This document shows positions 1 to 64,000 of a stretch of 64,000 nucleotides of DNA, in pieces. How positions within the stretch are numbered: the first letter of the stretch is position 1; every line of letters begins with the position of its first letter. Position numbers and translations under genes: made by a program. This stretch comes from Thalassobellus citreus (lineage in GTDB: Bacteria; Bacteroidota; Bacteroidia; Flavobacteriales; Flavobacteriaceae): assembly GCF_044385915.1 (NCBI RefSeq), contig NZ_JBISCC010000113.1, positions 12,152-76,151 of the forward strand, written 5' to 3'. A model generated the notes under the pieces. It did not search any database and was not told where the DNA came from. It saw only the letters and a list, made by a program, of their open reading frames with translations.

Positions 1-698
1 CAATATGTTGAATAAGCATCTTTATTAAAAAAGAGCATTCCTATAGATTCTTCCCCTTTAGGAATGGAACTTAAGGCAATATCATTTGCTTTATCACTTC
101 TAATAATGCCTTTATAGGGAATCTCTAAACTGTGATATAAATTGTTACAATCTTTTAGGTGTGCAATATTTGCGACACCACAGTTTTCTTGTTTTATATT
201 ATGATTACCTAAAAACACCTTTAAAGGTATCGATAACCCTTTTTCATACACAAAGCAAAAATCTAAAACCAATTTACGGTCTTTTTCTACTGGGTTCACA
301 ATTTTCTTTTCTAAACCTCTTGCTTTTTTTATTTGGGCATAGGCATAGTTTGCAAATGACTTTTCACATTGTTTAGATAAAAAATAGTCTAGTTTTATTT
401 CATCAAAAATAGGATGTTTATACAGCACACATTCCTCAGGTACATTTAACAGTTCTAATATATTAGGATTATTTTTTGAACACAAATCTATAAACTTACG
501 TAATTCATAATACACAATATCATTAGTTTCATTATTTACTTGGCCTATATAATCTAAAGAATAAAAGCTTTCTTTTGGAAGAATGAACACACCTCGTATA
601 TCTGTATCCGATTCTGGTGTGTCCAATCCGTAAGCTCTACTTCCGCTTATGCATTCAAAAATGATATGTCCAGATTTTTTTAGTTCTTCTATTGTCAT
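1..698 (-). CDS. Pol-beta superfamily nucleotidyltransferase, paralog of the next gene. Partial: the C-terminus runs off the window start. It is not in the ORF track because no stop lies inside the window.
   Basis: Reverse translation from ATG at 696-698 gives MTIEELKKSGHIIFECISGSRAYGLDTPESDTDIRGVF. This is a GS-x10-DxD minimal NTase motif. The reading frame stays open to position 1. The start overlaps the stop of the upstream gene (ATGA). Confidence 0.55.
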   Translation of the reverse strand, partial: MTIEELKKSGHIIFECISGSRAYGLDTPESDTDIRGVFILPKESFYSLDYIGQVNNETNDIVYYELRKFIDLCSKNNPNILELLNVPEECVLYKHPIFDEIKLDYFLSKQCEKSFANYAYAQIKKARGLEKKIVNPVEKDRKLVLDFCFVYEKGLSIPLKVFLGNHNIKQENCGVANIAHLKDCNNLYHSLEIPYKGIIRSDKANDIALSSIPKGEESIGMLFFNKDAYSTY

Positions 699-1441
699 AC
701 TATTGTTTTTAAAAAGAATTCATTAAACTCCTCTGGATTAGATTTTTTATTTACTAAATCATTTTTAACACGATTATTCTCTTTGGCAATTTGTTTTACC
801 AATTTAATTAAACTAGCATCAACGGGTTCATTACTTTTCTCGATATGTTTGCTTTTTAAGAGTATCAACTCATCTAAAGTTGAATGATAGGTCGCATCAA
901 TTAATGGGTATAATTCTCGAAACAAAACTGGAGGTATTGTATTTTTTTCATAAACCCATTTGGCACATAGAGCTGTTCGAATAGCATAAAAGAAACTTTT
1001 TAATGTCATTTTATCTGAACCTAATGTTTCTTCAAACCCTTTATTCATACTATGATAGTGATAAAACCCAGAAACAGGATTAAAGTTGTTTGCTGCCAAG
1101 GTTTTTATTTCATTCAAAAAAACTGCATTCTCTCTATAAACTATTGGCGAAAACAACCATCCTAAAAAAGAGGCATTAGATTTTGCTAACAGTTTAAGTG
1201 CTTTTTGAACGTCCCATCCAGAACCATCTAGATCGTCATCGGTCATGAACTGAATGGAATCTTTTTGTTCCCAAAGGTTTAAATACCAATTCTTTTTATG
1301 TTTATAAACAAAACGTATGTCGTAATCAGAATCTGGAGAAGCAAAGCCCCAAGCTCTACTTCCAGATTCTACAGCGAATAAGATTTCTATATTTCTATCT
1401 TGTTCTATTTGTTTTAACTTATTCAATATTTCTGCTTTCAT
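695..1441 (-). CDS. Pol-beta superfamily nucleotidyltransferase (predicted NTase, COG3541-like)
   Basis: GSRAWGFASPDSDYDIRF motif (hG[GS]-x9-13-DhD). Same family as the 1..698 ORF. The start overlaps the stop of cca at 1441/1446. Confidence 0.6.
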   Translation of the reverse strand: MKAEILNKLKQIEQDRNIEILFAVESGSRAWGFASPDSDYDIRFVYKHKKNWYLNLWEQKDSIQFMTDDDLDGSGWDVQKALKLLAKSNASFLGWLFSPIVYRENAVFLNEIKTLAANNFNPVSGFYHYHSMNKGFEETLGSDKMTLKSFFYAIRTALCAKWVYEKNTIPPVLFRELYPLIDATYHSTLDELILLKSKHIEKSNEPVDASLIKLVKQIAKENNRVKNDLVNKKSNPEEFNEFFLKTIV

Positions 1442-1445
1442 TGTT

Positions 1446-2825
1446 CTAATGTTTTTTTGTCTTAATACTTGTAATGATTTCTTCTCTACTAAGACCTTCT
1501 AATTGTTTTTCATAACATTCGTCCAAAATCTTTTTAAAGGCTTCGGAAGGTTTTAATCCTAAATCTATTAAATCTCTCCCCAAAACCAAAGGCTGTATTT
1601 TTTGTTCTCCAAATTTTTCAAATAATTCAAAACATTTTTCAGACACTTTATGCGTGTCTAAAAAAATATTCCTCCCTGTTCTTCCAGCAGAATCAGCCTT
1701 ACTTTGCCAACCCAAAACATCTAATCTACATTTGTTATGTAAACGTTTCCAAGCTACCTCTTTAGCTTGAGAATTGTACAATTGCCCAGGTCTCATGTGT
1801 AATCCAACAATAGTAGTGACATTATTAATCAATTTCTTATCATTTGTTATTCGGTTTAAAAACCTTTCTGAAATTTCAATTCCAGCAATATCATGCCCAT
1901 AAGATTTTAAATCTGGAGTTGTTGTCGATGGTTTTCCTACATCATGCAATAAAGCCCCAAACATATAGGCTAACCTCCACTCTTTAGGTATCAACTTCCT
2001 TAATTTTGCTGCATTATCCAACACCATACATGTGTGATTCCAAACATCTCCTTCAGGATGCCATTTGGGGTTTTGCAAACAACCAATAAGATCATTAAGT
2101 TCAGGGAAATGGATCAGCCAACCAGAGCTTTTTAAAAACTCTAATCCAATAGCTGGTTTGTCTGCCTTTAATAATAATTTTTCCCATTCTACAAAGATGC
2201 GTTCTTTTGGTAATTCTGAAAATGAATCAACCATAGACCTACATAACTCCATAGTTTCTTTAGCTACTTTTTTCCCTTTCCGAGGCAATAACTGCATAAT
2301 ACGCAATACACGTAATGGGTCTTCTATAAACGTCTTTTCATTTGTTGCTCTTATAATTCCTTTTTCCAGATCTTCTAATCCGTCATAAGGGTCTACAATA
2401 GTTCCATTATGCAAATCCTGATACATGCTATTAATCGTTAAATCCCTTCTTTTTCCGGCTTCTAAAGGTGTCATTTTTTCATTTAACACAATCTCGAACC
2501 CTTTGTGTCCTATCCCTATTTTATTTTCTCGCCTTGGTACAGATATATCTATTTCAAAATTATTTATTGTGGTTTTAATAACACCAAAAGATTTACCAAC
2601 TAAATTACAAGGCATGTTTAATGTCTCAATTAAAACAACCAACTTATTATAAGACAAACCATAAACTTCAATATCTATGTCTTTTATAGGTAAACAATTT
2701 ATACTGTCTATAACTGCACCTCCAATTAACATTGCATTTCCACCTTGTTCTTTTATTTCTAAAAGCAAAGTCTGAAATTCTTTTTCTTTAAAAACTATAT
2801 GTTTTAGGTTTTCTATACTTTTCAT
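1446..2825 (-). CDS. cca: CCA-adding tRNA nucleotidyltransferase with C-terminal HD phosphohydrolase domain
   Basis: Class II NTase head motifs GGAVIDS..DIDIEV and RRDLTINSM. HD motif LLHDVGK. Length 459 aa. Confidence 0.75.
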   Translation of the reverse strand: MKSIENLKHIVFKEKEFQTLLLEIKEQGGNAMLIGGAVIDSINCLPIKDIDIEVYGLSYNKLVVLIETLNMPCNLVGKSFGVIKTTINNFEIDISVPRRENKIGIGHKGFEIVLNEKMTPLEAGKRRDLTINSMYQDLHNGTIVDPYDGLEDLEKGIIRATNEKTFIEDPLRVLRIMQLLPRKGKKVAKETMELCRSMVDSFSELPKERIFVEWEKLLLKADKPAIGLEFLKSSGWLIHFPELNDLIGCLQNPKWHPEGDVWNHTCMVLDNAAKLRKLIPKEWRLAYMFGALLHDVGKPSTTTPDLKSYGHDIAGIEISERFLNRITNDKKLINNVTTIVGLHMRPGQLYNSQAKEVAWKRLHNKCRLDVLGWQSKADSAGRTGRNIFLDTHKVSEKCFELFEKFGEQKIQPLVLGRDLIDLGLKPSEAFKKILDECYEKQLEGLSREEIITSIKTKKH

Positions 2826-2881
2826 TATTCCAATTCACAATAAAGCAAGCTTTTATTAGTTCTAATCCTCTTTTACTAAAA

Positions 2882-4324
<1,443 letters not shown>

Positions 4325-4384
4325 CTACTTTCAAGCCTTTTCTAAAGACTTATTCATGATTCCGATGCAAATATTTAACCAATC

Positions 4385-4406
4385 TGCGCAATTATTTTGC
4401 GTAGTT
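4385..4406. promoter_or_regulatory. Palindromic operator (copy 1 of 4) overlapping the -33 region of the rtcB-1 promoter. Divergent to the HD/WYL operon.
   Basis: Reverse complement reads AACTACGCAAAATAATTGCGCAGATTGGTTAAATATTTG. It matches the cassette at 38953, 41212 and 43421, each followed 6-7 nt later by TAAATATTTG-like -7 box. Confidence 0.6.
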
Positions 4407-4442
4407 TAAAATAATCACTAAATTTCTCAAAAAATTATTTAG

Positions 4443-5060
4443 ATGGGTTTAAAAGAGAGGTTTTATCAAGTGCTTAGTTGTTGGATTGACAATGAAACTT
4501 TTATTGGGCAACAATGGGAAGAATTATCTGAAAAATACACACAATCTTTTAGAAAATACCATAATCTAAATCATCTACAAGAACTCTTCAAGTATTTTGA
4601 TGCGTATAAGAATGAATTAGAACACCCTAATGAGATGGCTTTCTCCATTTTCTATCATGATATTATTTATAGTATTTGGAGTAAGAAGAACGAATTGAAT
4701 AGCGCTAAATTGGCTACTGAGTATTTGTTGAATTCTGCTTTAGATGATAGTGGTATCGAGCGTGTTTTTAACCTAATTATGGTAACCAAAAACCATACGC
4801 CCAATAAAAATAAGGATGAAAAATGGATGATAGATTTTGACATTGGCATTCTTGGTCAACCATACGAAACTTATTTACAATATACACAGCATATCAGAGA
4901 TGAATATGCTGCTATTCCTAACTCCGTGTATAAAAAAGGCAGAAAAAAGGTATTGAGTCATTTTTTAAATAAAAGTAAAATATACCAAACGGATACCTTT
5001 TATAATTTATTTGAAATGAATGCTAGAAATAATATTAAAAAAGAACTTGACACCCTGTAA
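4443..5060 (+). CDS. HD-superfamily metal-dependent phosphohydrolase (COG4339-like)
   Basis: YHNLNHLQEL and FYHDIIY blocks typical of small HD proteins. The stop overlaps the start of the WYL gene (TAATG). Confidence 0.45.
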   Translation: MGLKERFYQVLSCWIDNETFIGQQWEELSEKYTQSFRKYHNLNHLQELFKYFDAYKNELEHPNEMAFSIFYHDIIYSIWSKKNELNSAKLATEYLLNSALDDSGIERVFNLIMVTKNHTPNKNKDEKWMIDFDIGILGQPYETYLQYTQHIRDEYAAIPNSVYKKGRKKVLSHFLNKSKIYQTDTFYNLFEMNARNNIKKELDTL

Positions 5061-6082
5061 TGGCATTAAATAAAAACGCATTAATACGTTATAAAACGAT
5101 AGATAAATGTCTACAAAACCATTACAAACAATGGACTTTAGATGATTTAATTGAAGCTTGTTCTGATGTTCTATATGAATATGAGGGAAGGGAGATTAAT
5201 GTTAGTAAACGCACTGTACAATTAGACATTCAAATGATGCGCAGCGATAAGCTTGGTTATAATGCTCCTATAATTGTTTATAATAAGAAGTTTTACAAAT
5301 ATGAAAATGAAGGTTATTCTATAACTGATATTCCTTTGAACGAAAATGACATGAATGTTCTTTCGGAAACTGTTGAGATGCTAAAACAGTTTAAAGATTT
5401 TTCTCTTTTTTCTGAATTAGGAGGCATTATACAGCGTTTGGAAGACAAGGTTTATACTGAAAAGACTCACCAGTCTGCCATCATTCATTTGGATAGGAAT
5501 GAAAAACTAAAGGGCTTGGAACATTTAGATATTTTATACCAGGCTATTATTAAAAAGATGGTTCTTAGGATTAGATACCAATCTTATAAGGCTAGAGAAG
5601 CTTCTGAAATTATTTTTCACCCTTTCATTTTAAAAGAATTTAATAATCGTTGGTTTTTAATAGGGAGACCAGGAGTAGAGGCGAAAAAGTCAATCGTTAC
5701 TTTTGCTTTAGATAGAATAGTTTCTATTGATTATGATACAACAATCACATACAAAAATGACAACTTCAATGGTGATAAATATTATAAAGATGTTATTGGG
5801 GTTACTGTTTCAAATATCCGCGCTGAACGCATCCAGTTTTGGGTTGACAAGAAAAATGCTCCGTATGTAATGACTAAGCCTTTTCACGATTCGCAAAGGG
5901 TCATAAAACAAACTGATGATGGTGTTATCTTCAATATTTTTGTGCAAATTAATTTTGAACTTGAGCGTATGATTTTAGGTTTTGGAGATTCTATTGAGGT
6001 TTTAAAGCCTAAAAAACTTAGGGGTAGGATGCAGCAAAAATTGGAAAAGGCTGCTGGTTTTTATCTGAAAGACCAGACTTAA
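5060..6082 (+). CDS. HTH-WYL-WCX transcriptional regulator (WYL-1)
   Basis: N-terminal wHTH. WYL-like core YQSYKAR..FHPFILKEFNNRWFLIGR. Paralog of the N-terminal 330 aa of ORF 37194..38915. Sits beside the RNA-repair operon. Confidence 0.7.
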   Translation: MALNKNALIRYKTIDKCLQNHYKQWTLDDLIEACSDVLYEYEGREINVSKRTVQLDIQMMRSDKLGYNAPIIVYNKKFYKYENEGYSITDIPLNENDMNVLSETVEMLKQFKDFSLFSELGGIIQRLEDKVYTEKTHQSAIIHLDRNEKLKGLEHLDILYQAIIKKMVLRIRYQSYKAREASEIIFHPFILKEFNNRWFLIGRPGVEAKKSIVTFALDRIVSIDYDTTITYKNDNFNGDKYYKDVIGVTVSNIRAERIQFWVDKKNAPYVMTKPFHDSQRVIKQTDDGVIFNIFVQINFELERMILGFGDSIEVLKPKKLRGRMQQKLEKAAGFYLKDQT

Positions 6083-6104
6083 TTATCTCAAAAATTATTT
6101 ATAA

Positions 6105-6746
6105 TTAAAATACATTTATTTTCAATCGTTCACAAACACTTTTATCAATTGGAAGGTAAGGACGTTCTTGAGGAATCATCAATTTATCTAATTCATTATT
6201 AAGAACATGTTGATACTGTTCGTTTACAAATCCTGAAATATCTTCAATTTCTAATATATCTTCTTTAGCATATTTCTCGATATCTTGATTTCTAATTCCA
6301 AGTTGAATAGCTCTTCTATCCAATTTCGCACCATAAGGGTCATGATCTGGATCCCATTGTAATCGGATATTTGATTTTTTTACGGCATTTTGCCAATCTT
6401 CTCTATCCTTATATATACCATCTTGATAACTTGAATACACAGCATCATTTAAATAACGTTCAAATACTTCACGTTTTAAATGAATAGCCAATACAACTTC
6501 TTGACCTTCTTTTGTCCCCCACCCATTACGATACATCATCCATAGGAAATTTGGTTTTATCCAAGTCATTCTATTCAGGCTAAAAGCGCCTCCAAAAAAC
6601 TGATTCTTTGCTGCAAATTGACCTATTTCTAGCCTATAAGATTGATATACGATTACTTTTTCCTCATCAAACTGCGCCATAATATGGCGTCCTGTTTCTG
6701 GCCATTCTTTTAATTGCTCTTTATATAATTTTGTTATTAGTTTCAT
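6105..6746 (-). CDS. Conserved hypothetical protein, DUF4291-like. Last gene of the ADP-ribose operon.
   Basis: RMTWIKPNFLWMMYRNGW block. Overlaps the ARH gene. Confidence 0.4.
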   Translation of the reverse strand: MKLITKLYKEQLKEWPETGRHIMAQFDEEKVIVYQSYRLEIGQFAAKNQFFGGAFSLNRMTWIKPNFLWMMYRNGWGTKEGQEVVLAIHLKREVFERYLNDAVYSSYQDGIYKDREDWQNAVKKSNIRLQWDPDHDPYGAKLDRRAIQLGIRNQDIEKYAKEDILEIEDISGFVNEQYQHVLNNELDKLMIPQERPYLPIDKSVCERLKINVF

Positions 6747-7689
6747 TTTTTAATGATTTATTAAATTTTAAAATTAAACCTTCAATATCCTTTCGTCTTA
6801 CTACCTTGTCTCTCCATTCCATTGGGATACTATCCAATCCATAATAAATCCCTGCTAATCCTCCAGTAATTGCAGCTGTAGTATCAGTATCCTCTCCAAG
6901 ATTTACAGCACTAATAACAGCATCTTCATAAGTATTTGTGTTCATAAAACACCAAAGTGATGCCTTTAAAGAATTCACAACATACCCACTTCCAGAAATA
7001 CGCTTTTCATCAATTTTATAAATATCTTCTTGAAGTACATCAAAATAGAACCCTAGTTCTTTTGGGTTTAAATCTTTGGTCTCCAAAAAAGCATTTACTT
7101 TATCTTTAATTACGTGATATGCTTTAATTTTATCACTACTGTTTAACAATTCTAAGCCATATTCCACATAGATAAAACAGGCTAATACTGATCGTAAATG
7201 AGCATGAGTTAAAGATGAAACGTCCTTAATTATTTGATAGCGTTCTTCAATATTATCAGTATTTTTAAGAAAAAAAACGAGTGGTAATATTCGCATTAAA
7301 GAACCATTGCCATTTGAATACTCGTCCATACCTCCACAAATCTCAGGTGTATGCCCTTCTTTCATATAAAATATAGACTGCCTTGTTGTTACACCAATAT
7401 CAAAGACTACTCCATGCGGTGTCCAATAAGATTCATCATACCATGCGATAAATTTATCAGCAATATTTTTCGTGTTAAAACCATCTAATAAGCCTTCCAT
7501 TAAACAGAATGTTAGAGAACTATCATCTGACCAAGTCCCTACAGGTTGTCTATGAGTTCCATACCCAACCATCGTTTCGGCTGGATTCCTTTTCATTTCA
7601 TCTTTAGACAAAAATTCAAAAGGTACCCCTAATGCATCTCCAACTGCCACTCCCATAATTCCACTTCGTATTTTTTCTAACAAACTCAT
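6721..7689 (-). CDS. ADP-ribosylglycohydrolase (ARH/DraG family)
   Basis: N-terminal GVAVGDALGVPFEF motif. Length 322 aa. Confidence 0.8.
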   Translation of the reverse strand: MSLLEKIRSGIMGVAVGDALGVPFEFLSKDEMKRNPAETMVGYGTHRQPVGTWSDDSSLTFCLMEGLLDGFNTKNIADKFIAWYDESYWTPHGVVFDIGVTTRQSIFYMKEGHTPEICGGMDEYSNGNGSLMRILPLVFFLKNTDNIEERYQIIKDVSSLTHAHLRSVLACFIYVEYGLELLNSSDKIKAYHVIKDKVNAFLETKDLNPKELGFYFDVLQEDIYKIDEKRISGSGYVVNSLKASLWCFMNTNTYEDAVISAVNLGEDTDTTAAITGGLAGIYYGLDSIPMEWRDKVVRRKDIEGLILKFNKSLKNETNNKII

Positions 7690-8108
7690 GCTTTCTTTAC
7701 TTCAGCTTTTTCAATAATTTCATTTATAACCTTGTCATTTGATCTTTGAAATTGGTTTCCTAAAAAGGTCTTTGTTACCTCTATTTTTCCCTCTATCTGA
7801 TTATTGAATAATTCCATTTCTTCTGAAGGCACCCATAATTCATTATGAATTTCACCACCTACATTTCTAACTTCAAACTTTTTAATGTACTCCGTATTCA
7901 CTTTGAATGCAGTGACAAAACCAGAATATCCAGAAAACTCATCTCCTGTATTCCATTTTAAAGCAATTTCAGAAGCATAATCTTCATTCATCACAGGATA
8001 AAAGATAGGCTGCCAATTTAACCTTGGTGGAAATTTAGAAAAACCACTTTCAATTATAAGTTCTAATTCTTTCAACCCAATCGGCCTATATAATATTATT
8101 GTTTTCAT
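7686..8108 (-). CDS. Hypothetical protein in the ADP-ribose operon
   Basis: ORF translationally coupled to both neighbours by 4-nt overlaps. No recognised motif. Confidence 0.45.
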
Positions 8109-8617
8109 TGTTTTAATAATTTATCATACAACTCATAATTCTCCAGATCAAAACAAACAAAAGAAACTTCTTCAACTGTCTTTTGATTTTTAAAATTTTT
8201 AATAGTATCAATCGCTATTTGAGCTGCTAAATCTTTTGGGAATTTGTAAATCCCCGTACTTATATTTGGAAATGCAATACTTCTAACATTGTTTTCAATT
8301 GCTAAGATCATTGTGTTTTTATAACAATCACTTAAAAGCTTTTCTTTTTCACCTCCTCCTTGATTCCAAACTGGGCCAACTGTGTGAATTACAGATCTAG
8401 CATCTAAGTTTCCCGCTGTTGTTATAACTGCTTCTCCAACATTACATTTTCCTTGCTTGGCTCTAATTTCTTGACAGGCTTTCAGGATTTCTACACCTCC
8501 TTTTCTATGAATAACACCATCAACTCCTGAACCACCTAACAATGAAGAGTTCGCTGCATTCACGATAGCATCAACTTTTATTGATGTTATATCTGATTGT
8601 ATGACTCTTATTTCCAT
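8105..8617 (-). CDS. Macro domain protein (YmdB/MacroD-like O-acetyl-ADP-ribose deacetylase)
   Basis: [27 protein letters not shown] macro signature. Confidence 0.85.
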
Positions 8618-8620
8618 TTT

Positions 8621-9097
8621 TTATTCAAAATCGTAAACATAAACCTCTAGATCACCATTTGATAAGGTTTCAAGTATTATAGGTTCTATTTCTTCCCATT
8701 TCCCACCTGCTAAACCACAGCCAATTCTTGGCATATGAATACTTGCACTTAGTTTTTTTGCTTCAATTGCGATTTCACTTAAACAAGACTTAACCGCATC
8801 ATATCTAATTGGTGCTATTTTATTTACTCGTTTTAATCCTTTCTGAGCAACCATATTTCCAACAAAAACATCTTCAGACACTTGAATTAACTGGGTAGCT
8901 CCTAAAGCAAAATTATTATCAGCTTTATTTTTATACCACTGTCTATATGCCTTTTCAGGCTCTGGCCATTTCTTTGAAATTGCTAATACAAATCCTTTAC
9001 CCCAACCACCCAAATCATTACAGATATGGACAATTATTTTGTTTCCTTCAACTTGTGGAGCCGTAGCATCTCCTTTTAAATATGTTATAGTTTTCAT
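8621..9097 (-). CDS. Second, divergent macro-like domain protein
   Basis: IIVHICNDLGGWGKGFV and HMPRIGCGLAGGKWEE blocks resemble phage-type macro domains. Confidence 0.5.
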   Translation of the reverse strand: MKTITYLKGDATAPQVEGNKIIVHICNDLGGWGKGFVLAISKKWPEPEKAYRQWYKNKADNNFALGATQLIQVSEDVFVGNMVAQKGLKRVNKIAPIRYDAVKSCLSEIAIEAKKLSASIHMPRIGCGLAGGKWEEIEPIILETLSNGDLEVYVYDFE

Positions 9098-9098
9098 T

Positions 9099-10022
9099 TT
9101 ATATTATCAAATTTGCTTTCTCGTCTGCAATACCTATTTCAACATAGCTTCCAGAATTGAAATTTAAAAAATCAGATTCTATACCATCACTAAAAATAAC
9201 ACCTTTTGATGGCATATTAGATTCAACTTTTAATGTTTGTTTTTTTGTTATTATTCCAAAACCTATACTCGCTTGAGTAACCTTGCTTAAAAAAGGTTCC
9301 CTAACTACAAATACAAGTTTTTCATCTTCCCAACGGATTAATGATTGTTCACTTCTTTCTTTGTTAGATTGAATTTTATTAATATTATTCGCCATATTAA
9401 ATATAGAACTTAACCAACCAGTAGCGCCTGCACCAGTAGAAATTATAATTCCACTAGACGAATGCTTTTCTCTTTTACCTTTAAATTCAATATCATATCT
9501 TGAAGAAACATGAGAGTCTGCCCCTATATAAAAATCATTAAAGGCTAATAAGGTTTGTCCATCATTTAATTGCGCTTTTGCCATGGTAACCTGCTTAGTT
9601 TTATAATCTCCTTTAAGAACATTTTTAATAACAACATCTAATTCATCTGAGGTATGCTTTAATAAAACACCATCATAACGTTCTTTATCTGGATTTACAC
9701 CTATAATAGACAAACCTTTAACGTACTTAGCTGTATTTGCAACCAATCCATCTTGCCCAATAACCACTATTAAATCCTTCTCTGTAAAAATATATGTTGG
9801 TAAAAACGAACGATTAATAACTTTATACTTTAATTGCTTCGAAATAGTGTCTTGAATTTTAGACAATGATTTATAAAACGTATCATTTTCAAGCTCATAG
9901 TATCCAAAATCTCCTTCAGATTTTTCAATATAAAACTTGGCTTGAGCTTTTGAGTTAAACCTTTCTATTAGTAACTCTAGCCTTGTTTTGTCTCTTATTA
10001 TGATGACTCTTTCAAACTCCAT
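9099..10022 (-). CDS. NAD kinase-like (ATP-NAD kinase / DAGK fold) protein
   Basis: VVIGQDGLV..IIGVN (GGDG-like) and ISTGAGATGWLSS (NADK TPTGSTAYS-like) blocks. Confidence 0.5.
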   Translation of the reverse strand: MEFERVIIIRDKTRLELLIERFNSKAQAKFYIEKSEGDFGYYELENDTFYKSLSKIQDTISKQLKYKVINRSFLPTYIFTEKDLIVVIGQDGLVANTAKYVKGLSIIGVNPDKERYDGVLLKHTSDELDVVIKNVLKGDYKTKQVTMAKAQLNDGQTLLAFNDFYIGADSHVSSRYDIEFKGKREKHSSSGIIISTGAGATGWLSSIFNMANNINKIQSNKERSEQSLIRWEDEKLVFVVREPFLSKVTQASIGFGIITKKQTLKVESNMPSKGVIFSDGIESDFLNFNSGSYVEIGIADEKANLII

Positions 10023-10027
10023 TTTAT

Positions 10028-11083
10028 TTATGATTTACTTCTTACAATAGAATCTAATAATTCTGGAGAAATATTTAAATTACCTATTTTATCTGCATTT
10101 TCAGCTAGTTCTCTAAAAGCTAAAGCGATATTATTACTTGGGTCATTTCCATTATTACTTATAGCCATGAGCGTTTTCCAATCCAATTCTTTATATGGTT
10201 TTAAATTCGCATTTAGAACATATTCTTTCACATCTGCTTCTTTCTTCTCATTAGTTACTTGAATATCGATAAGCTCTTTTTTCTGTTCCTCAAGAGAAAT
10301 ACTAGAAGTCATTTCCATTTGTTTTAACTTCTGAACATTCTGCTGCTTAACAACATCTGTTTCCATTTTCTTTTCAACGATTTGTTTTTGCTTTTCCTCA
10401 ACAGCAATCTCTGTATTCAATTCACTTTCCTTAATCATACGTTCTTGCTCTACAGCAAAATTTCTACGTTCATAAACAGCTTGATCGGCTTCCTTTTGAA
10501 GAGATTCTCGCATATGAGTTTCTAAAGCACGAGCCATTTCTGGATTAGGTGTAACCCCAAGCACATTAACGCTTAATATTTCTAACCCAAGCATTTGAAC
10601 AGTCTTTGATTTTTGAACATTATTAAAAATCTCTGCCTCAATATCTTCTAACCTCCTCAAAGCTTCCTTCAAACTTAAACACTGAATAATAGATGCACTA
10701 GCAGTTTGAGCTTCATTGATTATTCGTTGCTGAATTTTTTCGTAATCATGTTTCAAATACTGTTTCTTATTATTTACAGTAAAATCTAAAGCTTCAGCAA
10801 GTTGCTTTGGGTTTTCAATCTTATAAGTGACTTGTCCTTGTAAAGTAACTTCTTGATAATCTTTTGTCGTTTCATTGAATACAAATTGAAAATCATTACT
10901 CTGAACTGGAATAGAAACAATTGATGAATTTGGAGAAAAATAAAAGAATGATAAACCTCTGCCTTCTTTCTTGATTTTCCCACCTTTATAATGAATAACG
11001 TAATTCATTGAGTCGAATTTGATATAATTTATTCCTAACATAACTTTGAGTTTTAAATTAGTATTTGCGTAATTATAACACAA
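10028..11083 (-). CDS. SPFH/band-7 domain protein (copy 1) with coiled-coil C-terminus. Likely true start at 11041.
   Basis: MLGINYIKF..HYKGGKIKKEGRGLSFFYF SPFH N-terminus. Long Glu/Lys/Gln-rich helix. Confidence 0.65.
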   Translation of the reverse strand: MCYNYANTNLKLKVMLGINYIKFDSMNYVIHYKGGKIKKEGRGLSFFYFSPNSSIVSIPVQSNDFQFVFNETTKDYQEVTLQGQVTYKIENPKQLAEALDFTVNNKKQYLKHDYEKIQQRIINEAQTASASIIQCLSLKEALRRLEDIEAEIFNNVQKSKTVQMLGLEILSVNVLGVTPNPEMARALETHMRESLQKEADQAVYERRNFAVEQERMIKESELNTEIAVEEKQKQIVEKKMETDVVKQQNVQKLKQMEMTSSISLEEQKKELIDIQVTNEKKEADVKEYVLNANLKPYKELDWKTLMAISNNGNDPSNNIALAFRELAENADKIGNLNISPELLDSIVRSKS

Positions 11084-11165
11084 ATGTAAATAGGAATATT
11101 AAATTCACCAAATATGTTTTGTGTTTTTTTTACGCAAATATATTATTAATCTAATATTCAATAAG

Positions 11166-11843
11166 TTATATTTCAAAAATTATCCCTTCCTTTTTAAGTT
11201 GGAAGTAGCGTTTTTGGTTAAATTGGAATAAATTGGCTGGTCTTCCCGAACCTTTTGATACTTTTTCGTCGAGTTCATCAAGTACATTAAGGCCAATGAT
11301 TTTCTTTCTAAAATTGCGCCTGTCAATTTCTCTGCCTAATAGGGTAGTGTATAATTTTTCTAAATCTGAAAAAGGGAATTTCTTATCGAGTAATTCAAAA
11401 CCAATAGGTTCATAAGTGATTTTTCCTTGTAACCTCTTAATGGCTATTTCAAGGATCTCTTGATGATCAAAAGAGAGTTCTTGTAATTCATCAATATTAA
11501 ACCATTGTACTTCAGCTGCATCAGTAGAAGCAAATATTTTAAATGTGTTCGGTCTTATTAGTCCAAAATAAGCTATAGAAACAACTCTTCCTCTTGGATC
11601 TCTATATGGATTTCCAAAGGTATATAATTGCTCAAGGTAATTAATCTTTACTCCTGTTTCTTCTTGTAATTCTCTCTGAACTGCTTCTTCTAAGGATTCA
11701 TCATTTAATACAAATCCACCTGGGATAGCCCATTTATCTTTGAACGGTTCATACTTTCGTTTTATAAGTAATACTGATATTTTGCCCTCTTCGTAACCAA
11801 ACACGACGGCATCAACGGATAGTTTAATGGATTGATTATTCAT
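11166..11843 (-). CDS. NrtR-like regulator: Nudix hydrolase domain plus C-terminal winged helix
   Basis: Nudix box GGFVLNDESLEEAVQRELQEETGV. C-terminal NFRKKIIGL..GSGRPANLFQF resembles the NrtR DNA-binding domain. Length 225 aa. Confidence 0.6.
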   Translation of the reverse strand: MNNQSIKLSVDAVVFGYEEGKISVLLIKRKYEPFKDKWAIPGGFVLNDESLEEAVQRELQEETGVKINYLEQLYTFGNPYRDPRGRVVSIAYFGLIRPNTFKIFASTDAAEVQWFNIDELQELSFDHQEILEIAIKRLQGKITYEPIGFELLDKKFPFSDLEKLYTTLLGREIDRRNFRKKIIGLNVLDELDEKVSKGSGRPANLFQFNQKRYFQLKKEGIIFEI

Positions 11844-11845
11844 AT

Positions 11846-11862
11846 GCGTAATTTATACGCAA
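11846..11862. promoter_or_regulatory. Palindrome TGCGTA-N5-TACGCA abutting the NrtR-like gene start
   Basis: tgcgtaatttatacgca. It shares the TACGCAAAA half-site with the four-copy cassette but in everted orientation. Confidence 0.35.
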
Positions 11863-11878
11863 AAATACAAAATTTAAC

Positions 11879-14821
11879 TTAAACCATTTTTGTAATAATA
11901 GATTTAAGTGTATTTGTTTCCTTCCATTTTAAGAGTTTTTCCTTAGTAAAAGGATTGATTTCTATTTCTGGGAAATTATACTTTAATTCCAAAAACACTT
12001 CTAACAACTTCTTTGTTCCCCTAATAGGCACATCATTCATATTATGAATCATAAGATCTAAAAGTTTGAATAAAAATTTATTGTGCATTTTAGAAACATT
12101 AAAAAGGTTTGCTGTCAGAAGATCAGTAAACCTTTTAAGCGGTGCATATTCTCCCCATTCTAATCTACCTATAATTTCACCCAATAGTGAATTATTCACT
12201 TTCTCTTCAGAGTTAGCTTTAATCCATATTTCTGCTGCAAGCTCTCTAGCCACTTTATCACTACATAAAAGTCCAGTAGCCAAAAACATATAAGTTGTTT
12301 CTTTATAATCTGCACGATGCCATATTTCATAGAGGCCTTTGAGTAAATTGATCATGTTCTTTTTACTGCTTTCATCAAAAAAAGTAGATTCTTTTAAGTT
12401 GTTATAAATAACATTACTTAAAAACATACTCGGATTATTAGGCGATAGAAACAAGAATTTCACATCATCATGAGGCTGAATAGTAGTATAATATTTCTCC
12501 TTTTTGAAATACATATATTCATAAATACTAACAACATTTTCTTGCTTTTTCTTATTATTGAAAAGATTTTTAATATCAGAGATTAAAGAATCTGGTTCTT
12601 TTTTCTTTTCACCAAATTTTTTGAAACGCAATTCTTTACGGGTCATTGTTTTTAAAACATCTTTCTTAAGAGCATAATCGTATTGTTTATATTTTTCTTC
12701 TCTTAATTTGCAATCCCATGAATAAACCCCTCTTTCTTTTTGTAATGTATTTGATAACTGTTCTTGAAAGTAAGTTATCTCCGAATTTTTATTTCTGCTA
12801 ATAACACTCTGAATCCATAAGTCTGGTCTATCAGTATAAGTCTTTTCAAGTTCAATTAAACCATAATGATACTTTAGAATGTTTTTAATTTTTTTAGTAT
12901 TTATTTCATCTATTTTTTGTGATACATCTTTGGGGAACTCATCTAACGGTAAACGTCCAAAAGCAATTTGCATATCATATAGATTTATTTCCTCATCACT
13001 TTTTTCATATGATATGATTCGATCAATTAAAACCACAGGATCAACCCAGCAAGGTGCGTGCGTTGGTGTAGATAATAAATCTAAAGTCAAACCTCTTTTG
13101 ATGAAGGATTTAGATTTTATAAATAAGAAATGATGTATTTGATATATATAATCTGGAATAGTTTGATGCTCTATTTCTTTTAGATTTTCCTTATACCGTG
13201 ATTTATAAAATCGGTCTTCTTTAAGTTTCTTGATTTTTTGATCCTTAGTTTTTCTGAAGCTTTGAAGTTCAGCAGGGTATTTCTTCATTAATATCTCTGC
13301 GAAGTCATTAATATAATAAGCAGCTTCAGACTCAAGACTTCCAATTTGACTATTCCAGCCATCAAAATTCATCGAAAGATCTAGAGAACGCTTAAAAATA
13401 GGCTCTAGCTTTGAAACATTATCTTTATTTAAAAGCAGGTTCAGCTTTGGCAAATAACTCAAAAGCAAATCTATATGATAAACTTCATTGTTATCAATAA
13501 CCTGACTTACAAAAAAGATTAGATCATCTAGTGTTTCATAGGTAGGTAGTTTGTTTTCTTCAGTCAATAACTTTGACTCTTCAACGTCAAAAACATGATC
13601 TTCAGCTTCTTCTTCTGAAGTTATATAACTCTTTAAGGTTTCTTTCGAAGAGTGAAACAAACTATCAGTGTATAAACTAATTTCATCCAACAGTTCTTGC
13701 TTCTTTGGGTCTCCATGCTTTTCAATAATTTTTGCAGCCCTTAATTGTATTTTCTCATCAACTGTAATTAATGCTTCTGAAGCTTTTTTACAAACCGAGA
13801 TTCTAGAAGCTTTATGAGCTTTAACAATCTTATCCAAAATCATAAGTGTGGAGTTAACTACAGACTTTGTTTCAGAATTCAATTGAATCGAGCTATTTTC
13901 AATAAAGACTTTGTATTTAAACTTTTTATGATCTGCTACAGTTTTAAAATATTTTAATACCGTATTCACAACTTTTGAGTGAGGCGAATTTAGGGCAGCA
14001 AAAAACTCATTCTGTAAACTTAAAATCTCTTCTATAGTAGGAGTTAGTTTAATTAACAGGTCAAAAAACCATCCGCTCAATGTTTTATTAAATCCCTTAG
14101 TGGCTGAACATATAGTCGCTATTAAAACCTTTTTTCTGTTTAGTTTATCATCATTGGTTAAATTAGAAATCGTATCAATCCAAATATCATTACCTCCCTT
14201 ATAATTTTCTAGATGTAAATAGTTATAATAATTGTTGATACCTGATTCTTCTTCAAACAAAAACCAAATATGCTCATCTAAAGTTTCTTTGTGCTTAAAT
14301 AAAACTTCAGGTTTGTAAAAACTTCTATTTTTATTATTCTCCCATTTACTTTCAACTATTGCGTTTGGTAGTCTCGCTAGTATTAATTCATGAGATGGCT
14401 GCAACAAACCTTTTTTGAATAATGTCATCGTCTTTTCGTAATCCAACTCCCAAGGCATGTCTTCATTAATTAAATCACCAAACCATTTAGGAGTATACCA
14501 AGGGATTATGTTTTCTAAATAATCATCAGTAACGGAAAGTTGGCTGACGCTGAAAAAGGCTTTTTTTGCATCTGTTTTGTTAAAACACACATAGCACACT
14601 TTACTAATAATATTTCTTTTAGTTTCAGAATGTATAGGTTTTGAAGTATCATAGGTTCCCCAATCTGATTTCTCTCTAACCATTCGGTGCTCAAAAATCT
14701 TTTCTTTATACTTTTTTAAAAAGGGAACAAGTTCTCTTTTTTCCTTTAGAGTGAGTTTTTTTAAAAAAGGGATTACATCTTTTTCTTTGAAGACAATGTC
14801 TTCTAATTCTTTTTCAAGCAT
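11879..14821 (-). CDS. Large (980 aa) alpha-helical protein of unknown function, possibly DUF4132-like
   Basis: Long ORF with 2-nt spacing to the upstream SWIM gene. No catalytic motif recognised. Confidence 0.55.
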   Translation of the reverse strand: MLEKELEDIVFKEKDVIPFLKKLTLKEKRELVPFLKKYKEKIFEHRMVREKSDWGTYDTSKPIHSETKRNIISKVCYVCFNKTDAKKAFFSVSQLSVTDDYLENIIPWYTPKWFGDLINEDMPWELDYEKTMTLFKKGLLQPSHELILARLPNAIVESKWENNKNRSFYKPEVLFKHKETLDEHIWFLFEEESGINNYYNYLHLENYKGGNDIWIDTISNLTNDDKLNRKKVLIATICSATKGFNKTLSGWFFDLLIKLTPTIEEILSLQNEFFAALNSPHSKVVNTVLKYFKTVADHKKFKYKVFIENSSIQLNSETKSVVNSTLMILDKIVKAHKASRISVCKKASEALITVDEKIQLRAAKIIEKHGDPKKQELLDEISLYTDSLFHSSKETLKSYITSEEEAEDHVFDVEESKLLTEENKLPTYETLDDLIFFVSQVIDNNEVYHIDLLLSYLPKLNLLLNKDNVSKLEPIFKRSLDLSMNFDGWNSQIGSLESEAAYYINDFAEILMKKYPAELQSFRKTKDQKIKKLKEDRFYKSRYKENLKEIEHQTIPDYIYQIHHFLFIKSKSFIKRGLTLDLLSTPTHAPCWVDPVVLIDRIISYEKSDEEINLYDMQIAFGRLPLDEFPKDVSQKIDEINTKKIKNILKYHYGLIELEKTYTDRPDLWIQSVISRNKNSEITYFQEQLSNTLQKERGVYSWDCKLREEKYKQYDYALKKDVLKTMTRKELRFKKFGEKKKEPDSLISDIKNLFNNKKKQENVVSIYEYMYFKKEKYYTTIQPHDDVKFLFLSPNNPSMFLSNVIYNNLKESTFFDESSKKNMINLLKGLYEIWHRADYKETTYMFLATGLLCSDKVARELAAEIWIKANSEEKVNNSLLGEIIGRLEWGEYAPLKRFTDLLTANLFNVSKMHNKFLFKLLDLMIHNMNDVPIRGTKKLLEVFLELKYNFPEIEINPFTKEKLLKWKETNTLKSIITKMV

Positions 14822-14822
14822 A

Positions 14823-16169
14823 TTAATTGGCTTTTGCTTTTTTCTTTACGGCTAAAATATGTTTGCATGCGCCTCGTTCACCTTGATTTTTACTAAACCA
14901 AGTACAAGTACATTTTTGCAAGTCACCTTTTATAACCACATAATGTTGTACTCCACTTCCTTCTACTTTTGCTTCTATTTCATTATCATTCTTTAGAGTG
15001 ATATTTACCTTATTATCTTCTAATAGTTTTTCAGCACCTTTTAATCTTGGATTTAATGACATTATCCTATCTAGTTTGAAAGGCAACCTTCTATAAAAGA
15101 ATCCGTTCTTAGCTAAATCATAACCCAATAGTCCCATCGCTGATAATTTGGTTGATAGTTTTTCTATTTTAGAAATATCTATTCCTTCTTCAAATGACAT
15201 TAGAGCGGGGTTGAATTCTTGATTTGTAAAAGAGTAATTATCAAACGCTTGAATCAACGAATCTGGTAAGTCTTCTATCAAAGATTCTAGCGCTGCTCCC
15301 TCTCCTGAAAAGCCTCTCCAAAAATCTCTGGAAATCGAAAAGACAAAGTTCAATTCGTCAAAACATAAAATAAAAGTCACGGATTGCATGTCTTTTTGTG
15401 GATACACTTTTAATTCATTGATTAACGGAATTAACGGCTGAAGTAATTTTAATCTATGAATTCCACCAATACAAACAGCATTATTAGCTTTTAGAGGGCT
15501 AAACAAATACTTGCTACCTCTTTTAATTAAAAAATAATCCGTTTTAACTTTTCCATTTGGAATAGTCTTAAATAGCTGAATTGCTTGAATACGATTTAAG
15601 GTTTGTGCATAATCTGATTCTGAAAAGAAATGTTGTACTGTTGTGAGTCCTTTTATCCATTTGCTTGGTAAAGGCACTTTTCTTTCAATGAAACTCTCTC
15701 CTCCTTTATGAAAACCTACTTCTTTCTGCCCCACAGACAAAATGAGATCATCATTTTTTTTGATTTTGCCTAATTCAGAAATTAAAGGGGTATTAAAATC
15801 TACATTGGTTGTACCATTTTCTATAAACTCTCCATCCTGTCCGTTGTCTAAAACATCAACTCTAGCGTATACACCTGCACAATGTGAAAAGCCTTCAAAT
15901 CTTATTTGATTATTACCAGCAGTAACTATAGGATCTTTTAATAAGGCTAATTGAAAAGGTGATAAATTAAAACTAGATTGAACTGTATTAGAAAGCGTAA
16001 TCAAACATCTTGAAAGTTCATATGGGTTATTTAGTTTCCCCCAGAAAAAGCAAGGAGAGCTCCCTTTGTCAACTTCATTAAACTTTGATAATAATAAATT
16101 CTCTTTTCCTTGTTCTTTTTTAATACTCGAAAGGGAGTTGTATTTATAATTTAAAGTTTCTGCTGACAT
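14823..16169 (-). CDS. SWIM zinc-finger domain protein
   Basis: C-terminal CTCTWFSKNQGERGACKHILAV (CxC-xn-CxH SWIM). Confidence 0.65.
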   Translation of the reverse strand: MSAETLNYKYNSLSSIKKEQGKENLLLSKFNEVDKGSSPCFFWGKLNNPYELSRCLITLSNTVQSSFNLSPFQLALLKDPIVTAGNNQIRFEGFSHCAGVYARVDVLDNGQDGEFIENGTTNVDFNTPLISELGKIKKNDDLILSVGQKEVGFHKGGESFIERKVPLPSKWIKGLTTVQHFFSESDYAQTLNRIQAIQLFKTIPNGKVKTDYFLIKRGSKYLFSPLKANNAVCIGGIHRLKLLQPLIPLINELKVYPQKDMQSVTFILCFDELNFVFSISRDFWRGFSGEGAALESLIEDLPDSLIQAFDNYSFTNQEFNPALMSFEEGIDISKIEKLSTKLSAMGLLGYDLAKNGFFYRRLPFKLDRIMSLNPRLKGAEKLLEDNKVNITLKNDNEIEAKVEGSGVQHYVVIKGDLQKCTCTWFSKNQGERGACKHILAVKKKAKAN

Positions 16170-16448
16170 ACTTTTTGTTTTTAAAAATAGTAAAAAAAAT
16201 CTGCCAACTAAATTATAGATAGAAAGTTTTAAAATAAATTATTGATGTTTAAGTATAACAGAAAAGATCCATGTCCGTAATTGGGGTTTTTGACACTTAA
16301 ACGTTAAAAATTAATAAGTTTAACAACTAAATGGATTCAATTCATATAAAATGAAAATAAATTTAATTAAGTTGGTTTTTGCGTGCAAATCGCGTGCAAA
16401 TTAAAAAAGCTTTAAAAGATAAAATCTTCTAAAGCCTTACTATTACTG

Positions 16449-16522
16449 TGGAGAAGATCGGATTCGAACCGACGACCTCTTGACTGCCAGTCAAGCACTC
16501 TAGCCAACTGAGCTACATCCCC
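16449..16522 (-). tRNA. tRNA-Ala(GGC)
   Basis: Reverse complement GGGGATGTAGCTCAGTTGGCTAGAGTGCTTGACTGGCAGTCAAGAGGTCGTCGGTTCGAATCCGATCTTCTCCA. G3:U70 Ala identity pair, anticodon loop CTGGCAG, T-loop GGTTCGAATCC. One U6:U67 mismatch. A terminator hairpin follows. Confidence 0.8.
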
Positions 16523-16527
16523 AAATA

Positions 16528-17322
16528 TTACTTTAACCCTCTTAAAACTAAAACAGGTCTTTTACTATGGAAATCTTTTTTAAGAATCGTGTTTTTTTCC
16601 CACTTCTTAGTAAAGAAACCTCGCTTACGTCTTACCACGCATAACAAGTCTGGATTATGGGTTTGAAAATGTTCTAAAGCACCTTGAAAAGTGGTTGCAT
16701 TTTCACTTTGTGTTCTAGTTGAAACAATATTATTCAAAGTCTCAGCAACCTCAAAATCACCATCATTATAATACATTGTTTTAACTAACAATAAATTAAC
16801 AACAGCATCAAAATTATTCTTTATATCGATTAATTGATCTAAAGCATTTTCCTTTTTTATAATAGCCGATTTTAATGCCAATAAAACACTTTTTATAGGT
16901 CTAAAAACATAACCTTCTGGAACTATTAGTGCCGGTATTTGTGTTTGTTTTATAATTTTGCCCGATGTTTTTCCTAAAAAGACTTCATCTTTAATAGAGT
17001 TTGTTCTCGGTTCTACCAAAATCAAATCAATATTCGCAGTTTTACAGGCTAACTCTAAGGTAGGAATTAATTTTCCTTTTAAAACCCGAACCGCAACATC
17101 AACACTTTTAGTATCAATTTTAGAAACCAAATTATTTAAAAACTCTTTGCTTTCACGTTCAATAATATGGTCAACCTTAATCATGGTTCCTGCTTTCGTA
17201 TACACATTATATACTTGCACAATAAAAAGTTTTGCCCCAAAAGCTTCAGCAAAGTCTACGGCATACTGTAAATGACTTAATGCATTTTTTGACGATCCTA
17301 CAGGAACTAAAATATTCTTCAT
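16528..17322 (-). CDS. Tandem-domain universal stress protein (UspA family)
   Basis: MKNILVPVGSS..YAVDFA and a second Usp half with VLVL C-terminus. Confidence 0.65.
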   Translation of the reverse strand: MKNILVPVGSSKNALSHLQYAVDFAEAFGAKLFIVQVYNVYTKAGTMIKVDHIIERESKEFLNNLVSKIDTKSVDVAVRVLKGKLIPTLELACKTANIDLILVEPRTNSIKDEVFLGKTSGKIIKQTQIPALIVPEGYVFRPIKSVLLALKSAIIKKENALDQLIDIKNNFDAVVNLLLVKTMYYNDGDFEVAETLNNIVSTRTQSENATTFQGALEHFQTHNPDLLCVVRRKRGFFTKKWEKNTILKKDFHSKRPVLVLRGLK

Positions 17323-17381
17323 ATCTATAAAGTTTGATAGCTAAATTTACAATAAATTTGGCGTAAAAGTAAAACTTTTAA

Positions 17382-17882
17382 ATGATTCGGAAAGCAACCG
17401 CTTTAGATATTGAAAATCTAATCTTAATTACAAAAGCTTGCGCTAGTAATTTAATTGATAAAAATATTTATCAATGGAATGCCGTATATCCTAATAAAGA
17501 AGCCTTTATTAAAGATCTTAACCGAAATGAATTATATGTTTTAGACATAGAAAACACTGTTATTGGATGCATAACTATATCAACTTTTATGGATGATGTT
17601 TACAAGCCTGTGTCGTGGCTTGTTAAAAACAACAATAATATTTACATACATCGATTAGCTATTCACCCAAAACACCAAGGACAAGGTTATGCACAACAAC
17701 TCATGCAATACGCAGAAGATTATGCTGTAAAAAACAATGCCGCTTCTATAAGATTAGATACCTTTTCGCAAAATACACGGAATTTGAAATTTTATGAACG
17801 TCGTGGTTACAAACAATTAGCTCCCATTTATTTTCCTAATCAAAGTAAACATCCGTTTTACTGTTACGAACTTGTTTTATGA
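17382..17882 (+). CDS. GNAT family N-acetyltransferase
   Basis: HRLAIHPKHQGQGYAQQLM acetyl-CoA binding motif. Confidence 0.75.
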   Translation: MIRKATALDIENLILITKACASNLIDKNIYQWNAVYPNKEAFIKDLNRNELYVLDIENTVIGCITISTFMDDVYKPVSWLVKNNNNIYIHRLAIHPKHQGQGYAQQLMQYAEDYAVKNNAASIRLDTFSQNTRNLKFYERRGYKQLAPIYFPNQSKHPFYCYELVL

Positions 17883-19213
17883 GTACAAACATCAGTTTAA
17901 AACACATTAATAAATTAGCTATTCCCGCTTTAATTGCAGGAATATCAGAACCCATCTTATCTATTACAGATACCGCTATTGTTGGAAATATTAACGGCAA
18001 CGCCACCGAATCGTTAGCAGCCGTAGGTATTGTAGGCGCCTTCATTTCTATGTTGGTTTGGGTATTAGGACAAACACGAAGTGCCATTTCGTCTATAGTA
18101 TCTCAATATGTAGGTGCTAATAATCTAGAAAAAATAAAAAATTTACCGGCTCAAGCCATTTTTATAATTACATCATTAAGTGTTTTAATTATTATATTAA
18201 CCTATCCTTTTGCTGAAAATATTTTTAAACTATATAACGCATCAGACCTCATTTTAGAATACAGTATAGATTATTATAAAATTCGTGTTTTCGGTTTTCC
18301 TTTTTCCTTATTTACTATTGCTGTTTTCGGAACTTTTAGAGGCTTACAAAACACCTATTACCCCATGATTATTGCCATTATTGGCGCCTTTATAAATATT
18401 GTTTTAGACTATATTCTTGTATTTGGCATTCAAAATTACATCCCTGCAATGCATATAAAAGGTGCTGCTTACGCTAGTCTTGTAGCTCAATGTATAATGG
18501 CATTATTATCGGCATATTATTTACTTAAAAAAACAAGTATTCCTTTAAAATTAAGCTTTCCTTTAAACAAGGAAATTATCAGATTCATCATCATGATTCT
18601 AAATTTAATTGTTAGAACCATAGCACTAAATACAACGCTTTATTTTGCTACACGTTTTGCCACAGGTTACGGAGCAGCATATATTGCCGCTTACACTATA
18701 GCCATAAACTTATGGTTTTTCGGCGCTTTTGTTATAGATGGTTATGCTAGTGCTGGTAATATTTTATCTGGAAAATTATTAGGAGCTAAAGACTATAGTT
18801 CCCTTTTAAAACTAAGCAATAAATTAATTAAATATGGTATTGTTATTGGCATTGCTATGGCTATAACTGGAGCTATTTTCTATTACCCAATAGGGCGCCT
18901 TTTTTCTAAAGACCCTGAAGTTTTAAGCCTGTTTTACAATTCGTTTTGGCTTGTCCTTATTATGCAACCTATATGCGCATTAGCTTTTATTTTTGACGGT
19001 ATTTTTAAAGGCTTAGGTAAAATGATGCATTTAAGAAATGTACTGCTATTTTCTACATTCATAGTTTTTATACCCATTCTTTTTTGGCTAGACAGTATCG
19101 GTTACAAACTACACGGTATTTTTATAGCACTTTCCTTCTGGATGATTGCAAGAGGTATCCCGCTAATTATAAAATTCAGAAAAACATTTACACAGCTTTC
19201 ACAAAACAATTAA
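17879..19213 (+). CDS. MATE family efflux transporter
   Basis: 444 aa with 12 predicted TM helices and a MATE-like N-terminus. 4-nt overlap with the GNAT gene. Confidence 0.7.
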   Translation: MSTNISLKHINKLAIPALIAGISEPILSITDTAIVGNINGNATESLAAVGIVGAFISMLVWVLGQTRSAISSIVSQYVGANNLEKIKNLPAQAIFIITSLSVLIIILTYPFAENIFKLYNASDLILEYSIDYYKIRVFGFPFSLFTIAVFGTFRGLQNTYYPMIIAIIGAFINIVLDYILVFGIQNYIPAMHIKGAAYASLVAQCIMALLSAYYLLKKTSIPLKLSFPLNKEIIRFIIMILNLIVRTIALNTTLYFATRFATGYGAAYIAAYTIAINLWFFGAFVIDGYASAGNILSGKLLGAKDYSSLLKLSNKLIKYGIVIGIAMAITGAIFYYPIGRLFSKDPEVLSLFYNSFWLVLIMQPICALAFIFDGIFKGLGKMMHLRNVLLFSTFIVFIPILFWLDSIGYKLHGIFIALSFWMIARGIPLIIKFRKTFTQLSQNN

Positions 19214-19250
19214 CTTTGTAATAAACGAGTTCAATAACTAAACTAATAAT

Positions 19251-19427
19251 ATGCAGCTATTTATTGCTTTGCTACAAGACATTAACATTGAAGAAAAAAT
19301 TCAAAACGCACCTGATAAAGAATATGAAATAGGTGTTTTTATTGGCTCGATGTTGCCTTTTGTGGTTCTAGTATTATTAGCTTATGCTATTTACAGATAT
19401 AATAAAAACAGAATTAATAAAGACTAA
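19251..19427 (+). CDS. Possible small single-TM membrane protein (58 aa)
   Basis: MQLFIALLQDIN..IGVFIGSMLPFVVLVLLAYAIYRYNKNRINKD. Below the ORF-track size cutoff. Confidence 0.3.
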   Translation: MQLFIALLQDINIEEKIQNAPDKEYEIGVFIGSMLPFVVLVLLAYAIYRYNKNRINKD

Positions 19428-19429
19428 TT

Positions 19430-19528
19430 ATGGATATCATGTCATTTTTAAGCGGAAACGGATTGTTTCTAGTACTAGCCCTAGTTTTAATCATTATTTA
19501 TGTTGTAAACAGACGAAAACGAAGATAA
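19430..19528 (+). CDS. Possible 32-aa hydrophobic peptide
   Basis: MDIMSFLSGNGLFLVLALVLIIIYVVNRRKRR. TM helix with basic tail. Confidence 0.25.
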   Translation: MDIMSFLSGNGLFLVLALVLIIIYVVNRRKRR

Positions 19529-20188
19529 TTATCTGGTTTTTAACCAACCCGTAATACTCATTCTTTTAGTATTTACTGGCTTTACTTCATGTTCAATTAT
19601 TTGGCTTTCAAAAATCACCATTCTTCCAGGAAACGGATAAATAACTTTTTCTGTTTCCTGTCCGTTTTTATTTAAATACAACACTAATTCACCACCATTT
19701 TCTGGTAGCCAACCTTCTTCATTTAAATAACATACAAACGATAATTTACGTCTATCATCATTTTGAAAGGTGTCAATATGTTTTTTGTAATAAGTACCTT
19801 TTGGGTATAAAGCATAATGAAACTCCTTATATAAAATTCCTAAAAAACAGGTTTTATTTAAATAAGCAACCAAGTCATTCATCTTATTAAAAAATAAAGA
19901 TTCTTTATGGCATGCCTTTGTTTCATCCATCCATAAAATCAAATCACCTCGTATCGATCTTTCAATAGTTGCATTCAACTTACTACCAATAGCCGCTTTT
20001 TTAAAAGCATCTTCCTCATACTTTTCTAAAAGAGAGTGTCTTAATATAGCCACTTCTTCTAAAGAAAAAAAGGATTCAACAATACTATATTGCTGCCTAG
20101 CAAGCTCAGAAATTATTTGTTCGTAAAGAGGGTTTTCAACAAAATCAATAGATTCAAATAGATGACTCATAAGCGTAGCGTAAATCAT
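19529..20188 (-). CDS. Fe(II)/2-oxoglutarate dioxygenase, PKHD/YbiX-like hydroxylase
   Basis: HIDTF (HxD) with distal His in IIEHEV. Length 219 aa. Confidence 0.65.
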   Translation of the reverse strand: MIYATLMSHLFESIDFVENPLYEQIISELARQQYSIVESFFSLEEVAILRHSLLEKYEEDAFKKAAIGSKLNATIERSIRGDLILWMDETKACHKESLFFNKMNDLVAYLNKTCFLGILYKEFHYALYPKGTYYKKHIDTFQNDDRRKLSFVCYLNEEGWLPENGGELVLYLNKNGQETEKVIYPFPGRMVIFESQIIEHEVKPVNTKRMSITGWLKTR

Positions 20189-20285
20189 CTATCCTTAAAT
20201 TTTGGACAAAGGTGAGCAAATGTAATATAAAAACCGTTTGCTTTTACAAAATGAATATCTTTGTATTTTTAAACTATACTTTATA

Positions 20286-20738
20286 ATGAGTGGTATTCGC
20301 ATAACAAAACAATTCTCTTTCGAAACTGGTCATGCCCTTTATGGCTACGACGGTAAATGTAAAAACGTCCATGGCCATAGCTACAAACTTTCGGTAACTG
20401 TGTTTGGCAAGCCTATTTCAGATAAAAACCATGTAAAATATGGGATGGTAATCGATTTTGGAGACCTTAAAAAAATTGTAAAAGAAGAAATTGTAGATGT
20501 TTTCGACCACGCCACCGTTTTCAATAAAAACACACCGCATGTAGAACTTGCAAAAGAACTTCAAGACCGCGGACACAATGTATTACTGGTAGATTACCAA
20601 CCAACAAGCGAAATGATGGTTATCGATTTTTCAAAAAAAATAAAGAAACGCCTGCCATCACATATTGCTTTACACTCTTTAAAACTACAGGAAACCGAAA
20701 GCTCTTTTGCCGAATGGTTTGCTTTCGATAACGTTTAG
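20286..20738 (+). CDS. queD: 6-carboxytetrahydropterin synthase (QueD/PTPS family). ORF-track start at 20238 is probably too early.
   Basis: FETGHALYGYDGKCKNVHGHSY contains the C-x3-HGH motif. Confidence 0.7.
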   Translation: MSGIRITKQFSFETGHALYGYDGKCKNVHGHSYKLSVTVFGKPISDKNHVKYGMVIDFGDLKKIVKEEIVDVFDHATVFNKNTPHVELAKELQDRGHNVLLVDYQPTSEMMVIDFSKKIKKRLPSHIALHSLKLQETESSFAEWFAFDNV

Positions 20739-20754
20739 GGCGTTACCCTAAAGG

Positions 20755-20814
20755 GTCGGGCTTTCACAAGTCGCGCTCTGCGAGGCGCTCCAACAATTGC
20801 TCAATCCCTAACGC
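20755..20814 (+). repeat. 60-nt conserved structured element, copy A. Inverted copy at 46572..46631.
   Basis: 55 of 60 nt identical. Internal hairpin GC[G/T]CTC-TGC-GAGG[C/A]GC with compensatory G:C to T:A change between copies. Confidence 0.6.
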
Positions 20815-20886
20815 AAACCCATCTGCGAAGTATAGTTCTAATACAAATATTCGTGTATTCGTGGCTAATTTATTTATATTTACAAC

Positions 20887-21639
20887 ATGCAAATTCCAAA
20901 AGGAAAAAAAATATATTTCGCTTCAGATAACCATTTAGGAGCTCCTACACAAGAAGCTTCTCGTCCGCGCGAAAAAAAATTCGTAGCATGGTTAGACGAA
21001 ATAAAGCATGATGCAGCTGCCATTTTCCTTCTAGGCGATTTATTCGATTTTTGGTTCGAATACAAAACAGTTGTTCCAAAAGGATTCACCAGAACCTTAG
21101 GTAAACTTGCCGAAATATCAGATTCTGGAATTCCAATTCACTATTTTGTTGGCAACCACGATTTATGGATGAACGGCTATTTTGAAGAAGAACTAAACAT
21201 TCCTGTTTACCACAAACCCAAAGAGTTTACTTTTAACGATAAAACATTTTTCATAGGTCATGGCGACGGTTTAGGTCCTGGCGACAAAGGCTATAAACGC
21301 ATGAAAAAGGTATTTATTAGTCCGTTTTTTAAATGGCTTTTTAAATGGGGACACCCAGATATTGGTATGCGTATCGCACAATATTTATCAGTTAAAAACA
21401 AATTGATTTCTGGTGACGATGATGCTAAATTTCTTGGTGAAGAAAACGAATGGTTAGCCATTTACTGTAAACGAAAACTTGAAGAAAAACATCGTGATTA
21501 TTTTGTGTTTGGTCACCGTCATTTACCACTAGAAATGAATCTAAACGACAATTCAAAATACATCAATCTAGGCGATTGGATTCAATATTACACCTATGGC
21601 ACTTTTGATGGTGAACATTTTGAGTTAAAAAAACATTAA
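20887..21639 (+). CDS. lpxH: UDP-2,3-diacylglucosamine diphosphatase (LpxH-like calcineurin phosphoesterase)
   Basis: YFASDNHLG, LLGDLFDFW and GNHD metallophosphatase motifs. Confidence 0.65.
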   Translation: MQIPKGKKIYFASDNHLGAPTQEASRPREKKFVAWLDEIKHDAAAIFLLGDLFDFWFEYKTVVPKGFTRTLGKLAEISDSGIPIHYFVGNHDLWMNGYFEEELNIPVYHKPKEFTFNDKTFFIGHGDGLGPGDKGYKRMKKVFISPFFKWLFKWGHPDIGMRIAQYLSVKNKLISGDDDAKFLGEENEWLAIYCKRKLEEKHRDYFVFGHRHLPLEMNLNDNSKYINLGDWIQYYTYGTFDGEHFELKKH

Positions 21640-22907
21640 GCCTCTTCATTCTCATGCGCCTCAATATCCTTAGTTAAGTCTAAGTTTCTAAGCGTTTTGT
21701 TCTTGGCACCAATAGTTAAAACCGTAATTAAAGTCATAGTGCCTCCAAAAACTACAGCAGCTACAGGTCCTAATAATTTAGCAGCTAAACCACTTTCAAA
21801 AGCACCTAATTCGTTAGAAGATCCAACAAACATAGAATTAACAGAAGATACGCGTCCACGCATGTCATCTGGTGTTTTTATTTGTAAAATAGTTTGACGA
21901 ATTATCATAGAAATACCATCAACAGCACCACTTATAAATAACATCAATACACTTACCCAAAACACTTTAGATAAGCCAAAACCAATCATACTTAAACCAA
22001 ATATAAAAATAGAAATAAGCAGTTTTTTACCTGTATTTTTACTTATAGGAATGTAAGTAGTCACAAACATAGTAATAATACTTCCCAAAGATATTGATGC
22101 ATTTAAAATACCTAAACCTTGACTTCCTACTTCTAAAATATCTTGAGCAAAAATAACTAGAATAGCAACCGTTCCTCCAAATAAAACAGCAATCATATCC
22201 AACGTTAAAGCACCCAATATAGCCTTGTTTTGAAACACAAACCGAATACCAACCTTTAAACTCTCTTTTACCGATTCGCCAATTTTTTTATTTAAAATAG
22301 GCTTCTTTTTAATTAGAAAAACCAAAGCAAACGATATCAATACTAAAATAAAAACCAGACATAAAGTATAATCTGCACCAATCCAATGAATAAAAAACCC
22401 TCCAAAAAGAGCGCCTAATACAGCTGCTGTTTTCCAAATGCTTGTACTCCATGTAGCGGCATTTGGATATATTTTTTTAGGAACAATTAAGGCTATTAAA
22501 GAAAAAATAGTGGGTCCGAAAAAGGCACGTAAAAAACCACCAAAAAAAACAAGCGCATAAACAGAATATAAAATAGCATTTGTTGACCAATTATCAACAA
22601 CGCCATCAGTGGTTAATAAAAACAAGCCTAAACTAATAAAAGAAAAGGCGGCTATACAAATTGCTAATAGATTTCGTTTTTCTTTTTGATCTACAATATG
22701 ACCTGCAAATGGCGCCATAAAAAATGCTGGAATAAATTCACAGGCTCCTATTAAAGCCAAATTCCATGGGTTTTTTGTTAAACTATAAACCTCCCATTCA
22801 ATAACAATAAATTGCATAGACCATCCAAAAACTAAAAATAATCGCAACAATAAAAAAATGTTGAATTCTTTAATTCGTAATGCTGCGTAGGGATCTGTTT
22901 TTGCCAT
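21636..22907 (-). CDS. MFS transporter
   Basis: 423 aa with 12 TM helices and MFS-like loop motifs. Confidence 0.65.
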   Translation of the reverse strand: MAKTDPYAALRIKEFNIFLLLRLFLVFGWSMQFIVIEWEVYSLTKNPWNLALIGACEFIPAFFMAPFAGHIVDQKEKRNLLAICIAAFSFISLGLFLLTTDGVVDNWSTNAILYSVYALVFFGGFLRAFFGPTIFSLIALIVPKKIYPNAATWSTSIWKTAAVLGALFGGFFIHWIGADYTLCLVFILVLISFALVFLIKKKPILNKKIGESVKESLKVGIRFVFQNKAILGALTLDMIAVLFGGTVAILVIFAQDILEVGSQGLGILNASISLGSIITMFVTTYIPISKNTGKKLLISIFIFGLSMIGFGLSKVFWVSVLMLFISGAVDGISMIIRQTILQIKTPDDMRGRVSSVNSMFVGSSNELGAFESGLAAKLLGPVAAVVFGGTMTLITVLTIGAKNKTLRNLDLTKDIEAHENEEA

Positions 22908-22910
22908 AAT

Positions 22911-24605
22911 TTATTCCTTAATATCTCGCAATTTCAATTGAAGCGATACATTTCCTTGCCATTCATTTTTATCAATAGAATACACAGCACTAAATGGTTT
23001 TTTTTCAGAAATAATGTCAAACTTATCTCCCATACTAAAACCAATACATACTATCTTAGTAGAAGCTTCTGCTTGGGTAACCGTTAATCTTAAATGAGTT
23101 TTATCTTCGCCAACACATTTTCCATAACCCGTATCAATTAAATTTTCAGTCATAAAAACAGGCGTCATATTACTAGGACCAAAAGGAGCAAATTGTTTTA
23201 AAATTCTATAAAACTTGGGCGTAATATCATCCAATTCAATTAGAGTGTCTATCTTAATTTCTGGAGTTAATAAATTTCTATCAATAGTTTTAGAAACCTC
23301 ATCTTCAAAAGCCTGTTTAAAAGCTTCATAATTTTCTTCTTTCAGCGTTAAACCCGCTGCATATTTATGCCCTCCAAATTGCTCAATGTGTTCGCTACAA
23401 GCTTCCAAAGCATTGTAAACATCAAAACCTTTTACCGAGCGTGCCGAGGCAGCTAACTTATCGCCACTTCTTGTAAAAACCAAAGTGGGTCTGTAATAGG
23501 TTTCGATTAATCTAGAAGCCACAATACCAATAACACCTTTATGCCAATCTTCATGGTAAACAACAGTAGTAAGGCGGTTCTGTTCTTTTTGCTCTTCAAT
23601 TTGCTTAAGAGCTTCTTTTGTAATTTCTTTATCAATTTCACGTCTATCAAGATTATATTCATTAATCTCAGCAGCATACTTCGTTGCTAAATCTTCTTCT
23701 TCTTCAACTAATAAAGTCACTGCATAATTACCATGCTTCATACGTCCAGCCGCATTAATACGAGGTGCTACTATAAAAACAACATCAGTAATAGTCAGTT
23801 CTGTTTTTTCTACTTGAGTTAAAATAGCTTTAATTCCCGGTCTAGGCTTTGTGTTTATCACCATTAAACCAAAATAAGCCAAAACTCTATTTTCGCCATC
23901 AATAGGAACAATATCGGCGCCTATTGCAGTAGCTACTAAATCTAAATATTCGCTTAAATCTTCGGCTGTTTTTCCTTCTTTTGAAGCTAATGCTTGAATT
24001 AACTTAAAACCAACACCACAACCACATAACTCTTTATACGGGTAATTACAATCGTCTTGTTTAGGGTCTAAAACAGCAACGGCATCTGGAACTTCTATTC
24101 CTGGTCTATGATGATCGCAAATAATAAAATCGATCCCTAATGTTTTAGCATGCGCTACTTTTTCGACAGCTTTTATACCACAATCTAAAGTTATTATTAA
24201 TGAAAAACCATTTTCTTCAGCAAAATTAATTCCCTTATATGAAACGCCATAACCCTCATCATATCTATTAGGAATATAGGTGTAAACTAAATTGTGTTTT
24301 GTTTTTAAATACGACGACATTAGGGCTACCGATGTGGTGCCATCAACATCATAATCGCCATAAACCAAAATATTTTCTTTATTGGCAATCGCTTTTTCAA
24401 TACGAGCCACGGCCTTATCCATATCTTTCATTAAGAACGGATCGTGTAAATCTTCAAAACTAGGTCTAAAAAACCGTTTCGCATCTTCATAGCTTTCAAT
24501 ACCTCGCTGCAATAATAGGGTTGCAGTAACGTCATCTACCTGAAGTGCTTCTTTTAAAGCCTTAAGTTTTTTTAATTCTGGTTTTGGTTTTAGCGTCCAA
24601 CGCAT
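22911..24605 (-). CDS. recJ: Single-stranded-DNA-specific exonuclease RecJ
   Basis: DHH motifs VYGDYDVDGTTS, ITLDCGI and FIICDHH. DHHA1 C-terminus. Confidence 0.85.
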   Translation of the reverse strand: MRWTLKPKPELKKLKALKEALQVDDVTATLLLQRGIESYEDAKRFFRPSFEDLHDPFLMKDMDKAVARIEKAIANKENILVYGDYDVDGTTSVALMSSYLKTKHNLVYTYIPNRYDEGYGVSYKGINFAEENGFSLIITLDCGIKAVEKVAHAKTLGIDFIICDHHRPGIEVPDAVAVLDPKQDDCNYPYKELCGCGVGFKLIQALASKEGKTAEDLSEYLDLVATAIGADIVPIDGENRVLAYFGLMVINTKPRPGIKAILTQVEKTELTITDVVFIVAPRINAAGRMKHGNYAVTLLVEEEEDLATKYAAEINEYNLDRREIDKEITKEALKQIEEQKEQNRLTTVVYHEDWHKGVIGIVASRLIETYYRPTLVFTRSGDKLAASARSVKGFDVYNALEACSEHIEQFGGHKYAAGLTLKEENYEAFKQAFEDEVSKTIDRNLLTPEIKIDTLIELDDITPKFYRILKQFAPFGPSNMTPVFMTENLIDTGYGKCVGEDKTHLRLTVTQAEASTKIVCIGFSMGDKFDIISEKKPFSAVYSIDKNEWQGNVSLQLKLRDIKE

Positions 24606-24653
24606 TGAGAGAGGAAAGGTTTTTAATAAAAATTCAACGGATTTTATTATCGT

Positions 24654-25160
24654 TTATTTCTTATGAAAATAAGTTTCTATGGTTAATTCTGAAAACTGAC
24701 GAAACATTTCCATAACACCACAATATTTTTCTACAGATAAATCAACAGCTTTTTGAAGCTTTTTTTCATTTAAATCATTTCCGTAAAAGTGAAAACTCAT
24801 CGTTACTTTATCGTAATGCTTTGGATGCTCTTCTGTTAAATTAGCATCAATATCAATTTTAAAATCTTCAACCTCTAGCTTCATTTTTTTTATTAACGAG
24901 GCTACATCTAAGCCCGAACAACCAGCTAATCCAGAAAGCATTAATGCTTTTGGACGATAGCCTTCGCCTTTACCTCCATTTTCTTCTCCAGCATCTATAA
25001 ATAAATTATGCCCCGACGGATTTGTACTTTCAAACTTCATGGCTCCTAACCACTTAGTACTAATTTGAACTGCCATTTTTAAAAATATTTTGTTACTTGT
25101 AATTTCAAAAATACTACTAAAAATATAAAATATGCCTTTAGTAACACCTTTATCTGCCAA
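24654..25160 (-). CDS. OsmC/Ohr family peroxiredoxin-like protein. Likely start at 25076.
   Basis: GLAGCSGLDV OsmC cysteine block. Confidence 0.65.
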   Translation of the reverse strand: MADKGVTKGIFYIFSSIFEITSNKIFLKMAVQISTKWLGAMKFESTNPSGHNLFIDAGEENGGKGEGYRPKALMLSGLAGCSGLDVASLIKKMKLEVEDFKIDIDANLTEEHPKHYDKVTMSFHFYGNDLNEKKLQKAVDLSVEKYCGVMEMFRQFSELTIETYFHKK

Positions 25161-25722
25161 TCATGATTTGGAAACCAAAAACCTTGCCGAATTTTTTAAC
25201 GAAACCCTAGGGTTTTGTCCGAACTCGGTTTTAACCATGCAACACAGACCAGCAATTAGTAAAGCCTTTATTAATTTAAATAAAGCGGTGATGACCAACG
25301 AAGGCAAAGTAACCTCAGCATTAAAACGTATGATTGCTTGGGTATCTAGTAATGCAACAGGTTGTAGATATTGTCAAGCACATGCTATTCGTGCTGCAGA
25401 ACGCTATGGCGCAGAACAAGAACAGCTAGATAACATTTGGGAATACAGAACACATCCTGCATTTAACGAAGCCGAACGTGTTGCTTTAGATTTTAGTTTA
25501 GCAGCATCTCAAATACCAAATAGGGTTGATGAAAACATAAAAAAGCGTTTGTATGAACATTGGGATGAAGGTGAGATTGTAGAAATGCTAGGTGTTATTT
25601 CTTTATTTGGATATTTAAATAGATGGAATGATAGCATGGGAACTTCTATTGAAGATGGAGCTATTGAAAGTGGTGAACAGTATTTAGATAAACATGGTTG
25701 GGAGAAGGGGAAACATATTTAA
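25132..25722 (+). CDS. AhpD-like (carboxymuconolactone decarboxylase family) peroxidase-related protein
   Basis: NATGCRYCQAH CxxC/His AhpD core. Confidence 0.65.
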   Translation: MPLVTPLSANHDLETKNLAEFFNETLGFCPNSVLTMQHRPAISKAFINLNKAVMTNEGKVTSALKRMIAWVSSNATGCRYCQAHAIRAAERYGAEQEQLDNIWEYRTHPAFNEAERVALDFSLAASQIPNRVDENIKKRLYEHWDEGEIVEMLGVISLFGYLNRWNDSMGTSIEDGAIESGEQYLDKHGWEKGKHI

Positions 25723-25740
25723 TTCCTGCTCAAGCAGGAA
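25723..25740. terminator. Bidirectional hairpin between convergent genes
   Basis: ttcctgct caa gcaggaa perfect inverted repeat. Confidence 0.5.
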
Positions 25741-25772
25741 TCTCATGATTTATAATTAATCCACGAATACTA

Positions 25773-27662
25773 TTATAGTTTTATAAATGAATATAGAGAT
25801 TCTATTAGCTCTTTTAGTTCAATATTTTCTTCTATAAAATCTTCATATTTATAATCACAGTTAATCACAAAATTTGAAAGCTTCATTTTATAATCATTCA
25901 TTAAAGTTCCTGACGGCGCTTTAAATGATTTTAAATTTTCCGAAGTTAAACCATTATCAATTAATAATTTCTCATAAAAATTTCCTAATCCAATATTTTT
26001 GTAATCTTCTCTTGTAAAATCTATTAACTTAATTTTTTCAAGATTGTAATCTCCTTTAACCAATTCTAAAACAAATTCTTTAATTATCCTTTTAGGTAAT
26101 AAGTTTTCTATTTCTCTAGAAACAGTATTCTTATAACAGAAATTAGCCTTTTCATCAGATAAGTTTTCTAAAGTTTTTCTTCTTTTACCTTTTGCTGACT
26201 CATCATCCGCACCATCATTATCTGCTAAAAGAAATATTTTATTTGATAATGCAAAAGAGTTGATTTTACTTCTTACTTGATCTTCATTAAAATCAATTGT
26301 ATCACCAAAAAGATAATGCTCAATTAAATTACCTCCATATTCAAAAAAAGCAAAATCTATATCTTCTTTAAAAGGCTGTTCTTCTTTTGAATCAAGATAC
26401 AATTTCAACAATTTAGAAATATATTTTCTATCTGTTGGTCCCTCTACCCAAATTGAAGTATTTGCTAAAAAAACAGAAGAAGTATTAACTCCAAGCACAT
26501 CTAACGTCTCCTTATCTGGCTTAACATTTGTTTTGATACTAAACTTATTTGCGTCTGATTTCTTAAATTGGAATATGGAGATTTGATCGCTATTGAGTGT
26601 TATGTCTAAAAAATGATTAGAATGAGTTGTGAAAAAATACTTTAAGTTTTTGGTTTTTAAATATTCATCATTTAATAAAGTTTCAATAAATATTCTTTGT
26701 AGACCAGGATGTAAATTCATTTCAGGTTCTTCTATAAAAAACCAATCATTATTATTTGCCGTAAAAATGGGAAATAATAAAATTATTAATGCTTGAATAC
26801 CATCCCCTATATCAAATATAGGATGTTCTACTTCATCAATTGAACATAATAACTGTTTAGTTTCTGAATTTGACGTTATAACTACTCTTTTTTTATTAAA
26901 AAAATGATTTGATAAAAACTCTTCAAATTTTTCGACTTTATCTCTATTTTTCGAAACAGATGTTTTCAACTTCATTACCTCTTTGTATAGTTCAAGCCCA
27001 GTAAAAACATTTTTATCAATCCCATAATTTTTTTTTATGGTTTCTTTTATATTTCCATTTTGTAAATGATCATTCTCTTGTATTGTTCTTAAAATTGGAA
27101 TATAGTTTTTAGTGTTACTCCTACTTTTTCTAATGAAGTCTAGATTTCTTATAAGTTCTTGAACTTTAGTCAAATGTTCAATTTGAAATCTCAAAGACTC
27201 TTTTTTTGTACCAACAGCATTAATATATTTACTCTTTGCAAGAATCATATTTTTTTTAAACTCTTCAAAATATATTTGATAATTTTGATAGTTTTCTATT
27301 AAATTAAAATATGGATTATCATTTTGAATAGAATTAAACGTTTTACTTATAAATCCTCTTTCTGAATTAACCACTTTGTTAATTGCTAAAGGATAATCTT
27401 CCTGATAATCTTTAAATTGTTCTTGCAAGCTAATATTTGAGTTTGAAAGAAATATAAAATTAAATTCAGACTTAATTAAGCCTCTTAAAAACCTACTCTT
27501 TCCACTATTGTTAGCTCCTACAAAAAGATTAACCTTCTTAAACTCACCTATATTTCTACTCCTCGTTTTATGAGTTCCCCAATCATAAAGCCAATTAGAA
27601 TTGTTTTCAATCAATTCGCTTGGGGAATTTTCTAGATTATTCTCTAAGAAATGAAAATACAT
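25773..27662 (-). CDS. OLD-family ATP-dependent nuclease (ABC ATPase plus Toprim), class 1 (no partner helicase)
   Basis: Walker A VGANNSGKS. FFIEEPEMNLHP Walker B/D-loop. Toprim WVEGPTD and LLADNDGADDE. Very AT-rich gene. Confidence 0.75.
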   Translation of the reverse strand: MYFHFLENNLENSPSELIENNSNWLYDWGTHKTRSRNIGEFKKVNLFVGANNSGKSRFLRGLIKSEFNFIFLSNSNISLQEQFKDYQEDYPLAINKVVNSERGFISKTFNSIQNDNPYFNLIENYQNYQIYFEEFKKNMILAKSKYINAVGTKKESLRFQIEHLTKVQELIRNLDFIRKSRSNTKNYIPILRTIQENDHLQNGNIKETIKKNYGIDKNVFTGLELYKEVMKLKTSVSKNRDKVEKFEEFLSNHFFNKKRVVITSNSETKQLLCSIDEVEHPIFDIGDGIQALIILLFPIFTANNNDWFFIEEPEMNLHPGLQRIFIETLLNDEYLKTKNLKYFFTTHSNHFLDITLNSDQISIFQFKKSDANKFSIKTNVKPDKETLDVLGVNTSSVFLANTSIWVEGPTDRKYISKLLKLYLDSKEEQPFKEDIDFAFFEYGGNLIEHYLFGDTIDFNEDQVRSKINSFALSNKIFLLADNDGADDESAKGKRRKTLENLSDEKANFCYKNTVSREIENLLPKRIIKEFVLELVKGDYNLEKIKLIDFTREDYKNIGLGNFYEKLLIDNGLTSENLKSFKAPSGTLMNDYKMKLSNFVINCDYKYEDFIEENIELKELIESLYSFIKL

Positions 27663-27800
27663 TTATTTGTTTTTAGTTAATGCTAATTTATAGTTTTTGG
27701 AAAGAAAAATCCTCTAAAAAATAATTTTATTATCTTCCTTAATTATCGAAAGACCTATTTCTAGAAAAAAGATATAGTAGTAGTAAAAATTTAAACAAGA

Positions 27801-28145
27801 CTAATTAATACTTAATGGCTCTCCCTCAAAAATCACTCCGTCAAACCCTGTATTCATAAAGTTTCTAATGTTTTGATGTCCATTTCCGTTTGGATCTTGT
27901 AAAACCTCATCAAAATAGTATTGCCCAAAACACGCTAAAGTTTCTTCTTTAGTAAAACCTTGCAATTTTGCAAAAGCAAACAACTTACAAGAACCTGAGT
28001 TTTGTCCAGCTTCGTTTTGTAACTCACCATTTTTAAACGCTGTTGGCGTAAAATTGTAATTAGCTTCAATAACAGCCATAGTTTCTGAAAACTCAATAGC
28101 TTTTGGTGTGTTTTTTAATTTATTTATATATGCTTCTAACTTCAT
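27801..28145 (-). CDS. HopJ-like small conserved protein
   Basis: 114 aa. AGQNSGSCKLFAFA block recalled from HopJ type III effector family annotations. Confidence 0.4.
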   Translation of the reverse strand: MKLEAYINKLKNTPKAIEFSETMAVIEANYNFTPTAFKNGELQNEAGQNSGSCKLFAFAKLQGFTKEETLACFGQYYFDEVLQDPNGNGHQNIRNFMNTGFDGVIFEGEPLSIN

Positions 28146-28840
28146 TTTTGTTTTTTTAAATGCCCATTATTGGCTTTTCCTCCTACTACAATTACTATTT
28201 CTCCTTTTGGTAGTTTATTTGTATAATACTCTAAAACTTCTTTGGCTGTGCCTCTAATAGTTTCTTCGTATAATTTTGTTAATTCTCTCGATACAGATAC
28301 TTGCCTATCTTCTCCAAAATACTCGCAAAAGTGTCCGAGTGTTTTTATGAGTTTATGCGGGCTTTCATAAAAAATAATAGTTCTAGTTTCTTCGGCAAGT
28401 AATAATAATCGGGTTTGTCGCCCTTTTTTAACAGGTAAAAAACCTTCGAACACAAACTTATCGTTTGGTAAACCCGAGTTTACTAACGCAGGTACAAAGG
28501 CTGTTGCTCCAGGAAGACAATCAACTTCTATATTGTGTTCTATACATGCTCTAGTTAATAAAAACCCAGGGTCTGAAATTGCTGGTGTTCCTGCATCACT
28601 AATAAGTGCAACGGTTGTTCCTGCTTTTATTTTCTGTATCACATTTTCAACCGTTTTATGCTCGTTATGCATATGGTGCGATTGCATGTGTGTAGAAATC
28701 TCGTAATATTTTAACAACTTCCCCGAAGTACGTGTGTCTTCAGCTAAAATTAAATCGACATCTTTTAAAACTTCAATAGCTCTAAAGGTGATATCTTTTA
28801 AATTTCCTATGGGTGTGGGTACAATATAAAGTTTACTCAT
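28142..28840 (-). CDS. rsmI: 16S rRNA (cytidine1402-2'-O)-methyltransferase RsmI
   Basis: LYIVPTPIGNLKDIT..LAEDTR tetrapyrrole-methylase-fold N-terminus. Confidence 0.8.
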   Translation of the reverse strand: MSKLYIVPTPIGNLKDITFRAIEVLKDVDLILAEDTRTSGKLLKYYEISTHMQSHHMHNEHKTVENVIQKIKAGTTVALISDAGTPAISDPGFLLTRACIEHNIEVDCLPGATAFVPALVNSGLPNDKFVFEGFLPVKKGRQTRLLLLAEETRTIIFYESPHKLIKTLGHFCEYFGEDRQVSVSRELTKLYEETIRGTAKEVLEYYTNKLPKGEIVIVVGGKANNGHLKKQK

Positions 28841-29583
28841 TATTCAAACTTGGCTTCTATAATACTCATAAAACGTGCTTCAAACTCTTCTTTAGTAGCC
28901 CAATTATTATAATCTAATTTCACAATATTTTGTATAAAATGCGTAGCTTCATCTAACGAACTAAGAGTATTTAATTGCGATAAAACACGCTCATAATCTT
29001 CACTTTTACCATCAAATAAATGCTTTATAAAAGCAATTTTATCGTTGAGTCCAATATGCAATCCACCTCTATTTAGTTTATCGTTAAGAGATTTTTTTTC
29101 TTTTGAAACCCCATTTAAAGATTTTGAAACAGGCTCAAAAACAGGCATATCCTTAAAACCTTCTGTAATATCTTCTAGATCGGTTTTTTTAATTTCTGGT
29201 TTTGGTATGGCTTCTTCAAAAACAGTATCAATGCCTTCTACTTCTTCTGGCATATGCGCTACCATATCTTTAATGGTTTTTATACCATGCTCCATAATAT
29301 CGTCATGTTCAGCATCATCTAAATTAATATAAACTTTATCATCAACTTCAATATTATCACTTATTTTATTATTAAAAGCCTGATCTAACATACCAAAAAA
29401 TGAAGAATCACTACCAATAGTTGGTATATCGCCTTCAAAATTTTCATGCGCAAACTTTAAAACCGATAACTTTTCAAAAAGTTCAGCAACCTCAGTATGC
29501 ATTTTTATAACATCTTCTTTTCCTTTTAACTTAAGAATTCTGTGGGCTATACTAACTAATTCAGACTCTAGCTTCTTCTTCAT
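28840..29583 (-). CDS. Acidic conserved hypothetical protein
   Basis: ORF only. Confidence 0.5.
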   Translation of the reverse strand: MKKKLESELVSIAHRILKLKGKEDVIKMHTEVAELFEKLSVLKFAHENFEGDIPTIGSDSSFFGMLDQAFNNKISDNIEVDDKVYINLDDAEHDDIMEHGIKTIKDMVAHMPEEVEGIDTVFEEAIPKPEIKKTDLEDITEGFKDMPVFEPVSKSLNGVSKEKKSLNDKLNRGGLHIGLNDKIAFIKHLFDGKSEDYERVLSQLNTLSSLDEATHFIQNIVKLDYNNWATKEEFEARFMSIIEAKFE

Positions 29584-29691
29584 TATTTATAAAATTTAAA
29601 ATTAATGCTAATTAGGCTTTTGATTTTTAATAAATTTGCGTCACCTTTATACAAACGAATAATCGCTTTGTTTTAGTGCTAAAATTACAAA

Positions 29692-30339
29692 ATGTTTCTT
29701 GAAAATACAGTAAATCATAAAGAACAATTTGGATGGATTGAAGTTATCTGTGGCTCCATGTTTTCTGGAAAAACAGAAGAATTAATCCGCAGGCTTAAAC
29801 GCGCCCAATTTGCAAGACAAAAAGTAGAAATTTTTAAGCCTACTATTGATGTGCGTTATAACGAAGAGATGGTGGTTTCTCATGATGAGAACGAAATTAG
29901 ATCTACCCCCGTGCCTGCGGCTGCCAATATTCCTATTTTAGCTGATGGTTGTGATGTAATTGGTATTGATGAAGCTCAGTTTTTTGATGACGAGATTGTA
30001 CGAGTTTGTAATGATTTAGCCAACAAAGGCATTCGTGTTATTGTTGCTGGGTTAGATATGGACTTTAAAGGCAATCCGTTTGGCCCTATGCCAAATCTTA
30101 TGGCAACGGCCGATTATGTTACTAAAGTACATGCTGTTTGTACACGTACCGGAAATTTAGCCCAATACAGTTACCGAAAATCTAAAAGCGACAATTTGGT
30201 ACTTTTAGGTGAAGTTGACGAGTATGAGCCATTAAGTAGAGCTGCTTACTATAAAGCAACTATGCGAGATAAAGTGCGCAACATGAATGTAGAAGATGCC
30301 GAAGAAATACCGTCTAAAAACAAAGACAAAAATGAGTAA
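29692..30339 (+). CDS. tdk: Thymidine kinase
   Basis: [15 protein letters not shown]-loop. Zn ribbon at C-terminus. Confidence 0.85.
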
Positions 30340-31438
30340 AGCACAAGAAACTGTGCTTGAAATTGACTTAAAAGCACTTCGGCATAATTTTGAATATCTT
30401 AAATCTACACTACAAAAAGACACCAAATTTTTAGCTGTAGTTAAAGCCTTTGCTTACGGCAGTGATGCTAACGAAATAGCAAAATATTTACAAGATTTAG
30501 GTGCCGACTATTTTGCAGTAGCTTATACAAACGAAGGCGTTGCATTACGTAATGCTGGCATAACCAAACCTATTTTAGTTTTACATCCGCAAGCTATAAA
30601 TTTTAAAACTTTAATTGATAATTGTTTAGAACCTAGTATTTTTAATGCTAAAATATTAAAAGAATTTATTAGCGTTGCTTCTAATAAAAAACAAACAGGA
30701 TATCCTATTCACATCAAGTTTAATACGGGTTTAAACCGATTAGGGTTTTGTCACAGCGACATCAATTTTATTCAAAATACACTAGACGAAACCAAAACAG
30801 TAAAAGTTAAATCGATATTTTCTCATTTAGCAGCAAGTGAAGATTTGAATGAAAAAGAATTTACCTTAAATCAAATTGAAAGCTTTAAAACGATTGCTGA
30901 AAAATTCACAAAAGCAATTGGCTACATACCGCTGCTTCATATTTGCAACACATCTGGAATTTTAAACTTTCCAGAAGCTCATTTAAACATGGTAAGAAGT
31001 GGTATTGGTTTGTATGGTTTTGGAAATTCTGAAAAAGAAAACAAGCACCTAAAACCCATAGCCTCTTTAAAAACGGTTATTTCTCAAATTCATACTATTG
31101 AAAAAGGGGAATCTGTTGGTTATAATAGAGCTTATAAAAGTGATATTATTCAAAAAACGGCAACACTACCTATTGGTCATGCCGATGGTATTGGTAGAAT
31201 TTACGGAAATGGAAATGGGTTTGTTACCATAAACGGACAGCATGCTCCTATTATTGGAAATGTTTGTATGGATATGATTATGGTTAACATTACAAACATT
31301 GATTGTAATGAAGGTGATGAAGTCATTATTTTTGATGCAAACTCTACTGCTGAAACTTTAGCCGAATCTGCAAATACCATTTCTTACGAGCTTATTACCT
31401 CTATTTCTCAGCGTGTAAAACGTTCATTTTTAAAATAA
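30332..31438 (+). CDS. alr: Alanine racemase. Start chosen at MSKAQ, overlapping the tdk stop.
   Basis: [14 protein letters not shown]-lysine block. Confidence 0.85.
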
Positions 31439-31511
31439 GCATTTTAACAAATGTTAATTGTTTTATCTTTTTTAACTATTTTAGTGCCTCACTAACCAAT
31501 AATTTATAATT

Positions 31512-31913
31512 ATGCTTAAAGAATTTAAAGAATTTGCAATGAAGGGCAACCTTGTAGATATTGCAGTAGGTTTTGTAATGGGTGCAGCTTTTAAAGAAGT
31601 TGTAACTGCTTTTACAGGAGGTATTGTTTCTCCATTAATTGGATTAATATTCAATGCAGATTTCAAAGATTTAAAATATGTAGTTAAAGAAGGTGTGGCT
31701 AATGCCGAAGGTGTATTAGAAGGAGAAGTTTCTGTACTTTGGGGAGCTTTCTTAACGAATGTTATCGACTTTATTATTGTTGCCTTTGTTATGTTCTTAA
31801 TTGTAAAAGGTGTTAATAATATGAAGAAAAAAGAAGAACCAGTACCAGCTGCTCCTGCAGGACCATCACAAGAAGATTTACTTGCAGAAATAAGAGATTT
31901 ACTTAAAAAGTAA
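31512..31913 (+). CDS. mscL: Large-conductance mechanosensitive channel
   Basis: MLKEFKEFAMKGNLVDIAVGFVMGAAF. Confidence 0.85.
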   Translation: MLKEFKEFAMKGNLVDIAVGFVMGAAFKEVVTAFTGGIVSPLIGLIFNADFKDLKYVVKEGVANAEGVLEGEVSVLWGAFLTNVIDFIIVAFVMFLIVKGVNNMKKKEEPVPAAPAGPSQEDLLAEIRDLLKK

Positions 31914-31955
31914 CAAGTTGTTAAATAAATAACACTGTGTTATTTGTTGTTAAAA

Positions 31956-31988
31956 AGCCCTCTGTTTCAGAAAATAGAGGGCTTTTTG
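31956..31988 (+). terminator. Rho-independent terminator after mscL
   Basis: agccctctg tttcagaaaat agagggct followed by ttttt. Confidence 0.7.
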
Positions 31989-32045
31989 TTCGTTTAAAAA
32001 TGTAATTAATGCCTAATTTTGCCAAAAATTTAAATTATTCTTGAT

Positions 32046-53195: not shown

Positions 53196-54404
53196 ATGTC
53201 AACCGTAAAAACCGTATTAAGAAAAACAAAACTTGCTGATGGTAGTTATCCCATCTCTTTAAGAGTATCGAAAGATAGGAAATCGAAATATTTTCAAACG
53301 ATATTTAGAGCTTTCCCAATGGAGTGGAATCAAACAACGGGAAGCTTTACCAATAAAAATTCAAATAGTACCCAAAATAACAGGTTACTTCTTAAATTCA
53401 AGGATAGGGCTTTAAAAATTCTTTCGGACTTAGAAATGGAAAAAGGTGATTTCACTTTAAGAGATTTTGAAAATCGTTTTAGAATTGTGTCCAATCCAGT
53501 ACAGCAAAATGTTTTTTATTTTTGGGATGAGATTATTGGTGAAATGATTTATGCAGGAAGAACCGGCAATGCACGCGTTAATAAAGAAGTGTTCGCTTCT
53601 TTAAATTTATTTCATAAAAGCACTAGACTTAACTTTAAAGACATCACCCCTTCCTTTTTAAATAAATATGAAGCTTTCTTAAGGTCAAGAGGCGGAAGCG
53701 ATGGAGGCATAGGTGTGCGAATGAGAACCATAAGAGCACTATATAACTTTGCTATTGAAAGAAAAATAGCTAAAGAACAGGACTATCCCTTTAAAATTTA
53801 TAAGGTATCAAAACTAAAAGGCAAAAACCTTAAAAAGGCTTTAAGAATGGAAGAAGTCCTTAAGATTAGAGATTTTGATTTAGTAAAATATCCATGGTAT
53901 GTCAATACTAGAAACTATTTTATATTTAGTTTTTACACCAGAGGCATGAATTTTGCCGATATGATGAAACTTGAATGGAAGGCAATTGACAATGATAAGA
54001 TATATTATACAAGATCTAAAACTAAGGGGAATTTTAAAATTAAAATTCTACCCCCTGTCCGAGAGATTTTAAATTATTATAAAGAGTTTGCCATTGATAC
54101 TAAATATGTTTTCCCTATTCTTTTGAAAAATAACTTGACCCCTCCACAATTGGAAAACAGAAAACATAAAACTCTTCAACGCTATAACAAAGAATTAAAA
54201 GAGATTGCAGAAATATGCGGAATTGATAAACCCCTAACAAGTTATGTAGCCAGACATAGTTTTGCAAACTGTTTAAAACAAAAAGGAGTCGCTACCGATA
54301 TTATTAGTGAGTCCATGGGGCATCAAAATCTTAGTATCACACAAACTTATCTCAAGGAATTTGATAATTCTGTTTTAGATGAGGCGATTGAAATTTTGGT
54401 TTGA
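53196..54404 (+). CDS. Tyrosine-type site-specific integrase
   Basis: ARHSFAN..GHQNLSITQTYL catalytic R-H-R-Y blocks. Confidence 0.85.
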   Translation: MSTVKTVLRKTKLADGSYPISLRVSKDRKSKYFQTIFRAFPMEWNQTTGSFTNKNSNSTQNNRLLLKFKDRALKILSDLEMEKGDFTLRDFENRFRIVSNPVQQNVFYFWDEIIGEMIYAGRTGNARVNKEVFASLNLFHKSTRLNFKDITPSFLNKYEAFLRSRGGSDGGIGVRMRTIRALYNFAIERKIAKEQDYPFKIYKVSKLKGKNLKKALRMEEVLKIRDFDLVKYPWYVNTRNYFIFSFYTRGMNFADMMKLEWKAIDNDKIYYTRSKTKGNFKIKILPPVREILNYYKEFAIDTKYVFPILLKNNLTPPQLENRKHKTLQRYNKELKEIAEICGIDKPLTSYVARHSFANCLKQKGVATDIISESMGHQNLSITQTYLKEFDNSVLDEAIEILV

Positions 54405-54540
54405 AGGTAAATTAAATACAGCTGTTCCTAATGGCAATTGATAGATTTCAGTAGTCAAAAAAAAAGTCCTATTTTAACACTAATCTGTTTAGATTTTATA
54501 CCAAACAAACTATTTTTGCTCACTAATTTAAAAAAAATTT

Positions 54541-54717
54541 ATGAAAGAATTAATTGAAAAAATCAACGCAGAAATTGAAACATTCAAAAAAGAATCAGCA
54601 TCATTAATTGAAAATGGAGTAAAAGCTGCTGGGCCAAGAGCACGTAAATCAACTTTAGGACTAGAAAAATTACTAAAAGAATTTAGAAAAGTCTCTATAG
54701 AAGAAGCTAAAAAATAA
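54541..54717 (+). CDS. Small lysine-rich histone H1-like DNA-binding protein (58 aa)
   Basis: MKELIEKINAEIETFKKE..AAGPRARKSTLGLEKLLKEFRK. A terminator hairpin follows (gccctc..gagggcttttttt). Confidence 0.5.
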   Translation: MKELIEKINAEIETFKKESASLIENGVKAAGPRARKSTLGLEKLLKEFRKVSIEEAKK

Positions 54718-54906
54718 ATAGCCGCAAACAAACTGCCCTCCTGACTTTCTAGAGGGCTTTTTTTATAGGCAACTTTGAATATAAAACCAGCATCAAATAC
54801 CTTAATAATACAACAATACTAAATTTCTTTAATTCGAATTAATTTTGATTAATTTTAATCTTGCCAGATAACCAATATTTCTAAGGACTCAAACAGACAT
54901 ATTAGA

Positions 54907-55803
54907 TTAATAGATAAGTAAACTTTCTAGTTCCTTCATATTGAAATTATGCTTTTTTGGGTTATTTTTCTTAAGGGCTAACAGGTTTTGTAACTTCCAT
55001 TGTATCGCTGGAAACTTTTCAAAATCATAAATACTCCAATCTGGAGACGTGTTTTCAAAACTGATAATAAAATTTTTGTCAGTTTCTGTTAAACCTTCTT
55101 GTACCACTTTGACTAGTTTTTCTCGTGTTTGCTCAAAATCTGTATACGAAAAAGGGTTTTCGGTCATACCCATAAATTGGTTTGCAAAAGCTTGTTCTTG
55201 ATTTATAAAATTAGGAAATAACACTTCTTTAATAGGCCTTTTACTGCTCAGTAATGTAAAGATAAAACCTTCTTTGATTTCTTGTGTAAATCCTTCATTT
55301 TCTAACAAATCCTTTACATCAAATAAATCTCTTGGATGTTGTCTATCAAACGCAGCAACTATTTTCCCACCATACAACTGTCCAAACGAGACTCCTTGAA
55401 TTGAACAAAAGACGTCAAACTCTTCTTGCGCTTTATCGCATAAAACCAAGGTACTAGAATCACCTATCAAACCTCTGACACCTTGATTTACTTCAATTTT
55501 AATTAAAGCTTGTTTATTACTTATTTGTAATTTTAGCTTATCCTTTTGATGTTCGACCAATAAATTAGGAAAAATTACATTCAGGCGTTTCTTTATTTCT
55601 CCTAAGGTATTATTGATATTAGTAAAAGATGTTGTTCTATCTTCTATAGGTATATATGTTAAGTCTATATCAACTGACAACCTAGACATATCTCTTACAA
55701 ATAAATTTATAGCGGTTCCTCCATGAAGAGCAAAACACTTTTCTTTTGCTACTTCAGGAATTACACTTAAAAGTAAACGAACTTGATTCTTATAATTATT
55801 CAT
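54907..55803 (-). CDS. AbiEii/AbiGii-family nucleotidyltransferase toxin
   Basis: CFALHGGTAINLFVRDMSRLSVDIDLTYI. Confidence 0.7.
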   Translation of the reverse strand: MNNYKNQVRLLLSVIPEVAKEKCFALHGGTAINLFVRDMSRLSVDIDLTYIPIEDRTTSFTNINNTLGEIKKRLNVIFPNLLVEHQKDKLKLQISNKQALIKIEVNQGVRGLIGDSSTLVLCDKAQEEFDVFCSIQGVSFGQLYGGKIVAAFDRQHPRDLFDVKDLLENEGFTQEIKEGFIFTLLSSKRPIKEVLFPNFINQEQAFANQFMGMTENPFSYTDFEQTREKLVKVVQEGLTETDKNFIISFENTSPDWSIYDFEKFPAIQWKLQNLLALKKNNPKKHNFNMKELESLLIY

Positions 55804-56617
55804 CGACTAAATTTTTAGGAACCGTTATTTTGTACTCTGAATCATAGACACCATCAACAACGATTTGTCGTTTCCCTTTTCCCATGTCAATATGCTCAAC
55901 GTTTACAAATTCTAGCCACGGATGGCGACACTTATTAGCCAAATATAAAAACAATCGTTTTACTTTTACAGATGTACAGGCTTCTAGCAATTGTTGCACT
56001 TGATTAGGACGTAAATTATTCAACCCTTGCATAAGCTCATAGCATTCTTTTAAATCTTGCTTTTTAGGAGCTAAATACAAGCACTCCATGATTGCTCGTG
56101 CTGCACCTGATACTTTTATATAAAATCCATTAACTTCTACATCGGTCAAACCTAAATCAGCTGGCAAAAATGACGTAGAATAATAATTTATCTCCATACC
56201 CCAATTATAGTTTTTCAACCAAGAAGGGATGCGCTCATTTTCATTTCCAAAAAGTGTAAACTGCTGTCTTGAAAATTCTAGATAATGAGCCTTTCCTAAA
56301 AGATTTAAAGCTGATTTACCACCTGGATGCACACCGAGTTTACCTTGTGATTGCAAAGCAAATATAGCTCCTTCGATGGTAGTAGTGTCACCGCTTTTTA
56401 CAAAAGCTCCATTATTTAAAGGGGTTATCCAATTGCTCTTTTTATATCGGCTCAATAACTGATGTGAATACCCATTTTCTACCAACCATGAAGTAAGGTA
56501 AACAGCATTTTGCGGCCAACCTCGTAAAAGACGGTTTATTTTATGTGATTTTTCTAAACTCAAAGTGTAGTTTTGCGCAAAATTATAAACCAAATATAAA
56601 AAATTGTTTATAATCAT
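55796..56617 (-). CDS. AbiEi-family antitoxin / transcriptional regulator
   Basis: N-terminal wHTH-like LTSWLVENGYSHQLLSRYKKSNWITPLNNGAF. Overlaps the AbiEii start. Confidence 0.55.
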   Translation of the reverse strand: MIINNFLYLVYNFAQNYTLSLEKSHKINRLLRGWPQNAVYLTSWLVENGYSHQLLSRYKKSNWITPLNNGAFVKSGDTTTIEGAIFALQSQGKLGVHPGGKSALNLLGKAHYLEFSRQQFTLFGNENERIPSWLKNYNWGMEINYYSTSFLPADLGLTDVEVNGFYIKVSGAARAIMECLYLAPKKQDLKECYELMQGLNNLRPNQVQQLLEACTSVKVKRLFLYLANKCRHPWLEFVNVEHIDMGKGKRQIVVDGVYDSEYKITVPKNLVDE

Positions 56618-56785
56618 AGCTATTTATAAATTAAAAGTTTAGTTTTTATATTAAATTTAAACCATATTCGAATATGACATTATTTATTTTACAACAGAAT
56701 ACTGATAGTAAAAACCATTTAATGAAAAGAGGTTTTTGTTACAGAAAAAAGTGTACATTATTAATTGTTTTAAAACTGAATTAAG

Positions 56786-58684
56786 ATGTTTAAACCTCCC
56801 CAAATAAATTCTGATTACTTTCTTATTGTAAATTACGAAAAGCCCTTGTTAACTGCTGTCGTTTCAAGTTATGTAAACAATGTTGGATATTATGTTCCAA
56901 CTTTTGAGTTTGCTGAGGTTACTTCAAATGCAAAGGATTTTGATGAAACAAAACTAGGTGATGGAGAAATTGATGAACATTATATAAGTAGGGTTAGGTC
57001 TCAAGAATTCAATATTAAAGTACACAACTCACTAAAACGATTAAGGGGATGCAAATATTTAATTATTATCGGTCTATCCAAAAATCAAATAAGTTATTTA
57101 GATTTTTTAAATGATTACAATACAATATATGTGGATACGATTGAGGAAGTAGACTTTACCCTAAGTCATTTGGTTGAAAAATCAGGCTATCTTCCTTGTA
57201 ATAGAAGTAATGCTTATGATGCTCTATATGTATCAATAGAAAATAACTTAATGCTTCAAATCGATGAAAGCGCAGGAGATATAGTATTTGATGATTCTAA
57301 TAAAAGGGGAGTCATAGTAGTGGATAGAGTTGATAATTCTACATTGCCTTTAGCGATAAGCTATGCAACAGCTGTAAATGCTAATTTAAAATTAATAGAT
57401 TCACCTGATGTTGATAAATCAAAATATAGAATACTTATACAAAAGTGGAAAGAGAAAGCATCTGAAGGAATTGAAGACCAATCTGCTTTTAACGATTTAA
57501 GTGCACTAATATACCCATCGCTTGAACATATTGATTTTTTGAAATATGAATTCGCAACTTTCTTTACTAAAGGAGCTCCTTATGGACTAATTCTTAAAAA
57601 CCAGATTCCTATTTCTCATGTACATCTTCAATTACTGCCAGATTTTTTTCTTTTTAATAATATTCAAATTGATAGCTTTTCTGACACTCCAAGTGCAGTA
57701 GTGTTTTCTCCGTTAGAATTTCAAGATGAAGAAACGGATTCAGTAATCGATTATTTAGAAAGTAAAAATCTATTTGTGAAGTCATTGATAGGTAAGAATG
57801 CCACGGTTTTTAATCTTGATAATCATATTAAAGAATATCCTTATAGTGTGCTCCATATATGTAGTCACGGAGGTGAAATCGAAGGGTCTCGAATTACTGA
57901 AATCTTTAAAGACAGAGACGGAAATGACCATACTATTATTTATGACGAAGTTGCTACTTTTGCCTTATCTCCTTATCAAGACCTACATCCTGTTACTATC
58001 AAAAGTTTTTTTAGAACTTTTGATGGCTATATTTGGAGAAGTAAGGAGCTTAAAGCTATAGAACATCCGCAGTATATTTTCTCAGACATGACTAATCATC
58101 TCAGAAAAAAAGAGAATAAGGACAGAAGTAAAAAAGTAATCGTAGATGGTTCTTGTTATATAAAGTGTTATGTTTCTCACTCTCAAGCTATTTTTCGTCA
58201 TTTGGCTTCGGGGCATTCACCTTTGATATTTAATAATACTTGTTGGTCTTGGTTAGACATTTCTGAATCTTTTCTTGCAGTAGGAGCAAAAGCTTACATT
58301 GGAACACTTTGGGCAATAAATAATAATGTGGCTAAAATATCTGCTGAACTTTTCTATGAAGATATTTTTAATGGTACAATCATGGAAGCATTTTACAAAA
58401 TGCAGCAAAAAACGATGGGTACAAAAGATGAAAATATATATAGTTTTTGGGGGTTACATTTTAGCAAGGTTATGTCAGGTGTCAATAAGGAATCTAGTAG
58501 AAAAATAGTTTTGTTGAAAATGCACAAGTCATTACAGGTTTGGAAGGATAAGCTTGAAAATACAACTAGGGAAGGGATGAGAAAGAATATTAATGAATTT
58601 ATTGATTGGAATGCACGTGAACAAGTTAAAGATTTTAAGAAGGAGATAACAGAAATGTATTTAAGAGATAAAAAGATTAAATAA
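56786..58684 (+). CDS. CHAT-domain (caspase-like) protease with unknown 330-aa N-terminal region
   Basis: VLHICSHGG (H-x3-HG dyad) and IFNNTCWSW catalytic Cys block. Confidence 0.65.
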   Translation: MFKPPQINSDYFLIVNYEKPLLTAVVSSYVNNVGYYVPTFEFAEVTSNAKDFDETKLGDGEIDEHYISRVRSQEFNIKVHNSLKRLRGCKYLIIIGLSKNQISYLDFLNDYNTIYVDTIEEVDFTLSHLVEKSGYLPCNRSNAYDALYVSIENNLMLQIDESAGDIVFDDSNKRGVIVVDRVDNSTLPLAISYATAVNANLKLIDSPDVDKSKYRILIQKWKEKASEGIEDQSAFNDLSALIYPSLEHIDFLKYEFATFFTKGAPYGLILKNQIPISHVHLQLLPDFFLFNNIQIDSFSDTPSAVVFSPLEFQDEETDSVIDYLESKNLFVKSLIGKNATVFNLDNHIKEYPYSVLHICSHGGEIEGSRITEIFKDRDGNDHTIIYDEVATFALSPYQDLHPVTIKSFFRTFDGYIWRSKELKAIEHPQYIFSDMTNHLRKKENKDRSKKVIVDGSCYIKCYVSHSQAIFRHLASGHSPLIFNNTCWSWLDISESFLAVGAKAYIGTLWAINNNVAKISAELFYEDIFNGTIMEAFYKMQQKTMGTKDENIYSFWGLHFSKVMSGVNKESSRKIVLLKMHKSLQVWKDKLENTTREGMRKNINEFIDWNAREQVKDFKKEITEMYLRDKKIK

Positions 58685-58698
58685 ATCAAGATAAATAG

Positions 58699-61600
58699 AT
58701 GGGTGCAATTTCAGCATTAAAAGGTTATAGAACACAATTTTTATACACATTATATAGGATTCTTAAAGATTATCGAAAAAACTACACATTCAAGCCAGAA
58801 GGGTTTTATGAGGATTTAGATATTATTGATGAAAAAGGAAATTATGTAGAAGTTATTCAGGTTAAAAATAAATCAAGAACATTAGTTTTTACTGATTTGT
58901 TTTCTAATAAGGATTCATTTTTTAAGAGAGCTAGTAAGCTTATAGATAATCAGGAGAAAGCTATTGTAAAGTTGGTTTCATTTGGTGAAGTGAGTAATGA
59001 ACTAATTGAAAAATCTGCATTGTCAAAAAAGTTGCGTAAAAAGGGATTCGATTCAGTTAAAATAGATAGAATTTTAAGCAATTATCAAGTTCCAGAAATT
59101 GTTAAAGAAGAAACTTTATATAAGGAAATAATAGAGTTACTAAACGATATTAGACCTTTTTCGAATCCATCTATAGCGATAGAATTATTAGTTTTTTGGA
59201 TTTATAAATCTGCTGAAAAACAAAGAAAAATTGATGCTAAGAAAATAATATTAAATTTGGATTCTATAGGAGTATTCCTTAATGAACAAAAATCATTTTT
59301 AAACCAGTTTGGTAATACCATTTTGCCTTTTAATAATAGAACATTAAATGAAGCTAATTCGGTTAAACTAGAAGAAGAGTTTTACTATGGGGTTTCGTCT
59401 AGATATGAACATATTCTATCAAACTTAGATATTAGTAGAACAGAAAAGCTATATACTATAGATAAAGCTTTTAAAGAGACTAATGTTATATTTATTCATG
59501 GTGCTTCTGGTCAAGGAAAAAGTACTTTAGCTTATAGATATATACATGATTTTTCAGAGAGTAATACTTCATATGAATTAAAACTATCCAATAATTATAA
59601 TGAGTTATATGAAACTATTAGTAGTTTAAATGCTTTATGTAAAGAATTATCTTTTCCAATATTAATTTATATAGATATAAAATCTCAAGACGTTTATTGG
59701 AACGATTTACTTCAGCAATTATCTGTAAAAAAGAATCTTCAATTTTTGATAACGATTAGGCAAGAAGACTGGAATAGAGTTACTCTTGGTGTTGATTATA
59801 ATTTTAAAGATATAGAATTAATATTTGATAAAACAGAAGCCGAAATTATTTATAAAAGCTTATCAAAATATAAAAAGGAGTTAAAGTTTACAGATTTTGA
59901 AGAATCATGGTTAAAGTTTGGTAATAAAGGACTTTTATTAGAATATGTTTATTTAATTAATCAAGGAGACACTTTAAAAGCCAGATTAGAAAGTCAAATT
60001 AGTAGATTAGAGCAGGAAGAAAAAATAAGTGAATTAGAAACATTACGTTTTGTGTGTTTATCAGATTCCTATGGAGCTAAAATTAATTACAAAAAGCTAA
60101 TTGATTTTATTCAGATTAATAGAAGTCTATCAAACAGAGTTGTAAAAAACCTTGAAAAAGAGTATCTCTTAAAGTTTACTGAAAACAAAGAATTTTTAAC
60201 AGGGTTGCACCCTATACGCTCAGAAATTTTATGTGATATTTTATTTAAAGAGAATGATTACATTGATATTAATGATTATATCAACGATTCTATACCACTA
60301 TTGTTTGAAGGTGATATATATTCTTTTTTGCTAAATGGTTTCAATTTTGGATACGATGTTGAAACTTTTTTGGATATAGTCAAAAAATATGATTTTAAAA
60401 GTTGGATTGGAAATATTAACGTATTGAATGCCCTTCTTTGGAAAGGTGTGAGTGATTTTCTTTTTAAAAAGAATAAAGAACCTTTTGAAACACTATATAA
60501 TGAGTTTGGTACAATTTGGGAGTTAGTTTTACCTTATGATTATGCAAATGTAACTGGGGACGAAGGATTAATACCATCAAATATGTTATCGGAAGATTTT
60601 AGTCTTAGAATAAAAGATATTAAAAATAGTATATCTCCCAAAGAAGATATTTTTGAATATATTTTAAGATGGATTAGTTCTAAAGACAATATTTCATGTG
60701 AATTATGTGACAAGAAAGAACTTGTTGCTTTAGGAGAGTATACTTTTTGGATTGGTCATTTAAATCTTGACGCTAATATAGTTATTGATGAACACATACT
60801 TCTAGCTCTTTTTGATAGAGAAGTTTCTTTGAAAGATATTTCAGTATTATTACTAGGTCTTCAATCGATAAATTTTTCTGTTGATTTTATCGATAATTAC
60901 AGAAAGTTATTCTTATCAAGGTTATTAGAAGAATATAGCATTGTTGATTTAAAAGAAAGCAATGACAACCATATTTCTTGTAGTTACATTATCGATTATT
61001 TAAAGTATGAATTTGAAGAAGTAAAAGAAACAAATTATCTGCAAAATAAATCTACAGAAATTCTTGAGCTTTTGAGAAACGTTTTTCCTGATAAAGATTC
61101 TTACTCTACAAAAGCAGTGAATAATTCTTTTTTGGATATTGAGTTACCTTATGACCCTAGTAACAAAAATATAAAGCATAATTTATTGCCTTTAGGTTAT
61201 TTAGTGCAAGTAAATGGTTTAATTAATAGTTTGTTTATTCATCAATTTCGACCTGATTCATGGGAAACATACGTGTCAAAAATAATTGAAAACAGAGGGA
61301 AATATAATTTTGCATTAACAGAGGTAATTAAAGGGTTTCAAGAGTATTTTAGAAAAAGGGATTATAAAGTGTTTATAAAAGCTTTAGAGGTAGCGGAAAA
61401 GGAGTTAGAAGGAGTATACAAGGTTAAATTTCCTAAAAATATAGTTGATAAATGGGGGTATGTTTCTGAAGGGACTAATGAAAAATATTTAAATGATAAA
61501 GATGAATCATTAGTAAAGACAACAACAATAGCTTCAATAAAAAAGTATTTAGATTTTAATAAAATTAATAGAGATTACTTTTCAAGCTTAGATAATGTTT

Positions 61601-62700
61601 TTAATCAATTAGGGAGCAATATATTGTCTGTATATAAACTTTATTCAGGTGTTGAAGATTCAGAAGATTATAACCCAAATGTTCTTTACAGTAATATATC
61701 TGAAGCTTTAATTAAAGTTTCGAAATTTCAAAATGAGTTTGAAAAGCATTTTTCTAAATTTTGTAATTCAGAAAAATTAGAAAGAATAGAAAGTATTGAG
61801 AGTAGAAGTCTTGAGGCATTATTTTATAGTTGGAATCAATTTTATAATCAAGGAAATAGAAAAATTAGTAGTAAGTTATATATTAATTCAAGGAAAGAGT
61901 TTAGTGATATTAAGAAAAATCTCAGTAAAAGGTTTTTAAAAGAACGAAAAGATATTTTTGAATTAGCTGGTATTCTATTTAATGTTGAACTATCAGAGAA
62001 TACGAGTAAAAACCTTGTTGTCACAGCTGAAGTTGATTCAGAGATTTACTTTGCTTCATTACTCTATGCTAGAGTATTTATACAAAATACGCTCAGAGCT
62101 AGTTACTTTAGTGCTAAAGGAATAATGGTTAGAGACAATGTTCAATCCGTTATTTATATACCATTAATTCACGGAAAGCCAATAAATAAAAAAGCATATA
62201 GAATTCATACACATAATTTAGATGAGGAATTTGATGGAGATGATTGGTATCGTTTTTTTAGTTTTTTTGATGATATAGATAAAGAATTAATAGATTATTT
62301 GAAACTTGAATTTTGGAATGAAGAAAATGATAGTATTAGATTCTATGAATCAGTAATGGGTGAGATTACTAATATTCAACAATTTCAAAAACAAATAGAA
62401 AAAATAAATTCAGAAGCTAGAGATTTTGATTTTAATAACACTGAAGTTATATCAAAATATGTAAATAAACTTGAAAATTTTCTTAAAAATAGAAAATTTG
62501 AAATTTCAAAAGGATGGCAATCAATTGAATACTTGATTGATGATAAAGATTTTTTTAATAATGTAAACTCTCATATAATTAATTCTGATGTAAATAAGGT
62601 GTATCCAGATATATCTGATATTCAAATTCGTTTATCTGAAGAATATAATTCTTTTACTAACCGAGCTATTGAATACAAATTAAATGATATAATTGAGTGA
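58699..62700 (+). CDS. STAND/NACHT-like NTPase (1333 aa, Avs-like) with N-terminal 250-aa putative effector domain and long helical C-terminus
   Basis: Walker A IFIHGASGQGKSTLAYRY. Walker B ILIYIDIK. N-terminus has EDLDIID..VEVIQVK, possibly PD-(D/E)xK-like. Confidence 0.65.
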   Translation: MGAISALKGYRTQFLYTLYRILKDYRKNYTFKPEGFYEDLDIIDEKGNYVEVIQVKNKSRTLVFTDLFSNKDSFFKRASKLIDNQEKAIVKLVSFGEVSNELIEKSALSKKLRKKGFDSVKIDRILSNYQVPEIVKEETLYKEIIELLNDIRPFSNPSIAIELLVFWIYKSAEKQRKIDAKKIILNLDSIGVFLNEQKSFLNQFGNTILPFNNRTLNEANSVKLEEEFYYGVSSRYEHILSNLDISRTEKLYTIDKAFKETNVIFIHGASGQGKSTLAYRYIHDFSESNTSYELKLSNNYNELYETISSLNALCKELSFPILIYIDIKSQDVYWNDLLQQLSVKKNLQFLITIRQEDWNRVTLGVDYNFKDIELIFDKTEAEIIYKSLSKYKKELKFTDFEESWLKFGNKGLLLEYVYLINQGDTLKARLESQISRLEQEEKISELETLRFVCLSDSYGAKINYKKLIDFIQINRSLSNRVVKNLEKEYLLKFTENKEFLTGLHPIRSEILCDILFKENDYIDINDYINDSIPLLFEGDIYSFLLNGFNFGYDVETFLDIVKKYDFKSWIGNINVLNALLWKGVSDFLFKKNKEPFETLYNEFGTIWELVLPYDYANVTGDEGLIPSNMLSEDFSLRIKDIKNSISPKEDIFEYILRWISSKDNISCELCDKKELVALGEYTFWIGHLNLDANIVIDEHILLALFDREVSLKDISVLLLGLQSINFSVDFIDNYRKLFLSRLLEEYSIVDLKESNDNHISCSYIIDYLKYEFEEVKETNYLQNKSTEILELLRNVFPDKDSYSTKAVNNSFLDIELPYDPSNKNIKHNLLPLGYLVQVNGLINSLFIHQFRPDSWETYVSKIIENRGKYNFALTEVIKGFQEYFRKRDYKVFIKALEVAEKELEGVYKVKFPKNIVDKWGYVSEGTNEKYLNDKDESLVKTTTIASIKKYLDFNKINRDYFSSLDNVFNQLGSNILSVYKLYSGVEDSEDYNPNVLYSNISEALIKVSKFQNEFEKHFSKFCNSEKLERIESIESRSLEALFYSWNQFYNQGNRKISSKLYINSRKEFSDIKKNLSKRFLKERKDIFELAGILFNVELSENTSKNLVVTAEVDSEIYFASLLYARVFIQNTLRASYFSAKGIMVRDNVQSVIYIPLIHGKPINKKAYRIHTHNLDEEFDGDDWYRFFSFFDDIDKELIDYLKLEFWNEENDSIRFYESVMGEITNIQQFQKQIEKINSEARDFDFNNTEVISKYVNKLENFLKNRKFEISKGWQSIEYLIDDKDFFNNVNSHIINSDVNKVYPDISDIQIRLSEEYNSFTNRAIEYKLNDIIE

Positions 62701-62808
62701 AACAAGTTTAAAATGCTTTAGTCTGCCCCAAAATGTACACTATCCTCTTTTCATATAATGCCAAATTCAACAAAATTTGCTATTGAGAATAATATTTGGA
62801 AATTGAAT

Positions 62809-63030
62809 TTATGCTTTCTTGGGCAGCTTTATATCTTTACAAACCTCCTTTAATAATTCACTTGGATCTTCATCAATTGCAAGTGCTATTAAGTATAATT
62901 CTTTTACTTTTAATTGTGTGTTTTCATTATTTGAGAGTTCGCTTAATCGCGTTTTACTAAGTCCAGTCTTGCGGGATACATCTGATCTATTTATTGATTT
63001 CTTAGCAAAGTAGAGTCCTAATTTTGTCAT
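62809..63030 (-). CDS. XRE-family HTH transcriptional regulator
   Basis: SRKTGLSKTRLSELSNN HTH. Confidence 0.6.
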   Translation of the reverse strand: MTKLGLYFAKKSINRSDVSRKTGLSKTRLSELSNNENTQLKVKELYLIALAIDEDPSELLKEVCKDIKLPKKA

Positions 63031-63150
63031 GGAATTATCATTTTTTCAGTATATAAAGTTAATATTTAAGATAAAGCTTTCTGGTTTTCTAAACTTTTAT
63101 TTGTTCGTTTATCATATTATGTGTACATTAGTTCCGTTTATGTTAAATAT

Positions 63151-64000: not shown

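Follow-up and report, generated by a model that had tools for sequence, protein, structure and literature searches.

A predicted NrtR-controlled set of ADP-ribosyltransferase-fold and ADP-ribose-hydrolase genes in Thalassobellus citreus

NrtR repressors have been reported to recognize operators that are symmetric over 21 bp around a GT-N7-AC core, and ADP-ribose (ADPR) weakens their binding to DNA in vitro (PMC2330246). Toxin-made ADP-ribosylation of RNA and DNA can be reversed by NADAR, PARG and macrodomain enzymes, with PARG protecting against the toxin RhsP2 (PMC11833690), and the small ADP-ribosyltransferase (ART) YarT is neutralized by an adjacent NADAR (PMC11125620). Here, we compared these systems with a ten-gene block in a 64,000-nucleotide stretch of Thalassobellus citreus DNA (the window). 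The reading that we favour, with some reserve, is that eight of the genes belong to a self-contained ADP-ribose-inducible regulon, in which NAD-consuming ART-fold proteins are paired with clean-up hydrolases.

Layout of the block and its two modules

Ten co-directional minus-strand open reading frames span exactly positions 6105-16169. From upstream to downstream, the block and its flanks comprise:

16448..16522, minus strand: tRNA-Ala (GGC) (Rfam tRNA, 65.2 bits; ARAGORN)
16406-16438: terminator-like hairpin between tRNA-Ala and the SWIM gene (terminator-like site search)
14823..16169, minus strand: SWIM zinc-finger protein, 448 aa (Pfam SWIM 21.4 bits, weak; PADLOC SWIM_XIII 3.1e-54)
11879..14821, minus strand: DUF6493+DUF7824+DUF7825 protein, 980 aa (Pfam 2.3e-68, 3.4e-44 and 4e-48)
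11166..11843, minus strand: NrtR-type regulator, N-terminal Nudix and C-terminal winged helix (Pfam NrtR_WHD 8e-23, NUDIX 1.1e-22)
10028..11041, minus strand: SPFH/Band_7 protein (Pfam Band_7 1.2e-20)
9099..10022, minus strand: divergent NAD-kinase/diacylglycerol-kinase-fold (NADK-like) protein, 307 aa, with GQDG in place of the GGDG motif
8621..9097, minus strand: Macro1, ALC1/TARG1-like macrodomain of the SCO6735/Bt_1257 subclass (PDB 5e3b 1.7e-59, 2fg1 1.9e-56; Pfam Macro 21.6 bits, weak)
8105..8617, minus strand: Macro2, MacroD/YmdB-type macrodomain (Pfam Macro 2.7e-46)
7686..8108, minus strand: ART140, 140-aa ART-fold protein outside every Pfam family, with invariant R8, Y37/Y44 and E90
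6721..7689, minus strand: ADP-ribosylglycohydrolase (ARH), ARH/DraG/Tri1-like (Pfam ADP_ribosyl_GH 2.1e-72)
6105..6746, minus strand: DUF4291, atypical ART-fold protein (Pfam DUF4291 1.4e-66; motifs YQSY, WIK and AIQ)
5060..6082, plus strand: WYL/WCX transcription factor of the RtcB locus, convergent on DUF4291, listed for context only (Pfam WYL 4.1e-12, WCX 3.7e-13)

The original prediction of ten tightly joined genes on one strand was borne out. Gaps measure 1 nt (SWIM/DUF6493), 35 nt (DUF6493/nrtR), 5 nt (SPFH/NADK-like), 1 nt (NADK-like/Macro1) and 3 nt (Macro1/Macro2), and the nrtR/SPFH gap of 82 nt widens to 124 nt with the revised SPFH start, which is most likely the ATG at 11041 and not the TTG at 11083. 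Macro2 and ART140 overlap by 4 nt, as do ART140 and ARH, and ARH and DUF4291 overlap by 26 nt. Most of the predicted domains were likewise supported by Pfam (SWIM, weakly; NrtR_WHD with NUDIX; Band_7/SPFH; two Macro domains, Macro1 weakly; ADP_ribosyl_GH; DUF4291), whereas the 980-aa protein proved to carry DUF6493, DUF7824 and DUF7825 instead of DUF4132.

A single conserved ten-gene operon, as originally proposed, did not emerge, because SWIM and DUF6493 stand beside NrtR only in the window and in one relative, L002. The partners from NrtR to DUF4291 do recur on the same strand across Bacteroidota, but SWIM-DUF6493 is autonomous elsewhere and SPFH with NADK-like is optional. The region is thus a composite of a two-gene SWIM-DUF6493 module followed by a separate eight-gene NrtR regulon, and these eight genes (nrtR, SPFH, NADK-like, Macro1, Macro2, ART140, ARH and DUF4291) represent a reduced form of a regulon found across Bacteroidota.

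The tRNA-Ala gene and the hairpin form the upstream boundary of the SWIM-DUF6493 unit. Among metagenome loci, SWIM lay directly upstream of DUF6493 in six of six, and an ADP-ribose gene lay downstream of DUF6493 in none of five. The two genes are an autonomous pair outside the NrtR regulon and their upstream position is incidental, although they may be co-transcribed with nrtR, as the 35-bp gap holds no terminator. The pair resembles the accessory module of type XIII retrons (Mestre et al. 2020, PMC7736814) in combining a SWIM protein (PADLOC SWIM_XIII, 3e-54) with a large partner. However, in the retrons a HEAT/ARM repeat protein is the partner, while here it is the 980-aa DUF6493/7824/7825 protein, which had no PADLOC match; the window order is SWIM, then partner, and neither a reverse transcriptase nor a retron ncRNA lies near the pair.

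At the other end, the 22-nt gap between DUF4291 and the convergent WYL gene (end 6082) was confirmed, but the suggested combined unit with RtcB/Cca/WYL is not conserved: RtcB lies within 10 kb in 3 of 80 related loci and WYL in 4 of 80. Counting the window, WYL homologues occur near the NrtR operon in 4 of 81 loci (L001, L017, L027 and the window itself); the tblastn count also includes L066, at 27% identity and from a different cluster. In two Bacteroidales loci, a WYL gene 52-53% identical lies directly upstream of nrtR. The WYL link is therefore weak but recurrent, and KptA lends the wider regulon an RNA-repair flavour that is absent from the window copy.

The NrtR regulon and its operators

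Conservation was assessed in 80 loci anchored on ART140 (81 when the window is counted), with tblastn and clustering counts given as a pair where they differ. Among the 80 loci, we found NrtR in 66, KptA in 64, NADAR in 54, ARH in 51/53, a phosphoesterase in 53, DUF4291 in 48/49, Macro2 in 47/48, Prs in 43, NadV in 36, Macro1 in 35, PARG in 28 and Sir2 in 27; DUF2971 is also carried by sister operons. NrtR heads the block, and within a genus the flanking regions keep their synteny. Adjacent genes mostly overlap or lie at most 10 nt apart, the recurrent pairs being KptA-phosphoesterase (32 adjacencies), ART140-Macro2 (28), Sir2-ARH (18) and DUF4291-ARH (18). The proteins evolve slowly, retaining about 60% identity across the classes of the phylum. 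The window operon lacks KptA, Sir2, NADAR, the phosphoesterase, Prs and NadV, so the logic of a closed cycle is not visible locally.

SPFH and NADK-like are a further optional cassette of the regulon: they were paired in 12 of 12 loci, and the cassette also stands alone, retaining NrtR operators. For the second protein, which has at least 7,999 homologues, the NAD-kinase-like call was backed by weak matches to NCBIfam NADK models (E 4.7e-9, far below their cut-offs) and to PDB NADK2 (1.1e-5), with none in Pfam.

We derived the operator motif TTG[CT]GT-N7-AC[AG]CAA, which agrees with reported NrtR operators in its GT-N7-AC core and in its symmetry over 21 bp. Perfect matches number 121 in 1.56 Mb of related loci, as compared to 0.33 in shuffles. 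Allowing at most one mismatch gave 194 sites in 63 of the 81 loci (window counted), almost all upstream of nrtR, prs, NADAR, nadV or SPFH, and a TAnnTTTG box is formed at 110 of the 194 on the operon strand versus 12 on the opposite strand. The predicted ADP-ribose/NAD module under an NrtR-type regulator, running from nrtR to DUF4291, is thereby upheld. The window contains three predicted operators, all of them overlapping TAnnTTTG promoter boxes:

11844..11862: O1, one mismatch, in the 35-bp DUF6493-nrtR gap, overlapping the -7 box TATTTTTG and the nrtR ATG
11119..11137: O2, perfect, overlapping the -7 box TATATTTG
11065..11083: O3, perfect, 54 bp from O2, overlapping the -7 box TACATTTG, 24 nt before the probable start codon of SPFH

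Given its overlap with the -7 box and the start codon, O1 is a predicted autoregulatory site, and its position relative to nrtR is repeated in L002, L003, L014, L030 and L040. A tandem pair resembling O2/O3 precedes SPFH in L002, L003, L087 and L089, and L088 has the proximal site only. The Nudix box of the window NrtR (GFVLNDESLEEAVQRELQEETGV) is fully intact, as it is in 50 of 66 orthologues.

Transferase-fold proteins and their hydrolases

The 140-aa protein had been left without assignment, and the lack of a recognizable ADP-ribosyltransferase had been taken to mean that the modification came from outside. This is contradicted at the level of fold: we are confident that both ART140 and DUF4291 are ART folds, and sister operons carry KptA/Tpt1, Sir2 and DUF2971. 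The link to ARTs is one of fold only, as no match came from Pfam, from profile searches of PDB or from alignment to KptA with hhalign. Structurally, the RNA-modifying toxin RhsP2 is closest to both proteins, and the invariant R8, Y37 and E90 of ART140 parallel its R-Y-E triad. DUF4291 has Gln at the position of the usual catalytic Glu, and the E1576Q variant of RhsP2 is inactive; DUF4291 may be a binder or may catalyse another kind of reaction. ART140 proteins are acidic throughout (median pI 5.0, as against 8.4-8.7 for the basic KptA, NADAR and Macro1), which argues against electrostatic RNA binding of the RhsP2 kind. Fusions of ART140 with Macro, NADAR or NUDIX occur in other proteins, and the adjacency of ART140 to DUF4291 recurs in a betaproteobacterium.

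The active-site residues of the hydrolases are intact in sequence alignments. In Macro1, a Gln aligns with Gln85 of SCO6735, an enzyme of described activities (PMC9411070, PMC11833690), and PADLOC gave a weak DarG-like match. Macro2 exceeds the 200-bit cut-off of the NCBIfam O-acetyl-ADP-ribose deacetylase model NF001664 (220.7 bits) and is the commonest immediate neighbour of ART140, 23 of the 28 adjacencies having a gap of at most 10 nt. At least 95% of 73 sequences retain the ARH metal ligands D55, D56, D267 and D269.

We infer the following mode of action. NrtR, bound to the three 19-21-bp palindromic operators over the -7 boxes of nrtR and SPFH, would keep the operon repressed, until ADP-ribose, the signature of NAD consumption, binds the Nudix domain and releases it. 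The intact Nudix box makes it probable that NrtR hydrolyses ADP-ribose too, which would reset the switch. The induced ART-fold proteins would consume NAD, and the hydrolases would strip or process the resulting ADP-ribose adducts, Macro2 serving ART140 and ARH serving DUF4291, with the SCO6735-type macrodomain in addition. Fuller regulons add KptA/Tpt1 with the metallophosphoesterase, Sir2 with ARH, NADAR, PARG and DUF2971, as well as Prs and NadV for salvage, which would rebuild NAD. Genomic association favours nucleic-acid ends or RNA as candidate substrates. The regulon would then comprise transferase-fold proteins of its own, likely as writers, together with erasers and recycling enzymes, rather than being an eraser-only shield.

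Alternative readings and comparison with known systems

It is unlikely, in our view, that the operon only strips ADP-ribose that phage ARTs or competitor toxins have attached to host protein, DNA or RNA, as originally suggested and in resemblance to 'ARG-centric' systems (Iyer et al. 2022, PMC9503650), with the ART-fold proteins as inactive readers, decoys or adaptors. Hydrolases of differing known specificity do stand together (MacroD-type, SCO6735-type and ARH, with NADAR and PARG in relatives), NADAR, PARG and macrodomains can erase toxin-made marks, the published systems are headed by NrtR or WYL regulators, DUF4291 lacks the catalytic Glu and ART140 is acidic. However, a coupled ART or sirtuin is by definition missing from that class, whereas ART140 keeps its invariant R/Y/E and KptA, Sir2 and DUF2971 are frequent members; moreover, the proteins evolve slowly, the loci are syntenic within genera and not island-like, and the NAD salvage genes under the same control imply that the operon itself uses NAD stoichiometrically.

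We consider it quite unlikely that the enzymes process only soluble ADPr-1''-phosphate, Appr>p, O-acetyl-ADPr and ADPr, arising from KptA, Sir2 or NADases, and feed their carbon and nicotinamide back into NAD, with ART140 and DUF4291 acting on small molecules, for example as NAD+ phosphorylase-like enzymes in the manner of RES/MbcT. KptA, phosphoesterase, MacroD, Nudix, Prs and NadV would make a chemically closed recycling loop under one repressor of a family that classically regulates NAD metabolism (PMC2330246), and both the intact Nudix box and an acidic ART140 suit this role. Yet the window operon has kept both ART-fold genes, ARH and the macrodomains without KptA, Sir2, phosphoesterase, Prs or NadV, and for ARH and the SCO6735-type macrodomain the characterized relatives have macromolecular adducts as their substrates.

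Very improbable are toxin-antitoxin or abortive-infection couples under NrtR, akin to DarT-DarG or YarT-YbiA (ART140 with Macro2 or NADAR, DUF4291 with ARH or PARG): the pairs are tight and often overlap, ART140 can be fused to Macro or NADAR, YarT/NADAR sets a precedent, the nearest fold is a lethal toxin and Macro1 weakly matches DarG, but ART140 is solitary in Chitinophaga (no hydrolase within 10 kb) and without a recognizable partner within 6-8 kb in replicons of Streptomyces and Rhizobium and in a megaphage, partner identity varies, conservation is very high, unlike that of polymorphic toxins, the motif is not H-Y-E/HYD1, and the genes had neither a Pfam toxin-ART match, nor PHROG matches, nor a mobile setting.

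The proposed ADP-ribose-inducible regulon with its own transferase-fold proteins has a close parallel in the NrtR NAD regulons (Rodionov et al. 2008, PMC2330246), especially 'Cytophaga hutchinsonii nrtR-#prs-nadV'. Both have a Nudix and winged-helix repressor, 21-bp palindromic, promoter-overlapping operators with a GT-N7-AC core, ADP-ribose as the likely effector and, in relatives of the window operon, prs and nadV as members. In contrast to those regulons, where NAD biosynthesis is prominent, genes for ADP-ribose transferase folds and hydrolases predominate here; the window copy is devoid of biosynthetic and salvage genes, carries the extra SPFH and NADK-like cassette, and its NrtR scores 164.7 bits, whereas the cut-off of the NCBIfam NtrR equivalog model lies at 400 bits. 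The related loci also match NAD-dependent RNA repair centred on KptA/Tpt1 and joined by Macro, 2H and NADAR, as far as it is summarized in PMC9503650 (citing de Souza & Aravind 2012), in that 64 of 80 have KptA in the same NrtR operon, usually overlapping the phosphoesterase and with Macro and NADAR; the window operon differs in lacking KptA, NADAR and phosphoesterase.

With RhsP2, a Pseudomonas aeruginosa T6SS toxin that ADP-ribosylates RNA 2'-OH groups (PDB 7RT7; PMC12340436), ART140 shares invariant R, Y and E at triad-like spacing, and in relatives DUF4291 is often overlapped by PARG, which is known to remove the mark made by RhsP2. ART140 and DUF4291 nevertheless have no detectable sequence similarity to RhsP2, no Rhs/T6SS context and no immunity protein, and are chromosomal, slow-evolving and regulated; ART140 is acidic, with no basic RNA-binding face, and DUF4291 has the catalytic-position Gln. 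Finally, the ARG-centric Nudix-/WYL-regulated systems proposed to act against viral ADP-ribosylation (PMC9503650, section 3.8) share the ARH/ARG core, the NrtR-type regulator, accessory Macro and NADAR, a calcineurin-like phosphoesterase in relatives, variable, accreting gene content and, in few loci, a nearby WYL gene. That class, reported from actinobacteria, planctomycetes and proteobacteria, is defined by rapid evolution and by having neither an ART nor a sirtuin linked to it, whereas the Bacteroidota loci described here evolve slowly and link two to five ART-fold or sirtuin genes.

Gene content of the region and its flanks

All ten minus-strand open reading frames of the original prediction were recovered at 6105-16169, with very short junctions between them. 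In gene order they encode SWIM, DUF6493, NrtR, SPFH, NADK-like, Macro1, Macro2, ART140 (the 140-aa protein), ARH (ADP-ribosylglycohydrolase) and DUF4291 proteins. Pfam, NCBIfam and PADLOC searches supported an NrtR-type Nudix and winged-helix protein, an SPFH/Band_7 protein, two different macrodomains, an ADP-ribosylglycohydrolase and DUF4291; the SWIM call, weak in Pfam, was confirmed by PADLOC (SWIM_XIII, 3e-54). The 980-aa protein, previously assigned to DUF4132, instead combines DUF6493, DUF7824 and DUF7825. For the NAD-kinase-like protein, a distant, fold-level kinship stands, but no curated NADK model reaches its cut-off: the best NCBIfam score was 36.2 bits against a cut-off of 260 bits, Pfam returned no NAD_kinase match, and the protein carries GQDG where NadK has GGDG. 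The SPFH gene probably starts at 11041. Database entries from Thalassobellus citreus are 100% identical to the 140-aa, NADK-like and DUF4291 proteins of the window.

The flanks of the operon agree with the earlier description:

One side: RlaP; a CCA-adding-type nucleotidyltransferase with an HD domain; RtcB; a 205-aa protein of no assigned family; a WYL/WCX regulator
Other side: a tRNA-Ala gene; a terminator-like hairpin; a Usp gene

Within the operon, Macro2 and ART140 overlap by 4 nt and ARH and DUF4291 by 26 nt. The same 26-nt overlap is found at the DUF4291 start with whichever gene precedes it, either ARH (window 6721-6746 and related locus L002) or ART140 (L006, L015 and L066), so that the overlap appears to move along with DUF4291 as genes are rearranged. 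Farther out, 3-5 kb upstream of the operon, the window encodes a 2OG-Fe(II) oxygenase (19529-20188) and a weakly matching calcineurin-like phosphoesterase (20887-21639). In relatives, the regulon includes members of both families, but tblastn at E 1e-3 did not match the window copies to those regulon versions.

The SWIM and DUF6493 genes form a module of their own. In metagenome loci anchored on DUF6493, SWIM lies directly upstream of DUF6493 in six of six cases, and an ADP-ribose gene lies downstream in none of five. The module is missing from the closest relative, L001. Between the window (11879-16169) and loci L090-L096, SWIM is far more conserved than its partner (75-93% versus 44-69% identity). 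The pair resembles the accessory proteins of type XIII retrons, which are defined by a reverse transcriptase and an msr/msd ncRNA beside SWIM and repeat proteins; however, the window neighbours of the pair include no reverse transcriptase domain, and Rfam found no ncRNA other than one tRNA in window 1-24000. Directly upstream of the SWIM gene, at 16406-16522, lie tRNA-Ala(GGC) and then the terminator-like hairpin, with a 15-bp stem, possibly the insertion landmark of the module.

Related loci and predicted NrtR control

Relatives of the 140-aa protein occur in at least 586 species. We used this protein as an anchor to collect 80 loci from species-representative genomes, covering Flavobacteriia, Chitinophagia, Sphingobacteriia, Cytophagia and Bacteroidia, and identified same-strand partners by tblastn and by ORF clustering.

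Partners of ART140 in the 80 loci (where the methods differ, the figures are those of tblastn or ORF clustering)
NrtR: 66/80
KptA/Tpt1: 64/80
NADAR: 54/80
ARH: 51 or 53 of 80
Calcineurin-like phosphoesterase: 53/80
DUF4291: 48 or 49 of 80
MacroD-type macrodomain: 47 or 48 of 80
Prs-like: 43/80
NadV: 36/80
SCO6735-type macrodomain: 35/80
Microbial PARG: 28/80
Sir2: 27/80
2OG oxygenase: 23/80
SPFH and NADK-like pair: 11-12 of 80

Two more partners, DUF2971 and an adenylosuccinate-synthetase-like gene, emerged from later annotation. According to the gene maps, NrtR heads the block, the order inside it is shuffled and NadV is commonly last, while the flanks are lineage-specific, yet syntenic within genera. 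The idea of a single conserved ten-gene operon had to be given up: only two loci, the window and Hyunsoonleella (L002), have SWIM and DUF6493 ahead of NrtR. The proposed contiguity with an RtcB/WYL locus is rare among relatives, with RtcB within 10 kb in 3/80 loci and a WYL homologue within that distance in 4/80. Two Bacteroidales genomes (L017, 472-1500; L027, 5955-7000) encode a WYL regulator, 52-53% identical to the window protein, immediately ahead of nrtR and in its orientation, with no RtcB near the WYL-nrtR pair; this arrangement hints that WYL and NrtR may jointly control the ADP-ribose operon in some lineages.

Two further arrangements were seen inside NrtR operons. In Chryseobacterium and Tenacibaculum, a three-gene set with its own NrtR operator encodes a 111-aa protein, a 284-aa protein (both without a Pfam match) and the adenylosuccinate-synthetase-like protein (L012, L020, L036, L037, L055, L058, L063, L065, L072, L078 and others). 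In the Chryseobacterium operons L033, L037, L042 and L077, a DUF2971 protein (cluster c68) is encoded between PARG and Sir2-ARH. DUF2971 is a predicted DarT/AbiGi-like ART (ADP-ribosyltransferase) (PMC12522546), and hence a further ART-like family in the NrtR regulon.

The window NrtR combines an N-terminal NUDIX domain (residues 9-129, 1.1e-22) with a C-terminal winged helix (NrtR_WHD, residues 148-208, 8e-23; both Pfam). At 164.7 bits it stays under the 400-bit cut-off of the NCBIfam equivalog NF050029, and is thus a family member rather than that equivalog. Its Nudix box is fully intact, as in 50/66 orthologues; in the NrtR family, ADPR pyrophosphatase activity goes together with an intact Nudix signature (PMC2330246). 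A palindrome search of nrtR flanks yielded the operator TTG[CT]GT-N7-AC[AG]CAA, in agreement with the 21-bp palindrome and GT-N7-AC core of the NrtR family (PMC2330246). The 1.56 Mb of loci contain 121 perfect sites, as compared to 0.33 in shuffles. With up to one mismatch there are 194 sites in 63 of the 81 loci (window included), and nearly every one of them immediately precedes nrtR, prs, NADAR, nadV, SPFH or c20, a small gene. On the operon strand, 110/194 sites form TAnnTTTG, the -7 promoter box of Bacteroidetes, as compared to 12 on the other strand; a sigma-70 promoter scan was uninformative (53 found, 59.9 expected). Three NrtR sites are predicted in the window operon:

Site 1 (11844-11862): overlaps TATTTTTG and the ATG, within the 35-bp gap that precedes nrtR
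Sites 2 and 3 (11119-11137 and 11065-11083): a perfect pair at a spacing of 54 bp, upstream of SPFH; they overlap TATATTTG and TACATTTG

Two other operator-like sites, each with one mismatch, lie elsewhere in the window. That at 29636-29654, with a TAAATTTG box, was considered as the operator of a regulon member and set aside as probably a chance match, because the genes about 40 nt downstream are a thymidine kinase and alanine racemase pair. The other, at 6936-6954, falls within the ARH coding region, 190 nt ahead of where DUF4291 starts, and could be an internal operator or chance.

As for the effector, ADP-ribose was the best in-vitro anti-repressor of two NrtRs, those of Synechocystis and Shewanella (PMC2330246). 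The SPFH and NADK-like pair is also found by itself in other genomes, as a cassette alone or with nrtR only (L087, L088 and L089, at about 6886-6959). One or two perfect NrtR sites always precede these stand-alone cassettes, even where no nrtR is adjacent; the pair is therefore, as judged from its predicted sites, a regulon member controlled in trans.

Transferase-fold proteins and their partner hydrolases

The original prediction recognised no ADP-ribosyltransferase and left the 140-aa protein without a function. At the level of fold this view does not hold: the window operon encodes two predicted ART-fold proteins, ART140 and DUF4291, and relatives add KptA, Sir2 and DUF2971. All ART assignments made here are at fold level and rest on structural models.

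ART140 has more than 1,200 close homologues, with about 60% identity across the phylum, and an exhaustive search gave at least 1,882 representative clusters at 50% identity. Its AlphaFold model (pLDDT 93.2) has the split beta-sheet of the ART fold. ARTs carry an H-Y-E, R-S-E or R-Y-E triad on strands 1, 2 and 5; the invariant candidates in ART140 are R8 (strand 1), Y37 or Y44, and E90 (start of strand 5). An R-Y-E triad has been described as unique to the RNA-targeting toxin RhsP2, in which the R and E are 86 residues apart (PMC12340436), as compared to 82 in ART140. ART140 had no match in Pfam, NCBIfam, PADLOC or PHROG, PHROGs gave none for six proteins, and a BFVD fold search returned marginal matches only. 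Single-sequence and profile searches of the PDB with ART140 and DUF4291 found no ART, and hhalign comparison of the ART140, DUF4291 and KptA profiles gave probabilities of at most 1.2% (ART140-KptA, 0.1%). In databases the 140-aa family goes by 'ADP-ribosylation/crystallin J1', a misnomer, as that name belongs to the hydrolase family.

The DUF4291 protein matches PF14124 at 1.4e-66, and its model (pLDDT 95.3) likewise shows a predicted ART fold, which supports the published bioinformatic prediction of DUF4291 as an atypical ART (PMC12522546). The family motifs QA[YF], WIK and [AS]IQ appear in the window protein as QSY, WIK and AIQ, and 95% or more of the sequences keep Y34-Q35, W62-I63-K64 and I147-Q148. 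At the motif III position, Gln148 stands in place of the ART catalytic Glu. The equivalent E-to-Q change inactivates RhsP2 (PMC12340436), and DUF4291 may not be a transferase.

In their models ART140 and DUF4291 both appear RhsP2-like. [quoted passage not shown] By the same measure, KptA, NADAR and Macro1 have a pI of 8.4-8.7 and DUF4291 a median of 6.37. This casts doubt on RhsP2-style RNA binding by ART140, whose target could be a protein or a small molecule. RhsP2 also comes with Rhs/T6SS delivery and a cognate immunity protein, neither of which is encoded in the window or the 80 related loci.

Members of the ART140 family are encoded by Bacteroidota, Actinomycetota, Pseudomonadota and Deinococcota as well as by huge phages, and the domain is fused to Macro (in both orders), NADAR or NUDIX in other proteins. 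It adjoins NADAR in Deinococcus and occurs with a macro gene and DUF4291 in Eleftheria; in Chitinophaga loci it is solitary, and no recognisable partner lies within 6-8 kb in Streptomyces, Rhizobium or megaphage records. In DarTG and YarT-YbiA the toxin is always accompanied by a hydrolase antitoxin, and an obligate toxin is made less likely by the solitary ART140 genes of Chitinophaga, Streptomyces and Rhizobium. YarT itself was rejected as an identity, being an H-Y-E/HYD1 protein where ART140 has a strand-1 Arg and no HYD1 match; a pierisin/ScARP link was likewise rejected. Three uncultured phage genomes of 640-735 kb (LR756501.1, LR756502.1 and LR756503.1) encode homologues with 42-57% identity; at the one such locus analysed (L083, LR756502.1 373925-374227), none of the genes within 8 kb is a recognisable partner.

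Among the window hydrolases, Macro1 falls in the SCO6735/Bt_1257 subclass of ALC1-like macrodomains (5e3b, 1.7e-59; 2fg1, 1.9e-56), and its Gln aligns with the essential Gln in the GQHG motif of SCO6735 (PMC9411070), an enzyme that removes ADP-ribose from DNA thymidine and from protein (PMC9411070) and also from RNA phosphate ends (PMC11833690). Macro2 scores 220.7 bits against NF001664, the NCBIfam MacroD/YmdB O-acetyl-ADP-ribose deacetylase equivalog (cut-off 200 bits), and ARH keeps its metal ligands. Across the loci, particular genes recur as immediate neighbours, most of them overlapping, and the window retains the Macro2-ART140 and ARH-DUF4291 pairs.

Immediate adjacencies across the loci
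KptA - phosphoesterase: 32
ART140 - Macro2: 28
Sir2 - ARH: 18
DUF4291 - ARH: 18
DUF4291 - PARG: 13

The proposed regulon and its closest known systems

The best-supported reading of the window locus is an NrtR-gated, ADP-ribose-inducible regulon, in which putatively NAD-consuming transferase-fold proteins are co-expressed with hydrolases for their products. Full versions add enzymes that would rebuild NAD, in a closed cycle whose steps we infer from established family chemistry (summarised in PMC9503650). KptA would release ADP-ribose 1''-2'' cyclic phosphate and nicotinamide, the phosphoesterase and the MacroD enzyme would convert the cyclic phosphate to ADP-ribose, the Nudix domain would yield AMP and ribose-5-phosphate, and Prs and NadV would return the products to NMN. 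The window copy is a trimmed variant, with two putative RhsP2-like folds, three hydrolases and the SPFH and NADK-like cassette. A classical mobile defence island is argued against by slow evolution and synteny.

A further-reaching reading, which we consider rather unlikely, is that ART140 represents a large undescribed family of endogenous R-Y-E transferases that, with DUF4291 and dedicated macrodomain, ARH, NADAR and PARG partners, forms a regulated, reversible ADP-ribosylation system, acting on RNA or another conserved cellular target and switched by an ADP-ribose-sensing repressor. If true, this would be a bacterial writer-eraser circuit with NAD salvage built in, and neither a toxin nor a passive shield. 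[quoted passage not shown] The operon family described here is slowly evolving, chromosomally stable and transcriptionally gated; in it, up to five NAD-consuming folds stand next to every known ADP-ribose hydrolase class and the NAD salvage enzymes. It offers testable handles in a defined operator, a small, soluble-looking, predicted ART-fold protein with three catalytic candidates, and natural candidate writer-eraser gene pairs. In addition, the database name of the 140-aa family is corrected, and an uncharacterised SPFH and NADK-like cassette is assigned to the NrtR regulon.

Within the literature searched, four points appear to be new: the R/Y/E signature and predicted ART fold of ART140 and its family, although a prior description of ART140 or of parts of the neighbourhood is possible; the modelled RhsP2-likeness common to ART140 and DUF4291; the predicted Bacteroidota operator together with its overlap with promoters; and the putative regulon membership of SPFH and NADK-like. 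Among the closest published concepts, a 2012 study reportedly described KptA-Macro-NADAR associations in RNA repair. Others are the NrtR regulons (2008, PMC2330246) and the ART predictions for DUF4291 and DUF2971 (2025, PMC12522546). With the ARG-centric systems proposed against ADP-ribosylation (Iyer et al. 2022, PMC9503650), the window locus shares an ARG/ARH core and a Nudix-HTH or WYL regulator; however, those systems are defined by having no genomically coupled ART or sirtuin, whereas the window locus carries two genes of predicted ART fold.

What the first reader, a model, noticed from the sequence alone, without database searches (positions are those of the whole stretch)
56786..62700. 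Two-gene candidate defence system: CHAT protease directly followed by a 1333-aa STAND NTPase with a possible nuclease-like N-terminus
The CHAT ORF has the H-x3-HG dyad and the Cys block of caspase-like CHAT proteases, after a 330-aa unknown N-terminal region. Fifteen nucleotides downstream starts a giant P-loop NTPase with Walker A GASGQGKST. It has a roughly 250-aa N-terminal domain containing a D..E-x3-Q-x-K pattern (possible PD-(D/E)xK or Mrr-like effector) and about 900 aa of helical repeats. This is typical Avs/bNACHT sensor architecture. CHAT-STAND linkage is known at the domain level, but a separate-gene CHAT plus a nuclease-like STAND on a mobile island is a plausible uncharacterised two-effector system.
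Basis: partly seen in the sequence, partly recalled or inferred. Interest (0 to 1): 0.72.

Follow-up and report, generated by a model that had tools for sequence, protein, structure and literature searches.

The report
CHAT protease beside nuclease-STAND immune gene
Two real, intact bacterial immune-type genes sit back to back in a flavobacterial defence island: a caspase-like protease and a large ATP-switch sensor carrying a DNA-cutting domain. Across nature each almost always occurs without the other, so they are more likely two independent defence genes that became a small mobile cassette than one obligate two-part system.

Summary

The two-gene-system reading is only partly supported. Only 2 of 79 genomic CHAT loci carry the STAND, and 0 of 72 STAND loci carry the CHAT. 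The nearest relatives of both genes are unpaired, and the families share no adaptor domain. Against that, the pair travels as a tight cassette (1-14 nt gap) in five intact loci with different flanks. A second, non-sister pairing exists in Flavobacterium sediminis in the reverse order, with overlapping ORFs.

Best reading: two autonomous single-gene modules, juxtaposed and mobilised together. I put functional coupling at about 0.3. The STAND is a new member of a known kind. The CHAT family is uncharacterised.

The parts
56786..58684 (+). Gene for a 632-aa stand-alone CHAT (clan CD, caspase-like) protease
56786..57685 (+). CHAT protein residues 1-300: two family-specific alpha/beta domains (about 5-160 and 170-300), function unknown
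   Evidence: No Pfam match. Confident alpha/beta model. An exhaustive search finds this region only at the N-terminus of 610-670-aa proteins of the same family, 187 clusters.
57683..58465 (+). Caspase-like catalytic core (residues about 300-560), with a beta-hairpin insert at 362-460
   Evidence: Secondary structure of the model and fold matches.
57866..57871 (+). Codons for His361-Gly362, the predicted catalytic His of the dyad
   Evidence: Invariant in 40 homologs. Lies just after strand 355-358 in the model. The assignment as catalytic is an inference from the clan-CD fold.
58241..58243 (+). Codon for Cys486, the predicted catalytic Cys (in FNNTCWS)
   Evidence: Invariant in 40 homologs. 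Follows strand 480-483. Inference from the clan-CD fold.
58685..58698 (+). 14-nt intergenic spacer between the CHAT and STAND genes
   Evidence: Sequence. No terminator-like site between the genes. The spacer is 1-14 nt in the five intact paired loci.
58699..62700 (+). Gene for a 1333-aa Avs-like STAND NTPase with an N-terminal nuclease
   Evidence: ORF. Pfam nSTAND_NTPase5 37.9 bits against cut-off 34. 488 homologs of conserved length, about 1320-1420 aa.
58699..59313 (+). Cap4/LmuA/DUF4297-type PD-(D/E)xK nuclease domain (residues 1 to about 205)
   Evidence: Model pLDDT above 90 over residues 10-150. Foldseek: LmuA 4e-6, HerA-DUF4297 1e-5, Cap4 5e-3, Avs3 TMq 0.55. 14 of 24 family members hit Pfam Cap4_nuclease, best 2.9e-12, while the window protein itself is sub-threshold at 17.3 bits. 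Homolog P0116 hits PADLOC LmuA at 8e-15.
58810..58866 (+). Codons spanning the predicted nuclease active site: E38-D39 ... E51 ... Q54-V-K56
   Evidence: E38, D39, Q54 and K56 are invariant and E51 is at least 90% conserved. They align with the EG..ED.D...Q.K core of PDB DUF4297 chain 8ziq.
59377..59877 (+). STAND NTPase domain (residues about 227-393), including Walker A 268-276 (nt 59500-59526), Walker B D326 and the TxR motif R354
   Evidence: Pfam nSTAND5 and nSTAND3 alignments. Invariant A269-K274, D326 and R354.
60376..62697 (+). C-terminal region of about 770 aa, the presumed sensor; fold not determined
   Evidence: Conserved in length across the family with scattered invariant residues. 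No Pfam match in the window protein or 7 homologs. It is the most divergent part among the paired loci.
53196..54404 (+). Tyrosine integrase (context: left part of the island)
   Evidence: Pfam Arm-DNA-bind_5, Phage_int_SAM_5 and Phage_integrase.
54907..56617 (-). AbiEii toxin (54907-55803) and AbiEi antitoxin (55796-56617), a known type IV TA/abortive-infection pair (context)
   Evidence: Pfam. PADLOC AbiEii 1e-116 and AbiEi 2e-86.
62809..63030 (-). 73-aa HTH (Cro/C1-type) gene convergent with the STAND gene (context)
   Evidence: Pfam HTH_26 3.9e-9. An 89%-identical copy lies at the same relative place in Mariniflexile locus L001.

Best explanation
These are two autonomous single-gene immune modules that were juxtaposed into a compact, probably co-transcribed and co-mobilised cassette in a small clade of Flavobacteriaceae. 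They sit inside a defence island (integrase, AbiE, the pair, HTH, HEPN).

Module 1 is an Avs-like pattern-recognition STAND. Its C-terminal region is inferred to bind a phage-derived ligand. That would release autoinhibition and allow ATP-dependent oligomerisation through the nSTAND5 NTPase. Oligomerisation would then assemble the N-terminal Cap4-type nuclease domains into an active DNase that degrades DNA and aborts infection, as shown for SeAvs3 and SeAvs7.

Module 2 is a stand-alone 630-aa CHAT protease. Its two family-specific N-terminal alpha/beta domains are inferred to regulate or sense, and its His361/Cys486 caspase-like core cleaves an unknown host or phage target.

What is shown: the domain identities, the conserved catalytic residues, the island context and the phyletic pattern. 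What is inferred: the triggers, the oligomerisation, the substrates, the anti-phage activity and the independence of the two proteins.
For: Domain assignments.

Each family is overwhelmingly found without the other:
- 2 of 79 genomic CHAT loci have the STAND (56 of the 79 have at least 4 kb on both sides).
- 0 of 72 complete STAND loci have the CHAT, by HMM or by tblastn.
- The annotated neighbourhoods of STAND homologs P0005, P0006, P0008, P0011, P0086 and a Pseudanabaena plasmid copy lack a CHAT.
- CHAT homologs P0126, P0129 and P0227 lack a STAND.

No neighbour family recurs for either gene. Solitary copies lie among R-M, McrBC, Schlafen-like, GmrSD, HEPN, PLD, integrase and transposase genes. 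There is no shared adaptor domain (hhalign probability 0.15%). The STAND carries its own complete effector, and the CHAT N-terminal module is always fused to CHAT, so both are self-contained architectures.

The Cap4-STAND-sensor mechanism is established for SeAvs3 and SeAvs7 (PMC13581612).
Against: The pair is retained with a 1-14 nt spacer in five intact loci whose flanks differ, and the two genes have co-diverged to 76-91% identity.

The same two families are also adjacent in Flavobacterium sediminis. There the order is reversed, the ORFs overlap and an ADP-ribosyltransferase gene follows. Unpaired relatives separate the two paired lineages in both trees. My own rough order-of-magnitude estimate, not computed with any tool, is that two independent tight juxtapositions are more than random neighbour choice would give.

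No experiment shows that either gene defends against phage. The sensor fold of the STAND was not determined.
Confidence: 0.55

Rival explanations
1. The pair is a functionally coupled two-effector system in these lineages. The STAND senses the phage and, once oligomerised, recruits or activates the separately encoded CHAT protease. Alternatively, the CHAT processes and licenses the STAND nuclease. Either way, nuclease and protease arms fire together, in an apoptosome-like manner.
For: There is an operon-like 1-14 nt spacer and no terminator between the genes. The cassette is kept intact across five loci with different flanks and with co-divergence. A second, non-sister association exists in the reverse order with overlapping ORFs in F. 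sediminis. There are precedents of STANDs working with proteases: Avs2-trypsin-MBL (bioRxiv 10.64898/2026.08.25.746987) and bacterial Apaf-1-like STANDs with N-terminal caspase-like domains (PMC13581612).
Against: More than 95% of sampled members of each family lack the partner. Sister lineages of both paired clades are unpaired. No shared adaptor or EAD-like domain was found. The STAND already has its own effector. Both known pairings lie in defence islands or hot spots where accretion of unrelated defence genes is common: the pdxA-ribE site in both the window and F. sediminis.
Confidence: 0.3
2. The CHAT protein is not an immune effector. It would instead be a cargo or regulatory protease of mobile elements, for example one acting on ICE or host proteins, that merely hitch-hikes next to an Avs-like gene.
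For: Several CHAT homologs lie directly downstream of conjugation genes, namely DUF5712 and a TraG/TrwB-like coupling protein. There is no PADLOC match for any family member tested.
Against: Other homologs sit among classical defence genes with no conjugation genes nearby. ICE cargo regions are themselves typical homes of defence genes. The catalytic dyad is strictly conserved, as expected of an active effector.
Confidence: 0.12
3. One or both ORFs are decaying pseudogenes or chance ORFs.
For: In MAG locus L002 both genes are split into fragments.
Against: Both ORFs are full length in the window. All catalytic residues are intact and invariant, hundreds of full-length homologs exist, and the structure models are high-confidence. 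The L002 breaks may be indel errors of a long-read MAG.
Confidence: 0.02

Closest known systems
Avs3 / Avs7 (antiviral STAND with N-terminal Cap4-type nuclease; SeAvs3 PDB 8dgc, SeAvs7 in PMC13581612)
   Same: The tripartite layout is the same: an N-terminal Cap4-type PD-(D/E)xK nuclease, a STAND NTPase and a large C-terminal region. The N-terminal model superposes on the Avs3 effector (TMq 0.55). It is a single-gene module in defence islands.
   Different: The NTPase belongs to a different clade (Pfam nSTAND5/nSTAND3) and has no PADLOC Avs hit. There is no sequence-level match to Avs3 in the PDB. The C-terminal region matches no TPR or other Pfam model. The ligand and the activity are untested.
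Lamassu LmuA, HerA-DUF4297 and CBASS Cap4 nucleases (Pfam PF14130)
   Same: These are the best fold matches of STAND residues 1 to about 205, with the same conserved GY.xQ / EG..ED.D / Q.K core. Family member P0116 hits PADLOC LmuA at 8e-15.
   Different: Here the nuclease is fused to a STAND NTPase. In the other systems it is fused to or partnered with SMC-like LmuB/C, HerA or a SAVED sensor. No such partners are in the locus.
CHAT proteases of immune systems: SAVED-CHAT (CBASS, PDB 8tl0), TPR-CHAT/Csx29 (type III-E Craspase), DdvA
   Same: They share the clan-CD caspase-like core with a His/Cys dyad and give strong fold matches.
   Different: The window protein has no SAVED, TPR or transmembrane sensor part. 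Instead it has two alpha/beta domains unique to this family. No cyclase, CRISPR or sigma-factor partner is nearby, and no conserved partner of any kind was found.
Avs2-trypsin-MBL, and bacterial Apaf-1-like STANDs with caspase-like N-termini
   Same: Both are precedents of a STAND sensor coupled to a protease effector.
   Different: In those systems the protease is fused to the STAND or belongs to a co-evolving module. Here it is a separate gene that is absent from nearly all family members.

Membership tests
CHAT / clan CD caspase-like peptidases (Pfam PF12770) | Profile match above the curated threshold | tested here: met
   32.2 bits against a cut-off of 24, E=9.8e-8.
CHAT / clan CD caspase-like peptidases (Pfam PF12770) | Caspase-hemoglobinase fold | tested here: met
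CHAT / clan CD caspase-like peptidases (Pfam PF12770) | Conserved catalytic His (HG) and Cys dyad | tested here: met
   H361-G362 and C486 are invariant in 40 homologs. They follow strands 355-358 and 480-483 of the model.
CHAT / clan CD caspase-like peptidases (Pfam PF12770) | Proteolytic activity | not testable with these tools
   Needs biochemistry.
STAND NTPase (Pfam nSTAND_NTPase5, PF25199) | Profile match above the curated threshold | tested here: met
   37.9 bits against a cut-off of 34. nSTAND3 and NB-ARC are sub-threshold.
STAND NTPase (Pfam nSTAND_NTPase5, PF25199) | Walker A, Walker B and sensor-1-like Arg conserved | tested here: met
   A269-K274, D326 and R354 (in TIR) are invariant in 40 homologs. 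The assignment of R354 as sensor 1 is an inference.
STAND NTPase (Pfam nSTAND_NTPase5, PF25199) | Winged-helix domain after the NTPase, and a repeat-type C-terminal sensor | tested here: inconclusive
   There is only a weak MarR/SlyA-like sequence match at residues 430-522 (E=0.012). No Pfam repeats match in the C-terminus.
Cap4 / DUF4297 dsDNA endonuclease domain (Pfam PF14130) | Profile match of the window protein above threshold | tested here: not met
   17.3 bits against a cut-off of 26.2, E=0.006.
Cap4 / DUF4297 dsDNA endonuclease domain (Pfam PF14130) | Family-level profile match, fold and catalytic residues | tested here: met
   14 of 24 aligned homologs hit PF14130, best 2.9e-12. Foldseek: LmuA 4e-6, HerA-DUF4297 1e-5, Cap4 5e-3. 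E38, D39, Q54 and K56 are invariant. PADLOC LmuA 8e-15 for P0116.
Avs (antiviral STAND) systems, Avs3/Avs7 type | Effector-NTPase-sensor tripartite single protein located in defence islands | tested here: met
   Domain order. Defence-island contexts.
Avs (antiviral STAND) systems, Avs3/Avs7 type | Match to curated Avs models | tested here: not met
   No PADLOC Avs/AVAST hit for the window protein or for homologs P0013, P0086 and P0116. PADLOC dates from 2023; newer Avs families could not be checked because no supplement is held.
Avs (antiviral STAND) systems, Avs3/Avs7 type | Recognition of a phage protein and anti-phage activity | not testable with these tools
   Needs phage challenge and co-expression assays.
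Obligate two-gene defence operon (CHAT + STAND) | The partners co-occur across the breadth of both families | tested here: not met
   2 of 79 CHAT loci and 0 of 72 STAND loci. Unpaired sister lineages.
Obligate two-gene defence operon (CHAT + STAND) | The pair is retained as a unit when the flanks change | tested here: met
   Window, L001, L163, L164 and L165 have spacers of 1-14 nt and different neighbours. One further independent pairing is in L169.
Obligate two-gene defence operon (CHAT + STAND) | Shared adaptor (EAD-type) domain, or predicted physical interaction | tested here: not met
   hhalign of the two family profiles gives probability 0.15%.

The most novel reading that the evidence does not exclude
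The stand-alone CHAT protease would be a recurrently recruited second arm of a Cap4-nuclease STAND receptor. It has been captured at least twice, in both gene orders. Phage sensing by the STAND would then trigger both DNA degradation and caspase-like proteolysis from separate polypeptides. That would be a bacterial apoptosome-like two-protein system, without a shared adaptor domain.
Probability: 0.25. Interest if true: 0.7.

Novelty: new member of a known kind. Interest (0 to 1): 0.4.

Why it matters
The STAND adds an untested, Bacteroidota-centred family to the Cap4-nuclease Avs-type receptors. It has an nSTAND5 NTPase, a Cap4/LmuA-like nuclease and an unclassified ~800-aa sensor, and its ligand could reveal another phage protein sensed by bacterial NLR-like receptors.

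The CHAT family (about 190 clusters at 50% identity) has a unique N-terminal module and is absent from PADLOC. It is a reasonable candidate for a new single-gene protease-based defence.

If the two do cooperate, the locus would give a simple genetic model of STAND-to-caspase signalling between separate bacterial proteins. The present evidence makes that the minority reading.

Tried and rejected
1. Sequence-only searches of the PDB with either protein or with the family profiles gave only P-loop noise and a weak DUF4297 hit. The fold search was needed.
2. PADLOC and NCBIfam gave no significant hit for either window protein.
3. I looked for a conserved neighbour of either family by clustering the genes within three positions of the anchor gene in 151 loci (79 CHAT, 72 STAND). 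None was found beyond close relatives.
4. The 560-670-aa genes next to distant STANDs did not match the CHAT family HMM. From my own reading of their sequences, without a profile search, they look like methylases, an OLD-like ATPase, helicases and a split STAND. So I rejected the idea that they are divergent CHATs.
5. The 304-aa gene upstream of STAND P0005 is a TPR-containing, signal-peptide-like protein, not a CHAT fragment.
6. Sigma-70 promoter and Bacteroidota TAnnTTTG scans were no better than chance, so operon structure could not be shown.
7. The direct-repeat search for island att sites found nothing convincing. The right end of the island probably lies beyond the window.
8. Plasmid collection: no CHAT relative was found. 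One monocistronic STAND relative was found on a Pseudanabaena plasmid.
9. The supplements of the 2026 STAND survey are not held, so an Avs family number could not be looked up.
10. A Mrr-like assignment of the nuclease is rejected in favour of the Cap4/LmuA type.
Full report
**Observation.** The upstream protein passes Pfam's curated CHAT threshold (32.2 bits against 24). The downstream protein passes the nSTAND_NTPase5 threshold (37.9 against 34). PADLOC (2023) and NCBIfam recognise neither. The CHAT protein is 100% identical to a protein of Thalassobellus citreus, a member of the Flavobacteriaceae. This fits the 26-36% G+C of the window and the neighbouring housekeeping genes.

**The CHAT protein.** In an alignment of 40 homologs at 38-77% identity, H357, C359, H361 and G362 (LHICSHGGE) and N483, N484, C486 and S488 (FNNTCWS) are invariant.

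In the model, His361 follows strand 355-358 and Cys486 follows strand 480-483. I infer that this is the clan-CD arrangement. A beta-hairpin insert (362-460) and a C-terminal helical bundle (568-631) decorate the core.

Residues 1-300 form two alpha/beta domains with no Pfam match. An exhaustive HMMER search of 1.84 billion representative proteins finds this region in 187 clusters. It always lies at the N-terminus of 610-670-aa proteins of this same architecture, apart from shorter hits that look like fragments. It is therefore a family-specific module permanently attached to CHAT, not a sensor domain shared with other effectors.

**The STAND protein.** Walker A (GASGQGKST, 268-276), Walker B (D326) and a TxR-type arginine (R354) are invariant in 40 homologs down to 26% identity.

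The N-terminal 245 residues alone give only a sub-threshold Cap4_nuclease hit (17.3 bits against 26.2). However, 14 of 24 aligned family members hit that model, the best at 2.9e-12.

A model of the domain (pLDDT above 90 over residues 10-150) matches the following structures:
- Lamassu LmuA (4e-6)
- HerA-DUF4297 (1e-5)
- CBASS Cap4 (5e-3)
- the N-terminal effector of Avs3 (TMq 0.55)

The cyanobacterial family member P0116 hits PADLOC's LmuA model at 8e-15. The invariant residues G9, Q13, Y16, E34, G35, E38, D39, Q54 and K56 align with the GY.xQ / EG..ED.D / Q.K core of a solved DUF4297 chain.

The ~800-900 C-terminal residues match nothing in Pfam, either in the window protein or in seven diverse homologs. 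I could not model them, so 'helical repeats' remains unverified.

The overall layout (Cap4 nuclease, then STAND NTPase, then a large C-terminal region) is that of SeAvs3 and SeAvs7. In those proteins, binding of a phage protein by the sensor drives ATP-dependent tetramerisation that assembles the Cap4 domains into an active DNase (PMC13581612).

A scan of one genome per species with the CHAT profile gave 79 loci, of which 56 have at least 4 kb on both sides. Only two carry this STAND next to the CHAT. Both belong to the window's own clade: Mariniflexile aquimaris, which is intact, and a Flavobacteriaceae MAG in which both genes are fragmented. Two further loci (L020, L041) hold only distant STAND-like hits several kb away from the CHAT.

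A metagenome scan with the STAND profile gave 80 loci, 72 of them with a complete STAND ORF. None contains a CHAT-family gene, by HMM or by tblastn.

Clustering the genes within three positions of the anchor gene in all of these loci showed no recurrent partner for either family.

The annotated neighbourhoods agree:
- The nearest STAND outgroups, P0005 (57% identity) and P0006 (53%), have no CHAT.
- The nearest CHAT outgroup, P0126 (59%), has no STAND.
- More distant copies are solitary genes among R-M, McrBC, Schlafen-like, GmrSD, HEPN, PLD, integrase, transposase or conjugation genes.
- A profile-profile comparison finds no domain shared by the two families (probability 0.15%). The adaptor-domain logic that links separately encoded effectors to STANDs in Aravind-type conflict systems (PMC8195603) therefore does not apply.

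**Evidence that keeps the coupling idea alive.** Within the window's clade the pair behaves as a unit. Five intact loci keep a 1-14 nt spacer while the flanks differ:

| Locus | Flanking genes |
|---|---|
| Window | integrase and AbiE upstream, HTH downstream |
| Mariniflexile (L001) | AbiE upstream |
| Dokdonia (L163) | 187-aa integrase-like gene upstream |
| Logan contig (L164) | resolvase downstream |
| L165 | peptidase S9 upstream, ABC-like ATPase downstream |

Both proteins have diverged in parallel to 76-91% identity.

Unexpectedly, Flavobacterium sediminis carries a 46%-identical STAND followed by a full-length member of the same CHAT family (913 bits against the family HMM, 45% identity to the window's CHAT). 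The two ORFs overlap by 11 nt. An overlapping ADP-ribosyltransferase gene comes next, and the locus lies at the same pdxA-ribE chromosomal site as in the window.

Neighbour-joining trees place unpaired relatives between the two paired lineages in both families. On the STAND side these are P0011, which is 73% identical to the F. sediminis STAND and solitary, together with P0005, P0006 and P0008. On the CHAT side they are P0126, P0129, P0131, P0132, P0138 and P0143. The adjacency therefore arose twice, or was lost many times.

**Weighing.** Both proteins are complete, self-contained architectures that nearly always occur alone. That argues for two autonomous modules joined by the accretion typical of defence islands. 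The joined pair was then mobilised as a mini-cassette.

Two independent, operon-tight juxtapositions are more than I would expect from random neighbour choice. This is my own rough order-of-magnitude estimate and was not computed with any tool. Both pairings also involve a shared integration hot spot, which inflates chance adjacency.

I therefore put independent modules at about 0.55, functional coupling at about 0.3, a non-defence role for the CHAT at about 0.12, and pseudogene or chance ORFs at about 0.02. Promoter and terminator scans could not settle co-transcription: the promoter-like motifs are at chance level, and there is no terminator-like site between the genes.

**Novelty and verdict.** The STAND is a new, untested member of the known Cap4-nuclease Avs-type receptors. 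It lies in an NTPase clade already catalogued as nSTAND5. A 2026 survey counts 589 STAND clades, 198 of them defence-associated.

The CHAT family is an uncharacterised stand-alone protease family, absent from PADLOC and not described in the literature I could search.

The combination is interesting as a lead but is not established as a system.

Noticed in passing
window 63151-64000 (+), runs off the window end: Partial ORF of at least 283 aa with a HEPN domain (Pfam 7.1e-10, above cut-off) and an R-x5-H motif (TTRYKNNYH). It is probably another toxin or defence gene of the same island.
   Followed up: partly
window 54907-56617 (-): A complete AbiEii/AbiEi type IV toxin-antitoxin/abortive-infection pair lies directly upstream of, and divergent from, the CHAT gene (PADLOC 1e-116 and 2e-86). 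The same pair precedes the cassette in Mariniflexile locus L001.
   Followed up: yes
L169 (Flavobacterium sediminis CP029463.1) 7001-13602: STAND, then CHAT, then a 247-aa ADP-ribosyltransferase (ADPrib_exo_Tox, 9.5e-13), as three overlapping ORFs. They lie at the same pdxA-ribE site as the window's island, so this site looks like a defence-island hot spot in Flavobacteriaceae.
   Followed up: partly
L160 10701-11264, L166 5092-5655, L163 7140-7703, L002 about 2467-3026: A 187-aa 'Phage_integrase' mini-gene (82-84% identical between loci) accompanies the STAND or the CHAT-STAND cassette in four loci. It may mark a small mobile element that carries these genes. It is not present in the part of the island held in the window.
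   Followed up: no
L006-L010 and L047 (for example L008 7323-15500): A CHAT subclade lies in a conserved block: DUF5712, then a TraG/TrwB-like coupling protein, then CHAT, then an 849-aa unknown protein, then a Schlafen AlbA_2 gene. This looks like the cargo end of an integrative conjugative element. The 849-aa protein has no Pfam match.
   Followed up: partly
L012 about 6262 and L016 (gene directly after the CHAT, 3-nt gap): A 245-248-aa protein with no Pfam match follows the CHAT with a 3-nt spacer in two unrelated genomes. It is another possible occasional partner of the CHAT family.
   Followed up: no
L041 545-2197 (-) and L020 16528-17505 (+): Distant relatives of the STAND (28-33% identity) lie 5-8 kb from a CHAT-family gene but are not adjacent to it. 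L041 covers the nuclease and NTPase regions. These are co-residents of the same islands.
   Followed up: no
window 34197-36248 (+) and L165 4958-7150: A prolyl-oligopeptidase (Peptidase_S9) gene lies about 20 kb upstream in the window and directly upstream of the cassette in L165. This is probably coincidental housekeeping synteny.
   Followed up: no
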